A stretch of DNA of 64,000 nt from Eledone cirrhosa (taxonomy: Eukaryota): NCBI GenBank assembly GCA_964016885.1, contig OZ024745.1, forward strand, positions 31,434,001 to 31,498,000, read 5' to 3'. A program made the position numbers and the translations under genes. The notes under the pieces are model-generated. The model did no database searches. It was not told the origin of the DNA and saw only the letters and a program-made list of their open reading frames with translations. Positions 1 through 64,000 of the stretch are shown here, one piece after another; the stretch's first letter is position 1, and the number at the start of each line of letters is the position of its first letter.

Positions 1-150
1 AGTGCATTACTGGTACTTTATTTTATCGACCCCGTAAGGATGAAAGGCAAAGTCAACCTCGGCAGGATTTGAACTCAGATCGTAAAGGGACGTAACTATG
101 CTGGAAAGCATGGCGTCCGACCTTCTACCGATACTGCCAATCCACCGCCC
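1..150 (-). mobile_element. tRNA-derived SINE (family with GCCTTTCATCC..GGGGTCGATAAAATAAAGTACCAG core), cut by window edge
   Basis: Minus strand has A-box-like TGGCAGTATCGG and B-box GAGTTCAAATCC followed by the conserved core. Many similar copies, e.g. near 15380-15560, 22345-22520, 24340-24510, 36460-37070, 37785-38560 and 51290-51500. Confidence 0.85.
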
Positions 151-204
151 TTAACAATAATAATAATAATAATAATAACAATAATAATAATAACAATAAT
201 AATA

Positions 205-515
205 ATAATGAAATGATTGTGTACAGTGCTCTGGTGCATGTATAGTACATAGAATAATGTACAAATATCAGGAAAATGAACAGTGTACGAGTCATGAAAT
301 ACATGTGTGCGTGTGTATGGAGGGAGTATATCAGGTGTAGTGTTGGCGAATTTCAGGAAGCATGGAGGTTTTAAAGGATGCAGTGTCTTGATAGCTAATA
401 ACTGATGCAGGTAGTTTGTTCCATTCTTCAGCAACTCTGAACGTGAAAAAATTTTTCAGAAAGTCATGGGAGCTGTGCTGTTTTCTGACTTTGTTAGCAT
501 GCCCATGTGTGTTAA
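205..515 (-). mobile_element. CR1-type LINE 3' end fragment
   Basis: Near-identical to the 3' part of the CR1 fragment at 22750-23080 (both give ORF peptide LHQLLA.KTLHPLKPPCFLKFANTTPDI); ends in an (ATT)n tail. Confidence 0.8.
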
Positions 516-849
516 AAAAAACATTTAAAAGTTAGCAGTTTTATATCATAAATGCAGGGCAGTTTCAGGTAGTTTCAGCCAATTTCAGGTAGCTTAGTAA
601 CAAAACGGTGAAAGAGTTTTGTTAATATTTAGTTAGTATTTATTTCAATTTATTATTTATTTTATCAATCTCTATTTGCCAAACTGCTACATTAAAAGAT
701 CAAAGCAAGAACAGACGTGGATGTGTGTTTGTGATTGGACATAGACACACATACTTACAAAAACACACATTCACATGCACACACATACACACACACGTGT
801 GAATGTGATTACATTTGTGTACAAGACCAGGTAAAATGGTGACTGATGT

Positions 850-2870
850 CGCTGCAGTAGTAGAAGCAGCAGCAGAACTTTCTGCAGCGGCAGCAGTATT
901 TGACAGATCAGCTGCAATTGCTGCTGTAGAAGTGGCAGTGAAGACAGCACACATATATGGTGGTGGTGGTAGTGGCGGCAGTAGTGGTGATGGTAGGTTT
1001 GGTGGCAGTAAGGATGATGGTAGTGATGGTGATGGTGGTGGCAGTAGTTATGATGGTAGTGGTGTTGGTGGTAGCAGTAGTGATGATGGTAATGGTGGTG
1101 GTGCTAATGGTGGTGGCAGTAGTGATGGTGGTAGTGGTGGCAGTAGTGATGGTGCCAGTAGTGATGGTGGTGGCAGTAGTGATGATGGTAGTAGTGGTGG
1201 TTGTAATGGTGGTGGCAGTAGTGATGATGGCAGTGGTGGTGGTTGTAATGGTGGTGGCAGTAGTGATGATGGCAGTGGTGGTGGTTGTAATGGTGGTGGC
1301 AGTAGTGATGATGGCAGTGGTGGTGGTTGTAATGGTGGTGGCAGTAGTGATGATGGCAGTGGTGGTGGTTGTAATGGTGGTGGCAGTAGTGGTGGTGGTT
1401 GTAATGGTGGTGGCAGTAGTGATGATGGCAGTGGTGGTGGTTGTGGCAGCGGTGTTGGTGGTGTTGTTGGTGGCGGTGATATTGTTGTTGCTAGGTGCGT
1501 GCATGGGGGTGTATGGGCAGCAATAGAGGTAATGTTAATTGGTGTTGTTGTTATTGCCATTTAGCCCTAGGTGAAGCATGATCAAACAGAGCTATAATCA
1601 AAGACATCCTAATCATGACCACTCCATCATATTTACCTAGAACAGACTTAACCAATGTGTCCATCTATTTTTTAATGACAGCAGAGTATAATTTGAAAGC
1701 AATTTAGCTGCTTTTTCTAGCAAAATCATTCCTACCATCACCACCACCACTGCTGCCCCCCACCACCATCACCACCACCACTGCTGCCTCCCACCACCAC
1801 CACAGCTGGCACTAATACCACTACCACCATTGCCACCACCACCACCACCATCTTTATTTATAATAGTAGACAGTGATTTGAGGGTGTTTGTGCTACTATT
1901 TCTAGCAGATCAAGAAATAGATACAGACTTCCTCATTCTCTTGAGCTTTTTTTTTGTGACAGCAGTATAAGCAGTAATGGCAGTGGTAGAGGTAGCAGTG
2001 GTAGAGGTAGCAGTGGTAGAGGTAGCAGTGGTAGAGGTAGCAGTGGTAGAGGTAGCAGTGGTAGAGGTAGCAGTGGTAGAGGTAGCAGTGGTAGAGGTAG
2101 CAGTGGTAGAGGTAGCAGTGGTAGAGGTAGCAGTGGTAGAGGTAGCAGTGGTAGAGGTAGCAGTGGTAGAGGTAGCAGTGGTAGAGGTAGCAGTGGTGGT
2201 GGTGGTGGTGGTGGTGGTGGTGGTGGTGGTGGTGGCGATGGTGGTGGTGGTTGTGGTGGTGGTGGTGGTGGTGGTGGTGGTGGTGGTGGCGGTATTAGTG
2301 GCAGCAGTGGTGGTGGTGGTGGTGGTGGTGGTGGTATTAGTGGCAGCAGCGGTGGTGGTGGTGGTGGTGGCAGCAGTGGTGGTGGTGGTGGTGGTGGTGG
2401 TGGTATTAGTGGCAGCAGCGGTGGTGGTGGTGGTGGTGGTGGCAGCAGTGGTGGTGGTGGTGGTGGCGGTATTAGTGGCAGCAGTGGTGGTGGTGGTGGT
2501 GGTGGTGGTGGTATTAGTGGCAGCAGCGGTGGTGGTGGTGGTGGTGGCAGCAGTGGTGGTGGTGGTGGTGGTGGTGGTGGTGGTGGTGGTGGTGGTGGTG
2601 GTGATGGCGGTATTAGTGGCAACAGCAGTGGTGGTGGTGGTGATGGCAGGTATTAGTGGCAACAGCGGCGGTGGTGGTGGTGGTGGTGGCAGGTATTAGT
2701 GGCAGCAACAGCGGTGGTGGTGGTGATGGCAGGTATTAGTGGCGGCAGTGGTGGTGGTGGTGGTGGTGGTGGTGATGGCAGGTATTAGTGGCAACAGCGG
2801 TGGTGGTGGTGGTGGTGGTGGTGATGGCAGGTATTAGTGGCGGCAGTGGTGCAGGTGGTAGCGACAGTGC
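850..2870. repeat. Compound GGT/GGC/AGT trinucleotide-derived micro/minisatellite arrays
   Basis: 42-bp unit GGTGGTGGTTGTAATGGTGGTGGCAGTAGTGATGATGGCAGT repeated at ~1190-1440; 15-bp unit GTAGCAGTGGTAGAG about 14 times at ~1978-2195; (GGT)n runs at 2195-2870; opposite-orientation (CCA)n block at ~1733-1850. Confidence 0.95.
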
Positions 2871-3167
2871 AGCAGGTGAAGCAGTAGAGAGTGAGGGTTA
2901 GAGGTGGCAGTTGTAGGGTGTAGTGTTATTACTGCTCTTCAGCTTCAGCCTGTCTCATGCTGAGACACACATGAAAAATACTTGCTACAAACATTCCATC
3001 TTTAGGTATTTCAGAAACCCTGGGAGGGGGGAAGGGAGGGGGGGGGGGAGATGAAAAGAAGAAAAATAGTAGCAGAACACCTGCATTACATCTACATGTA
3101 GACATAGACACACACATACACACACGCACGCACGCATGCACACGCACACACACGCACACACATACGC

Positions 3168-3198
<31 letters not shown>

Positions 3199-3269
3199 TA
3201 TGCGTGCATATCATCACCATCATTATCTTTTTGACATCCACTTTTTCATGGTTGCATGGGTAGAAGATA

Positions 3270-3333
<64 letters not shown>

Positions 3334-3789
3334 TGTGTGTGTGTGTATGTGTGTATCATCATCATCATCATCGTTTAATGTCCATTTTCCATGCTAGCAT
3401 GGGTAGGACAGGTTGTCCCATTTGAGGCAAGTCAGGTCAGATGACTGTGTCTCACTCTTATAGAACTGTTTCTGGCTAGATTTATATGGCTGGATGCCCT
3501 TCCTAATGCCAACCCCATTTACAGTGTGTGCTGGGTGCTTTTGTTGTGACATCTACACAACCATTTTACAGTGTGGGCTGGATGTGTTTTGTTCACAGTG
3601 TAAGGGTTGTCTGGAAAGATGTGGGTATAATGGTTAAGAGGTGCCTACTAGATGTATGTTTGAGTCTGTGTGTATGGGAAGGCGTGTTTTTTGTATTACT
3701 GCATAACACCAACAATCACGATCCTGTGTCATTTTCTTTGAGAGATTCAGTTGCACAAGGTCAGCTTTTATCACTATATATATATATGT

Positions 3790-5090
3790 AGAAGTTATAT
3801 TTAATTTGTTGGGATTCCAACAAACTTAAAAGTTTATAACTGATATAGAGCACTCAGCAAATTACTGGAGTAAATATTCAATATATTAATAAATGGAAAC
3901 TATATTTATAAAACCATAATTATTTTATTATATATATTTCAAGGGCGACCAAGCCAATCTTGGTGCGCTTTCATCAGATAAAAAACAAAATTTGTTTTAT
4001 AAATAGTGACATAACCATGGAAAACAACCTTGACAGTTGAAAATTCGCTGGATAGTGAAAATTTATTAAGGGTAATTCAAAGTTATGTGTGAATATGCAA
4101 AGGAATGTCCAAAAAATTGAAAAAACAACCGTTTATTTAAATTACACTGTGGGTAAAAGAGAGAGAAAAGTAAAATATTAGTATATGTAGAAATAGAATG
4201 AAGAAATAAAGTGAAGAAAGAGCGAAGACAAGCTTATCCGAGGATGAGCTCATATAACGTAAATAAGTCTTATGTTTATGTTACATATTTATGTTACGTA
4301 TATTTACTAATAATTGTTAGAATTCTATTATAATAAATATTTATTTACTATTATAAGTATATAGAAAATTAGATATATAGAAAAAATAAAGATATATTAA
4401 AATATATTAAAATATATTAAAATATATTAGTGCACCTGAGCACTTTACACAATAATTTCATTATTATTATTATATTAAAAAATAGATTTAAAATAAATAG
4501 ATATAAAGTTCAAGCATAAGATAAAATATAGATATAAGGATAGATGTAAGGATAGATATATGAGTGGATAGATGGGTATATCATGTTATAGGTTATAAAT
4601 TATGAGGGATACTAGTTTTTATTTAGTGTAAGTATTTAAATTAAATTAAATTAACTGAGTTAATAAGATTACTTATATGTTTTTAATTGGAAGAATATTG
4701 GAAGAATATTGAAAGAATATTGAAAATCCCAGTTTTGTTTACTTATTAGTTATTATGAGATAATTTTGACAAAGATATATTTAGCCAGAGTTAGTTATTG
4801 GTTATAACTCTAATATTAAATAATATAAAAGTTAAAAATTATTAAAAGTATAAGAAAATATTAAAACCAATGAAAAATTAAGATTATAAAATATTAAAAA
4901 TTCTAGACAAAATTCTTGAAAATTCCTGGAAAAACTTTCAAAGAGATTTTTAAAAGATCTCAAAAAACTCCGAAGATACTCAAAAACCTTTTAAAAAACA
5001 TTTAAAAAGTGTTTAAAAAACCTTTTAAAAAACATTTAAAAAGTGTTTAAAAAACCTTTTAAAAAACATTTAAAAAGTGTTTAAAATTAT
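3790..5090 (-). mobile_element. Non-coding Penelope-like element remnant (pLTR/3' UTR) between (TA)n runs
   Basis: Bounded by TA repeats, very AT-rich with internal tandem repeats (~34-bp unit x3 at ~4982-5085), and carries a hammerhead motif at 3923-3983. No ORF seen, so the class is inferred from the ribozyme and context. Confidence 0.5.
3923..3983 (-). ncRNA. Minimal type I hammerhead ribozyme
   Basis: Minus strand reads TTTTAT-CTGATGA-AAGCGCACCAAG-ATTGG-CTTGGTCGCCCTT-GAAA-TATATA-TA-ATAAAA: intact CUGAUGA/GAAA/UH core, stem I TTTTAT/ATAAAA, imperfect stem II, short palindromic stem III. Confidence 0.75.
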
Positions 5091-5824
5091 ATATATATAT
5101 ATAGGCAGATCCAGAAAAACCTGGGACGACTTGATAAATTCCGACCTCAAACACTTACACCTCTCCAAGACAATGTCACTGGACCGAGATCTTTAGCGCT
5201 ACACAGTAATAGAGAAGACCCGCCTTACCTAAGTACAAAGTGAAACCTACTACAGTCAGTAGGCACCTCTAACAAAATACACCCCCGTCCCACTACCCCC
5301 ACCCCATCCACACCACCCCTTTCAATGTAAAGTTATGTTGGTACCACAACATCCAGCCCGAAACATATGAGATCGTGTAGGTGTCACGACAAAAAAACAC
5401 AGTCCACGCTGTAATGTGGCCGTGTAGGCAACACGGTAAAAACCTCCCAGTTCCACACTGTAAATGTGGTTGGTGTTAGGAAGGGCATCCAACTGTAGAA
5501 AACCCGACAGACAGACCTATGCGAGCAAGACAACCAATCTTGCCTCAAGTGGGAAAACTCCCGTCCAAACCCATGCGAGCGTGGAATATGGACGTTAAAC
5601 GAAGATGATGATGATGATATATATTTACACATTAGTGTCTGCAGTTCTGTTTACATGCCAACACAGACCAAGAATTAAGCCATGTCATTCTACTGATATG
5701 GCTTAATTGCATACGAATCGAATATTATTATTAATATTCTAAAATTCTGATTACATTTGTTGTATTCAGCCAGGTAGAGCGATAACTATATGTTAGTTTT
5801 ATATATATATATATATATATATAT

Positions 5825-6943
5825 CACAACCTATCCATGGTGTACCCGCTACCCACAACAAAGAATGTAACTGCCATCTACCTGAAAGATGTCCATTGCA
5901 GAATGAATGCCTAAAGTCCAACATTGTTTAGCAATGCACGGTTGAATCGAACGACCAGAAATGGTATTATATTGGATCTACCACCACATCGTTTAAATCT
6001 CGCTGGTACCGTCATCGATTCTCAATCAAACATCCGAACCACCGTTTTGTGACCACGCTCGCCAACAAGACCTGGCAACTCCGTGAATGCAACCAACAGT
6101 TCACCTTAAAATGGGATATACTTTCCAGCGCAAGTGCATATCGGAGTGGATTGAAGTACTGCAGGTTATGTAACCTTGAGCTATTTTACATATTAAAATC
6201 CCAAAACAAACTACTTAACGATAGAATTGAACGATCATTATACTGCAACCACAAACTAAAAGCTAAATTCTCTCACTATAAAATAACTTAACATTCGAAC
6301 CCGTAACTATAACACCACTTTCTAGCTAACAACCTTCTCTTCCCCCCACACTACAAGACAATACACTGCTTATCACTATACATGGTAACTCAGTGCAATT
6401 CCTAGATTACTACTACAAAACCAAAAGTTCACTCACCACACATACTTTATCTGTTCCCTCTCTACCTATCTCTCTCTACATCCATTACACTCTCTCTCTC
6501 TCACCTTTGACCTACCTCCCTCTCAACATCTATGAACCTGCCCTCTGGGGCAATAAATAATTCCGACCTTAACTATCAACGCATCTCTCCAAAAGTAACC
6601 AGTATAATAAAACCCCTACCATAACATTTTGATTAAGATATCTACAAGCCACTCTCTCCTACTTCTCCAACCCCTGCATATCTTTCTTTCTCTCTCCCTC
6701 TTCCCTACTTTTCTCTCTTCCTGTTCTACTCTATCTTCCCCAACAACCCCACTTAAGGGTATTTACATTGTACATTTACCATTCTGCTCTGAGGAAACAG
6801 TGGTCACAGCATTGGATATTCGAGTTCTGCAAGTACTTGTGAATTTGCACATAGCGGAACTAGGCTGCAGTACCCCCGTGGAAACACTTGTAAGCACACG
6901 GAATAAATTACCTTTTTATGATGTCTACCTGTTATTATTCATT

Positions 6944-6946
<3 letters not shown>
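5825..6946 (+). mobile_element. Penelope-like retroelement (Neptune type), 5'-truncated: GIY-YIG endonuclease remnant plus 3' UTR
   Basis: Frame of ORF 6049-6291 extends upstream as CNCHLPERCPLQNECLKSNIV*QCTVESNDQKWYYIGSTTTSFKSRWYRH...CRLCNLELFYIL...LLN...CNH: Cys-rich linker plus GIY-YIG. TAG at 5929 replaces the IVY Tyr. Flanked by (TA)n on both sides. Confidence 0.85.
6785..6896 (+). ncRNA. Hammerhead ribozyme motif with ~85-nt structured stem II insert
   Basis: TGCT-CTGAGGA-[insert]-GAAAC-ACTT-GTA-AGCA; stem I TGCT/AGCA. Insert has nested complementary pairs CAGC/GCTG and AGTTCTGC/GCGGAACT. AATAAA follows at ~6902. The base of stem II is mismatched. Confidence 0.55.
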
Positions 6947-7013
<67 letters not shown>

Positions 7014-7095
7014 ATAATAATAAAATTGAAGACTAAAATCCAAAGAGGGCTCGATAAGGAAAATATATATCAAATATATAAGAACCGTAGAGCAA

Positions 7096-7820
7096 ATATT
7101 TATTAAAATAACAGATTAAAGTTTAAGCAAAGAATCGCTGCTTTCACCCTTAACGGGATCTTCTGAAACTAACAAAGTCAATCTGTAAACGCAGAACTGG
7201 ATATTTCAAAAAACGTTGCAACCGGAGGAAGACAGGAAGACGATACTTTGGTTCGTGGAGACGTTTGCTGGCAAAGAACGGGAAAAAACGAATAATACGT
7301 CATTAATAGGAGCGGTGAAAAACAATTACGCGCAAAGACAGAACCACGTTTATGGTATAAAAGAGGTCGTAGACTAATGTTCTCTTAGGTGGTAGAATTT
7401 TAGTCTACAACTTCTGCTATACCATTTACGTGGTTTTGTCTTTGCGTGCTGTTGTTCTCCACGCTCCACATATGACTTATTATCTTCGTTTTTTCGTTCA
7501 TTGCCAGAGAACGTCTCTATGCACCACCTAAGAGAACATTAGTCTACGACCTCTTTTATACCATAAACGTTGTTCTGTCTTTGCGCGTAATTGTTTTTCA
7601 CCGCTCCTATTAATGACGTATTATTCGTTTTTTCCCGTTCTTTGCCAGCAAACGTCTCCACGAACCAAAGTATCGTCTTCCTGTCTTCCTCCGGTTGCAA
7701 CGTTTTTTGAAATATCCAGTTCTGCGTTTACAGATTGACTTTGTTAGTTTCAGAAGATCCCGTTAAGGGTGAAAGCAGCGATTCTTTGCTTAAACTTTAA
7801 TCTGTTATTTTAATAAATAT
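7096..7820. repeat. Long near-perfect inverted repeat (298-bp arms, 129-bp spacer), probably a fold-back Penelope-like terminus
   Basis: 7096-7393 is the reverse complement of 7523-7820; I found one mismatch (GAACCACG vs GAACAACG). Ends in (TA)n. Confidence 0.9.
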
Positions 7821-7890
7821 ATATATATATATATATATATTTTCTCTTAATCAATCATAATCATAATCATATATATATATATATATATAT

Positions 7891-8110
7891 CGAAGGAAAC
7901 AAGGTATCACTTAAGCTACACAGTAGGGTTTATTCCAAGCATTGACGTATGTTTCATTGGCTAGTATGTAATTGAATGCGTTTTAAAATCGCTATCTGCA
8001 ACGTTATTGTGAAATTCGATTTTAATTACCGCTTATACCAGGAAAATTATCAAAACACTTGTGTATAAACCCTATTGTTTGGCTTAAATGTGGTAATCTT
8101 CATTCATTCA
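7891..8110. mobile_element. Imperfect palindromic MITE-like insert within a TA microsatellite
   Basis: TTAAGCTACACAGTAGGGTTTAT near the left end pairs with ATAAACCCTATTGTTTGGCTTAA near the right end; (TA)n on both flanks. Confidence 0.5.
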
Positions 8111-10443
8111 TTATATATATATATACATATATATACATATATATATATATATATATCTATATATATATATATATGCATGTATGTATGTATGTATGTATGT
8201 ATGTATGTATATGTGTATGTGTATATATATATATGTATGTGTGTGTTATTATTATAGGATGGCAAAATTGTTAGACCATTAGATAATATGTTTTGCAGTT
8301 TCGGTTCAAATCCTGTGATGGTCAACTTTGCCTTTCATCCATACGGGGTCGATAAAATAAAGTACCAGTAATGTCCTGGGCAATTGCTGGCCTTGTGCCA
8401 AAAGTCGAAACAATTATTAAAGGATAGTTAAGCCCAACAGTTAGGTTTAAATCATTTCAGTTTTCCATCTGTTAAAGGTATTCTTTTTCCATCTTTTCTG
8501 CCTCTATTCACCTAGTTGTTCTTATTCTATATTCCCCAGGTCAGCTCTGTGCGGACCTATAATCAAAGTTATTTCAATTATCACCATATTATCCTTTTTA
8601 TATATCAGGGACTATATTAATCAAAATATCTTCCATTTTTAAGACAGTAGTATGCAATTTGCGAGAGATTCAGCTGCTATTTCTAACATGTTGAGTGACT
8701 ATGTAGAGGGTTCTTCTTTGCCTCTATTCACCCAGTTATTAGGAAAGAAACTAACTTTTCTAAAAATACAGGTTCCACTAGATTGACATCTCTTTAATCC
8801 TTTTGATACCAAACTGACTTTATGATACAAAAACTGTCATTTTAAACTGTCATCTAAAAATGTTTATATCCTTCTATCATAATTTTAGATTTTAGATTTT
8901 TGTTCAGTAATGTTCTAAATATGGGCTTACTAATGAAAGAGTTAGTTATTTTTTTAATTTAATTTTTTCAACTATTTGATTATTTATAAAATTAATTCAA
9001 ACATATAAGTAGTGTATTTCATTAGATATATGGTAACAAAAGGGTTAAGTGAGGTTTGGTAAAATACTTCTCTCATAGTTTTCAAGATACAGAATATAAG
9101 ATTTGATACTGGCTTCATAAACCATTGTGGTTTACACAGAGAATGTTCAGGAAGAGAGGGTGCCATTTCAGAAAAGTGAAATATCAAATCAGTTATGTTT
9201 GGGATTAAAGTTTTGTTCCATCTTGGATCAACTATTTCTTTTCATTGACAAAATGCACTCAGCTCACACAGGAAAGTGGTAGTGCTGGTGTCACAGTAAA
9301 ATGCACTCAACTTACACTATAAAGTGATATTAATTTATAATGTGTATCTCTTTTATATTTAGAATATATTACTCTGTTATATTTGGTGAAATATTTCCTT
9401 TCATTGATCAAATACACTCAGCTCACACCGGAAAGTGGTAACACCGGTGTCATGAATTAATGTACCCAGCCCATACTATAAAATGACTTAGTTATATATT
9501 TGAACTATATATTTGCCTTCAAATTCTGTTATATTTGGTGAAATATATTCAATAGACATGACAGTATATGATGCAGGGATAGCCAAATGGTTAAAATATT
9601 CACTTCACAGTTATGAAGTCCTGGGTTCAATCCCACTGCATGCTATCTTATGGATATGTATCTTTCACCATAACGTCAGGTTGGCTCAAGTAATATTGAG
9701 TAATATTGGCTGAAAGTAATATTGAGTAGAGTTAAACTGTGTCATGCTGTTTTGCCTGGAAATTATGTCAACAATATATGGGTTTATGGAGTATTCAGCT
9801 GTTCAAACATAAATTTAATGAGTAGGAAGTTTTATTGATTGAACAACTGAATGTTCATCATCAAAACCAACAGAGGATACATCACGTTACACATTACTTG
9901 GGCTATAAATGATATATTTGCCATCAAAATCGATTATATTTGGTGAAATATATTCATTAAACATGAGAGTGTAAGAACAATTGTTTATATTTTTTCTGGA
10001 AACGTTTTACAGAAACAAAAAAGAATATAATTACCAACAAAAGCAAACAATTTGGGCAAATTAAAATATCATTGATTGCATATGTTTTAAAATAAATTTA
10101 TCTCAAATATATAAATTATGAAGAACATAGAAGATGGCCAACTTTTATGAGTTCCAAGGCAAATGGTTAACAGTTTGTACCTTGTTTCTGTCAATGGTTT
10201 AATCCAATTATCTGTAATAACATACCTGAGAAGGTGCAGTTCAACAATGTAAGCAACAGAGGGAGCATAGTGAAATTGACTTATGTTTTCTTTGTCTACA
10301 GTGATGAAGTAAAACGTTTTCTTTTCGTGATTCTGGAGAAAGCATTAAAATATATCTTCTACTAAATTCTAGATCAAACCAAACCATCAGTAACGATCCC
10401 AATATCTCTGTAGATGTGAAAATTTAATCAAAGAATGAAATTC

Positions 10444-10558
10444 ACTCCATAGCTTTCATCAATTTTGATCGCCCTGCTCTTTTTTATACAGCTGTTATGA
10501 AAGACGACAGGTGTATAAAAAAGTGCCGGGTGATCAAAATTGAGGGAAGCTATGGAGT
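10444..10558. repeat. Imperfect hairpin (52-bp arms, 11-nt loop)
   Basis: 10444-10495 vs reverse complement of 10507-10558, about 6 mismatches. Confidence 0.85.
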
Positions 10559-10804
10559 AGGTAGACCCAGAAAAACCTGGGACAACATGATAAAAACTGA
10601 GCTTTCACACTTACACCTCTCTAAGACAATGTCACCGGATCGAGACATTTAGTGCTACACAGTAATACAGAAGACCCGCCTTCCCTTACATATGAAGTTA
10701 AACCTACAGTCAGTAAACACCTCTTAACCAAATATACACCCCACCACCTCTACTCCATCCTCCTACACCATCCTTTCTCTGTAAAGTTATGTTGGTACCA
10801 CAGA

Positions 10805-11520
10805 ACATCCAGTCCACACTGTAAAGTGGTTGTGTAGGTGTCATGACAAAAAGCACCCAGTCCATGCTGTAAAGTGATCGTGTAGGAGACACAGTAAAAA
10901 GGCTCCCAGTCCACACTGTAAATGTGGTTGGTGTTATGAAGGACATCAAGCCGTAGAAAACCTGCCAGATACAGTTCTATACGAGTGAGACACAGTCACC
11001 CAACCAATCTTGCCTTAAGTGGGACAATCCCGTCTAACCCATGCTAGCGTGGAAGAGGGACATTAAACGATGAGGATGATGATGATGTTCCTATATTTTG
11101 CTTACTAATACTATTGTTATTTTTTTTTCCTCTGTGCCTTGCCCACACTGTAAAGTGGTTGTTTTGGTGACATGACAAAACACGCCCAGTCTATTCTGTA
11201 AAGTAGTTGTTTTGGTGCCACGACAAAAAGTGCCCAGTCCACACTGTAAATTGATCGTTTTAGTGCCACGACAAAAAGCACCCAGTCCACATTGTAAAGT
11301 GGTTGATTTAGTGCCATGAAAAAGTACCCAGTCCACACTATAAATGTGGTTAGAATTAGGAATGGCATCCAGTGATAGAAACAATGTCAGAAACTGTTCT
11401 GTATGAACAATACGCAGTCATCTGGTCTGACTTGTCTCATAATGGGACAACTCGTCTAACCCATGCTAGCATGGAAAAATGGACATTAAATGATGATGAT
11501 GATAATGATGATGATGTTAT
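10805..11520 (+). mobile_element. Two SINE copies with RTE-like (ATG)n tails and internally amplified ~58-bp CCAGTCCACACTGTAAAGTGG units
   Basis: Core GTTAGGAAGGGCATCCAGC-like motif and 3' end CCCATGCTAGC.TGGAA..GGAC.TTAAA.GATGATGATG. Similar copies near 3355-3600(-), 5350-5620, 45170-45440, 59185-59385 and 60900-61180(-). Confidence 0.8.
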
Positions 11521-13469
11521 TTCCTCTGCTGCCAAGGCTTTTGCTTGAAATATTAGAATGTACACACTTTTGCTTCTCAGCTATTTCATTTTATTACCAG
11601 CCTTCCCCAGATACACATTTAAATGTAATTTGAATTGATAGGTATTAATAGTATGTTTCTAAAAATAAGATACCAGATCTATCCAAGAAGAATCTAGGTA
11701 TTAACAATATGTTTCTAAAAATAAGGTATCAGATCTATCCAAGAGGATTGGTAGCAGTTCTTATGTTGCAATCCCTACCTATCTTAAGAAATAACTGTGA
11801 GGAAAACAAAACAAGTCAAGCAGAAAATAGTTGTAGTTGTTTAACATTAACTGTGGCCTTTATCTTCAATTACATTTTACTTGATTTCAGGTTAGTTGTT
11901 AGAGAATGTAACTAACCAGATTAAAAGAAAATCCCAGCTTTTTTTCTTTTCTTTTTTTAACCAGTTCATGACCCCATTTCTAATGAAATACACTCTATTT
12001 TAATTAATCAATGAAGAATTTTGAGGGATTTACTAAAATTATTAATTATTTCTTTACTATCTTAGTAAATTAGTGTAAGCCTCTTTGTCTTCTTTTTCTT
12101 CTTCTTCATCCACTTATTCCTGAGAGGGTCGTGGGGGGCAGAGTCCTCAAACACTCCTTCCAGCAGGTCCTGTCAGAAGCAACCATCTCCAACTGATCCA
12201 ACTAGATCCCTAAGTGAGACCAGCCAAGGCCATGGATGTTATCTAATCATCTTGCTCAGTGTCTAGCCTGAGTCTCAAGCCAGTTGGTTTTGCCCATAAA
12301 ATCTGTCCAGTGATTCTTTCCTAAGACATTCTAATCACATGCCCATAGTATTGGAGCTGTGATCTCTCAATTTGGAGAAGTAGCAGCTCTACTTGGAGTG
12401 ACTCTCTGATCTCCAAGCTACACACTCTATTGAGTAACATTACTCCAAAAAGACCCTTCAAGGAACCCTATTTTCATTATTTAATAAGGTTCTTATATAA
12501 AAATTATGCTGGAAGATTTTAATATAAATTGAAAACCTTTAAAATGGGTGACTTTATTTCATAGAACCAGAGCTGGTTTGACTAGGTTGGTAAATAAAGG
12601 GTTAATGATATTTTGTACAAATTAGTTTTTTTATATGAAGGTGGTGGGTAAGTAAAGCATTGTTATAAATTTAGAACTTTTAATTTTGGCAACACTCAAT
12701 TTAACCCTATCCTATTGATTCGTCATTTGCTTTTACTTCAGAAGTATTTTTGTATGAGTAACTAGTGATTTGTGAGCTACTTAACAGTCTCAAAAACACT
12801 TTGTCCAGTTATTATTATAATTATCACTAATAAGAGATAGACATGCCTAGCTGAACCATTTTATAACCACATACATGTACACAGACACTCATGTACACAC
12901 ATTCACATACACACACACACAAACTCATGCACATAAACACACATACACACACACTCACACACACTCATTCACTCATTCACTGACACACACATTCTATGGC
13001 TCCTTGTCAATTTAACGAGCAATGTATCTGCCTATTTTGTATATCCTTAGATGTTAGATTAAATTCTTTTTACAGATCAATGAATTCAAACTGTATCCTT
13101 AAATAACGGTTTCTGATTTCGGCACGAGGCTAACAATTTGGGGAGAAGGGAAAGTGCATTTCTAGTACTTCATTTTATTGGCCCCATAAGGATGAAAGGC
13201 AAAGCTAACTTTGGCAGGATTTGGACTCAGAACTTAAAGGGCCATAATTATATGCCACAAAACATGTTGCCCGATGCTCTACCGATACTGGCAATTCACT
13301 GCCCTTATAATAATCATTTCTGATTTAGGCACATGGCCAACAATTTTGGTGTAGGGGAATGTCGATTAAATCGACCTCAGTGTGTTACAACATGCTTTGT
13401 GGCATATAGTTACGGCCCTTTACGTTCTGAGTTCAAATCCTGCTGAGGTTAGCTTTGCCTATCATCCTT

Positions 13470-13855
13470 CATCATCATCACCATTTTACGTCCGTTCTTC
13501 TACGCTAGCATGGGTTAGACGGGTTGTCCTGTTGTGGGCAGTCTCGGCTGACCTTGTCTTGCTCATACAGGAACTGATTCTGGCTTGATTTCTACAGCTG
13601 GATGCCCTTCCTAACACCAACCTCATTTACAGTGAGTGCTGGGTGCTTTTTTGCCGTGGCACCTACACGACCACTTTGCAGTGGAATGATAGGGACCCCA
13701 GTCCTATCATCTCATTTCTACAGCTGAGTAAACTGTTAGCAATGTGAAATAAAGTATCTTGCTCAAGGAAACAACACATCGCTCGGTCCGAGAATTGAAT
13801 TCACAACCTTTTGATTGCAAGCCCAATAATCTAACCACTAAGCCATACGCCTTCA
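13470..13855 (-). mobile_element. Full-length composite SINE (tRNA head, CORE-like domain, RTE-like tail)
   Basis: Reverse-orientation homologue of the copy at 40740-41080. Confidence 0.8.
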
Positions 13856-14439
13856 TGGGGTTGATAAAATAAAGTACCACTGACCGAGATTTAATCAACT
13901 TCCCCTCCTCAAAAATATTTGGCCTGGTGCCTAAATCCTAAACTATTATTGTTAGTGTCATTACAGCTGTCATCATAAAATCTATAATTTCATCAGCCAT
14001 GGATTGAACAGGTTAGCTATAAAGTCACGTAAAGTCACGTCTTTACATGACTTTATTGTACATTGTCTCATCTTTTTGACTCCTATGAAGTCTGTCCTAA
14101 CCAATTCTTTATTTATCTGTTTTCTCTTACAAATAAATATTATCTTTGTATTTAATTAAATGAAATTAATATTAGAAGTTAAAAGTAATATATCTGATAC
14201 CTATCTGAGAAATCTTAGTTTTCATACCTCACTAAGCGAAGCTATATTTACACTCAGATATACTAATCTAAAAGAGTTGTATTTCAAAAATAAATTCCAA
14301 AAATTCAGAAACAATTTTGTTCTTTTTGTTTGTCATTTTTGTTTAAATCGTATTTATTCAGCTTTTCCTTCCCATCCTTGCACTAAACTTGTAGCTGTGT
14401 GGTTAAGGCATTTGTCTACAAATTAAAAAGTTAGTATGA

Positions 14440-14800
14440 AAAGTTAGTATGAAAAGTTAGACTGAAAAGTTCATATGCTGTCCAAGATACGCTCATGAAA
14501 TGACCAAATGAGGTTTATTTTCCCTAGAGATAAATAATAAGAGTTGAAATTAATGCATGCAAGATTTCACTGCTCTAACATCATTCCTTCATTGTCAGCT
14601 TACCATTGTATGCTTCAGTTAATTTTGAAAAGTTCATATGCTGACCAAGATACTCTCATGGAATGACCAAATGAGGTTTATTTTTCAACATAGTCCCTGG
14701 AAAAAAAACAAAAAGCAGACTTGAAATTAGAGCATGCAAAATTTCATAGCTCTAGCATTATTTCTTCATAGCCTATGAATTTTTCAGCCCACCCTCATAG
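14440..14800. mobile_element. Tc1/mariner-derived MITE with internal tandem duplication
   Basis: TIR motif GAAAAGTTCATA(G/T)GCTG ... GCCTATGAA(C/T)TTTTCAGC; shares internal CCAAGATACTCTCATGGAATGACCAAATGAGG with copies at 34590-34934, 38990-39180 and 48225-48410. Confidence 0.75.
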
Positions 14801-15925
14801 TTCCAATCATGTCCCTATATTAAGAAATATAACACACTATTTCTATTTTGAATGGTTAAGAGAAGGCAGAGTAGACAATTATATAAAAGTTGTTTCAATT
14901 CATATAAATGTCTGAATTTTCAGAACAGTTGAATTGATCATATCTATATCCTGAAACAACATTGCCATTTCTCAATAAACCATCACAAAATTTGGCACAA
15001 AGATTGTGGTTTGTGCTAGAATATTCAGGAAAAGACTAATTTTTTCATCGAATATACTAAACTTGAGGAAACAGGAAACTTTCATAAAAAGTGATGTGAA
15101 AAGAATGACTGTTCTATTGGAGTCGAAGTGGGAGAAGTAAGAAAGAAGTAGGTGAGGAGGAAGTAAAACAAACGTCATTTTCAGCTTTCAACTCATCCTT
15201 TTGCTTTGTTCTCTCTTTTCCACATACAAGCAATCATCTTTCTCAGATGACAATGTGTGTATTATGTGTGTGTGGGTGTGAGGAGGAGGAGGAGGGGGAG
15301 GATACATACATACATCATTTGTCCGACGCTCTACCGAGACTGCCAATCCACTACCTTAATAATAATAATAACATTAATAATTGTTTCTACTTTTGGCACA
15401 AGGCCAGCAATTATACCAGTGTATTACTGGTACATTATTTTATCGACCCCGTAAGGATGAAAGGCAAAGTTAACCTCAGCAGGATTTGAACTCAGATCAT
15501 ACAGGGATGTAACTGTGCTGCAAAGCATGGCGTCCAACCTTCTACCGATACTGCCAATCCACAATATTAATAATGATAATATTTCATAATGTATGTCTTG
15601 ATAAGATCACAGAATTACTGCCCATGTTAAGTGGATGTAAAATAATGATGGTGATGTTATATATTAATATATTTTGATATTTCATAATATATCCTTGATG
15701 TCCATTCTCAAGAAATGTTATCTTAATGAAATAGAGATCTGAACAAATTTAAATTCCAGTTAACAAACTAAGAACTTCTCTCATTTCCTCAGAATCTAAC
15801 AACCACCAATAATGGCTACCTTGGCAACATTTACTCTTCGTGTTTCTACAGAAAATCTACAAATTATTTATTTATGTGTTAATTAATTATCTTTAAATTT
15901 ATTATTTCTTAATTCTTTTATTCAG

Positions 15926-16105
15926 AATTTGTCGACTGGGAACAGCAAATGGTTGGTTTCTACGTATCAATACCCGTGTGCACATAGATCAAATAATAGA
16001 AGCCTTTGCTCAACATTGTGCTTACATGGATCGATTGGAGATCCAATGGGATCCAGACACTATCCGGTTTAGTGATAAAAGTAACAAATTTGTTGATCAT
16101 ATCCG
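15926..16105 (+). CDS. Penultimate exon of an unidentified conserved protein (possibly LRR / F-box-LRR-like)
   Basis: Acceptor TTCTTTTATTCAG, donor CG|GTAAAT, 180 nt, phase 2-2. Open frame ICRLGTANGWFLRINTRVHIDQIIEAFAQHCAYMDRLEIQWDPDTIRFSDKSNKFVDHI(R) splices in frame to 18862. Confidence 0.8.
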
Positions 16106-16276
16106 GTAAATATTGCATCTTATTCTTTCCTAATAAAATTAAACCTTTTGATACCAATCCATCTAAAACTGACCATGGTTCTATGAAACACAGCCACTCA
16201 TTTTATAAGCTTCCAACTTGAATTAAAATCTTCCAACATAATTTGGTATAAGAACCTTTTCTTAAGATATGTACCA

Positions 16277-16430
16277 GTGGAGACTTCCAGCACTCTTGAC
16301 CCCCAGACCACATCACTGTTCACTGTTATCAGAGTGGATGTGGCTGCTCGTAGATGCAAACCCACGAGGTGGAGAGGCTGTTCCAGCGTGTCTTTCTCGC
16401 CATCTTCCAGGGCAATGTCTTCTCCATCCT
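16277..16430 (+). mobile_element. CRE-clade non-LTR retrotransposon C-terminal fragment
   Basis: Degenerate VETSSTL...VERLFQRVFLAIFQGNV, homologous to the C-terminal part of the minus-strand copy at 17130-17940. Confidence 0.65.
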
Positions 16431-17129
16431 GTTGGCCAAGAACATGAGGCAGATGACTTATTAGTCTTCAAACAAAAGGGTTTATAATATATTCTTGATA
16501 GTGAAATAATTAATAACTTTAGGAAATCCTTCCAAATTCTTCATTCGCTCTCGCTCTGATCGATTGACCTCATTTGCTTACCAAGTGGCGTGGACTTCGT
16601 CAAATCGGACCAAAGAAACAATGTTTCCATTGGTCTTTCCATTGCTGATACTATCTACCTATCGTAACTCCTGTCAGCAGGAGCACCGTGATATAAAGTG
16701 TTTTTCTCAAGGACACAACACATCACCTGGTCTAACAATTGAACTCACAGCCTCACGATTGTGAATCCAAATCTCAATCCACTAAGCCACGCACCTTCAC
16801 AAATAGTGGCAAAGGTAAGGCTGGTTTGTGTATGCTGCCTTCACACACTTTATGATGCTTTGATCAAGTGGATGTAGCTGTGTTGTGTTTAGAGGTAGGG
16901 ACAGCACTCTAATGGTCTCGTGTTATAGGATGTTAATAGTAAAACAGTTAGATGCTGCACAATGTCTAAAAAAAAAACCTTTAACGATTTTAGAGGATTG
17001 TACATTGTCAAGAAATAAGTTCTCAGTAGTGCAGACTTATATATCTGGTATATAATGATCATCATCACTCAGGTCATATGGGCAGGAATTTCTGATGACT
17101 GATAAAATGACAAGTCAGTCAATCATGCT

Positions 17130-17940
17130 GATGGCCTCCCCACAGTCCCGGCGGACAGAATGGAAAAGGCTTTTTGCTGGAGGATGGCAAGGGAAACGCA
17201 CTGGAAGAGTCATTCCAACTCACGTGGCTCACACTTGCAGCTGGCCAGCTCAGCCGCTATGGTGGTGAGTAGGGAGGTAGCCCTAGGGCCGAGGACACCA
17301 GAAGTCTCCACTGCAAATCTGTCAGAGAGCAACCAGTATTTGGAGAGTTTGGTCTCCTCAGCCCGACATGCAGCAGAACCTGGGTTAGTCACAGACTGCA
17401 CCAGGTTGCGGCTGGAGAAAGCGTCGGTGCAAGTGACATTCCAGACGAGGGGTTTGCCGCCGCGGAGTGGGAAGATGGTCAGCCCCACTAGCTTGAGCTG
17501 GGAAGGGACGCCTGAGGGCAACATGCCGTGGAAGGCGGCTGGCACTGTGGCGACAGGAAAGCAGGTGGAGGCTGAAAGAGTCCACAGTGGATCCATAGCG
17601 ACATTAGTGAGGCTCGCAGGTCCGGAGGCCAAACCTCAAGGAAACGCCGATGCGCAGGCTATTGTTATCCAGCTGTGTACCAGTGGAGAAGGAGGGCAAG
17701 GCATGGATCCCAGGCAGCACTGTGGGGTTTGGAGACCGCACGAAAACAGGCAAGGCGGGTGCTGGTCGAGCTGGCATGTGAGCCTGTCTGAGGCCAGGCT
17801 GCACTGGTTGGCATCCCAAATGCTGTGGGGGGGGGGGACTTGACGTCAGTAGGGGAGAAGGAGGAGGGACGTCTACTGGGTTAAGTCCCAGCCGGTCTCA
17901 CAGGCGGCCTCATGTTCCCTGATCACAGAGGATTCCAAGT
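17130..17940 (-). mobile_element. CRE-clade (restriction-like endonuclease) non-LTR retrotransposon fragment
   Basis: GC-rich island. Frameshifted peptide HALPSFSTGTQLDNNSLRIGVSLRFGLRTCEPH..DSFSLHLLSCRHSASRLPRH (CCHC knuckle region), then GLTIFP..GKPLVWNVTCTDAF..AEETKLSKY..FAVETSGVLG (RLE domain). Confidence 0.75.
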
Positions 17941-18861
17941 TATACAGGGGAAACAACTCTGTTTCACTAAAAAAGAATTTTCTTTTTATCATAGCATCAT
18001 TTTATCCAAGTGATAACGTTTTTCCTGTTTCTTTTTCTCTGTTAATCTTAATTGAAATATGCTGACTTAGAATTTAAAATACTGTAGTAGACTCAAGCAT
18101 TGTGGTGGTGGCGGTGATGTTAGTGATAGTGATGAGTGTGATCGTATTGGGTTGTAGTAATGAGGAGGTGATGTTTTGTTAGCTGAGTAATCGATGAAGG
18201 GATAGTGATAGCTGTGATGTTATTGATTGTGTTAATGCTAACGTGATGATAATGAGTATATTGATAAAAGAAATATCAATGGGAGGCATTAAAATACTGA
18301 CAACATTGATTTTTATATTCGAAAAATATATTAAGAAAACCTTATAAATATATATATTTTTTCTTTTTTGCTTCGATTATATATTTTTGTGTATTACTAG
18401 CAGAATGACCCGGCATTGCTCGGGATTCTAAACATAGATTGGCATGTTTATCCTCCTTTCTGAAACAGTACAGAGAAGTATGGAATACCTCAGCCTGGGG
18501 ATGGTGTCTACGTTTTGTGCTTGGCCCGGCGTTGCTCGGGATTTGCTCTAGGGTTCTTGTATATTTGATATATATTTATCCTTATCGAGCCTCGTGAAAT
18601 AAATACGTTTGTTTATATTTTATTATTGTGTATGCAAAAATATCTGTACACGAATATATAATTATATATATATATTAAAATAACAGATTAAAGTTTAAGC
18701 AAAGAATCGTTGTTGATTATATGTAGGTATTTCTGTTTAATCTTATATTTTTGTTATGCAATTAATTGTCAATAAATAGATATTTTAAAATATTAAGAAA
18801 ACTTCCTAATGTTTTTTTTTGTTTTCTTTTCTTTTGTGTTTTTACCTGGTGTTTCTTTTAG

Positions 18862-19033
18862 GCTGCGTTGCCCACACCTTCGATCTATAACTCTAAGTGA
18901 TGGTGAATATTACGAGATGGTGAAATCAAACTTTGAACGTGCAGACAAGAAGAGAGTTGTGAGGACAACAATTAACTACAACACCAGTATTGTTAGTTTG
19001 CTTAGTCAATACAATGACTTACTCTTCAACTAG
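18862..19033 (+). CDS. Terminal coding exon of the same protein
   Basis: Acceptor GTTTCTTTTAG, phase 2. Reads LRCPHLRSITLSDGEYYEMVKSNFERADKKRVVRTTINYNTSIVSLLSQYNDLLFN*; CPHLRSITLS fits the Cys-containing LRR pattern. Confidence 0.8.
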
Positions 19034-19058
19034 ATATCGTTTTCAACATTTCTGCTAT

Positions 19059-19094
<36 letters not shown>

Positions 19095-22000
19095 TTATTT
19101 ATTTATTTATTTATTTCCATATTTATTTATGCCAACTCTGTGTGTGTTTGTGTGTGTTTTTGTGTGCAACCTCACTTTTGACTGATGAACTTACATGTTA
19201 AGACATATGCTGCTCTCTTATAATACATATTTTTTCTTCTCGTATCAATGATTTAGAATTGCGGTGGAACAGTGGTTTATGAACATAATTCCTTCCTGAA
19301 GGCCGTTCATCACCGAAATGTTTGTAAACTGAAACTATTTTCCCATGCGAAATGTTGAGAGAGATAGATTATAGATATCACCATAGTAACTAACTACATA
19401 GCAAATGATGCTTTCCCACCGATAATCCAAGCTTGTTGCCAACCATTATTGCTGGCTAGCATGTACATTACTTGAGACACCATTCATGAGCCAAGACGTT
19501 TTATGTTTAAAATTGTTTGTGAACTGATTTGTTCATGATGAGAGGCGTTCGTGAACGAAGTTCCACTGTATATTTTTTCATGTTATTGATATGAGATTCA
19601 GGTTGCTTAAAATTTACTGTTTGAAGGATTGATGTAAATTTCAAGGAAATCATGTAGCAATAATTGTTTGCTAAACAAAACAAAATTTAATTTGAAAAAA
19701 AAAACCAATTTTTATTTTATTTATTTTTTTTTTCTATTTAGAAGCTGTTTTAACCATTTGCTTTTTATCCTATTAAGATTTAAGTTCACTCCAGTAGAGA
19801 ATAAATGGCCAACATTTTCATAATTTGTATCCCTATCAAAGAAGACCATGTTAAACATTTTCAAGATCATTTAATTAAATGAAGGACATATTCCACTGGC
19901 AAATTAACATTTTTTGTGCAGTTCCAGGCCATCTTTTAATAATTGTTGAAAATTTACTCCAGAAGATATAAGAAATAACTAACTTTTTGTTAATTGTTAA
20001 AACAAACTATAATAATGAAAGAAAATAAAAAAAAATTCAGATGATTTTTAACAAATAATTTTACTAAATCAATATTTTGATTAAAAACAAAATGATTTTT
20101 CTTAAAAACAAAATGTTTATTTTCTTTTTTTTCTGTGTTTTGACTATGTGTTCACAACCATTTGTGTTATTGGTTGCTATTTTAAAAAACTATCGGGAAA
20201 AGGTGAATATAACAAACAGACCAGCAGAAACATACATTAAAGTGGAAAGGAAAAGTGGAAAAAATATATTTGATAAGTCTACAGAGAGTTCAGAGATTAA
20301 CACTTCAATGACCATATTTCTGCTTATGTTTCAATTAACTTTGAAACTTTGGAAAAACATGAAGAGATTATATTGTAAAATACCTAACTTCATTATTGTA
20401 TTGTGCTTGGAAAATAACTTAACATAATATATTCTTACATAAATTCATGATGGAAGGCATTAATTTAGATAAAAACACAAAAGGTGTTTTGTTATCATGG
20501 AACTATAGGCTTTATAAGGCTGAGAAAATTCTTTCTTTCTTTTTTCTTTATAGTTTTTTGGGTTTTAAACTTTGCCTTTCATTATTGTCGTCGTCATCAT
20601 CATCAACATAATCGTCATCATGATTATCATCATCATCATTTAACACCCACTTTAAACGATGATGATTTCATCAACTCTTGTGGGATGAAAGGCAAAATTT
20701 TACACCTAAAAATTATTTTAAAAAAAGAATAAATAAAAATAAGTATCATTAATTTAAAATATTGAGGCTGAAGTGACTACAGAACTTGTATTTCCCTGTT
20801 TTAAAGAAATGTGTGCACCGGTGCCATGGAAACTGGGATAAACAACAGCCTGATGAACCTCTGGGCTCGAGACAGATTTTACAGAATGAAATGAGTAAAA
20901 TGAAACCAATATATACTGTAAGATAACTGTAAACCCTAACTATGTTATATCTGCAAGTTGGTTGTAGTTTTTGATTGAAGCCATTTAACTTTAATTCATT
21001 TGGGCTGTGTATTGTATTCTTGAGCAAAAACACTTTATTTCACGTTGCTCCAGTATAGTCAGTTGAAAATGAATACCAGCAATAGCTGGGGGTTTAACTT
21101 TGCAATGGACTGGTGTCCTGTCCAGGGGGAAGTCATGTACTCTCAGCTGCTTTATGTCATGGAAATTGGGATAAGCACCGGCCTGATAAGCCTCCACACT
21201 TGAAACAAACTTTAGACATAACCATCAGTTTTGATAAGTATTCAGTTGTTTGATCAACTGAAGTGCCTGCTCAATGATTTAACATGTACATACTTGTAGA
21301 TGAGTATTCTACAGACATATGTAACCTTAACATAATCCTTAGGCAGAATCAGTTTGACACAATGTCTAGCAAGGTTGCAACAAGCTGCCACACAGTTTCT
21401 GTCTGCCTAGTTTTTCTTGTACTAATCTTGTGTTAATCCAAGGCTATGATAAACGAGGCCATATGGTGGGATTGTTGAAACTTCATGATTACAAAACGAA
21501 TTTCTTAACCATATGATCATGCTAAATCCATTTAACTTTTAGTTACATCACAAATAACCACAAGAAAAATATAGACCTTTGTACCTAATCTAAAGAAAAT
21601 TATATTTTCAAGAGAATTTGTGGGGAAGGTATAGCTGAACAATAGAATATCAGTGTTAATACTTCTATGTCTAAAGTTCAAACTTTACATTTCATTGCTT
21701 TGCTCTGCATTTTATAAAATTGCTATCAGTTATTGTCGTAGTTGTTTAGCCCTGATTCAGCTCTGATTGAGAAGACTCATGATTTAAGGCATCCCAACCA
21801 TGACAATCCCATCTAGGATTACATTCTCCAATGTGATGTTACTTTTTAAAAAAAAAAGATGTTAGTGAAGCAGAGGAAGATTTGGCTATTAATTGTTGAA
21901 AGAGAGTATAGAGGCTCCATTGTTAAGATCAATTATATAATAAGGTCAATCAATTATAGACCTTCCCTATAAATATCAATAGTTTCAGGAAATTAAGGGA

Positions 22001-22749
22001 GGTAGAAAAGTAGAAACTATAGGGTGTTGGACAAAATGTTTTGTGGTAATTCATACTTCACCCCTTTACATTCTCAATTCAAATCCCACTGGAGTTAACT
22101 TTGCTTTTCATCTTTCTCACTCATATATTTGGATTGATCAGTCACACTATACCTTCCTCTTCATCTGGTAACTCTATATCAGAGAAATCAGTATTTTTAT
22201 GTGAGAAATCAGTATTTTTCAAGAGAATAAATTTAAAATATTACGTGGAGAAGAAACATTTATTAAATTGTTTTTTTTTTGTTTGTTTGTTTGTTTTTGT
22301 CTTTTTGATGTTGTTTTTTCATTGAGTTATTGAGTTATGATAAATAATTGTTTCTACTTTAGGCACAAGGCCAGCAATTTCCCAGTGCATTACTGGTACT
22401 TTATTTTATCGATCCCATAAGGATGAAAGGCAAAGTCAACCTTGGCGGGATTTGAACTCAGATCGTAAAGGGACGTAACTATGCTGGAAAGCATGGTGTC
22501 TGACCCTCTACCGATACTAATAGCAGCCAACATTTAACATTATGTTTCTGCAATTATATCTTCCTGAAGAAATCAAACATCACAAACATTTAAGTCCCAT
22601 AATGTGTTTTTAAAGAATTCTTTTCTTCTTTTCAAATTGGTTTTTAAGTGAAATGAAATAAATTTCATACCCTGTACATTATAATTTCACAACTGTTTCT
22701 CTCATACATAACTCTATGCTGCAAAGCATGGCGTCCGACCCTCTACCGA

Positions 22750-23710
22750 TACTGCCAATAATAATAATAAAAGTTATTGTGTACAGTGTTCAGGTGTACT
22801 ACAACTCATCAAAGGTGCATGTATAGTACATAGAATAATGTACAAATGTCAGGAAAGTGAACAGTGTATGAGTCATTATATACATGCATATAGAGGGGGG
22901 ATATCAGGTGTAGTGTTGGCGAATTTCAGGAAGCATGGAGGTTTTAAAGGATGCAGTGTCTTGACAGCTAACAACTGATGCAGGTAGTTTGTTCCATGCT
23001 TCAGCAACTCTGAGCATGAAAAAATGTTTCCGAAAGTCATGGGAGCTGTGCTGTTTTCTGACTTTGTAGGCATGCCCACATGTGTTAAACACATGGTATT
23101 CAAAAAGGCGCTCAGGGTTGTTGTTGTTGGCAAGATGGTTAACAATTTTGTGGGTGTTTACCATGTCAGTTGCCAGACGTCGGAGCTTCAATGTGTCCAT
23201 GCCCAGGGAAGCAAGGCATTCAGAATATGGTAAATGCCTGATGGAGGGTATTTGCTTGGTTACACGTCCCTGAACAGTTTCCAGGGGGTCAATAATCTGA
23301 GCAAGATAGGGGTTCTAGACTGGTGATGCAAATTCTAAGTGTGGCGCACCATAGTTATAGATAGCTGGAGAGCGGCTTACAAAGGTCTTGCTGAGTGATG
23401 CCAAGACACCCTTGGCCTTCTTAACAATTTTAGAGATGTGCTTTGTCCAACGCAAATTGCTGCTGACAGTAATGCCCAGGTCACATTCACAAGAAGACTT
23501 CTTGATATTAGTGTTGTGGAGGGAGTATGTGGATGCTGGGTTTTTCCTCCAAAAGTGCATGGTGGTACACTTGTCCACAGCCAGCTTGAGTTGCCAATCT
23601 GTGATCCATGGCTGCATTCTGTCCAGGTCTGATTGCAGGAAAGATCTATAGTGTTCAGGATCTGTCCTTTTTATCTCAAGGTACAGCTTGATGTCTTCTG
23701 TTTCCACTTT
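22750..23710 (-). mobile_element. CR1-type LINE, 5'-truncated RT C-terminus and 3' UTR
   Basis: DIKLYLEI..LQSDLDRMQPWITDWQLKLAVDKCTTMH..ECDLGITVSSNLRWTKHISKIVKKA..HLEFASPV and LKLRRLATDM..KI..RKHFFMLRVAEAWNKLP, with frameshifts. Confidence 0.9.
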
Positions 23711-24966
23711 TGGAATGTGTGAAAATTTTCAATTTCTGCCATATGTGTACATATGCAAGAAGAGTGAAATTTTAGCAATTTTCATCCAACTTATGAAAGG
23801 TTCAGTCATGTTACTAATAGAATTTACAATTCATAAAATTTATAATTTTGAGTTGTTTTTATTTTATGTAAAAGATACAAATTTGACTTGTCATTATGTC
23901 TCTCTGTTGACCACTGGCTGCTGGTCTGTCCCCTGAAGCATTTTTGCACATCGCTGTCTTTGACAGCATTTAGCTGTTTTAACAGCTGTCCTAGCGATGA
24001 GGTTTCTCATTTTTATATGTATTCAAATATACTCTCGCTTCATCTCGATCAGAGACATTTTTTTTTTTTCATATATATAGTGTCAAGAGTTAGCTCAAGT
24101 TAAGTTTTATGATTTTATCACTAGAGATAGTGCCACCCAGCAATTAAAAAGGATGAAAAATACTGGTCTAATTCTTGACATTAATGTTTGACACAAATTA
24201 ACCCATTTGAAGGCTAGCATTTGATATTATCATGAACAAGATTTAGAATTAATATCTGTTTCACTTAATGTTTGGCATTAAGAAGCTCTTTTTGTGACTA
24301 TCACTGGCAATTTATTAACTGCCAATAATAATAAAGAAACCACTATTATTAAATGCAGCATAGTTACGTCCCTTTATGATCTGAGTGCAAATCCTGCCGA
24401 GGTTAACTTTGCCTTTCATCCTTACGGGGTCGATAAAATAAAGTACCAGTAATGCACTGAGATAATTGCTGGCCTTGTGCCAAAAGTAGAAGCAATTATT
24501 ATTATTATCATTTATCCTAACAGGTAAAGAAATATATACAAAACAGTTTATGTCACTTTTGTGGCAGCTAAGCCAATAATTATGAAGAAATTCGAATGGA
24601 ATAAGGCAAAATTTCGCATTTCCTTAACCCTTTTCATAGCAAACCACCAATCACCGTCTTATGAATAAAGTTCAGTCGATTGTTTGGTAACAAAAGTCAA
24701 ATTAGAAGATTTATTTACTTGGCGTATTCTTTTAACATGTGCTAGGATTCCAGAAATGACACCATATAAAGATAAACAAATATCTGGGCTTGTCCAGCCG
24801 CTTCCTTTTTGCACCGTTCGCCATCGAGATCTCAGGCGTCCTCGGACACCGTACAGCTAACCTCCATATTTCATTCACACTTTCTTACCAAGGGGATGTC
24901 ACTTCAAACCACATTGTTACAAAGTTAGTTCCCTTTACGCTTTATGGAGCATTGCTTTACATTGTT

Positions 24967-24979
24967 GTTACATAGCAAC
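24967..24979 (+). promoter_or_regulatory. Candidate RFX X-box upstream of CFAP46
   Basis: GTTACATAGCAAC resembles GTNRCC-N0-3-RGYAAC with a perfect RGYAAC half-site; ~290 bp upstream of the ATG of a motile-cilia gene. Confidence 0.55.
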
Positions 24980-25271
24980 AAAATATTATCCTGCGTAATA
25001 TGTAAACAAAGTGCTCTTTTACATAACGCTCGCGAAATCAAACGCTTTCATATCGAAACAAACCGTTTTTATCTTAAAATAACAGATTATGTGTGTGTAT
25101 TTAACATTTTCAAGTTTATGAAGTTGGTCAAAAGCCTATGTTTATTTTCCATTTTCTAAAAGTTTAACGAAGTAGGTGATTTATTATTTCATTTTGTTTA
25201 TCATTGTAAAAGTATTTGTTTTAATTTTTAATAAATTCGAGATTTTTAAAAAGTTAAAAACAATAATAATA

Positions 25272-28200
25272 ATGGATGTAAAAGTGAAATCTTTAATTGA
25301 TTATGTTTCTGACTGTAAGGATGAAAAAGAATGCAAACAAAAACTCCAGAAAGCATTCGATCTAATTACGCAAATGGACCGATTACAGTTTACAACAGAT
25401 ATGCCGCAAGCAATATCAACCGACATGTTGATACAATTAGCAGACTTAGCTATAAAAAATAATCTTTATGATATTGGAGAAGAATGCATCAATCTGTTTT
25501 TTATGAGATCTAATGCAACTGACCTTCATAGGTGTGAAGCATACTTATATCTCGCTCAGTTATCCGCACCAACGAATATATTTGATGTTGCACGTTTGGA
25601 AAAGGCAAGTCAACATATTATAAGAGCACTCAACTTAGCTACTAAAAACCCCAATTTGCATCCTGAAATTTACAAAGCCTCGCTACTTTACTGGAAGTTA
25701 AGCCATCCATTTTTGCGCCCAGGTTTCTATCATCTTGTAGCAAGCGGATTCCAAAACATTGTTAGGGCTCTTACTGAAGTAAACAGCATTAACTATAACT
25801 GGAGAGCGCTACTATCCATAACATTGATTGAAATTTATAGTAAAACTGGCAGGAAAATTGAAGCTATGGAAATTGCTAAAACAGCAAATATTTTTATTAA
25901 AAAATTTGCACCAACTTTCTATAAAAGATTACTCGAACTGTTGATTCGTTATCAATTGGCCGATTCCATTGTCAACATGTGGGTAATTAAATCTTCGGTT
26001 GAGCTGTTTGCTTTTTATAGTATTGTGAAATTGAATTATAATAGTGATGTTAGAGATATTACTAGAGATATAACTAAAATAATGTTCTTGCTGAACATAA
26101 ACATACACGGTACTGATAACATAGGGCAATCTCAAGAATCAGTTGCGAGTTCTCAGTCACCTCGTGAAAGCAAGAAAAAATCTAGTTCCAAGGACTCTGC
26201 TGGGTATAAAGTTCGATTAACAGATAGTCCAGCACGACAATATCTGTTACTTGAGTTGACACGACTATGTCTCAAGAACAATTTACTACCATTAGCACAG
26301 ACATGTGTTACTACAGCTATGAATTCTTTAAAACATAAGGAAGCATATTATACTCAGTTGAAATTTGCAGAAAGTGAAATAATGGTAAAATCACTTGGTG
26401 ACAATGAAGAATCCTATAGTAGAAAATCAGTTGAAACTCGATTAAATGCAATAAAACTTTGTGAAGAAAACATTGCCATAGCTTGGAAACAGAATGATGC
26501 TTCTGCTGTACAGTGTGGATGTGTGACTTTATGGAATCTTTCTCTTCCATTATTGCAATCAAATTTACGTCATCATTTATGTAAACCTTTAACACTGGTT
26601 GCCCAGGCCCTTGAAGACATTCAGAGTTTATTTATTCAACTTCGATGCCAAGTTCATCGAGAATTGGCTTTGTGTGAAGAAAAGGAACATATACAAATTG
26701 CTATAAGCCACTTGAAGAAAGCAATTGTTTTAGATGGTTCAAAAGTGTATCATAATCAACTGTCTTGGAAATTGAACTACTTAACATTAGTATCAGAACT
26801 GTATATGAAACCAGACAGCCCAGAGGATATTGCTGGAAAGATCATTGAAGAGGCTCGAAAAGTGAAACCACTTGGAACAAAGGAAGGAATGCGAGCTCTT
26901 CTCATAAAAGCAGGAACCACATTATCACCAGATGCATTCCTAACAGTTATTGATAGTGAAAGTTTGTTTTGTGAAAATGTCAAAATTTTGCCAAATATGA
27001 CATATCAGCTTGCTGATCGTGTTCAAAAATATAATGCTCATATTAAAAAAATTGATGGCCATTTACTTACAGTTGAAGATAAACAGGACCAAATACGTAT
27101 GCATCTCTGGGCAGACTTATCAAAGGTTGCTCGGAAACATGGTGTTTGGGATGTATGTCGTACAGCAGCCATGTTTTGTCTCCTCTATGATGACAATCGG
27201 TGGTCCACTACATGCAAAGATAAAGATACTTTTATTACTTCAACAGAATGCAATTCATTTGATAATACATTTAAATCTGATGAAAATGTTGAAGAAATTT
27301 CAGTTTCAAAAAAGAAAAAAGTTGTCAGTGAAAAATTGCCTCTCAGTGACCTAGAGCATGTTCGTCTTTTAGCAGAGATCAACTTTATACAAGGAGAAGC
27401 TTGTTTAAAATTGCTTTACCAAGAAAATGTAAAACTAAATGATTTACCAGTTTATCCTCAAGATTATAGCAAACATGGTAAACATTATGAAACAACTAAT
27501 CCAGCTGAAGATAAAGACTGGCAGATATACTGTCAGTGGATTCAACAGATGAATAACAAAATTACCTCAAGTTTTCTTCGAGGTCTTATTTATGGATGCA
27601 ACTTGAATGAAAGTTATATTGTTGGCAATGCTGCTACATATCTTTGGAATTATAATCTCCATATCATTGAACAAAACCGTCAATCTGAAATTGTTGGTTG
27701 TCTTACAACTGTTTTAGAAAGTATTCAAAAAGTTGATTTTAGTGAATTTGTTATCTTGCTTATGAATATCTGTATAAATTTAGCTACAGGACTTATGATG
27801 CCATGGATGCCTGCAATTCCAGATAAAACTTCTGAATTACAAACTACATATCTGGAAAAAACTAATACACAAAAGAATCAACCAAAATCTATGCCGATAC
27901 TTATTTCCACTCAAGCCGCTCCTGATCTGAAAAGAGCCATTGAAATTTGTGAGTATGCTATTGAGATTACCAATAGGAAAAAGTATATTGGTTCCATACC
28001 TTTGTCAATAAAAGTTGCACTGTTCAAAACTTGGGTCATTGCCAAGCAAATGTCTCTGCAACAGATTTATAGGAGCGTGCCTAAGGATGATGATTACGAA
28101 AAACAAACATCACAAATTATTGTTGATTTAGAAATGTATACTTATACAAAAAATGGAGTTATGGAATTCAAAGATTTATTGCCATTATCAAATTTAGTTT

Positions 28201-31200
28201 CTGTTATGTTGAAACATCAATGGAAAGATGCTTTGATTAAACTCCAGCTTTGTACACGTTTGGCTGAAATTCTCTATAACAATAAACATTATGATTTAGT
28301 GGTAAAACTTGCAAAAGCGGTAACAAAGTCTTATATGGATCCATCATTATTCAGTTGTGAAAAGGAGAAGAATTGGAAAAGCATAGATAAAAACCACATA
28401 CAAGAAAAAGTTAGTTATTTGTTTCTATTGATGGGCCAATGTTTGACTGAAAATATGGAAGGACAAGCTGTTAGATGGGAAGCTATAAATAATTTTATAA
28501 AAGCTGCTGAATATTCTGTTCCTTCCCATAATTATACGATTCTGATGAAAGCTACTAGAAATTATTGGAATTCAATTCAACCTTTGATTAATATTTGCTC
28601 TGAAAGAAAATCTCTGAAAGCTTCTCTTCAAGAAATTCTTTCTTATATATCCAAAGTCACAAATAAAATCAAAGAACTACTCAATGTGGAAAAAATTGCT
28701 TCCTATGTATCTGAACTTAATCGAATCACATTGTATGGCTATGTTGGAAAAAGCTGGGAGAGTGAACCTATTGTAACTAATGATGATGATGACCAGAAAC
28801 TCCAGATTTCTTTATATAATGTCTTATGTGATTGTTTTGAAGACAGCAATAATTATGAAATGATTATTAAAACCCTCAATACAGCTATATCAAACTTGCC
28901 ACAAAGTTGTCATAAAATTCAGTTGTACAGACGAAGAATTGTGGTCAAAGCAAAATTAGGGGAAAATATGTTAATGGATCTCCAAAAGTTTCGAGAAAAA
29001 GAAGAATTTGTTGCCATTTTGTGGCGAGACATAGCATTACACAGCAATAACTTATCAGAACAATGTATTGCATACCAAAATGCAATTGAAAGTTTGTCAA
29101 GTGTGGAATATAGTTGGCAGAAAATTGATTATCTCCTTGAATTCAGTCAGTGGCTTTATACATACCAAATGCCAGAACAAATTGTTGTGGATCAAATAGA
29201 ATGGGCCATAGATATTCTTATGGGTATTGTTTCAGAAATTAACAAAGAAACATCTGTAAATCAAAAAATAGATTCTAAATTATCCTCTATGTCTTATCCT
29301 TTACCAAACATAGAAGAAAATACTCAACTAGATCAAGAACAGGCTGAAAATTCCAACATTAATGAAAATGACAGTCATGCTGATCCCCTAGAAAAAGAAA
29401 TTATTATTGGAGCTCCTCTTCATGATTGTACTACAGCTACAGAAAAAATGAATAATGTGAAACAGCTGAGTTATTTGATCAAATGTTATACTCTCTTATG
29501 TGAGATTTACACTCCTGCATCTCCTTTTTACATAAGATATTCACTTATGGCTTATTCATTTACAATCAGGTTGTGGCAAGTGTGTACTTCTGCTGCATTA
29601 ACTTGTTTTACAGAAATCGCTAAGACCCAAAGTGTGATTTTAAAAGACTTTTCACCCGTAAGCAAAACCAGTGAAGCATCAAAACAGAAAGTAAAAGAGA
29701 AGACTGAACACTGCTTTTCTCCAACAAAAGAAAAGAACAAAAAGAAATTCTTAAATGTCAATGTTTCATCTCTAACTTCGGAAGAATGGGCAGTATTTGA
29801 AGTACCATCTGATTTAGAGGAAATTTTCACCCATCCAAGTTTAGAGACTAGAGGAATTAATGAAAACACTATTAATGATCCAATGATGAGCTTGCATTAC
29901 CTAGATAAATTAGTAGCTAATCTTCAAAATATTGGTTCTTATCATTTAACTTTACCAGTATTAGCTTTGATGCATACTATAGCCTCATTTGCAGCACATT
30001 CTAAATCTTTTGTTCTCTACACGTATTGTAAAAGAATGGAAGTATGTGCTAAACTCAATTTGCCACAATGTTCTTCTTTTCATGAAAATGTTATTGATCA
30101 AACCTCTGGTATTGATTCTAATGAGGTGGTTGAAATAAAAGAGAAATTTCATGAATATATTCTAGAAAAGAATAGTTCCGAGAAACCAGACATAAAAAAA
30201 GAAAAAACATTTCATAAATGTCATTTAGGGCATTCTTTTCAAGATACCTATGTGTATCAAATTTGGACAAAGACTGCTGAAGCATTGATTGAGCAAACAC
30301 ACTATCAACTTGCCAGGAAATTTCTATGTGAAGCCTACGAATTTGCCACAAGTTTCAAAGATATATTCTACCAAGGGAAATTATGCTTCTTAAAAGCTAA
30401 ACTTGCTTTCTTTGAGGCTCAATACAAAGATGCTTTTGATTTATGTATGAAAGCTGAGGAAATCATGGTAGGTGATTTAGAATGTTGGTATGAAATAATA
30501 ATGTTAAAGGCAGATGCTGCTCTTCACACTTTTCCAAAAAATGGATGCCGTTTTGTTGAACAGTTTCTGCAAAGTATGATTAAAGAATTTGAAAACTTAT
30601 CTTTGACCAGACCAAACCAAACCATTGGTTGTGGTTTTACAATTGCTTTAATTCAAGCAAAAATTGGTGAAGTTCGGATTGAATACTTTATAAGCCAATA
30701 TAACAATCTTTCTTCTGATTGTGTACAAAAAGAATTTAGATCGTCATTTAAGTATTTTGATGATTCAGCTGAATTCCTTCTCAAGCATAAGTTTACAAAA
30801 GATGCCGTCAAAGTCATGCACAACCATGCCAAATTACTACATCGGATTGCTTTGACAACTACAAATGACACTAACACTTTGTGGTCATATTATCTAGAGT
30901 CCATAAAAGTCTTTACTCGTGCCATAATGCATGCTCGAGTTAATTTTTATGATGTAATGAGGATACTTCCTAAAGATATAAATTTAAGTTTGAGTTTACC
31001 TCTACATCGAGAATTTAGTAGCTTACAAAATAGCTGTGCTGAAGTTATGAGTGAGTTTCAAACTATTAAAACAAACAATGAAATTGAGAAAATACAAAGA
31101 AACCATCATGATATTGAAAGATTAAAACTAGAGAAAGAATTTATCTTTAAATCTCCTGATTATTTGGAAACTGAAAATAAATGGATAATGACCAAGCACT

Positions 31201-33494
31201 GGATTGCTAATGAAATTCTTTCTCTTGCAACTTCTGCACATAGTCTTGCTAGAACAATACCATGGATTAAATCTAGAAGTTTGCTTATAATTGGTAAATG
31301 TTTAGTAAATTTGTCATTCTTAGAACAAACATTCCCCTCTCAGGTTTGGTTTCAGTATAATGTAGAAGCAGATAAAGAGTCACTGGATAATGAAAACATA
31401 CAATCTGATGAAAACAGAGAGGGAAAAAATGTATTATCAACTAACTCAAATCAAACTTTAAATTTATTGAGGAAAATTTCAGAACTAAAATTGAAAGATG
31501 AAATTTCATTATGTTATTTTTGTCAAGCTACAGAATGTTTAACTCAAGCTTTAAATATTGCTTTTAATCTTAAACAAACAGATGTAATTATGCAGGCTTC
31601 ATATGAACTTATGAACGCTATTGGTCATTTGGATGCTATTACTTCATCTAATTTACTTGCTTTGTATCAAAGTTGTCAGGCATCTAGTTATTTAAATAAA
31701 TTGCTAGATATCAGTCAAGCAGACCCTTACAGTTGTCGTTTGGCAGCCCTTTTGCATCAAAGGAAACATCTGTTGAATAATTATATTGAGAGAAACTTCA
31801 TTTGCACTAATATTTTTTCTGCTGTAACAAATTCATTAGAAACAGATTGGCAAGCATGGAAAAATACATTGGTTTTATCAAATCATTTTGACATTGTCAA
31901 AGATTTCCCCAACAACTTCAACTTTATAATCCTCCAGCATTCTCCTGACAAATGTTCTCTATTTTGTAGTTTACTAGACAAACCCAAATTAACTAAAAGT
32001 GCTGCAGTCCTTAGGCAACAGACACCAAATACACCAGGAAATTTATTAAAACGATCTTCAATATGGAAATGCAAAGTTAATCCTGACAACTTAGATCAGC
32101 TTCTTAAAATGTTGAAGTTATATAAAGAAAACATTAGGCGTACTTTACTGAGAAAAAATTTTGAAGTGAAAAATCAGCCTGCATTCAAAGATACGTTTGA
32201 ATCTTTCAAATCCGATCCTGATTCTCCTAATGTATCAGAAAGTATTATATTTGATGATGAAGATTGGATGAAAGAAAAATTTGAAGAAATTGTTGCCTTG
32301 ATGGAAGATTACCTTGCACCTTTACTTAAGTCATTGCAAACAGTTTTTCAAAATATTTTTGCACCATTATTTTCAAATATATCCATTAAAGACATATCCA
32401 TGAAAGACAATTCAGAGCATTCTTTCATTATAATTTTAGCTGATCCTGATTTACTTGAACTTCCTCTAGAGTCTTTAAATTTGTTTCGTGAATATGAACA
32501 TATGTCTGTGACTCGAGACATTTCTTTGCAATTTCTTTACCATAGATTCCACCAAGAGGAACTACTTATTGAAGAAACTAAAGAGAAAAAACATAGAGAT
32601 AAAAAAAGCCATGCAAAGACTTCCCGTTTACTAGCGTATAAAGATCTTACCAAGAAACGGAAACGAGAACCAACTGATCATGTAACACCACCATGGGGTC
32701 TGTCTGTTGATACAGATTCAATAAAATACATTGTGGATGCCAACTATGAATTTAATGAATCTGAGAAATATGACTACTGCAAGGTTTTTAAATCTCTATT
32801 GACAAAATATGAACACCAATATACTTCCAATTGGAGTGGTTTGTGTGGAGATATTAGAAATGCAAGTAGTGGAGAATTGGAGATTTATCTAAATGGAAGT
32901 GGATCTTTCATTTTCTTTGCTCCTTACAAACTAACATCTTATTTAAATCCATCCAAAATTCCTACTTTTAATCTTGCAAAATGTGTGCTAGTATGCCAAT
33001 TTGATTTGAGTGAAAACTGTTTGAGCTATAAACACCAATCTCACCATGATGCTTTAAAATCAGGACAAGTTTCTTCTTTGGAAAATCCAGTAACAACAGC
33101 ATTACTTCTGAGCCTAGCAGGAGTACGCTGTATAATGAGTAATCAATGGGCAAGTCAACTCAGTGACAACATAAATCTGTTGAAAACATCCATGAAATAC
33201 TTACTATCTTGTGGACTTTCTACTGGGGAAACAATTCGGTATATTCATGCACCATATTTGAAATCAGATACAAAGACCAGCACAGAGGAGTATGTTAACA
33301 AACAAGAAAAAAAGATTAATAAAAAACCTCCAAAAACTGAAAAGAGAAAGGATGTGAGCGTAAGTGTAATAGCTAGTAATACATCCGTAAGTCAAAAAAA
33401 GTCCTCTATAATGATTGATCTTAAAGAGCTAAATCCTAATTGCTTTAACACAGTTTGTTATGGATTACCAAATGTATTTGTGTCACAGATTTAA
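25272..33494 (+). CDS. CFAP46: Cilia- and flagella-associated protein 46 (TTC40), single coding exon, 2740 aa
   Basis: Uninterrupted ORF. N-terminus MDVKVKSLI..KLQKAFDLI..IYKASLLYWKLSHPFLRPGFYH, internal CVTLWNLSLPLLQSNLRHHL and HGVWDVCRTAAMFCLLYDD, and C-terminal IILADPDLLELPLESL..VTRDISLQ..LAGVRCIMSNQW..VCYGLP match CFAP46 as recalled. The ATG at 25272 aligns with the orthologue start. Confidence 0.92.
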   Translation: MDVKVKSLIDYVSDCKDEKECKQKLQKAFDLITQMDRLQFTTDMPQAISTDMLIQLADLAIKNNLYDIGEECINLFFMRSNATDLHRCEAYLYLAQLSAPTNIFDVARLEKASQHIIRALNLATKNPNLHPEIYKASLLYWKLSHPFLRPGFYHLVASGFQNIVRALTEVNSINYNWRALLSITLIEIYSKTGRKIEAMEIAKTANIFIKKFAPTFYKRLLELLIRYQLADSIVNMWVIKSSVELFAFYSIVKLNYNSDVRDITRDITKIMFLLNINIHGTDNIGQSQESVASSQSPRESKKKSSSKDSAGYKVRLTDSPARQYLLLELTRLCLKNNLLPLAQTCVTTAMNSLKHKEAYYTQLKFAESEIMVKSLGDNEESYSRKSVETRLNAIKLCEENIAIAWKQNDASAVQCGCVTLWNLSLPLLQSNLRHHLCKPLTLVAQALEDIQSLFIQLRCQVHRELALCEEKEHIQIAISHLKKAIVLDGSKVYHNQLSWKLNYLTLVSELYMKPDSPEDIAGKIIEEARKVKPLGTKEGMRALLIKAGTTLSPDAFLTVIDSESLFCENVKILPNMTYQLADRVQKYNAHIKKIDGHLLTVEDKQDQIRMHLWADLSKVARKHGVWDVCRTAAMFCLLYDDNRWSTTCKDKDTFITSTECNSFDNTFKSDENVEEISVSKKKKVVSEKLPLSDLEHVRLLAEINFIQGEACLKLLYQENVKLNDLPVYPQDYSKHGKHYETTNPAEDKDWQIYCQWIQQMNNKITSSFLRGLIYGCNLNESYIVGNAATYLWNYNLHIIEQNRQSEIVGCLTTVLESIQKVDFSEFVILLMNICINLATGLMMPWMPAIPDKTSELQTTYLEKTNTQKNQPKSMPILISTQAAPDLKRAIEICEYAIEITNRKKYIGSIPLSIKVALFKTWVIAKQMSLQQIYRSVPKDDDYEKQTSQIIVDLEMYTYTKNGVMEFKDLLPLSNLVSVMLKHQWKDALIKLQLCTRLAEILYNNKHYDLVVKLAKAVTKSYMDPSLFSCEKEKNWKSIDKNHIQEKVSYLFLLMGQCLTENMEGQAVRWEAINNFIKAAEYSVPSHNYTILMKATRNYWNSIQPLINICSERKSLKASLQEILSYISKVTNKIKELLNVEKIASYVSELNRITLYGYVGKSWESEPIVTNDDDDQKLQISLYNVLCDCFEDSNNYEMIIKTLNTAISNLPQSCHKIQLYRRRIVVKAKLGENMLMDLQKFREKEEFVAILWRDIALHSNNLSEQCIAYQNAIESLSSVEYSWQKIDYLLEFSQWLYTYQMPEQIVVDQIEWAIDILMGIVSEINKETSVNQKIDSKLSSMSYPLPNIEENTQLDQEQAENSNINENDSHADPLEKEIIIGAPLHDCTTATEKMNNVKQLSYLIKCYTLLCEIYTPASPFYIRYSLMAYSFTIRLWQVCTSAALTCFTEIAKTQSVILKDFSPVSKTSEASKQKVKEKTEHCFSPTKEKNKKKFLNVNVSSLTSEEWAVFEVPSDLEEIFTHPSLETRGINENTINDPMMSLHYLDKLVANLQNIGSYHLTLPVLALMHTIASFAAHSKSFVLYTYCKRMEVCAKLNLPQCSSFHENVIDQTSGIDSNEVVEIKEKFHEYILEKNSSEKPDIKKEKTFHKCHLGHSFQDTYVYQIWTKTAEALIEQTHYQLARKFLCEAYEFATSFKDIFYQGKLCFLKAKLAFFEAQYKDAFDLCMKAEEIMVGDLECWYEIIMLKADAALHTFPKNGCRFVEQFLQSMIKEFENLSLTRPNQTIGCGFTIALIQAKIGEVRIEYFISQYNNLSSDCVQKEFRSSFKYFDDSAEFLLKHKFTKDAVKVMHNHAKLLHRIALTTTNDTNTLWSYYLESIKVFTRAIMHARVNFYDVMRILPKDINLSLSLPLHREFSSLQNSCAEVMSEFQTIKTNNEIEKIQRNHHDIERLKLEKEFIFKSPDYLETENKWIMTKHWIANEILSLATSAHSLARTIPWIKSRSLLIIGKCLVNLSFLEQTFPSQVWFQYNVEADKESLDNENIQSDENREGKNVLSTNSNQTLNLLRKISELKLKDEISLCYFCQATECLTQALNIAFNLKQTDVIMQASYELMNAIGHLDAITSSNLLALYQSCQASSYLNKLLDISQADPYSCRLAALLHQRKHLLNNYIERNFICTNIFSAVTNSLETDWQAWKNTLVLSNHFDIVKDFPNNFNFIILQHSPDKCSLFCSLLDKPKLTKSAAVLRQQTPNTPGNLLKRSSIWKCKVNPDNLDQLLKMLKLYKENIRRTLLRKNFEVKNQPAFKDTFESFKSDPDSPNVSESIIFDDEDWMKEKFEEIVALMEDYLAPLLKSLQTVFQNIFAPLFSNISIKDISMKDNSEHSFIIILADPDLLELPLESLNLFREYEHMSVTRDISLQFLYHRFHQEELLIEETKEKKHRDKKSHAKTSRLLAYKDLTKKRKREPTDHVTPPWGLSVDTDSIKYIVDANYEFNESEKYDYCKVFKSLLTKYEHQYTSNWSGLCGDIRNASSGELEIYLNGSGSFIFFAPYKLTSYLNPSKIPTFNLAKCVLVCQFDLSENCLSYKHQSHHDALKSGQVSSLENPVTTALLLSLAGVRCIMSNQWASQLSDNINLLKTSMKYLLSCGLSTGETIRYIHAPYLKSDTKTSTEEYVNKQEKKINKKPPKTEKRKDVSVSVIASNTSVSQKKSSIMIDLKELNPNCFNTVCYGLPNVFVSQI

Positions 33495-33754
33495 CCCTTT
33501 TGTTACCATATTTCTAATTAAAGATAGTGGCTATTGCTTACAAATTATTTGGAAAATAATCAAGAATTTGGAGGGATTCAGTGATATAACCAATTTTCTC
33601 ATTATTAAACTGATGTTTGGAGTATAGCTTAACAAAGGTTCTCCAAATAAAATTATGATGGAAGATATTTAGATTTTTTGAACACTGAAGAATAAACAAC
33701 TTAGTATTGTAGAACCAGGAGCAGTTTCAGGCAGTTTGGTAAAGAAAGGGTTAA
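33491..33754. mobile_element. piggyBac-type MITE with TTAA target duplication overlapping the CFAP46 stop codon
   Basis: TTAA-CCCTTTTGTTACC ... GGTAAAGAAAGGG-TTAA; related copy at ~8794-9048. Confidence 0.75.
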
Positions 33755-34115
33755 AAAAAATTCTCGGTGAATATTAAATACATGTTATATGAATTTTAAT
33801 AATCATTTTTTCTATTATAATTCCATTCATATCTGCGATGCATTATAGGAATATAAATCAACCCCAGTATTTGACTGGTTATTCACCCTGGAAGGGTAGG
33901 AGGCAAAGTCAACGTGATTCCTATCACCAACAACTTTCAAACATTGATAATTGCAAATTATATATTTTAAACTGTTGTGCTTTACATTCTGTCAAATCAG
34001 TTTTCATAATTATTACAGTATTCATTAAATATATTATCAACAATGATAATCTATAAATCTGTTTTATCCAGACCAGTTCTTATATTATGTTACTTTCACC
34101 TTATCTCTTGAAGTA

Positions 34116-34121
34116 AATAAA
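34116..34121 (+). terminator. Candidate CFAP46 polyadenylation signal
   Basis: AATAAA in unique sequence ~620 nt after the stop. Other AATAAA hexamers lie inside the MITE (~33646, ~33691). Confidence 0.4.
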
Positions 34122-34126
34122 AATTT

Positions 34127-34279
34127 CTCACATGTACAAAATGCTTAGAGTATATCAAGATGTATACTTTTTCTGCCTTGTTCTAATGATTTTTGTGACC
34201 CACTAACCCACAAAAATCATTAGAACAAGCCAGAAAAAGTATACATCTTGATATACTCTAAGCATTTTGTACATGTGAG
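34127..34279. repeat. Near-perfect hairpin (71-bp arms, 11-nt loop)
   Basis: 34127-34197 is the reverse complement of 34209-34279 with one mismatch. Confidence 0.95.
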
Positions 34280-34589
34280 TGAATGGCTGAAGTGATGTCA
34301 CATCAACAGAAGGGATGAAGATAGGGTTTCTTTCATGTGGCAGAGTCAAACTGGTGAAGATGCATTTTCTAATTGTCTCATAGAAAATCTAATCTAATCT
34401 AAAATCTAATTTTCAGGCACATAGTTAGATATAGAAATGAAGAATGAGCAGACCCCTTACCATAAGCGATTAGTATTTCTACCACAAGCTACAGTTGATA
34501 TGTCAACAGCTAAACAATGAAAATTTCATTTCCTGTCAATCCTCTCAATATTACTTTGTTGTCAAGATATCCAATGGTCCACTTCACTG

Positions 34590-34934
34590 TATGAGAGTTG
34601 ACTTAAAAGTTCATAGGCTGACAAAGATACTCTCATGGAATGTCCAAATGAGGTTTATTTTTCAACATAGTCCTGAGAAAGAAACAATGCAGTTATTAAT
34701 AAGAAGAGTTGAAATTAATGCATGCAAGATTTCATAGCTCTAACATCACTCCTTCATGGGCTGTCCAAGATACTCTCATGGAATGTCTAAATGAGGTTTA
34801 TTTTTCAAGATAGTCCTTAGAAAGAAACAATAATGTTATTAATAAGAAGAGTTGAAATGAATGCTTGCAAGATTTCACAGTGCTAACATCACTCCTTCAT
34901 AGTCAGCCTATGAACTTTTCAGCTGACACTCGTA
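34590..34934. mobile_element. Tc1/mariner-derived MITE
   Basis: TA-TGAGAGTTGACTTAAAAGTTCATAGGCTGAC ... GTCAGCCTATGAACTTTTCAGCTGACACTCG-TA, with the internal unit duplicated. Confidence 0.8.
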
Positions 34935-36459
34935 TATAGATATCACAGAGTGGGGTTCGTTATTGCTGTAAGCAGAGGCTCTGTACTGTAAATCTGATGT
35001 TTCATTAACCCACACTGCCAAATCAAAATTCTTTAAACTTCTCATTACTATATTTCTTTTGAAAGACATAGAAGGGAACTAGTGTCAGGAAAAATGGTTT
35101 GTAGTATTTAGTTACGGCTTTCTACTTTCTGAGTTCAAATCCTGTGAAGGTCAACTTTGCTTCTCATCTTTCTGAGGTCGTTAAAATAAAGTACCAGTTA
35201 CTTATTGGAGTTAATATAATCAACTTTCCCTTTCCCCCCAAACTGTTATCCTTGTGCCAATCTTAGAAAGAATTAATTATTAAGCACTGGAGAATCAGAG
35301 TATAGAACAAATGCTTAACAGCATTTGTTCTAGGTCTTCACTTTTTGATTTCAAGTCCTGTCGTGGTCAACGCTGCCTTTCATCCTTTTCAAGTCAGTAA
35401 AATAAAGTACCAGTCACATACTGGGGTTGATATAATCAACTTTCACTTTCCCCAGCTGGTTTCTTTAAAGGAGCTGCAGTCTTGGGTCAAATGAAAACCA
35501 ATAGGGAGCACATGGAAACTGGAATGTCTTCAAGCACTCACAGCCTTCTGTCAATCGGGCAGTACAATCAGTGGAAACTCTACCTTATCGTTCTATAGAG
35601 TGTTAGTGGTGGGTAAAAGCAATGTTGTTCTTGAGAAGACTCTGGGCGTCGATGAAAATCAACTAGCCACTCTTTTCTGGAGGACTTTTAGTTTAGGGAC
35701 CTTGGCTAACTTCCAGAAATCCCTGGCCTAGTAGTGCTACCAAGAGTGAGATAAACTCTACAGGCACGGAACAGCTGCCAGCTAGGCCTGTCCGAGATGC
35801 ACGCAGGGTGACGAAACAGTCCTGCATGCACACATCAAGTGTCCAAGTATTGCTGATTTGTGGGTTTAAGTCAAACACCTGCTGTCACGCGTGGGACAGA
35901 TCCAGCTATCAGGTAAGTCGCAAAGATTGCCTTGCTGCCTTCCTTCAGCCAGGAAGTACAGGCAATTTTTATCTGGCTGGTCATTATGGAAAGAAGTCAT
36001 GTGGTGGACACGTTTGTAAAGGCTGAAGACAAGTACTTTCCTCTTTGGCAAAACCCTGATTAACTTTTTGAGGTTTCCTGTGAAGAGGAAAATGAGGGTG
36101 GAAAGGGAAGTGCTACCTTCCAACCAGTTGAATGAAAGGTGAGTGTAGTGAGCATGGCCTGAGTGAACAGGCCTACTCTGTGTATGCACCTGTAGATTGG
36201 GAGTGCACACTTGCCCCTGCAGCCAGAGAGACTGGCTTTTTGTGGCTTTTTGCTATATTTGACCCTCAGAGTTCTCCCCCTTTGGGGAATTTGTTTTAGT
36301 TTAATTTTAATTGTTCATGTTTTAGTTTTTTTGTTATAACATTTTTACACACAAAAACCCACACTCTATCGTCCTGTGCCGTCTTTAATGTTTTCTTAAT
36401 GTGAGCCCTGTGTGGCTAATAAAGAATTCATTATTATTATTTTTAATCATTTTTGTTTT

Positions 36460-37070
36460 TCATCCTTACGGGGTCGATAAAATAAAGTACCAGTAATGCA
36501 CTGGTTAATTGCTGGCCTTGTGCCTAAAGTAGAAACAATTAATATTATTAGGTTTTGGCAGTATCGGTAGAGGGTCGGATGCCATGCTTTGAAGCATAGA
36601 GTTACCTCCCTGTATGATCTGAGTTCAAATCTCGCCGAGGTTAACTTCGCCTTTCATCCTTCCGGGGTCGATAAAATAAAGTACCAGTAATGCACTGGGT
36701 AATTGTTGGCCTTGTGCCAAAAGTAGAAACAATTATTAGGTTAACTTTGCCTTTCATCCTTACGGGGTCGATACAATAAAGTACCAGTAATGCACTGAGT
36801 AATTGCTGGCCTTGTGCCAAAAGTAGAAACAATTATTATTATTGGCAGTATTGGTAGAGCGTCGGACAACATTCTTGCGGTACAAAGTTACGGCCCTTTA
36901 CGTTCTGAGTTCAAATTCCGCCGTGGTTAACATTGCCTTTCATCCTTACAGAAGGCGGGGCGGGGGGGGGGGGTCGATAAAATAAGGTACCAGTAAGTAC
37001 TGGGGTCGATTTAATCGACTTTCCCCTTCCCATTGTTGGCATTGTGCCTAAATCAGAAACTATTATTATT
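36460..37070 (+). mobile_element. Tandem cluster of four tRNA-derived SINE copies/fragments upstream of DIMT1
   Basis: Core CATCCTT.CGGGGTCGATAAAATAAAGTACCAG repeats at ~36461, ~36655, ~36755 and ~36941; B boxes GAGTTCAAAT at ~36621 and ~36907. Confidence 0.85.
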
Positions 37071-37242
37071 GTTGTTGTGCATTCGTAACAAATTACTATG
37101 ATGCTGTAATATGACGGGTGAAAAAAAACAAACAAAAATACGTAACTAAGGCCGTAAATGCTATTTTCAGCTTTACTACTTTCACACGTGTTCTTTTGGA
37201 ACTAAACTGCGAAGTATTTACTGTTGACAGGCAGTATTTAAG

Positions 37243-37300
37243 ATGCCTAAAGTTAAATCTGAAAAGAAGTTTCGAAAACATGAGGATATTCAAAAACAAG
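37243..37300 (+). CDS. DIMT1: 18S rRNA dimethyladenosine transferase DIMT1, exon 1 of 12
   Basis: MPKVKSEKKFRKHEDIQKQ-G; donor AAG|GCAAGT (GC-AG intron); phase 1 matches exon 2. Confidence 0.88.
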
Positions 37301-37784
37301 GCAAGTTTTATCAGGAACTGTATTTTCTTTTTCTCAAACCTCAATTGGATACAAATGTATTCTTAAGTTTATTATCATTTTATTTATGAAAAGTTTAAAT
37401 CTGTACATGTATTTGTAGTTAGGTAAGTTACTAATGATCTGTTACAATCTCATTAGCAATAGATCTTGATATAATACCAACATATTCCGCCTGATTCACT
37501 ACATTCTTTGCGTATACACCTTAGGATTTCCTTGTTCGCTCATGCGTGTCAACAAAGTATATATACATGCACATATGTACATACACACATTACATCTCAA
37601 ACCTGCCGGCGCTAAATGGTTTTGTGGGGCTTAAGCCCCTCGAATAATGTGGAAACTTGTTGAATGATCTTAAACTTTTGTTAGTTAAACATTTATATAT
37701 TACTTTTCAAAAAAGTAATAAGTACAACTAAACAATAGAAAGCGAGCTATTGCTATACTAAGATGATAAAAAGCGTGAACTATT

Positions 37785-38560
37785 AATAATTGTTTCTACT
37801 TTTTGGCACAAGGCCAGCATAACCCAGTACATTACTGGAACTTTATTTTATCGACCCCATAAGGATGAAAGTCAAAGTTAACCTCGGCGGGATTTGAACT
37901 GAGAATGGCAAGGGCCATAACTATATGCTTCAAAGCATGGCGTCCGACCCTCTACCGATACTGCCAATTCACTAATAATAATTGTTTCTGCTTTAGGCAC
38001 AAGGCCAGCAAATGCCCAGTGCATTACTGGTACTTTATTTTATCGACCTCGTAAGGATGAAAGGCAAAGACAACCTCGGCGGGATTTGTATAGTATATAT
38101 ACTTAAGTCGCTCCAATCCCAAAACTGTAACGGAATCTATGCATCTATATATCATCTTGACGTGCTAGTTGCACAGATTGCCATGACTCTTCCTCTCCAT
38201 CCGTTTCGGTCGTCCATTGCTCGTTGCAGGTCCTCAAGATTGCACTTAGCATCCTCATATAGCTGTTTGATGTCAGGTCTGTAAGTTCTGCCCACATTAG
38301 AATACTCATGCTTTGGTGGTCTAAATATAAACATATGTATACATCACACACGTATACCAACTTCTAAAAACCCAAACGGGAAGTACCATGGAAAAAAGTG
38401 CCCCAAAACAAGGAGAAGTGAGGCAAAATGGGGAAATTTTACATAATTGTTTCTACCTTTGTCACAAGGCCAACAAATACCCAGTGCATTACTGGTACTT
38501 TATTTTATCGACTCCGTAAGGATGAAAGGCAAAGTTAACCTCGGCGGGATTTGAACTCAT
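37785..38560 (-). mobile_element. Three SINE copies/fragments plus an RTE 3' fragment in DIMT1 intron 1
   Basis: SINE core in reverse orientation at ~37790-37970, ~37980-38087 and ~38445-38560; RTE-like tail peptide DIKQLYEDAKCNLEDLQRAMDDRNGWR at 38152-38300. Confidence 0.8.
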
Positions 38561-38876
38561 GAAAGCTATACCCATTTTCACAATAGAAGATATCTTTCAT
38601 CCACCTCAAAGTGGGTGAGCGATCTCCCCGTCGGACGAAGAGAGTTGACAGGTCTGCGTACACACACGCATATTTCTGTGTGTGTTTGAAGATCTATACA
38701 TATGTTTATATTGTTTGATAACAATTAATGTTCAGATGCTAAGACAAATAAAACAAAAAACTATATTAGAATTGAAAGTGTTATCGTGTATCTAATCCTA
38801 GAAACAACATTAAACAACAAGCTTACAATACTTTTTTCAAAATATATTGATACTAAGGACATCAGAATGAATCAAG

Positions 38877-38948
38877 TTTTGGTTGTCTTTACCTTTTATA
38901 ATAATGTGTTTTTAAACACATTATTATAAAAGGTAAAGACAACCAAAA
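38877..38948. repeat. Perfect 35-bp palindrome with 2-nt spacer
   Basis: TTTTGGTTGTCTTTACCTTTTATAATAATGTGTTT-TT-AAACACATTATTATAAAAGGTAAAGACAACCAAAA. Confidence 0.95.
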
Positions 38949-39324
38949 TTATTGAAAAGAAAATTAAGATTATAACTCATCAATAAATATACGACGGCCG
39001 AAAAGTTCATAGGCTGACCAAGATACTCTCATGGAATGACTGAATGAAGTTTATTTTTCAACATAGTCCCTGGAAACAAAGCGGTTATTAAGAAGTGTTA
39101 GAGATAATGCATACAAGATTTCATGGCTCTAGCATCAATCCTTCATAGTCCACCTATGAACTTTTCAGTCCACCCGCGTAGAAGGATAAAAAGAAAATTC
39201 TAAAATGCTTGAAACTAAATTATCGAATTTCTTCTTATTTGGTAAATATTTTTATGAACCAAAAATTTGATGGCAAATTTTCAATTCAGTTTTTATATAG
39301 TTCTATAACTTTCTTCTCTTTCAG

Positions 39325-39398
39325 GAATTGCATTCAATAAAACTATTGGGCAGCATATTCTGAAGAATCCTCTTGTAGTAAAAACTATGGTAGAAAAG
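39325..39398 (+). CDS. DIMT1: DIMT1 exon 2
   Basis: (G)IAFNKTIGQHILKNPLVVKTMVEK; AG/GT boundaries. Confidence 0.95.
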
Positions 39399-39429
39399 GT
39401 AATGCATGAAAAATCTTCATCTTTGCTCA

Positions 39430-40100
39430 TCTTATTTCTGGGAGGGTTGTGAGAGCAAGATACTCCTCAAGCAAGCCTTTCTGCATTCTAATTGACCCAG
39501 CTGAATCCCCAAGTGAGACCAGCTGAGTTAATAGATGTTATCCAACCATCTTGCTTGGTGGTCTACCCCTGCCAGTTTATTTTGCTTCTAAAATCTGTTC
39601 AGTGATTCTTTTAGACATTCTGACCACATGTCCATAGCATCAGAGCTGTGATATCTCAATTCAAAGAAGTAGTGGCTCTACCTGGAGTGACTCTGATTTC
39701 TGAGCTATGCATTCTATCAAGTAACATTACTCCAAAGACCCTTCAGAGAAACCCCATTTTTTCATTAAATAGAGAAGGTATTCTCTGGCTGATTCGTGTG
39801 TGCTGGACGGCCTGAATTTCTGAAAAGGCACCTAAGCAATAGCAATTGGGAGTGATAATCCCAATTTTCACAAAGGGAGATAAGAGAGATTGCTCCAATT
39901 ATAGAGGGTTCTTGTTAAGCCTCTCCGGTGAAGTCTATGCTAAGTTTCTGACAAAGAGATGTAGGGATATTGTTGAGTCCATGCTAGCTGACATATCGTG
40001 GTTTTTGCCCCAGACTCAACATGGCTGACCAAATGTTCACACTGCAGTGGATCTTTGAGAAATTGTGGAAACATTGCTAAGAGGTGTATGCTATGCTTGT
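39430..40100. mobile_element. Degraded RTE LINE fragments in DIMT1 intron 2
   Basis: Plus-strand GVIIPIFTKGDKRDCSNYRG..LSLSGEVYAK (RT N-terminus) at 39846-40028; minus-strand 3' fragment at 39430-39760 homologous to 12090-12480. Confidence 0.75.
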
Positions 40101-40304
40101 TTCATGCAAAGTTAATTATATTAACTAAATCACTTCAAATTCTTCATTATTTTCAAAAGGTTTTGAAAATATTAGATACTGTCTTTCATTAGTAATATGG
40201 TAATGAAAGGCTTAAATTATAAAATAGCTTCATCTATTATTGCTTGTTTGATGCAATATAATTATGTTTATTTTGGTTGGGTTTTTTTGTCATTCCATTC
40301 ATAG

Positions 40305-40418
<114 letters not shown>

Positions 40419-40739
40419 TGAACTGATGTATGAAGAAACTACATTTCATGTCCCATTTTAATTGTACTGCATTGTGCCTGTGGCTAATGCATTTAACCTC
40501 CAACTGGCTTATTCCACTTAGTTCTAAATAGGCACCACATTTGGTCAAGCTCATAAAGCGAGTGGTGATTGGAAATGCATCCAACCATAAAAAAACCTGC
40601 AAAACAAGGAGCCAGGAAGACTTCTAGTGTGTCAAAGACATGACCCCTCCCTAGTGCTGGTGCCATAATAAAATGCTCTCTGCATGACATGGGAGCATAC
40701 ATGAGATTTGTTTCCACAATGGAGATTTGTTTCCTTGAT

Positions 40740-41080
40740 GGAGGCACATGGCTTAGTGGTTAGAGCATTGGGCTTGCAATCGAAAGGTTGTGAGTTCAAT
40801 TCTCAGACCGGGTGATGTGTTGTTTCCTTGAGCAAGACACTTTATTTCACATTGCTCCAGTTTACTCAGCTGTAGAAATGAGATGATAGGGACTGGGGTC
40901 CATATCATTCCACTGCAAAGTGGTCGTGTAGGTGCCACGGCAAAAAAGCACCCAGCACTCACTGTAAATGAGATTGGTGTTAGGAAGGGCATCCAGCTGT
41001 AGAAATCAAGCCAGAATCAGTTCCCATCCCACCCTTGGAAGCAGGGAAAAGCGGACGTAAAATGATGATGATGATGATGT
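40740..41080 (+). mobile_element. Full-length composite SINE (tRNA head, CORE-like domain, RTE tail)
   Basis: A box TGGCTTAGTGG, B box GAGTTCAATTC, then TCCTTGAGCAAGACACTTTATTTCAC, GTTAGGAAGGGCATCCAGCTGTAGAAA, and tail AAGCAGGGAAAAGCGGACGTAAA(ATG)n. Confidence 0.88.
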
Positions 41081-41256
41081 TTGAACCTGGGCAATACAAG
41101 CAATCATTTTACCCAGATTCATTTCTTTATATTTATTAATGCATTTATACATTTTTATGTATGTCCCTACTGTTACTGTGGCAAACATACTTCCAAATGT
41201 TTCTGTCATATGATGGGTAACACTCTAGTTTTTTAATATTACTAAATTTTCTTCAG

Positions 41257-41318
41257 GTCACCGCATGTGAAGTTGATCCCAGACTGGTGGCAGAATTACA
41301 AAAACGTATTCAAGGAAC
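41257..41318 (+). CDS. DIMT1: DIMT1 exon 4
   Basis: VTACEVDPRLVAELQKRIQG(T); AG/GT boundaries. Confidence 0.95.
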
Positions 41319-41663
41319 GTAAGTGATATCTTTTCATCTGTAAGGGCACATGTTCTGTCATTCTGTATTTACTTTTCTCCAATGACATCTCAGTTCTTAC
41401 CATTGCCTTACAATACTATTTTACAACCATGTCACCTTCTGTTTGACTGGAATTTCAACACTTTAGCATTTAAACCCGCTGTATCCGGTCAGAATTCTTT
41501 CACCTCTTTCTGTTCAAACCAGCCATAATTGGCCACTCATACTGATATTAGTGTATTGTTTTCAAAATAAATAATATGAAAATCTCATAGATTCGATATT
41601 ATGTGAGATATTGTGTAAAATAAAACCTTTACTGCGAAAATACAATAGTAAATATAGAGTAAT

Positions 41664-43611
41664 CATCATCATCATCATCATTTTACGTCCGCTTTTCCCT
41701 GCTTGCAAGGTTGGGACGAGTCCTATTCAGCACAGCATCTTTCCATTTGTCACGGTCCTTTGTCATCTCCTCAGTGAGCTTCAGCAATCTGAGGTCTGCT
41801 CTCACCACCTCCGCCCATATTTTTTGTGGTCTTCCTCTACTGCGTCTTCCTTCTACTGGCATTTCTTGGCACTTCTTTACCCAGCAATCATCCTCTATGC
41901 GCATCACATGTCCATACCATCGCAGTCTTCTCTGCCGCACACTACAACTTATCCCTCTTAAACACAGTTTCTCTCTCAACTCATCCATGCTCGGTCGTTC
42001 ATGTACATTGACATTGCAGATCCAACGGAGCATGCTTGCTTCATTTCTCTCCAACCGGCGCATATCCTCTGCAGTTGCTGCCTGTGTCTCACTACCATGT
42101 AGCATCGCACATAGGCATCATATAACCGGCCTTTCCTACGCAGGGAGAAACCCTTCTTTGTCAGCAGAGGAAGCAGCTCCCTAAACTTCTTCCAACCCAT
42201 CCTTATTCTAGATACTATGGCCTCGGAACACCCCTTCTCATGCTAATCTGATCACCTAGGTACCGGAAGCTATCAACCACTTCTATAGAACCTACCTGCA
42301 TTTGAAAAATGTGTCTATCAATGCGACTTTTACTGTCAAATTTCCCTGTACATCTATTGCATACATATTTTTCCCTACCTGTTAGTTTGCCTGCTATCCC
42401 ACTGCATTGTGTACATTTTATAGAATTTATGCCAGTTCCTTTTCTGCATATCAAACATGGCCATTCCACTGGCGGAATCAGAGTTTTGACCCCTTTTTCT
42501 ATTTATCAACACTTTTGTCTTAGCTAGGTTCATTCTCAGTCCTCTTAATTCCAACTGTTGTTTCCATAGCCAGAATTTATTCTCTAGCTCCTCTACTGAT
42601 TCTGCTATAAGAACCAGATCGTCAGCATAGAGAAGTTCCCATGGGCAGCCAGTCTTAAACTCCTCTGGCTTGAGGGACTATAATGAACAAGAGCAGGCTG
42701 AGAGCTGAACCCTGATGTACTCCTACTTGTGTCTGGAATTCCTCACTAAACTCCATTCTTACCCTCACTTTACTGACAGCACCTCTGTACAAAGCTTGCA
42801 CTGTCCTCACAAGCCATTCCTCAACACCTAGTTTCCTTAAGGACCACCAGATGACAGATCGGAGTACCCTATCAAAGGCTTTCTCTAGGTCAACAAAAGC
42901 TAAGTATAGTGGCTCATTCTTCTCTAAGAACCTCTCTTATAGTTGCCTCACTAAGAAGAGGGCATATGTTGTACATTTCCCAGGCACAAAACCAAACTGC
43001 ATCTCATCTAGTTTGACCCTTTCTCTAATTAGTTGCGCTAATATCCTTTCTGGCCACTTTCATAACCTGATCCATCAGTTTTATACCCCTATAATTGCTC
43101 CTCTCCAGAGCATCCCCTTTACCTTTGTAGCAATTTATGAGAATACTGCTGCACCAGTCTTTGGGTATGACTCCGCCATATATAGCTTGATTGATGATGC
43201 ATGCAACCAGCTTAGTGCCTACATCCCCTGATGCCTTCAGCATCTCAGCAACTATCCCCGATGGTCCAGCGGCCTTACCATTTTTCATTTCCTTAATTGC
43301 CTCTTGGACCCTATATTCGTTAATCTCAGTAGCTGGTCCCTCTGTCGGATCTACTGAGGGTAATTTCTCTCTCTCCCATTCGTTCTCCACATTCATTAGT
43401 CTCTCATAATGAAATTTCCAGGCCTCCTTTTTTGATGATTTGTGACACTAAGTACACCGGCATCATTCTGGACACAGTTATCTCCAACAACATCCTGATT
43501 TGCACTGACACACTGCTTTGCAATATGGAACACTGCACATCTCTGATCTTCCCGTCGCAGAACATTGGCAAACCTCCTACTCTCAGCCTCCCTGCATGCT
43601 AAGTACACCTA
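41664..43611 (-). mobile_element. RTE-clade LINE, 5'-truncated, inserted into a TTAA MITE (TSD AGTAAT)
   Basis: RT peptides MKNGKAAGPSGIVAEMLK..YKGKGDALERSNYRGIKL, GCPWELLYADDLVL and MLHGSET..RRLRWYGHVMR; (ATG)n 3' tail; AGTAAT at 41658-41663 and 43612-43617; multiple frameshifts. Confidence 0.92.
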
Positions 43612-44068
43612 AGTAATGTAAATGCTAAAAGGTTAAGGTATTGTTCTCAAAATAAATAATATAAAAATCTCATAGATTCGATATTATGTGAGATAAAGTG
43701 TTTACCATGAAAATACAATAGTAAATATAGAGTAATGTAAATCCTAAAGGGTTAACCAAGTCACTGGTCTTGTAAGAACTTCCAGTTACCCTCTATGTTA
43801 TAAGCATGGACAAATGGTGTTAAAATTATGATACCAATACATGAACATTTTTCATTTACTGAAAATTGAAATATAGATATTTACAGAAAATTTGCAAAAT
43901 TCAAATTCCCAACATTAGAGAAAAGTCTTCATGGAGTTAAACTGGGAGATTATTTTAGCAGTTTTGATAATTTTAATATTTAAAAAAGGAAAATAGCTGC
44001 CATCTTATACAGATAAATTTTAATAGTTGTAAAAAAAACCTGAATCTCTTCCCCAGCTTTAAACCTAA

Positions 44069-44233
<165 letters not shown>

Positions 44234-44528
44234 TAATATTCCATTATTATTCTACTACTAGTTTGAAGCACTGCCTCCGTGGAGTGAGTAGTCAATTATA
44301 TCAATCAGGTGTAACAGGAGGTAGGTACGGTGAAACAAAATATCACAAAGTATTTTTATTCAAAGCATAGATGCTGCCCCCCGCCCCATATATATGTATA
44401 TATATAGTATATATATATATGTATATGTATATGTATATATACATATATATAACGAAGGAGGTGTGGTAAAGAACCAGATGGACCATAACGCACCAGAGTA
44501 CTCAATACTTAGGGTAGTAGAGAGGGTA

Positions 44529-44661
44529 ATAGGAAAATGTTTGACCCAACGGCAGAACTCAAGCTATTTCGATGGCTATTTCTGGACTAAATTAGAATTT
44601 AGTCCAGAAATAGCCGTCAAAACTGCTTGAGCTCTGCCGTCCGGGTCGATCATTTTCCTAT
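44529..44661. repeat. Imperfect ~65-bp-arm hairpin (MITE-like, within TA repeats) in DIMT1 intron 5
   Basis: Central GGCTATTTCTGGACTAAATT-AG-AATTTAGTCCAGAAATAGCC; outer ATAGGAAAATG/CATTTTCCTAT and ACGGCAGA/TCTGCCGT. Confidence 0.9.
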
Positions 44662-44664
44662 ACA

Positions 44665-44697
<33 letters not shown>

Positions 44698-45613
44698 ATA
44701 AAGGAAATGCTGACTTAGACACAAGCCTGGGCTGGATGTTTTATGAAAGACCACAGTTGCCTCAGCATGCAAGTCTTCCTTCTCCACACCAATGTTGTCC
44801 AAGGAAAAAACAAAGGCTGATACAGCTTGGTACCAGTGTTTTTGTAACTCATTTTTACCAAAAACAGGTGAAAAAACATACAATGGCTGCAGAGAGATGA
44901 GATGATAGTTATATACTTCTTGGATATTATGTCACACGGTGGCAAAACCTGATAATCCCTACCCCACTCATAGCTAACACAGCGCACCAAGCCCTTTTAG
45001 TTTTCTGACACAGCTCATACAAAAGACCCATCCAAATGTACAAGCACTGTGATACTAAAGTAAACATGGAAAGACACCAGGAGCTAGTGTTAGCAATGAA
45101 ATGGAAACAATATAGGGTTTAAGATGGCCCTTCAGTTTGGTGGAGCATGTGACAACTTCTCTTTGGCTGGTATTGTGATAAAATGTACTCTGTAAAGTGT
45201 TAGTGTTAATGCTATGAACAAACACACCCAGCACACTGTAAAATGGTTATGATGCCATGAAAAAAATGTGCCCAAGTTACTCTGTAAAGTAGTTGGCATT
45301 AGGAAAAGCATCCAGCTGTTGAAACCATGCCAAATATAGAACATAGAGCAAGATGATCTCACTCCAACCTGTCTAGTCTTGGATCATGACAACCCATCCA
45401 ACCTTTGCCAGTGTGGAAAGCAGGCATAAAATGATGAAACTATGAGTAATGCCTCCTTTGCTCTTGCTCTTATTTGTTTATTAATCTATTAATGGACAAC
45501 AAATCCTTGTTCATTTCAGTTGTACTTGTCTGATAAGTGACTTGATCTGACACATGTTGAAACTTAAACAGTTTACATGGAAGGGTCATTTTAGCCATTT
45601 TAAAAATCAGAAA

Positions 45614-45767
45614 CCAGTCCCTATCATCTCATTTCTACAGCTGAGTAAACTGGAGCAATGTAAAATAAAGTGTCTTGCTCAAGGAAACAACACATCACCC
45701 GGTCTGAGAATTGAACTCACAACCTTTCGATTGCAAGGCCAATGCTCTAACCACTAAGCCATGTGCC
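45614..45767 (-). mobile_element. SINE head fragment, inverted near-identical copy of 40743-40896
   Basis: 154 bp, 2 mismatches on direct comparison. Confidence 0.9.
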
Positions 45768-46408
45768 ACCTTTATATATATCATTTATTTCTTAGTATTG
45801 AAATTTTCATTGTACTCTCTACCACCTGGTTGCTGACACAGTTCCACTGCAAATCCTTGTTCAGTTCTTGGCATTCATGCTTACCATATATACTTGAATA
45901 TAAGCTGACTGCACTATTTTATGTCTGAGAAATGGACAAAAATCCAAACCTTACTTATATAGAATTTGAAGTTGGTGAAAAATCATCAAAATATTGACCC
46001 CGAATATATACCCACCGGTCCTTCTACCATGAATTTTTGGTCATATTTCTTCACTTATATTCAAGTATATATAGTATATTCCTGAAATTTAAAACTTTCT
46101 TCCATAATTTCATATTTGCCTCATCTCTTTCGTAATATTCCCCCTCCATACACACTTAGTGTGTATATCATGACTCACACACTCTTCACTTTCCTATGTT
46201 TTGTACATTATTTTATGTACTATACATGCACTTTTGATGAGTTGTAGTGCACCTGAGCACTGTACACAATAATTTTCATTATTATTATTAATTACTGTTG
46301 ACTCTCAGTGGTCAATTAATCATTTAAGGAAAGTATTTTGAAGTTTTACAAAATTGCTTGCCTTTTGTGTATTTTAATTTACTTTATCTCCTATTATTCA
46401 CATTTTAG

Positions 46409-46458
46409 ATTTCATCACCATTTGTATTCAAACTGTTGTTACACAGACCTTTCTTTAG
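46409..46458 (+). CDS. DIMT1: DIMT1 exon 6
   Basis: ISSPFVFKLLLHRPFF(R); AG/GT boundaries. Confidence 0.95.
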
Positions 46459-46786
46459 GTGAGGAACTCTTTTCTTCATTTCTTTTCATTCATTTTACTC
46501 ATTTAATATTTTTTGTGATTATTTTTCTGTCTCTTGTCACTTTGTATTTGACATGGCTAGTGCAGGCAGTGTAAACTGAACTCCAGCAGTTCAACTGTGC
46601 ATAAGTCCACACCTTACTTAAACAAAAAACAAGTGTTAACATTGGAAGGGTATCCAGCTATAGAATTGTTTTGTACAATCCATGCCAGCATGAAAAAATT
46701 GATGATCATGTTGTGGGGTGGTGATCATCATCATAGGTCTTGCTTCTGAGAGAAAATAAGTAATCCCTTTATATTATTTTTCTTAA

Positions 46787-46942
<156 letters not shown>

Positions 46943-47734
46943 TAGCCCATCCTGTCTCTTTCTCACTCTCTCTGTTTGTTAATAAGTTTGAAGAGGATAG
47001 ACAATGCCCATTACCTTTTCAAAACCTTTTAGGATGTTGATAAGTGGGTATGGTTATAGCTCCGTTTGAGATTAATTTTTTGTGAAAAAGTTTGGAAGTT
47101 GCTGAAGAATGATGTTTTAGGGAATAAAGATGGGGGGAAATTTCTTAACTCTTAACATCCTGTAATGGTTTAGCCAAAAAATATCTAAAAACAGGCTTGT
47201 TAATTCAACTATTTATAGTATCTTTATTATTGAATAGATTGTTGTGAAAATGTGCAGTATTAGGATAAAGACTTTAATTTTTTCACATGATGCAATCTTG
47301 ATACTGGCAGGTGTAGGATCAGTCAGCTGGAATTTGTGGACGAAGTTGTACTACTTAACTCATAAGAAGGTGGTCGCCAACATGCACTTGATAGATTTGC
47401 TACTGAATCAAAAAATCAGTCCTGCAAAGACTGAGACACTCATTCTCTCAAGGAAGCCTGCACAGTGCACTCTACATGTGAGTGAAGTTCCACTGAAGCT
47501 GGTGGAAAAGTTCAAGTATCTTGGGGCAGTGTTGGTCTGAGCATAGAATTTCTATTTCTTTTCTTTTGTCTCTCAAATTCTGTTTCGAAAAACACAACTC
47601 TGTGTCTACATTTTACAATTTCAACTGATTTGTATTAATTTAAAAAATATACAAAATGATTGACTATTTGAAGTGAGCAATAACACAGGATGATATTACA
47701 AGAGATTGACATAATATATTATTATTATTATTAG

Positions 47735-48166
<432 letters not shown>

Positions 48167-48508
48167 TAATTTTCAAAATTATCAACAATTATGAGAGCTT
48201 TAATCAAATAAGAGACATTTAACATACGAGGGTCGGCTGAAAAGTTCATAGATAGACCAAGATACTCTCATGGAATGACCAAATGAGGTTTATTTTTCAA
48301 CATAGTTCCAGGAAAGAAACAATGCAGTTTTTAATAAGAAGAATTGAAATTAATGCATGCAAAATTTCACAGCTCTGACATCGCTCCTTCATAGTCAGTC
48401 TATGAACTTATTTCAACACTTTTATCGAAGCGGGGTGATGTTGAAAGATTTAAAGTTCTTTCCAGATTGATATTTTGATGATCATCTTTCTTTTTCTATT
48501 CATCAAAG

Positions 48509-48573
48509 GAATGGGATGCCATGATTAAAATCTGTTTTACTAGGAAGAACAAAACACTTGGTGCAGCATTCAA
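48509..48573 (+). CDS. DIMT1: DIMT1 exon 9
   Basis: EWDAMIKICFTRKNKTLGAAF(K); AG/GT boundaries. Confidence 0.95.
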
Positions 48574-49172
48574 GTAAGTAAAACCATAGTTTTCTTTAGT
48601 AAGGTAATGGTACTGGTGCCGCAACAAAAAGTATCCAGTCCACCCAGTACAGTAGGGGTACTGGTGCCACAACAAAAAGCACCCAGTCCACCCAGTAAGA
48701 TGGCAGTGCTGCTGTCACAAAAAAAAGCTTCCTGTGCATGCTGTAAAATGATTGTTGTTAGGAAGGGCTTCTGAGCCAAAAATGAAATGCATGAACAAGA
48801 TGTAGTCACCTGACCTGTCTAGCCTCATAACGTGACAGTCCATCTGACCCATGCAAGTATGACAAATAAATGTTAAAGTGATGATGATGACAGCACAAGG
48901 TGATGTGGGGATTGGAGGAGTATTGACACTTATCTCTTTTGATACCAAACCACTTGAAGATTCTCCTGGTTCTATGATACAAAACTTTATTTTTAAATGT
49001 TTATATTTATCTAAAAACCTTCCATCGTAATTTTATGTAAGAAACTTTGTTAAGTTATTTTCCAAACACCAGCTTAATTATGATTCAACTAGGGAGTATC
49101 CACATTTTATGGTTTACTTCATAGTCACATGATTGAAAACTTCTTAAAACTACTGAATTTTTTTATTTTCAG

Positions 49173-49236
49173 AGTGTCTTCTGTGCTTGATTCTCTTCAA
49201 AAGAATTATGAAATGTATTGTTCCATGAAAAATAAG
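49173..49236 (+). CDS. DIMT1: DIMT1 exon 10
   Basis: VSSVLDSLQKNYEMYCSMKNK; AG/GT boundaries, phase consistent. Confidence 0.9.
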
Positions 49237-49710
49237 GTAAATAAATATTGTTTATAAAAGGATAAAAGAAAGAAATTATTTGTATTCTATTTCTTACCAT
49301 TTTCTAAAATGTGTCTCTGTTGATTTGTAAAAGCACAGGAATATAGGAGTCTTGATCTGACTCTAACTTTAAACTTTAAATCTAAATAAATATTCATTAA
49401 CTCTTAATATCCTGTACCACATGAAACTGCATTAGCCAGACATTCTTGAAAAGTACAAAACATAACTATGACTGCATTACATAAACACTTAAAGTCTTTA
49501 CTTTAATGCTGCAAATTTTCACAACAATCTGTCTACTGGCAAATATACTATAAACATTTGATTTGACAGAGCCACATTTAGATATTTTCTGTTAAATTAT
49601 TACAGGATATTAAGAGTTCATTAATTTTGTCTATTAAAAAAAATTATTGATGTTTTTATTATTGTTTATTTATATATCTTTGCTTTTACATCGGCAATTT
49701 GTTGATACAG

Positions 49711-49817
49711 CCAATTCCTGAGGGTTTTGATATTAAGATGAAAATCTCTGAGATCCTTACACAATCAGATTTTGATAAGAAACGTGCAAGAACTATGGAT
49801 ATTGACGACTTTCTTAG
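49711..49817 (+). CDS. DIMT1: DIMT1 exon 11
   Basis: PIPEGFDIKMKISEILTQSDFDKKRARTMDIDDFL(S); AG/GT boundaries. Confidence 0.95.
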
Positions 49818-50685
49818 GTTTGTATTTTCTTAGTATATCTCACCCTTTTAATATCAACATACATGAGACCTCTTGTTCTATGATACAAAACTGTCTGTTT
49901 TAAAGTGTTTTATAGAAACGGGATGATGTTGAAAGGTTTAAAGTTCTTTCCAGATTGATATTTTGAACCTGTGCCATCAATAATGATTGCAGCAGCGTTC
50001 AATGTATTTAATTTTTGGAGTCCAGAATTGTTATACCAGGATGACCAGATATATAGGAAATTTATGTTTTGATGAATTAATGATTTGCATGAGAGAAACC
50101 CTATGGTTAGTTTATATTGGCTGTAAGATGGTGATAAGGAAGGCATCCAACCAGAAAAATCCAGACAAATTATGAAAAACACAACCTACCATATACAAAG
50201 AGTCTAAATACAATAAATATTTATACATTTCTATACATTAACACTTTTAATACCAACTCACCAGAGACCATCTCTCATTTTAAGATATAAAAATCTTTTG
50301 GTTTTAGGTATTTAAAGTAAAAACTTGTTATAATCTCATCTCGAAAGCTTTTCTTAAATTAAGCTACAAATAGCATCTTACGGTAAAAGTTCATTGCTTT
50401 ACTAAATCCATTGGCATTTTTTATTATTTTCAATATTAATTGAAACATGTGAACCGTATATCTCACTAGAAATATGAGCATGAAAGGGTTAATATTTCAT
50501 CTAAAATACACAATTTGGTTATGCTTTGAATTGTGAAAAAAATATAAAAGTATTACCATTTTCCTCTGGAAGAATGAATAGTGAGTTTTCTTATACAAAT
50601 CTTTATATTTCCATATCCCTGGAACAATTGGAGACTCTTTCTACTGCTAACTGCTGAAACATTATTTGAAGTAAAATATTGTGTC

Positions 50686-50844
50686 TTAACCCTTTAGCAT
50701 TTAAACTGACTGTAACTGACCATGTTAAGGTATTGTTCTCAAAATAAATAATATCAAAATTTCATAGATTCGATATGTATGATAAAGCCTTTACTGTGAA
50801 AATACATTAGTATATATAGAGTAATGTAAATGCTAAAGGGTTAA
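50686..50844. mobile_element. piggyBac-type MITE
   Basis: TTAA-CCCTTTAGCATTTA ... TAAATGCTAAAGGG-TTAA; same family as the element split by the RTE at ~41457-43755. Confidence 0.8.
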
Positions 50845-51116
50845 ATATACAACACAATGGTGTCATCAAACTTTCACTGAGCTGTAGTATGTTGTAGCCC
50901 AGCTACTTTATCTTCATAATCACAACAAATAACTGATTGGATTAAGCAATAAAGACAATAAGAAGAACAAAATTTATACCTGTGCATGACTTTTTCTACT
51001 TTTGTCTCACTTAGCAAACTCAATAGATCATCTAATAGCATTATAATGAGAACTGTTGCTCTTTGTTAAATCTTTTATGATACTTAATTCTTATTGGTAT
51101 TTTTATTGATTTTCAG

Positions 51117-51159
51117 TTTGATGCTAGCATTTAACAAAGAAGCAATCCATTTCTCTTGA
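51117..51159 (+). CDS. DIMT1: DIMT1 exon 12 (stop)
   Basis: LMLAFNKEAIHFS*. The 12 exons sum to 921 nt = 306 aa plus stop. Confidence 0.92.
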
Positions 51160-54100
51160 AAGAAGGATAAATCTATGTAAATAAATTATATATAAAATAG
51201 TGAAGATTGTTGTTGTTTCTTTATTATAATTATTGCTATTAAATAGCTTTGGATCAGCAGAACGGATAAATATTCCCAGTATATTGAGGGGCTGTGGATT
51301 AGCCAAGTTGTTGGTATGTCAGACAAATGTGTAGTAGTATATTTCTTGTTCTTTATATTCTGAGTTCAAATCCTGGCAGGGTTTACTTTGCAATATCATC
51401 CTTCAATAAAATAAAGTACCTGTCAAGTACTGGGGTCAATTTCATCAGCTTTACCCTCACCCAAATTGCTGGCCTAGTGCCTAAATTAGAAATTAATCAT
51501 TGTTTAACGTCCATTTTCCACGCTAACATGGGTAAGACATTGTTACTATTAAATTTTTTTATAGGAGAGTTTTATTCCTGTGTACAAGCTGAAAACTGGT
51601 TTCTCATCACTCTATGTAGATAAACCTTTCACCTTTTATCATCGTCATTTAATGTCCTTTTTCCATGCTTGCATGGGTTAGACTGGTTGTCTCATTATGA
51701 GACAATTCAGGCCAGGAAATTACATCTTGCTCATTTTGGCTTGGTTTCTATAGCAGGATACCTAGACATCCATTGAAGCATGCAAGCTTTCTTTCCAGTC
51801 TAGTGCCCAGGACTTACTTTTAGTTGACTTTGCCTTTCATCCTTATGGGGTTGATAAAATAAAGTACCAGTAATGCACTGGGTAATTGTGCCTAAAGTAG
51901 AAACAATTATTTGTACACAAGCATAATACACTTTGATTTTGAGAGAAAAACCCTTTGTAGTAACTCCCTGAATGTTTCTGTCCCGTTATCTCTCAAGCTA
52001 CAGTACTTTAGAACACCCACCTCCACTGTTAATTTGGTCACCCAGGTAACAGAAGCTATCAGCTACTTCTACAGAGCCATCTGAGCATTTAATAGAACTT
52101 GTTTCCTGTGAGCCCTTCCTGCTTACTGCTCCTGTACAGCGACCACATAAAAACTTATGTTCTAAGATAAATTAACACAGAACAGAAAAGAAGTAAATAA
52201 TAGCAAAGTAAGGTTTTATAAACAATGATTTTATTTTTAATACCATCTTCAAACAATACTTAATACATAAACATCAATTGTAATAGGTATGACATGAAGA
52301 ATAGGTCTAAAGATATACTGACATTGGAATGATATAAATGATAATGACATAGGAAATGGGGGGAGGGATCAAAAGATATTTTATTTAAAAAAAAAAAAAA
52401 AAACGGGGTAACAAACACCCTGTTCACAGAGTGCAGAATTGTCAAAGATTCAATAAGTACAGTCTAGTTTACATTTATAAGACTAATGAATTTGCTACGT
52501 TATATTCTTGCTAACAAACTGGATCAAAATCTAATATATTTGTGAACATTGTCTCTCATTTTAAAACAAGAATTTCTAAGATCAAAATGATAACAAAGAA
52601 TTAGACTGGATCAGTTTATTTTTTCCCCAGATGTTTATTTGGAGCTCATTAGCTAGAGCTGATTTTAATAGAATCAATACAATGTTGATAAACCTGATAT
52701 TTATTTTCAATATCTGGTTTTATTATCATTTTCCACTTGGAATACCTCCAAATAAAAATGTCTACCCTACTCAGCTTAAACTACAGCCATGCATAACAAT
52801 AACTAGAATGATAAAAACATTTATCCCAATAATTCTAAGCTTTTCATTGTGACCATACTTTATTTCTATATCAATATTTTTTTTTTTAATATAACAATGG
52901 ATAGTCATCAAGTGGTTTTTTTTTTTTTGTCTTTTACTTATGATAATATAACTTACAAAACATGAGCACATGACATTATTGCTTCAAACAGATTGCACTA
53001 TTTTATCATTTGAAATATAAAGCATGATGGGAAAAAAAAAAAATAGGAAATTCAATTTTTCAAATAGTTTGATTGACTGAAAAAAAAAAAAGTTTACTAA
53101 CATAGTATATAGGCAGGTTAAAATATTTTTATTCTATCTCTTCTGGTGTCTTTCTTGTGCATGTTTCTGAATGAGACCATATATATTTATATATAAAAAC
53201 AGATAGATAAATATACATATACACACACTTGTTTCATAATTCATGCAACTTAACTATTTGATTAAATTCATCAAATTCTCTAAGTAAAATTTTAATTGCC
53301 TGCAAATTGCAAATGCACGCTGCTTAATATTTTTCAGTTATACACCTACATTTTGAATATGCTCAGAATAACATGCCTCACTCTGTGTGTATATGTGTAT
53401 ATATACATCTCTCCAAAATGGCTGACTGAATATGCACGTTTTTTTTTTTTCCATTCCTTCCTCTTCATCTTTCTAATTCTTCTATTTCTCATTCTATCTT
53501 CGGAAGAAGAACTAGTGTCCAACACATTGAGAATCTTTTCCTTTTACTTCAAGTATTAAACTAATATATTTCTTCATTGTACTGTGTCATTTGCTTTTTT
53601 TCTTTTTACATACACACATCATCATCATCGTTTTACGTCCATCTTCCATGCTAGCATGGGTAGGACTATATATATATTTATACAAACACAAGAATGTTAG
53701 TCTTTTGCCGTTTTATTGGTCCTTTTACGTAAATGAATACTACCTTGAATTTGATATTTCATTTTAAAGAGGATCAGTTTCATGATAGATAATTTAATCT
53801 CAACACCAAAGAATTTAAACCATAATAATAATGAAAATTATCCAATTTTTGAAGTCTTTCCAACATCCTCAGAGACAATTTTTTTCATATCTATATTTTA
53901 GTGTTTTAGTTAAAATAATTGTTTCTACTTTTGGCACAAGGCCAGCAATTATCCCAGTGTATTACTGGAACTTTATTTTTTATGTTTTTATTAAAATAAT
54001 GAACACCATATATATACTAGTAGCATAGTTGATTAATGTACTAAATAGTAGGTTATTGTAGAAAAAAAAAAAAAAATTGCAATGAAATATTGATCATCGG

Positions 54101-56497
54101 TTTACAATTGAATTTTCGTTCCTATAATCCAGATATATAGAATATGAACAAGGGATCAATAAACACTCTTAGGTAAATATCTAATTTATGATAACTTCTG
54201 ATTGAGTTCAAGCATTTTCGGATATGATAATTTATACAGTAACTTACAGGATAAAATATAGTCATTCATTTAACCCATTTTTAAAATGTTACAAAAAAAA
54301 CAAAAAAAAAATTGTAATGAAAACAATATGGTATATATATTTATAACGAAATTGCATAATGTGTATACATTCTTGCAAGAAGTGATTAACAAGAATAAGC
54401 AACAATGATTTTCTGTTAAAGATATTAAATATCTTAAGATTTTTTAACCATAACATTTTGAAATAAATGAAAACAATCATTAAAAAATATTGTTTAATCA
54501 GTGTTAATGAGTGTGTAGCAATCAACTGGTCCCTCAAAATCTTTATTACTTATACTTCATCTTTAAATTCAATTTACTCTTTCATCAATTAAATTAAATA
54601 TTTCAACATTTTCTAGGCTTCTGGTCCTGTTACATCATTTTTTGTGATGTCGCTAGTTTGTTTTATTCTTTGTTGGTCTTTTCAGCAAGTGAGGCAATCT
54701 AATACAAGTGATTGCTCAGAACTGCCTATGATTATAAGATGAAGCATTACAAAGTTATATCTTATAGAAGACAGTATATGTTGAGTGTTTGCTTTTGAAA
54801 ACTTCTACATGCTGTAACATGGATTGTGACTGTTCAAGAAATACCATAATTGATTTCTAATTTTAGTAAAAGGCCAGAAAAATTTAGTGGGAAGGGCAAA
54901 GTTGATTATACTCATATCAACCCCAGTACTTGACTGGTACTTCATTTTATCAATCCTGGAATGATGAAAGGTAAAGTTGACCTTGGTGGGATTTTACGAC
55001 ACTCTACCACATCTGACAATCCACCACAGATAGTGCCATAAGTTAGAGATAAATCTAGAAATCTGAACTGGCCATAAAAAGAGTTACTTCAAACAAAACC
55101 ATGTCTATATTTGTTTAACAATGTAAATTCAAAGCTTCTCAGATATATAACAAAGTTTAAATAAATAATAAAAATAATACAGTAAAATAATTTTACACAA
55201 AAAATATTGAGATCAAACTGAATAGTATTTGTTTAAAAAAACATTCTCAGTGGTGCATCAAGTTGCATTTCTTTAGGTGCCAAAAGGTAATTTAGCCTTT
55301 TGGCAAATAGAGATCTATAAAATAAGTACTTGACTGAAACAAGTACTGGGGAAGGCCGATATGATTGACTAAAATCCTCTGAAGGGCAGTACCCCAGCAT
55401 GGTCACAATCTAATGACTAAAACCAGAAAAAGAAAAGAATTTGTTTATCAAAAAGAAAACATAAACAAGTTGAATAATGTCCTTTCTATCAACTGTTGAG
55501 GATACAATGGACGGAAAGGTATAGTTTAAAATGTATATATTTATGTGTGTATCAATATATATACACACACATGAACTAGAATGAAAATAAAAATAACTTC
55601 ATAATAAAAAATTTGTGTCACACAAATTGGACGGATATTTTCTTTCTTTTTTTCAAAACTGAGTCTAAGATTAGTTCCTCATGATATGTAACAAAATCCC
55701 ACCCCAAAAAATTTAAGCAGCAGTATTTTAATTGATGATGACCAGTTTTCATCAATGAAATTTAATTGTTTTAATCAGCATGAATAGTTACTGAACTATA
55801 AAGAATTGTACAATTAATAAATATTCAATGCAACAGATCAGATTTAAAACAAAACAATTATAATAAAAAAATGTTCTTATGTCTTAGAGAAGGAGATAAA
55901 TCTGATCTAATTTGACTGTTTTGAAACTAAAATTTAGTTGTTTCAATATCTTAAAACAATGATCAGTTGCTCTAATAAAGTGTTGTTTATTTTTAGATAT
56001 TTTCTAATATATGAACTGTAATGAATTCAAACAGATATTTGCTCATATTTTTGATATCTTTGAGTATTAGGCTCATTTATTTTGCTGTGTCAGGTGTGCA
56101 CCAAAATAAATTTCAAAGATTAAAAATTAAAAAATAAAATCCAACTAAAACAGCATAAAAAAACAATAAACAACTAAAAGTAAAGAAACCCATAAATAAC
56201 TCAGTCATTGTGTATGGCGATGTTTATAGATATCTGACATCAATTTGCTATTGTTAAGAATTATAACACCTAGCAAGATCTATTTCCAGCAAACTATAAT
56301 GATAACATTATGTAATAGTTACTCCAAATGATGACAAATTACAGTTAATAGTTTGGTTTAAATTTCGACCTTCTTTGAAATTATATATAACTGTTTGAAA
56401 AAAAAAAATGACCGTTTCCTAGTGAGTCTAAGAAAATGCCAACAGTTATCAGATTTGACAAAAATGACTAAACTTCATATGGTAACATCAATAAAGA

Positions 56498-56629
56498 CTA
56501 AGAAGAAACTAGAAACAAAATTTCATTTTTATCATAAGCTGTACAAGCTATGACTTTCCCTTCATCTTGGACAAAACAACTTCCAACTATTTGACTGTCA
56601 ACATGGTACTGACTTCCAGCAACAGAAAT
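56498..56629 (-). CDS. WDR54: WD repeat-containing protein 54, terminal exon
   Basis: ISVAGSQYHVDSQIVGSCFVQDEGKVIACTAYDKNEILFLVSS*; acceptor TTTCAG; resembles the WDR54 C-terminus (DTQLCGARF..FAVTGYD). Confidence 0.85.
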   Translation of the reverse strand: MSVAGSQYHVDSQIVGSCFVQDEGKVIACTAYDKNEILFLVSS

Positions 56630-57909
56630 CTGAAACCAAAGTAGATGTAAGTATTAGCTTCTCTGATATCTCACATTATCATATCAATATTACTGTTTTA
56701 ACTTTTTTTTTCGATTAGAAGAGCACAATTTCAACCCATTAAAGCCTCTTGCAATTCACATGCATGTGTGTGTGTCAGTGTGTGTATCATGACTCATACG
56801 CTATTCACTTTCCTTACTTTTTGTACATTATTCTATGTACTAAGCATGCACTTTTGATGAGTTGTAATGCACCTGAGCACTGTACACAATAATTTTCATT
56901 ATTATCATTACAACTACATAGACATATCACTACCCTTCTAGAAGATTAGTGAAAAACTATTTAAAAAATCAGTTACTTTCTTCTGATTCAAACAAACACC
57001 AAACACATGAGAACATTAAAAGTACTGCAATGTTATTTCAAGTCTGTCTTGAGCCCGGAGACTCATCAGGCCGGTGTTTATCACAGTTTCCATGGCGTTA
57101 AACGACTGAGTGTATAAGACTCCCATGGACAGGACACCAGTCCTCTGCAGGGTTAACCCCACCACCCCCAGCTATTGCTGGTACTGATTTGCAGCTAAGT
57201 ATACAGGAGCAATGTTAAATGAAGTGTTTTCCTCAATAACATAACCCAGTCCAGGAATCGAACCCATGACATTATGATTGTAAGTTCAAAACCCTTACCA
57301 CTATGCCACATGCCTTAACATTGCAATGTTATGAGACACCAAATAGTGATTAGTTGCTCTTACAATGTTATTACAATAATTAATTTAGTTATTAATAAGA
57401 GCTATTTCAAATTTATTAAGTTTAAAATTTTAAAATCTTAAACACTAATTGTACATCATGTAAAGATAGGTAGATGAAGGCATTTCAAGGATCCCTCCCT
57501 TCTCCAAATAACTTTAAAACATGCACACATACAAATACATGTTCAATTGATGTTAATCATAACAATAATATATTATTTTAATAAAAATAGAATGAATCTT
57601 TTATTTAGAAAATATTTTTCCTCTCTTTATTCAGGAGTAAAAGCATGCTGTATATACTCAAATATAAGCAGAGGAATATGTGCCAAAAAATCAAAGGTAG
57701 AAGGGGGTCAGCTTATATTCAAGGTCAATATTTTCACCAACTTCAAAATCAATGTAAATAAGGTTTGGATTTTAGCCCATTTCTCAGACATTAAATAGTG
57801 GGGCTGTCTTATATTTAAGTATATAGGGTGTATTGCAGTTAGAAGGGAATTTCCGTATGTACAATTCAAACCAGAAAAAAATATAAATATTAAGATAAAA
57901 AAAATATAC

Positions 57910-57975
57910 CTGTGGGAATGGATCTTTACTTAAATGCCACAACCTCACAAATGAATCTTCTCCAGCTGATAATAC
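57910..57975 (-). CDS. WDR54: WDR54 exon
   Basis: VLSAGEDSFVRLWHLSKDPFPQ; AG/GT boundaries. Confidence 0.9.
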
Positions 57976-58519
57976 CTGAAAATCATTGATAGCTAATTAA
58001 GTAAATGTAATAGTAGTAAGAAAAGTAGTGATTATGATAAAACAGCACCCCCTCCCCCCTTGCCTCTTGAATTCATTGGTATCAGAAATAAATTTCTATC
58101 TTTTAAATATGAAGGCACAGGTATGGCTGTGTGGTTAAGAAGGTACCTTGCAATGGGGAAACGTTAATTATATCTACAGCAATGGTAGCTAATAGAAATA
58201 TATGCATCAACCCTTATTTATTTATAGCAGCTTTACTTGACATTAACAAAATTAATTAAACTTATCAATAGGGAATAACTACATACAACTAAACATATCT
58301 ACATGAATATATGTGTACAGAACTTTGAAGAAAGTTTACCTGCAATAAACTAATATCTAAACAGGAAGGTATTTGTCTTTCATGTAAAATATGCAGCAGA
58401 TCTAAGGAATGATGTTATTTATTGAAGGATAAAATTCAAACTAAAATATCAAAAAACTATTAGATTAAACAAGGATACATACATTAATATATTTAAAAAC
58501 TACATATGTATCAACTCAC

Positions 58520-58682
58520 CAAGCCAGTTTTTGGTGCAATGTCAATAGCATTGATCCAGCGAGTATGAGCAGCTACTTCAGCAGCAAGAGCTCCAGTTTT
58601 GGCACAGAAGACCCTCAGGTGTCCTGAGCCATAGCCACCTACTATGCACTCATTCCATATTGCAATACTACTACAAGGACTC
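58520..58682 (-). CDS. WDR54: WDR54 exon
   Basis: SPCSSIAIWNECIVGGYGSGHLRVFCAKTGALAAEVAAHTRWINAIDIAPKTGL; AG/GT boundaries. Confidence 0.9.
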
Positions 58683-59528
58683 CTGAAATAATATAAATTA
58701 CTTTTTATTTTTATCAAGAAAAATATCATTTACACACAGATTTCTAAGAACTATTTATATAACAAAAAGTGTATGAACATTATATAACACTATACTATCA
58801 GGTAGTACATTAATATTTAAAACCATCTGTCTATCTTAGCCAGAGAAGTTTGGCTTAGGGTACTCACCACCTCAATGTTTGGACACAGCACACATCATCT
58901 ACTTGCTTCTGCACTAGTATCTCTATAATTTCATTTGACTTAACCTTCATTATTCCAACTTTAATCATAGCAGCTCTAAATATTTTTACTTGATACAAAG
59001 TATGTATTTGCTGGATGACAGTTAAGAGGTTATCACACGTGGCCAAGAAATTCTGTCTGGTCACCCTACTATAGTGCACAACACTAACATGGCTACTGTT
59101 AATCTTGTATATGCAGCTAGGCTTATTTATTATATTTTTGTCTTTCACAATTTGGCATGGTTTTACTGTTTGGATTTCATTGTAGGTAACACGGTAAAAA
59201 GCTCCCAGTCCACACTGTAAATGTGGTTGGTGTTAGGAAGGGCATCCAGCCATAGACAACCTGCCAGATAGTCCTATACGAGCGAGACACGGTCACCCGA
59301 CCAATCTTGTCTCAAGTGGAACAATTCCCATCTAACCCATGCTAGCGTGGAAGATAGACGTTAAACGATGATGATGATAATGATGAAACTTTACCATTCA
59401 GTCTGTTATGAAGTTACTCAAACATTGCACCACTGACTAAATGAAGACCAATTTGATCAGCTATAATCTTATATAAATTAGAAAATAGACTTTGGAAACC
59501 AGTTAAAGGAAATCAATAATTTACATAC

Positions 59529-59664
59529 CTGTAACCTGGGATTCTAAACATAGGCACAAAAACATCATTAGTAGACAACTTCCATAAGAAAATGTTTCCC
59601 TCCATATCACAACTAGCCATGAGATTATCTGCTGCAGTTAAACAACATATGCCAGCCTTGTGTT
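59529..59664 (-). CDS. WDR54: WDR54 exon
   Basis: (E)HKAGICCLTAADNLMASCDMEGNIFLWKLSTNDVFVPMFRIPGY(R); AG/GT boundaries, phases consistent. Confidence 0.88.
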
Positions 59665-60244
59665 CTGAAAATAAAACAGTGTAGTTTGTGAAACATATCC
59701 AACAAACCTTCCATTAGTTTTCCTTTTTTTTTTAAATTAAATAAAGAAATAATTTCATTATAATCCTCATTTAATGCATGGTTACTATAACTGGATACCC
59801 TTTCTAACATCAAAAACTTTACAAAGTATACTGGGTGCAGTTTATCATGACACCAGCACTAAAAAGGTTCTCAAGTTCTTGGCAGAACTAAAAAGTTCTC
59901 CCAACAATAGGTTGTTTTTGTTTATTTACCAACCACTTTACAGAGTGTACTGGCTGTATTTATTATAGCATCAACATTAGTGAGGTTGTCTTGAACCACT
60001 CAACAGTCTTCACTACATTGTCTCTGTTTGTTCAAAGTAATGTGACCAAGAGAGTGAATAAAAGAGAGGGCAATGACGGAAGATGGACTGAGATTAAAGG
60101 ATGAGAGAAGCGAGAGTATGATGGGAGAAACAAAATGATTTGGGTGAAAGGTTGGTAAAGGAGAGAGCATTAACCTATGATTAGTTTTAAGGCCCAGTAC
60201 CATATCTACTCATTTGACATCTTGCAGTTGCAATTAATACATAC

Positions 60245-60322
60245 CTGACATCTTTCCTGAATAAGTGATTGTCTTTCCCTTCAGAGGAACTTTGAAATAC
60301 AAAATCTCTCCTGTATGTGAAC
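60245..60322 (-). CDS. WDR54: WDR54 exon
   Basis: (G)SHTGEILYFKVPLKGKTITYSGKMS; AG/GT boundaries. Confidence 0.88.
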
Positions 60323-61454
60323 CTATGTAAAACAACAGAATTAGTTATAATTATGATTGAACACGTTATTTCTCTTAAAACACACAGTATACAATCTAAG
60401 AAAGAAGTTGTTCATGTTGTTGCTGTTATTAGTACAGTAACATAGAGGTATCTTATTGAACAACAGAAAGTGACATGCAAGCTCAATATTCCAGACATGT
60501 TATATATTTATTTTGTCTGGGAATATAAAATGTGAAGTATATCATGCTGTATTGAACTCATTGCTCTGTTAGTATTTACATCATGACCACTTTATCTCAT
60601 TCATCATCATCATTTAATGTCTGCTTTCCTTGCTAGCAAGGGTTGGATGGGTCTACATAAACCAGTGGGCTACTGACCTCCCAGACAGGTCGAGGGGGGT
60701 CTGTATCCCACTTACATATGGTCATATCGAGTGCAGAGGAGAAGTTGTCGTGTCTTTTGACACAAACTGAAGGGTCCTCCTAACCCTTTGTTTGGCAAGC
60801 TTTCTATGGTTAGATGCCCTTTGCAGGAGACCTGTTTTTAATAACAAGGAGTTTGGTTAATTTAGCAGGTCTAACAATAAGGTCATCATAATCCCCATTT
60901 TACATCTATTTTCCATGCTTGCATGGGTTAGATGGGTTGTCACATTTTGAGACTAGACTAGTCAGGTAACCATATCTTCCTCATGCATTTCATACTGGCA
61001 TGGTTGACCTTTCTAATGCCACCAGCACTACTACTTTACAGTGTGGGCTGAGTGCATTTTATTGTGACACCAGCACCACCATTTTACAGTGTTGATTGAG
61101 TGCATTTTGTGACACCAACACTACCATTTTACAGTGTGGACTGAGTGCATTTTATGTGGCACCAGCACTACCATTTTCAAAACCAGGGTGCTCACTGTGT
61201 CCTTAGCCAAGCTGGGGAAACAGTGATAGGAATTTTGTTTTAATTCAGAGGCAGAAAGACTGTGACTATAACTTTATTTCTGAAAATTCCTAGAGTTAAG
61301 CTTTCAAATAACTGAAGGAAATTATTGCAATTAATGTTCAATTTGAATGTTTAAAGGTTAGTAATTGGAAGAATAACAAGAGCAGACTGTGTAAAATGTT
61401 CAGCAATGGGTCTTGAAGATAAATAGAAAGATGTATGTAACTTTAACAACTTAC

Positions 61455-61511
61455 CTACACATACAAAATTTGAGCCAACAGCAGCAATACCCCTCATATA
61501 CATACTTGTAC
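61455..61511 (-). CDS. WDR54: WDR54 exon
   Basis: TSMYMRGIAAVGSNFVCV(G), matching recalled ARGIAASGHFICVG; AG/GT boundaries. Confidence 0.88.
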
Positions 61512-62326
61512 CTAGAAATTTAAAAAGATTGAAAATATATTTTATATATTTATAGTTCCAATATAAGATATGCAGCAGTAGTAAATTTAAAATGATATTG
61601 ATTTAAACTTTCTGTTAACTTTTAAGAAAGACTCCATATTCTAGTTACACTATTCAACAACCTAGAAACAATTACTTCTTTCATTTCATAGTCAAGTGGT
61701 TGGTGTTATTAAAAGTATTTAGTTAAATATACAATTGCTCTCACAGTATATCCCACATTTACAAAAACTATTGAACCTATCCACTATCATCTAGTCCCCT
61801 TTACATTTTGCTAAATTTTGTTCAGCCAATGACACCTCCAAGGTGACATTGAGCCTCTGGAGATCTTCCTTGATAACATCCAGCCATGGGACCTCTTCCA
61901 GTCCACAGCTGCTGTCTTAAACGAGAATAAGGCCCTGGTAGGATGATCTGGTGGGATGCAGCAGATGTATCAGTACCAGTGGATGCAGCGGATGGCTATG
62001 TTGTTACTCTCGTAACTGACTATTACCATATACACTCAAATATAAGCCAAAAATTCAATTGTAAAATGGGGGAGGGGGTATATACACCATCTAAACAATG
62101 GCTGATTAACTGCCTTAGCTTATTAATGGGGTTTGGAGTTTTGCCCATTTCTTAGACATAAAATAGGAGTTCGGGTTATATTTGAATATATACAATAATA
62201 TTTTTTTTATATTCTGTTATATAAACCACAAGCTATCTATTTTTACTATATCACAAAACTTCAAAATACACTAATTTAGTTTTGTCATCTTAAAATACAA
62301 AGATCATTTTCAAAAAATTAACTTAC

Positions 62327-62387
62327 ATTCACTTTCATCTGCAGTTAAATTGTGCCAAAACAGTAAGGTGCCATCAGGTTCAAAAAA
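62327..62387 (-). CDS. WDR54: WDR54 exon
   Basis: FFEPDGTLLFWHNLTADESE; AG/GT boundaries. Confidence 0.88.
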
Positions 62388-62414
62388 CTGAAAAAAAAAA
62401 ACTGAAAACGTTTA

Positions 62415-62640
62415 GAACATTGCTTATACCTTGCAAGCAATATATATTGCTTACACATTGCAAGCAAGATTCTTGCTTACACATTGCAAGCAAGATTCTT
62501 TCTCAGACATTGCATGCAATATATATTGCTTACACATTGCAAGCAAGGCACATTTCTCATACATTTCAAGCAATGAACCTTGTTTAGACATTGCAAGCAA
62601 TGTGCTTTGCTCAGACATTGCAAGCAATGTGCATTGCTCT
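62415..62640. repeat. Minisatellite (~21-24-bp ACATTGCAAGCAA-containing unit) in a WDR54 intron
   Basis: About 9 degenerate tandem copies of ACATTGCAAGCAA. Confidence 0.85.
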
Positions 62641-63160
62641 ACTAACATAGATAAATTGTTACAAGTTTCATGTTATAGTTGACTGTCTGATATTGTGAGT
62701 AATTTGTTTAGCTGTAAATTTCAGCTAACCTGAGTTGATATACATCCCAGATAAATTGTCAATAATTTGTCAGTTTGTGTTGTGACACTGGTACTACACT
62801 GTCTATAGTCAAAACATTTAACTCTGATATGGCCCAGTTCACCTAGCTGTATGTACTGTAAATACAAGGTAGGAACAATGACATATATAACTGACAAGTG
62901 TTTTATTAGCTTGCAATAATGATTTCAGCACACACACATACACACCTCTGAAAGCATGGCTTGGATATGAATCGGCTCTTCCAAGCTGACTAGTCCTTGC
63001 TATGCTGTTTTATGAAGACAAACATCTTCAGCAGTAACCCAACAACTTAAATAGCTTTGATACTCAACATTCACCAGTGGCAGAAGTTTTATTCCCTAAA
63101 TTCCTAATAAAATCATATTTGCAGGATGGACCTTATAAAAGAAAATCCAAAATAACATAC

Positions 63161-63226
63161 CTGAATTCCTTTTTGTGCAGTAATCACCAAAAGAGTTCTC
63201 TGGATACCTAATGTGACCCATTTTGC
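63161..63226 (-). CDS. WDR54: WDR54 exon (most 5' exon found; gene start lies beyond the window)
   Basis: AKWVTLGIQRTLLVITAQKGIQ, matching recalled VHWCVLPFRVLLVLTSHRGIQ; AG/GT boundaries. Confidence 0.88.
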
Positions 63227-64000
63227 CTGAAAACCCCACAAAAAAAGAAAATGTGTTATTTTGAATAAGCATTGCATAACAAGCTTTACATGATAAACAC
63301 TCAGTACACTCTAAAAGTGGTTGGTGACAGGAAGAGCAACCAGCCATAGAAAACTTGTCAAACAAAGGGTTGGAAAGACTCTATGAGTATATCAAAGACA
63401 TGACAACTACCCTAGTGCTGGTGTTAAATAAAATGCACTCAGCACACTCTGTAAAATGCACTTAGCCCACATGTAAAGAATGGGATTATATGTCAGATGC
63501 ACCCCAACAAATCTGTCTGAGAAACCAGTGACTCCATCTAAATATTGATGATCTGTGATGACCAGTCAAACCCTTGCTAGCAGGGAAAAATCAACTTTAA
63601 ATGTTGATGTTGCTTTTTATTCTGGCCACTGACATTTTATATAGTAGATTATACCAAATAATATGGCAAGGTATATTTTTCCTACTTCTATGCTCATTCA
63701 TAATGTAATCTATCCCATCACTAAATCTGCAATGAGAGAGCTATACAGCTTCATTATAGTATGAAGAGTAATCATTAAAAATGTGTTCATTGGCAGATAA
63801 ACAGGTTAGCCTCAATGAAATATTTCTAACCAGATTATTTGTTATATTCCTGGAATGGCTTGAGAATTTACTGGTGTAATTTCACTGTCTCATTGGGCTT
63901 TTTGTATAGATAAAACAAGACATTGGATAGGTTTGCATATACTGATATCAAAAGGTTGAGGTCTTTTTAAAAAAGTGATCCCCTCCTTCCTGAACCTATC

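What the first reader, a model, noticed from the sequence alone, without database searches (positions are those of the whole stretch)
25272..33494. Giant, completely intronless CFAP46 among intron-rich neighbours
Seen: one 8,223-nt ORF covers CFAP46 from N- to C-terminus with no stop, frameshift or repeat insertion, whereas DIMT1 (12 exons) and WDR54 have short exons and TE-filled introns. Known: vertebrate CFAP46, a central-pair projection protein, has dozens of exons (over 50 in human, from memory). Inference: a full-length ~8-kb cDNA either retroposed here or replaced the parental locus by RT-mediated mass intron loss, and the intact ORF suggests purifying selection. Full-length retrocopies this large are rare. 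If other sperm/ciliary genes in this lineage show the same pattern, it would indicate a germline RT-driven intron purge.
Basis: partly seen in the sequence, partly recalled or inferred. Interest (0 to 1): 0.8.

Follow-up and report, generated by a model that had tools for sequence, protein, structure and literature searches.

The report
Giant intron-free cilium gene in octopods
In this octopus-group genome the only copy found of the cilium and sperm-tail gene CFAP46 is one unbroken 8.2-kb reading frame, whereas mussels, oysters and snails splice it; it likely arose when a reverse-transcribed mRNA replaced the original gene, and several other genes here are likewise intron-free.

Summary
Confirmed. 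25272-33494 is one 2,740-codon ORF encoding full-length CFAP46, 68% identical end to end to Octopus orthologs. It is genomic: a contig from a second species spans it plus about 590 bp upstream at about 93% identity with no intron-sized insertion. Two searches of the genome found no second copy. Bivalve and gastropod CFAP46 is spliced (internal isoform differences), so the intron-free state is derived. Neighbours DIMT1 (12 exons) and WDR54 are intron-rich.

Best reading: an old RNA-mediated whole-gene replacement, either an orphan retrogene (0.55) or cDNA recombination at the original locus (0.33). Synteny, which separates the two, could not be tested.

The proposed purge of ciliary introns is not supported: dynein heavy chains, HYDIN-family genes and the partner CFAP54 keep small exons. 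But CFAP46 is not alone. CFAP57 (four copies), two kinesin-2 genes, two tektins, WDR27 and housekeeping genes (UTP15, two WDR18, THOC6) are also single ORFs, at most about one locus in ten in the WD40 and kinesin scans. Whether those have introns in other molluscs was not tested. No dN/dS or expression data were obtained. A known process at an unusual size; not found in print.

The parts
25272..33494 (+). CFAP46 coding sequence, single exon, 2,740 aa
24967..24979 (+). RFX X-box-like site 293 bp upstream of the ATG; likely ciliary promoter element (inferred)
   Evidence: 2 matches in the window, 0.62 expected; 11 of 12 positions of the Drosophila consensus in PMC2375033, which warns that one X-box alone is not predictive
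24784..24867 (+). short fragment of a repeated non-LTR element, not the first exon of a head-to-head gene
   Evidence: matches the element piece at 17213-17635; multi-copy in the laid contigs; element class recalled
33517..33522 (+). candidate polyadenylation signal 23 nt after the stop; repeats begin shortly after; no poly(A) remnant
   Evidence: sequence; depth jump in the bin from 33452; function inferred
37243..51159 (+). DIMT1, 12 exons of 43-124 nt, introns with transposon remains
   Evidence: gene name recalled, family RrnaAD by Pfam
56545..60322 (-). WDR54, four small exons located; gene continues upstream

Best explanation
The only CFAP46 copy found in this genome is a single 8.2-kb coding exon, likely made when a LINE reverse transcriptase copied the full spliced mRNA in the germ line, the copy inserted at a new site and the multi-exon parent was later lost (an orphan retrogene). 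Shown: single ORF, no second copy found, same state in a second species, spliced orthologs in bivalves and gastropods, full-length conservation with Octopus. Inferred: reverse transcription, a new site, loss of the parent, RFX-driven expression from the upstream X-box, and an unchanged role as a C1d central-pair scaffold beside CFAP54. The event likely predates the split from Octopus, and it is likely the largest of a scattered set of such replacements in this lineage, not part of a purge aimed at ciliary genes.
For: Complete absence of introns over 8.2 kb beside intron-rich neighbours. No second copy with residues 344-643 (1 match of 7 candidates) or 2344-2676 (self plus one stop-ridden match at E 0.12, of 8 candidates), although the same search finds exon-sized pieces of other genes. 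Second species: 8,842-bp contig on 24681-33521, 608 mismatches, 64 gap letters (X4). Mytilus edulis isoforms differ at six internal in-frame sites; isoform labels reach X28 in Mytilus, X20 Ostrea, X18 Magallana, X7 Pomacea, X5 Biomphalaria and Haliotis against one protein in each of three Octopus species. The genome is rich in LINE remains and holds a frame-broken intron-free kinesin copy and duplicate intron-free WDR18 and kinesin-2 genes on different chromosomes, as retroposition would leave. PMC3548309 calls retroposition the most parsimonious cause where all introns are gone.
Against: No synteny test was possible, and a different location is part of the definition. No poly(A) remnant or target-site duplication, though age would erase them. 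An X-box at -293 fits a native promoter left in place at least as well. Retrocopies are often 5'-truncated (PMC5470649), so a full copy over 8 kb is a rare product. No dN/dS and no expression data.
Confidence: 0.55

Rival explanations
1. Loss in place: a full-length cDNA recombined with the original locus and replaced all coding introns at once or in a few steps, keeping the native promoter and neighbours.
For: No parent trace, as expected if the parent is the locus itself. X-box-like sites lie upstream of both CFAP46 and the intron-free WDR27. The RT model predicts joint loss of adjacent introns in germ-line genes (PMC3652778). From memory only, human WDR54 and CFAP46 lie in paralogous NK-cluster regions.
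Against: Known in-place losses involve a few adjacent introns, not every one. CFAP46's bird neighbours are ALDH18A1, TCTN3, NKX6-2 and INPP5A, and the one tectonic match here is on another chromosome; this is weak, because coleoid chromosomes are heavily reshuffled.
Confidence: 0.33
2. Ordinary retrocopy whose intron-bearing parent survives but lies in an assembly gap or was missed.
For: Only two regions of about 300 aa were searched, and only the best candidates are scored.
Against: Exon-sized pieces of CFAP54, HYDIN-family genes and dyneins are found by the same tool. Only one CFAP46 cluster per Octopus species appeared among the 120 listed hits.
Confidence: 0.07
3. Gradual independent loss of many introns, or a lineage-wide purge of introns from ciliary genes.
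For: Several ciliary genes are single ORFs here: CFAP57 in four copies, two kinesin-2 genes, two tektins, WDR27.
Against: Dynein_C: 63 matches, longest frame 260 aa. CFAP54: 4 matches, longest 165 aa. HYDIN-type Ig: 5 matches, longest 215 aa. Most fetched cases are all-or-none, and housekeeping genes are hit too.
Confidence: 0.04
4. Assembly artefact: a transcript assembled into the chromosome.
For: X1 may be the sample that the window was built from, and its kind is not on record.
Against: X1 contig of 9,033 bp runs from 24483, inside upstream repeats, to 33515 with 0 differences; X4, from another study and organism, spans 24681-33521.
Confidence: 0.01

Closest known systems
Retrogene replacement of amphioxus SYCP1 (PMC5803294; abstract and passages seen)
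   Same: Germ-line gene, multi-exon in most animals, present as one coding exon with the parent gone, shared across a genus.
   Different: SYCP1's exon is about 3.2 kb, this one 8.2 kb. SYCP1's new location and borrowed bidirectional promoter are shown; here location is untested and no head-to-head gene was found in about 35 kb upstream.
Human orphan retrogenes (PMC3548309; passages and section 14 seen)
   Same: Single-exon functional gene with no parent; the list of 25 includes a ciliary TPR gene (TTC30B) and ribosome-biogenesis genes (UTP3, IMP3, RRS1), the same classes seen here.
   Different: From memory none of the 25 approaches 2,700 aa. Their Ka/Ks was measured and location was used as a filter; neither was done here. 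The share of single-ORF genes in this genome looks higher, though from biased scans.
mRNA-mediated (RT) intron loss in place (PMC3652778; abstract and passages seen)
   Same: Reverse transcript of a germ-line mRNA removes adjacent introns precisely.
   Different: Reported cases remove a few introns; here none is left in 8.2 kb.
[quoted passage not shown]
   Same: Full-length ortholog; partner CFAP54 is present in this genome.
   Different: Gene structure only; no sign of a new protein function.

Membership tests
CFAP46 orthologs | End-to-end homology with CFAP46/FAP46 | tested here: met
Orphan retrogene (retrogene replacement) | No introns in the coding region | tested here: met
Orphan retrogene (retrogene replacement) | Orthologs in outgroups have coding introns | tested here: met
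   indirect: six internal isoform differences in Mytilus edulis, isoform series in six bivalve and gastropod clusters, human splice variant; exon counts not obtained
Orphan retrogene (retrogene replacement) | Parental multi-exon copy absent | tested here: met
   two regions searched, no second copy; about 630 of 2,740 aa were used as query
Orphan retrogene (retrogene replacement) | Genomic location differs from the ancestral locus | not testable with these tools
   no outgroup eukaryote genome reachable; too weak
Orphan retrogene (retrogene replacement) | Functional: purifying selection | tested here: inconclusive
   ORF intact and 68% identical to Octopus, 926 invariant columns among 7 likely cephalopod sequences; dN/dS not obtained (laid no X4 contig)
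Orphan retrogene (retrogene replacement) | Transcribed | tested here: inconclusive
   see Tried and rejected
Recent processed retrocopy | Poly(A) remnant and target-site duplication | tested here: not met
   expected to decay in an old copy
Ciliary-gene intron purge | Most large ciliary genes intron-free or intron-poor | tested here: not met

The most novel reading that the evidence does not exclude
Octopods, and perhaps all squid, cuttlefish and octopus, went through a period in which reverse-transcribed mRNAs replaced whole conserved genes at a far higher rate than in vertebrates, converting several percent of germ-line and ciliary genes (CFAP46, CFAP57, kinesin-2, WDR27, UTP15, WDR18, THOC6) to single exons in an otherwise intron-rich 3-Gb genome; CFAP46 would then be among the largest whole-gene RNA-mediated replacements on record.
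Probability: 0.35. Interest if true: 0.75.

Novelty: new member of a known kind. Interest (0 to 1): 0.5.

Why it matters
The size shows that an mRNA with over 8 kb of coding sequence can be copied whole and take over a conserved gene. If the wider pattern holds, cephalopods offer a set of all-or-none intron losses in which retroposition and loss in place can be told apart by synteny against Nautilus and bivalves, a long-open question, and it could be asked whether the events coincide with the coleoid chromosome reshuffle. It also removes alternative splicing from a gene that has 20 or more predicted isoforms in bivalves. The protein itself is ordinary.

Tried and rejected
Expression: no RNA holder listed. 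Run X5 (kind unknown) gave 3 short pieces on the ORF; its kind could not be settled, so it counts neither way. dN/dS: one search was meant to list X4's differences in the ORF but laid no X4 contig. Family tree: the script machine was lost, so P0005 and P0049 are placed by identity only. Metagenome scan: 305 pattern matches, none confirmed. Search for shorter homologs gave 16 hits, none a named cephalopod. PF14874 scan: 2 weak matches, uninformative. Tectonic as a synteny marker: 1 match, uninformative. The GC-rich stretch at 24.76-24.87 kb was considered as the first exon of a head-to-head gene and rejected as a repeat fragment. Direct repeats around the ORF are chance-level. Earlier findings: three look-ups, nothing returned. 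Literature: eight searches (top 7 to 30 listings seen in each) showed no report of intron-free CFAP46 or a survey of orphan retrogenes in cephalopods; subscription papers and all supplements (gene tables of cephalopod genome papers in particular) were not seen.

Full report
Observation. The window holds one long non-repetitive ORF, 25176-33494 on the + strand, with the first ATG at 25272 and 2,740 codons. It is CFAP46: Pfam TPR_CFAP46_N, PDB 9ijj_A at E 6.3e-279 and FAP46 7n6g at E 9.6e-13, and single end-to-end alignments at 68% to O. bimaculoides and O. sinensis, 41% to the unnamed P0005 and about 32-34% to most bivalve and gastropod proteins. The host is therefore an octopod some way from Octopus (inference). 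DIMT1 follows 3.7 kb downstream; I read 12 exons of 43-124 nt that join to 306 aa, and 3 of 5 tested hit RrnaAD. WDR54 lies on the minus strand beyond it. ORF lists for 3,000-24,700 and the 10 kb before the window showed only repeats and transposon remains; small exons could have been missed.

Is it real DNA? A 9,033-bp contig of run X1 covers 24483-33515 with no difference; X1 may be the source sample, so it is not independent. Run X4, from another study and organism and guessed to be DNA, has an 8,842-bp contig laid on 24681-33521 with 608 mismatches and 64 gap letters, about 93% identity and no intron-sized insertion. It includes about 590 bp upstream of the ATG. The mis-assembly explanation fails, and the state is shared by a second species.

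Is there a parent? Searches of the 3.0-Gb genome with residues 344-643 and 2344-2676 found only the locus itself, apart from one stop-ridden match at E 0.12. The same tool finds exon-sized pieces of other genes, so a living parent should have shown, but only about 630 of 2,740 residues were used.

Is it derived? No outgroup genome was reachable, so the evidence is indirect. RefSeq isoform labels reach X28 in Mytilus edulis, X20 in Ostrea, X18 in Magallana, X7 in Pomacea and X5 in Biomphalaria and Haliotis (at most 15 members listed per cluster). Three Mytilus isoforms differ at six internal in-frame sites, which requires coding introns. Human CFAP46 has a splice-acceptor variant at c.7286-2 (PMC11651342). 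Each of three Octopus species has one protein, consistent with but not proof of a single exon. P0005's cluster has 5 of 5 full-length members on contigs of 9.5-10.1 kb and is closer to octopods (41-42%) than to other molluscs (36-37%). It is likely a squid or cuttlefish and would push the event to the coleoid ancestor if those contigs are genomic, which I could not determine.

Promoter. An RFX X-box-like site lies 293 bp upstream (24967-24979); the window has 2 matches against 0.62 expected, so the count is not significant and only the position is suggestive. It fits 11 of 12 positions of the Drosophila consensus, and that paper warns that one X-box is not predictive (PMC2375033). The search motif was recalled. 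No poly(A) remnant or flanking duplication was seen.

Is there a purge of ciliary introns? No. Dynein_C gave 63 matches (70 candidates) at about 20 loci by hand count, longest open frame 260 aa. HYDIN-type Ig domains gave 5 matches, longest 215 aa. CFAP54, the C1d partner, gave 4 matches, longest 165 aa.

But CFAP46 is not alone. Tektins: 2 of 7 loci are single ORFs of 549 and 480 aa. WD40: 150 of 553 candidates were scored, about 85 loci by hand count; 11 had a frame of 300 aa or more and I fetched 10. Seven are whole genes in one ORF: CFAP57, 1,255 aa; WDR27, 942 aa; an F-box/WD40 gene, 912 aa (FBXW7 by recall); UTP15; two WDR18-like genes (the first confirmed); THOC6. The other three were a partial gene in a large exon, simple-repeat frames and a frame that breaks off mid-gene. 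A search with part of CFAP57 found three more copies in frames of 1,124-1,140 aa in tandem on the same chromosome and no exon-sized parent. Kinesins: 96 matches (122 of 172 candidates scored), about 40 loci; 4 carry the motor domain in one frame: two kinesin-2 genes 77% identical (KIF3A by recall), one further kinesin (KIF23 by recall) and one split over two frames. Unbroken domains score best, so 7 of about 85 and 4 of about 40 are upper bounds. Parent loss was tested only for CFAP46 and CFAP57, and introns in other molluscs only for CFAP46.

Mechanism. Total loss of introns in scattered genes, beside genes that keep theirs, points to reverse transcription of spliced germ-line mRNA (inferred). 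PMC3548309 treats retroposition as the most parsimonious cause in such cases, and dispersed duplicate intron-free genes plus a broken intron-free kinesin fit active retroposition here. I put retroposition with loss of the parent at 0.55 and recombination of a cDNA with the original locus at 0.33. The X-box and the lack of any parent trace fit the second equally well; published in-place losses are much smaller (PMC3652778). Synteny decides, and could not be run; coleoid genomes are heavily reshuffled (PMC9068888). Function is inferred from orthology: a C1d central-pair scaffold with CFAP54 and CFAP74 (PMC11651342). The gene is dispensable in some birds (PMC10445033), so its retention here is not automatic; the intact frame at 68% identity to Octopus indicates selection, but dN/dS was not obtained.

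Comparison and novelty. It works like retrogene replacement, known for amphioxus SYCP1 (one exon of about 3.2 kb, PMC5803294), 25 human genes and others (PMC8793726; PMC5470649). Membership is met for absence of introns, spliced outgroups and no parent found; location and transcription are open. Eight literature searches found no report of this case. Papers were seen as passages or named sections only, no supplements. Verdict: a real, unusually large new member of a known kind, with a lead to a wider pattern in octopods that needs a genome-wide ortholog survey. Interest 0.5.

Noticed in passing
L002:2598-6365 (G000 C21 15.23 Mb); L014, L015 (C21 14.71-14.73 Mb): CFAP57 is a single 1,255-aa ORF, with three more diverged single-ORF copies (43-46% identity) in tandem about 500 kb away and no exon-sized parent found.
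   Followed up: partly
L018:2137-4299 and L019:1452-3749: Two intron-free kinesin-2 (KIF3 family) genes on different chromosomes, 77% identical.
   Followed up: partly
L004:1433-4261: Intron-free WDR27, 942 aa, with X-box-like sites 128 and about 470 bp upstream of its ATG.
   Followed up: partly
L003:2892-5630: Intron-free F-box/WD40 gene of 912 aa with a long low-complexity N-terminus that begins with a helix-hairpin-helix-like stretch (by eye); possibly chimeric.
   Followed up: no
L005, L006, L007, L013, L020: Intron-free housekeeping genes: UTP15, two WDR18-like copies on different chromosomes, THOC6, and a kinesin resembling KIF23.
   Followed up: partly
L009:2095-3744 and L010:2382-3824: Two intron-free tektins, against five multi-exon tektin loci.
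   Followed up: partly
L021:2613-4248: Intron-free kinesin copy split over two overlapping frames, a likely processed pseudogene.
   Followed up: no
L022:1738-2991 (small contig C169): WD40 gene (PLRG1-like by recall) whose first part lies in one 417-aa frame and then breaks off; large exon or partly processed copy.
   Followed up: no
protein P0049 / P0142: A 2,828-aa CFAP46 called on unnamed contigs of 12.7 and 21.9 kb, 35-40% identical to most non-cephalopod sequences tested and only 29-31% to the window protein and P0005; may be an independent intron-free CFAP46 in another animal.
   Followed up: partly
protein P0154: 155-aa piece, 76% identical to P0005, on a 16-kb unnamed contig; exon, frameshifted piece or assembly error.
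   Followed up: partly
window 37243-37302: DIMT1's first intron has a GC donor.
   Followed up: no
window 34160-34280: About 45 bp present twice in inverted orientation just downstream of CFAP46 (seen by eye), a possible small inverted-repeat element.
   Followed up: no
window 5932-6291: ORF resembling a GIY-YIG endonuclease of a Penelope-type element (by recall).
   Followed up: no
G000 C19 6.75-6.76 Mb: Two identical-scoring dynein C-terminal regions in opposite orientation a few kb apart; recent duplication or assembly artefact.
   Followed up: no
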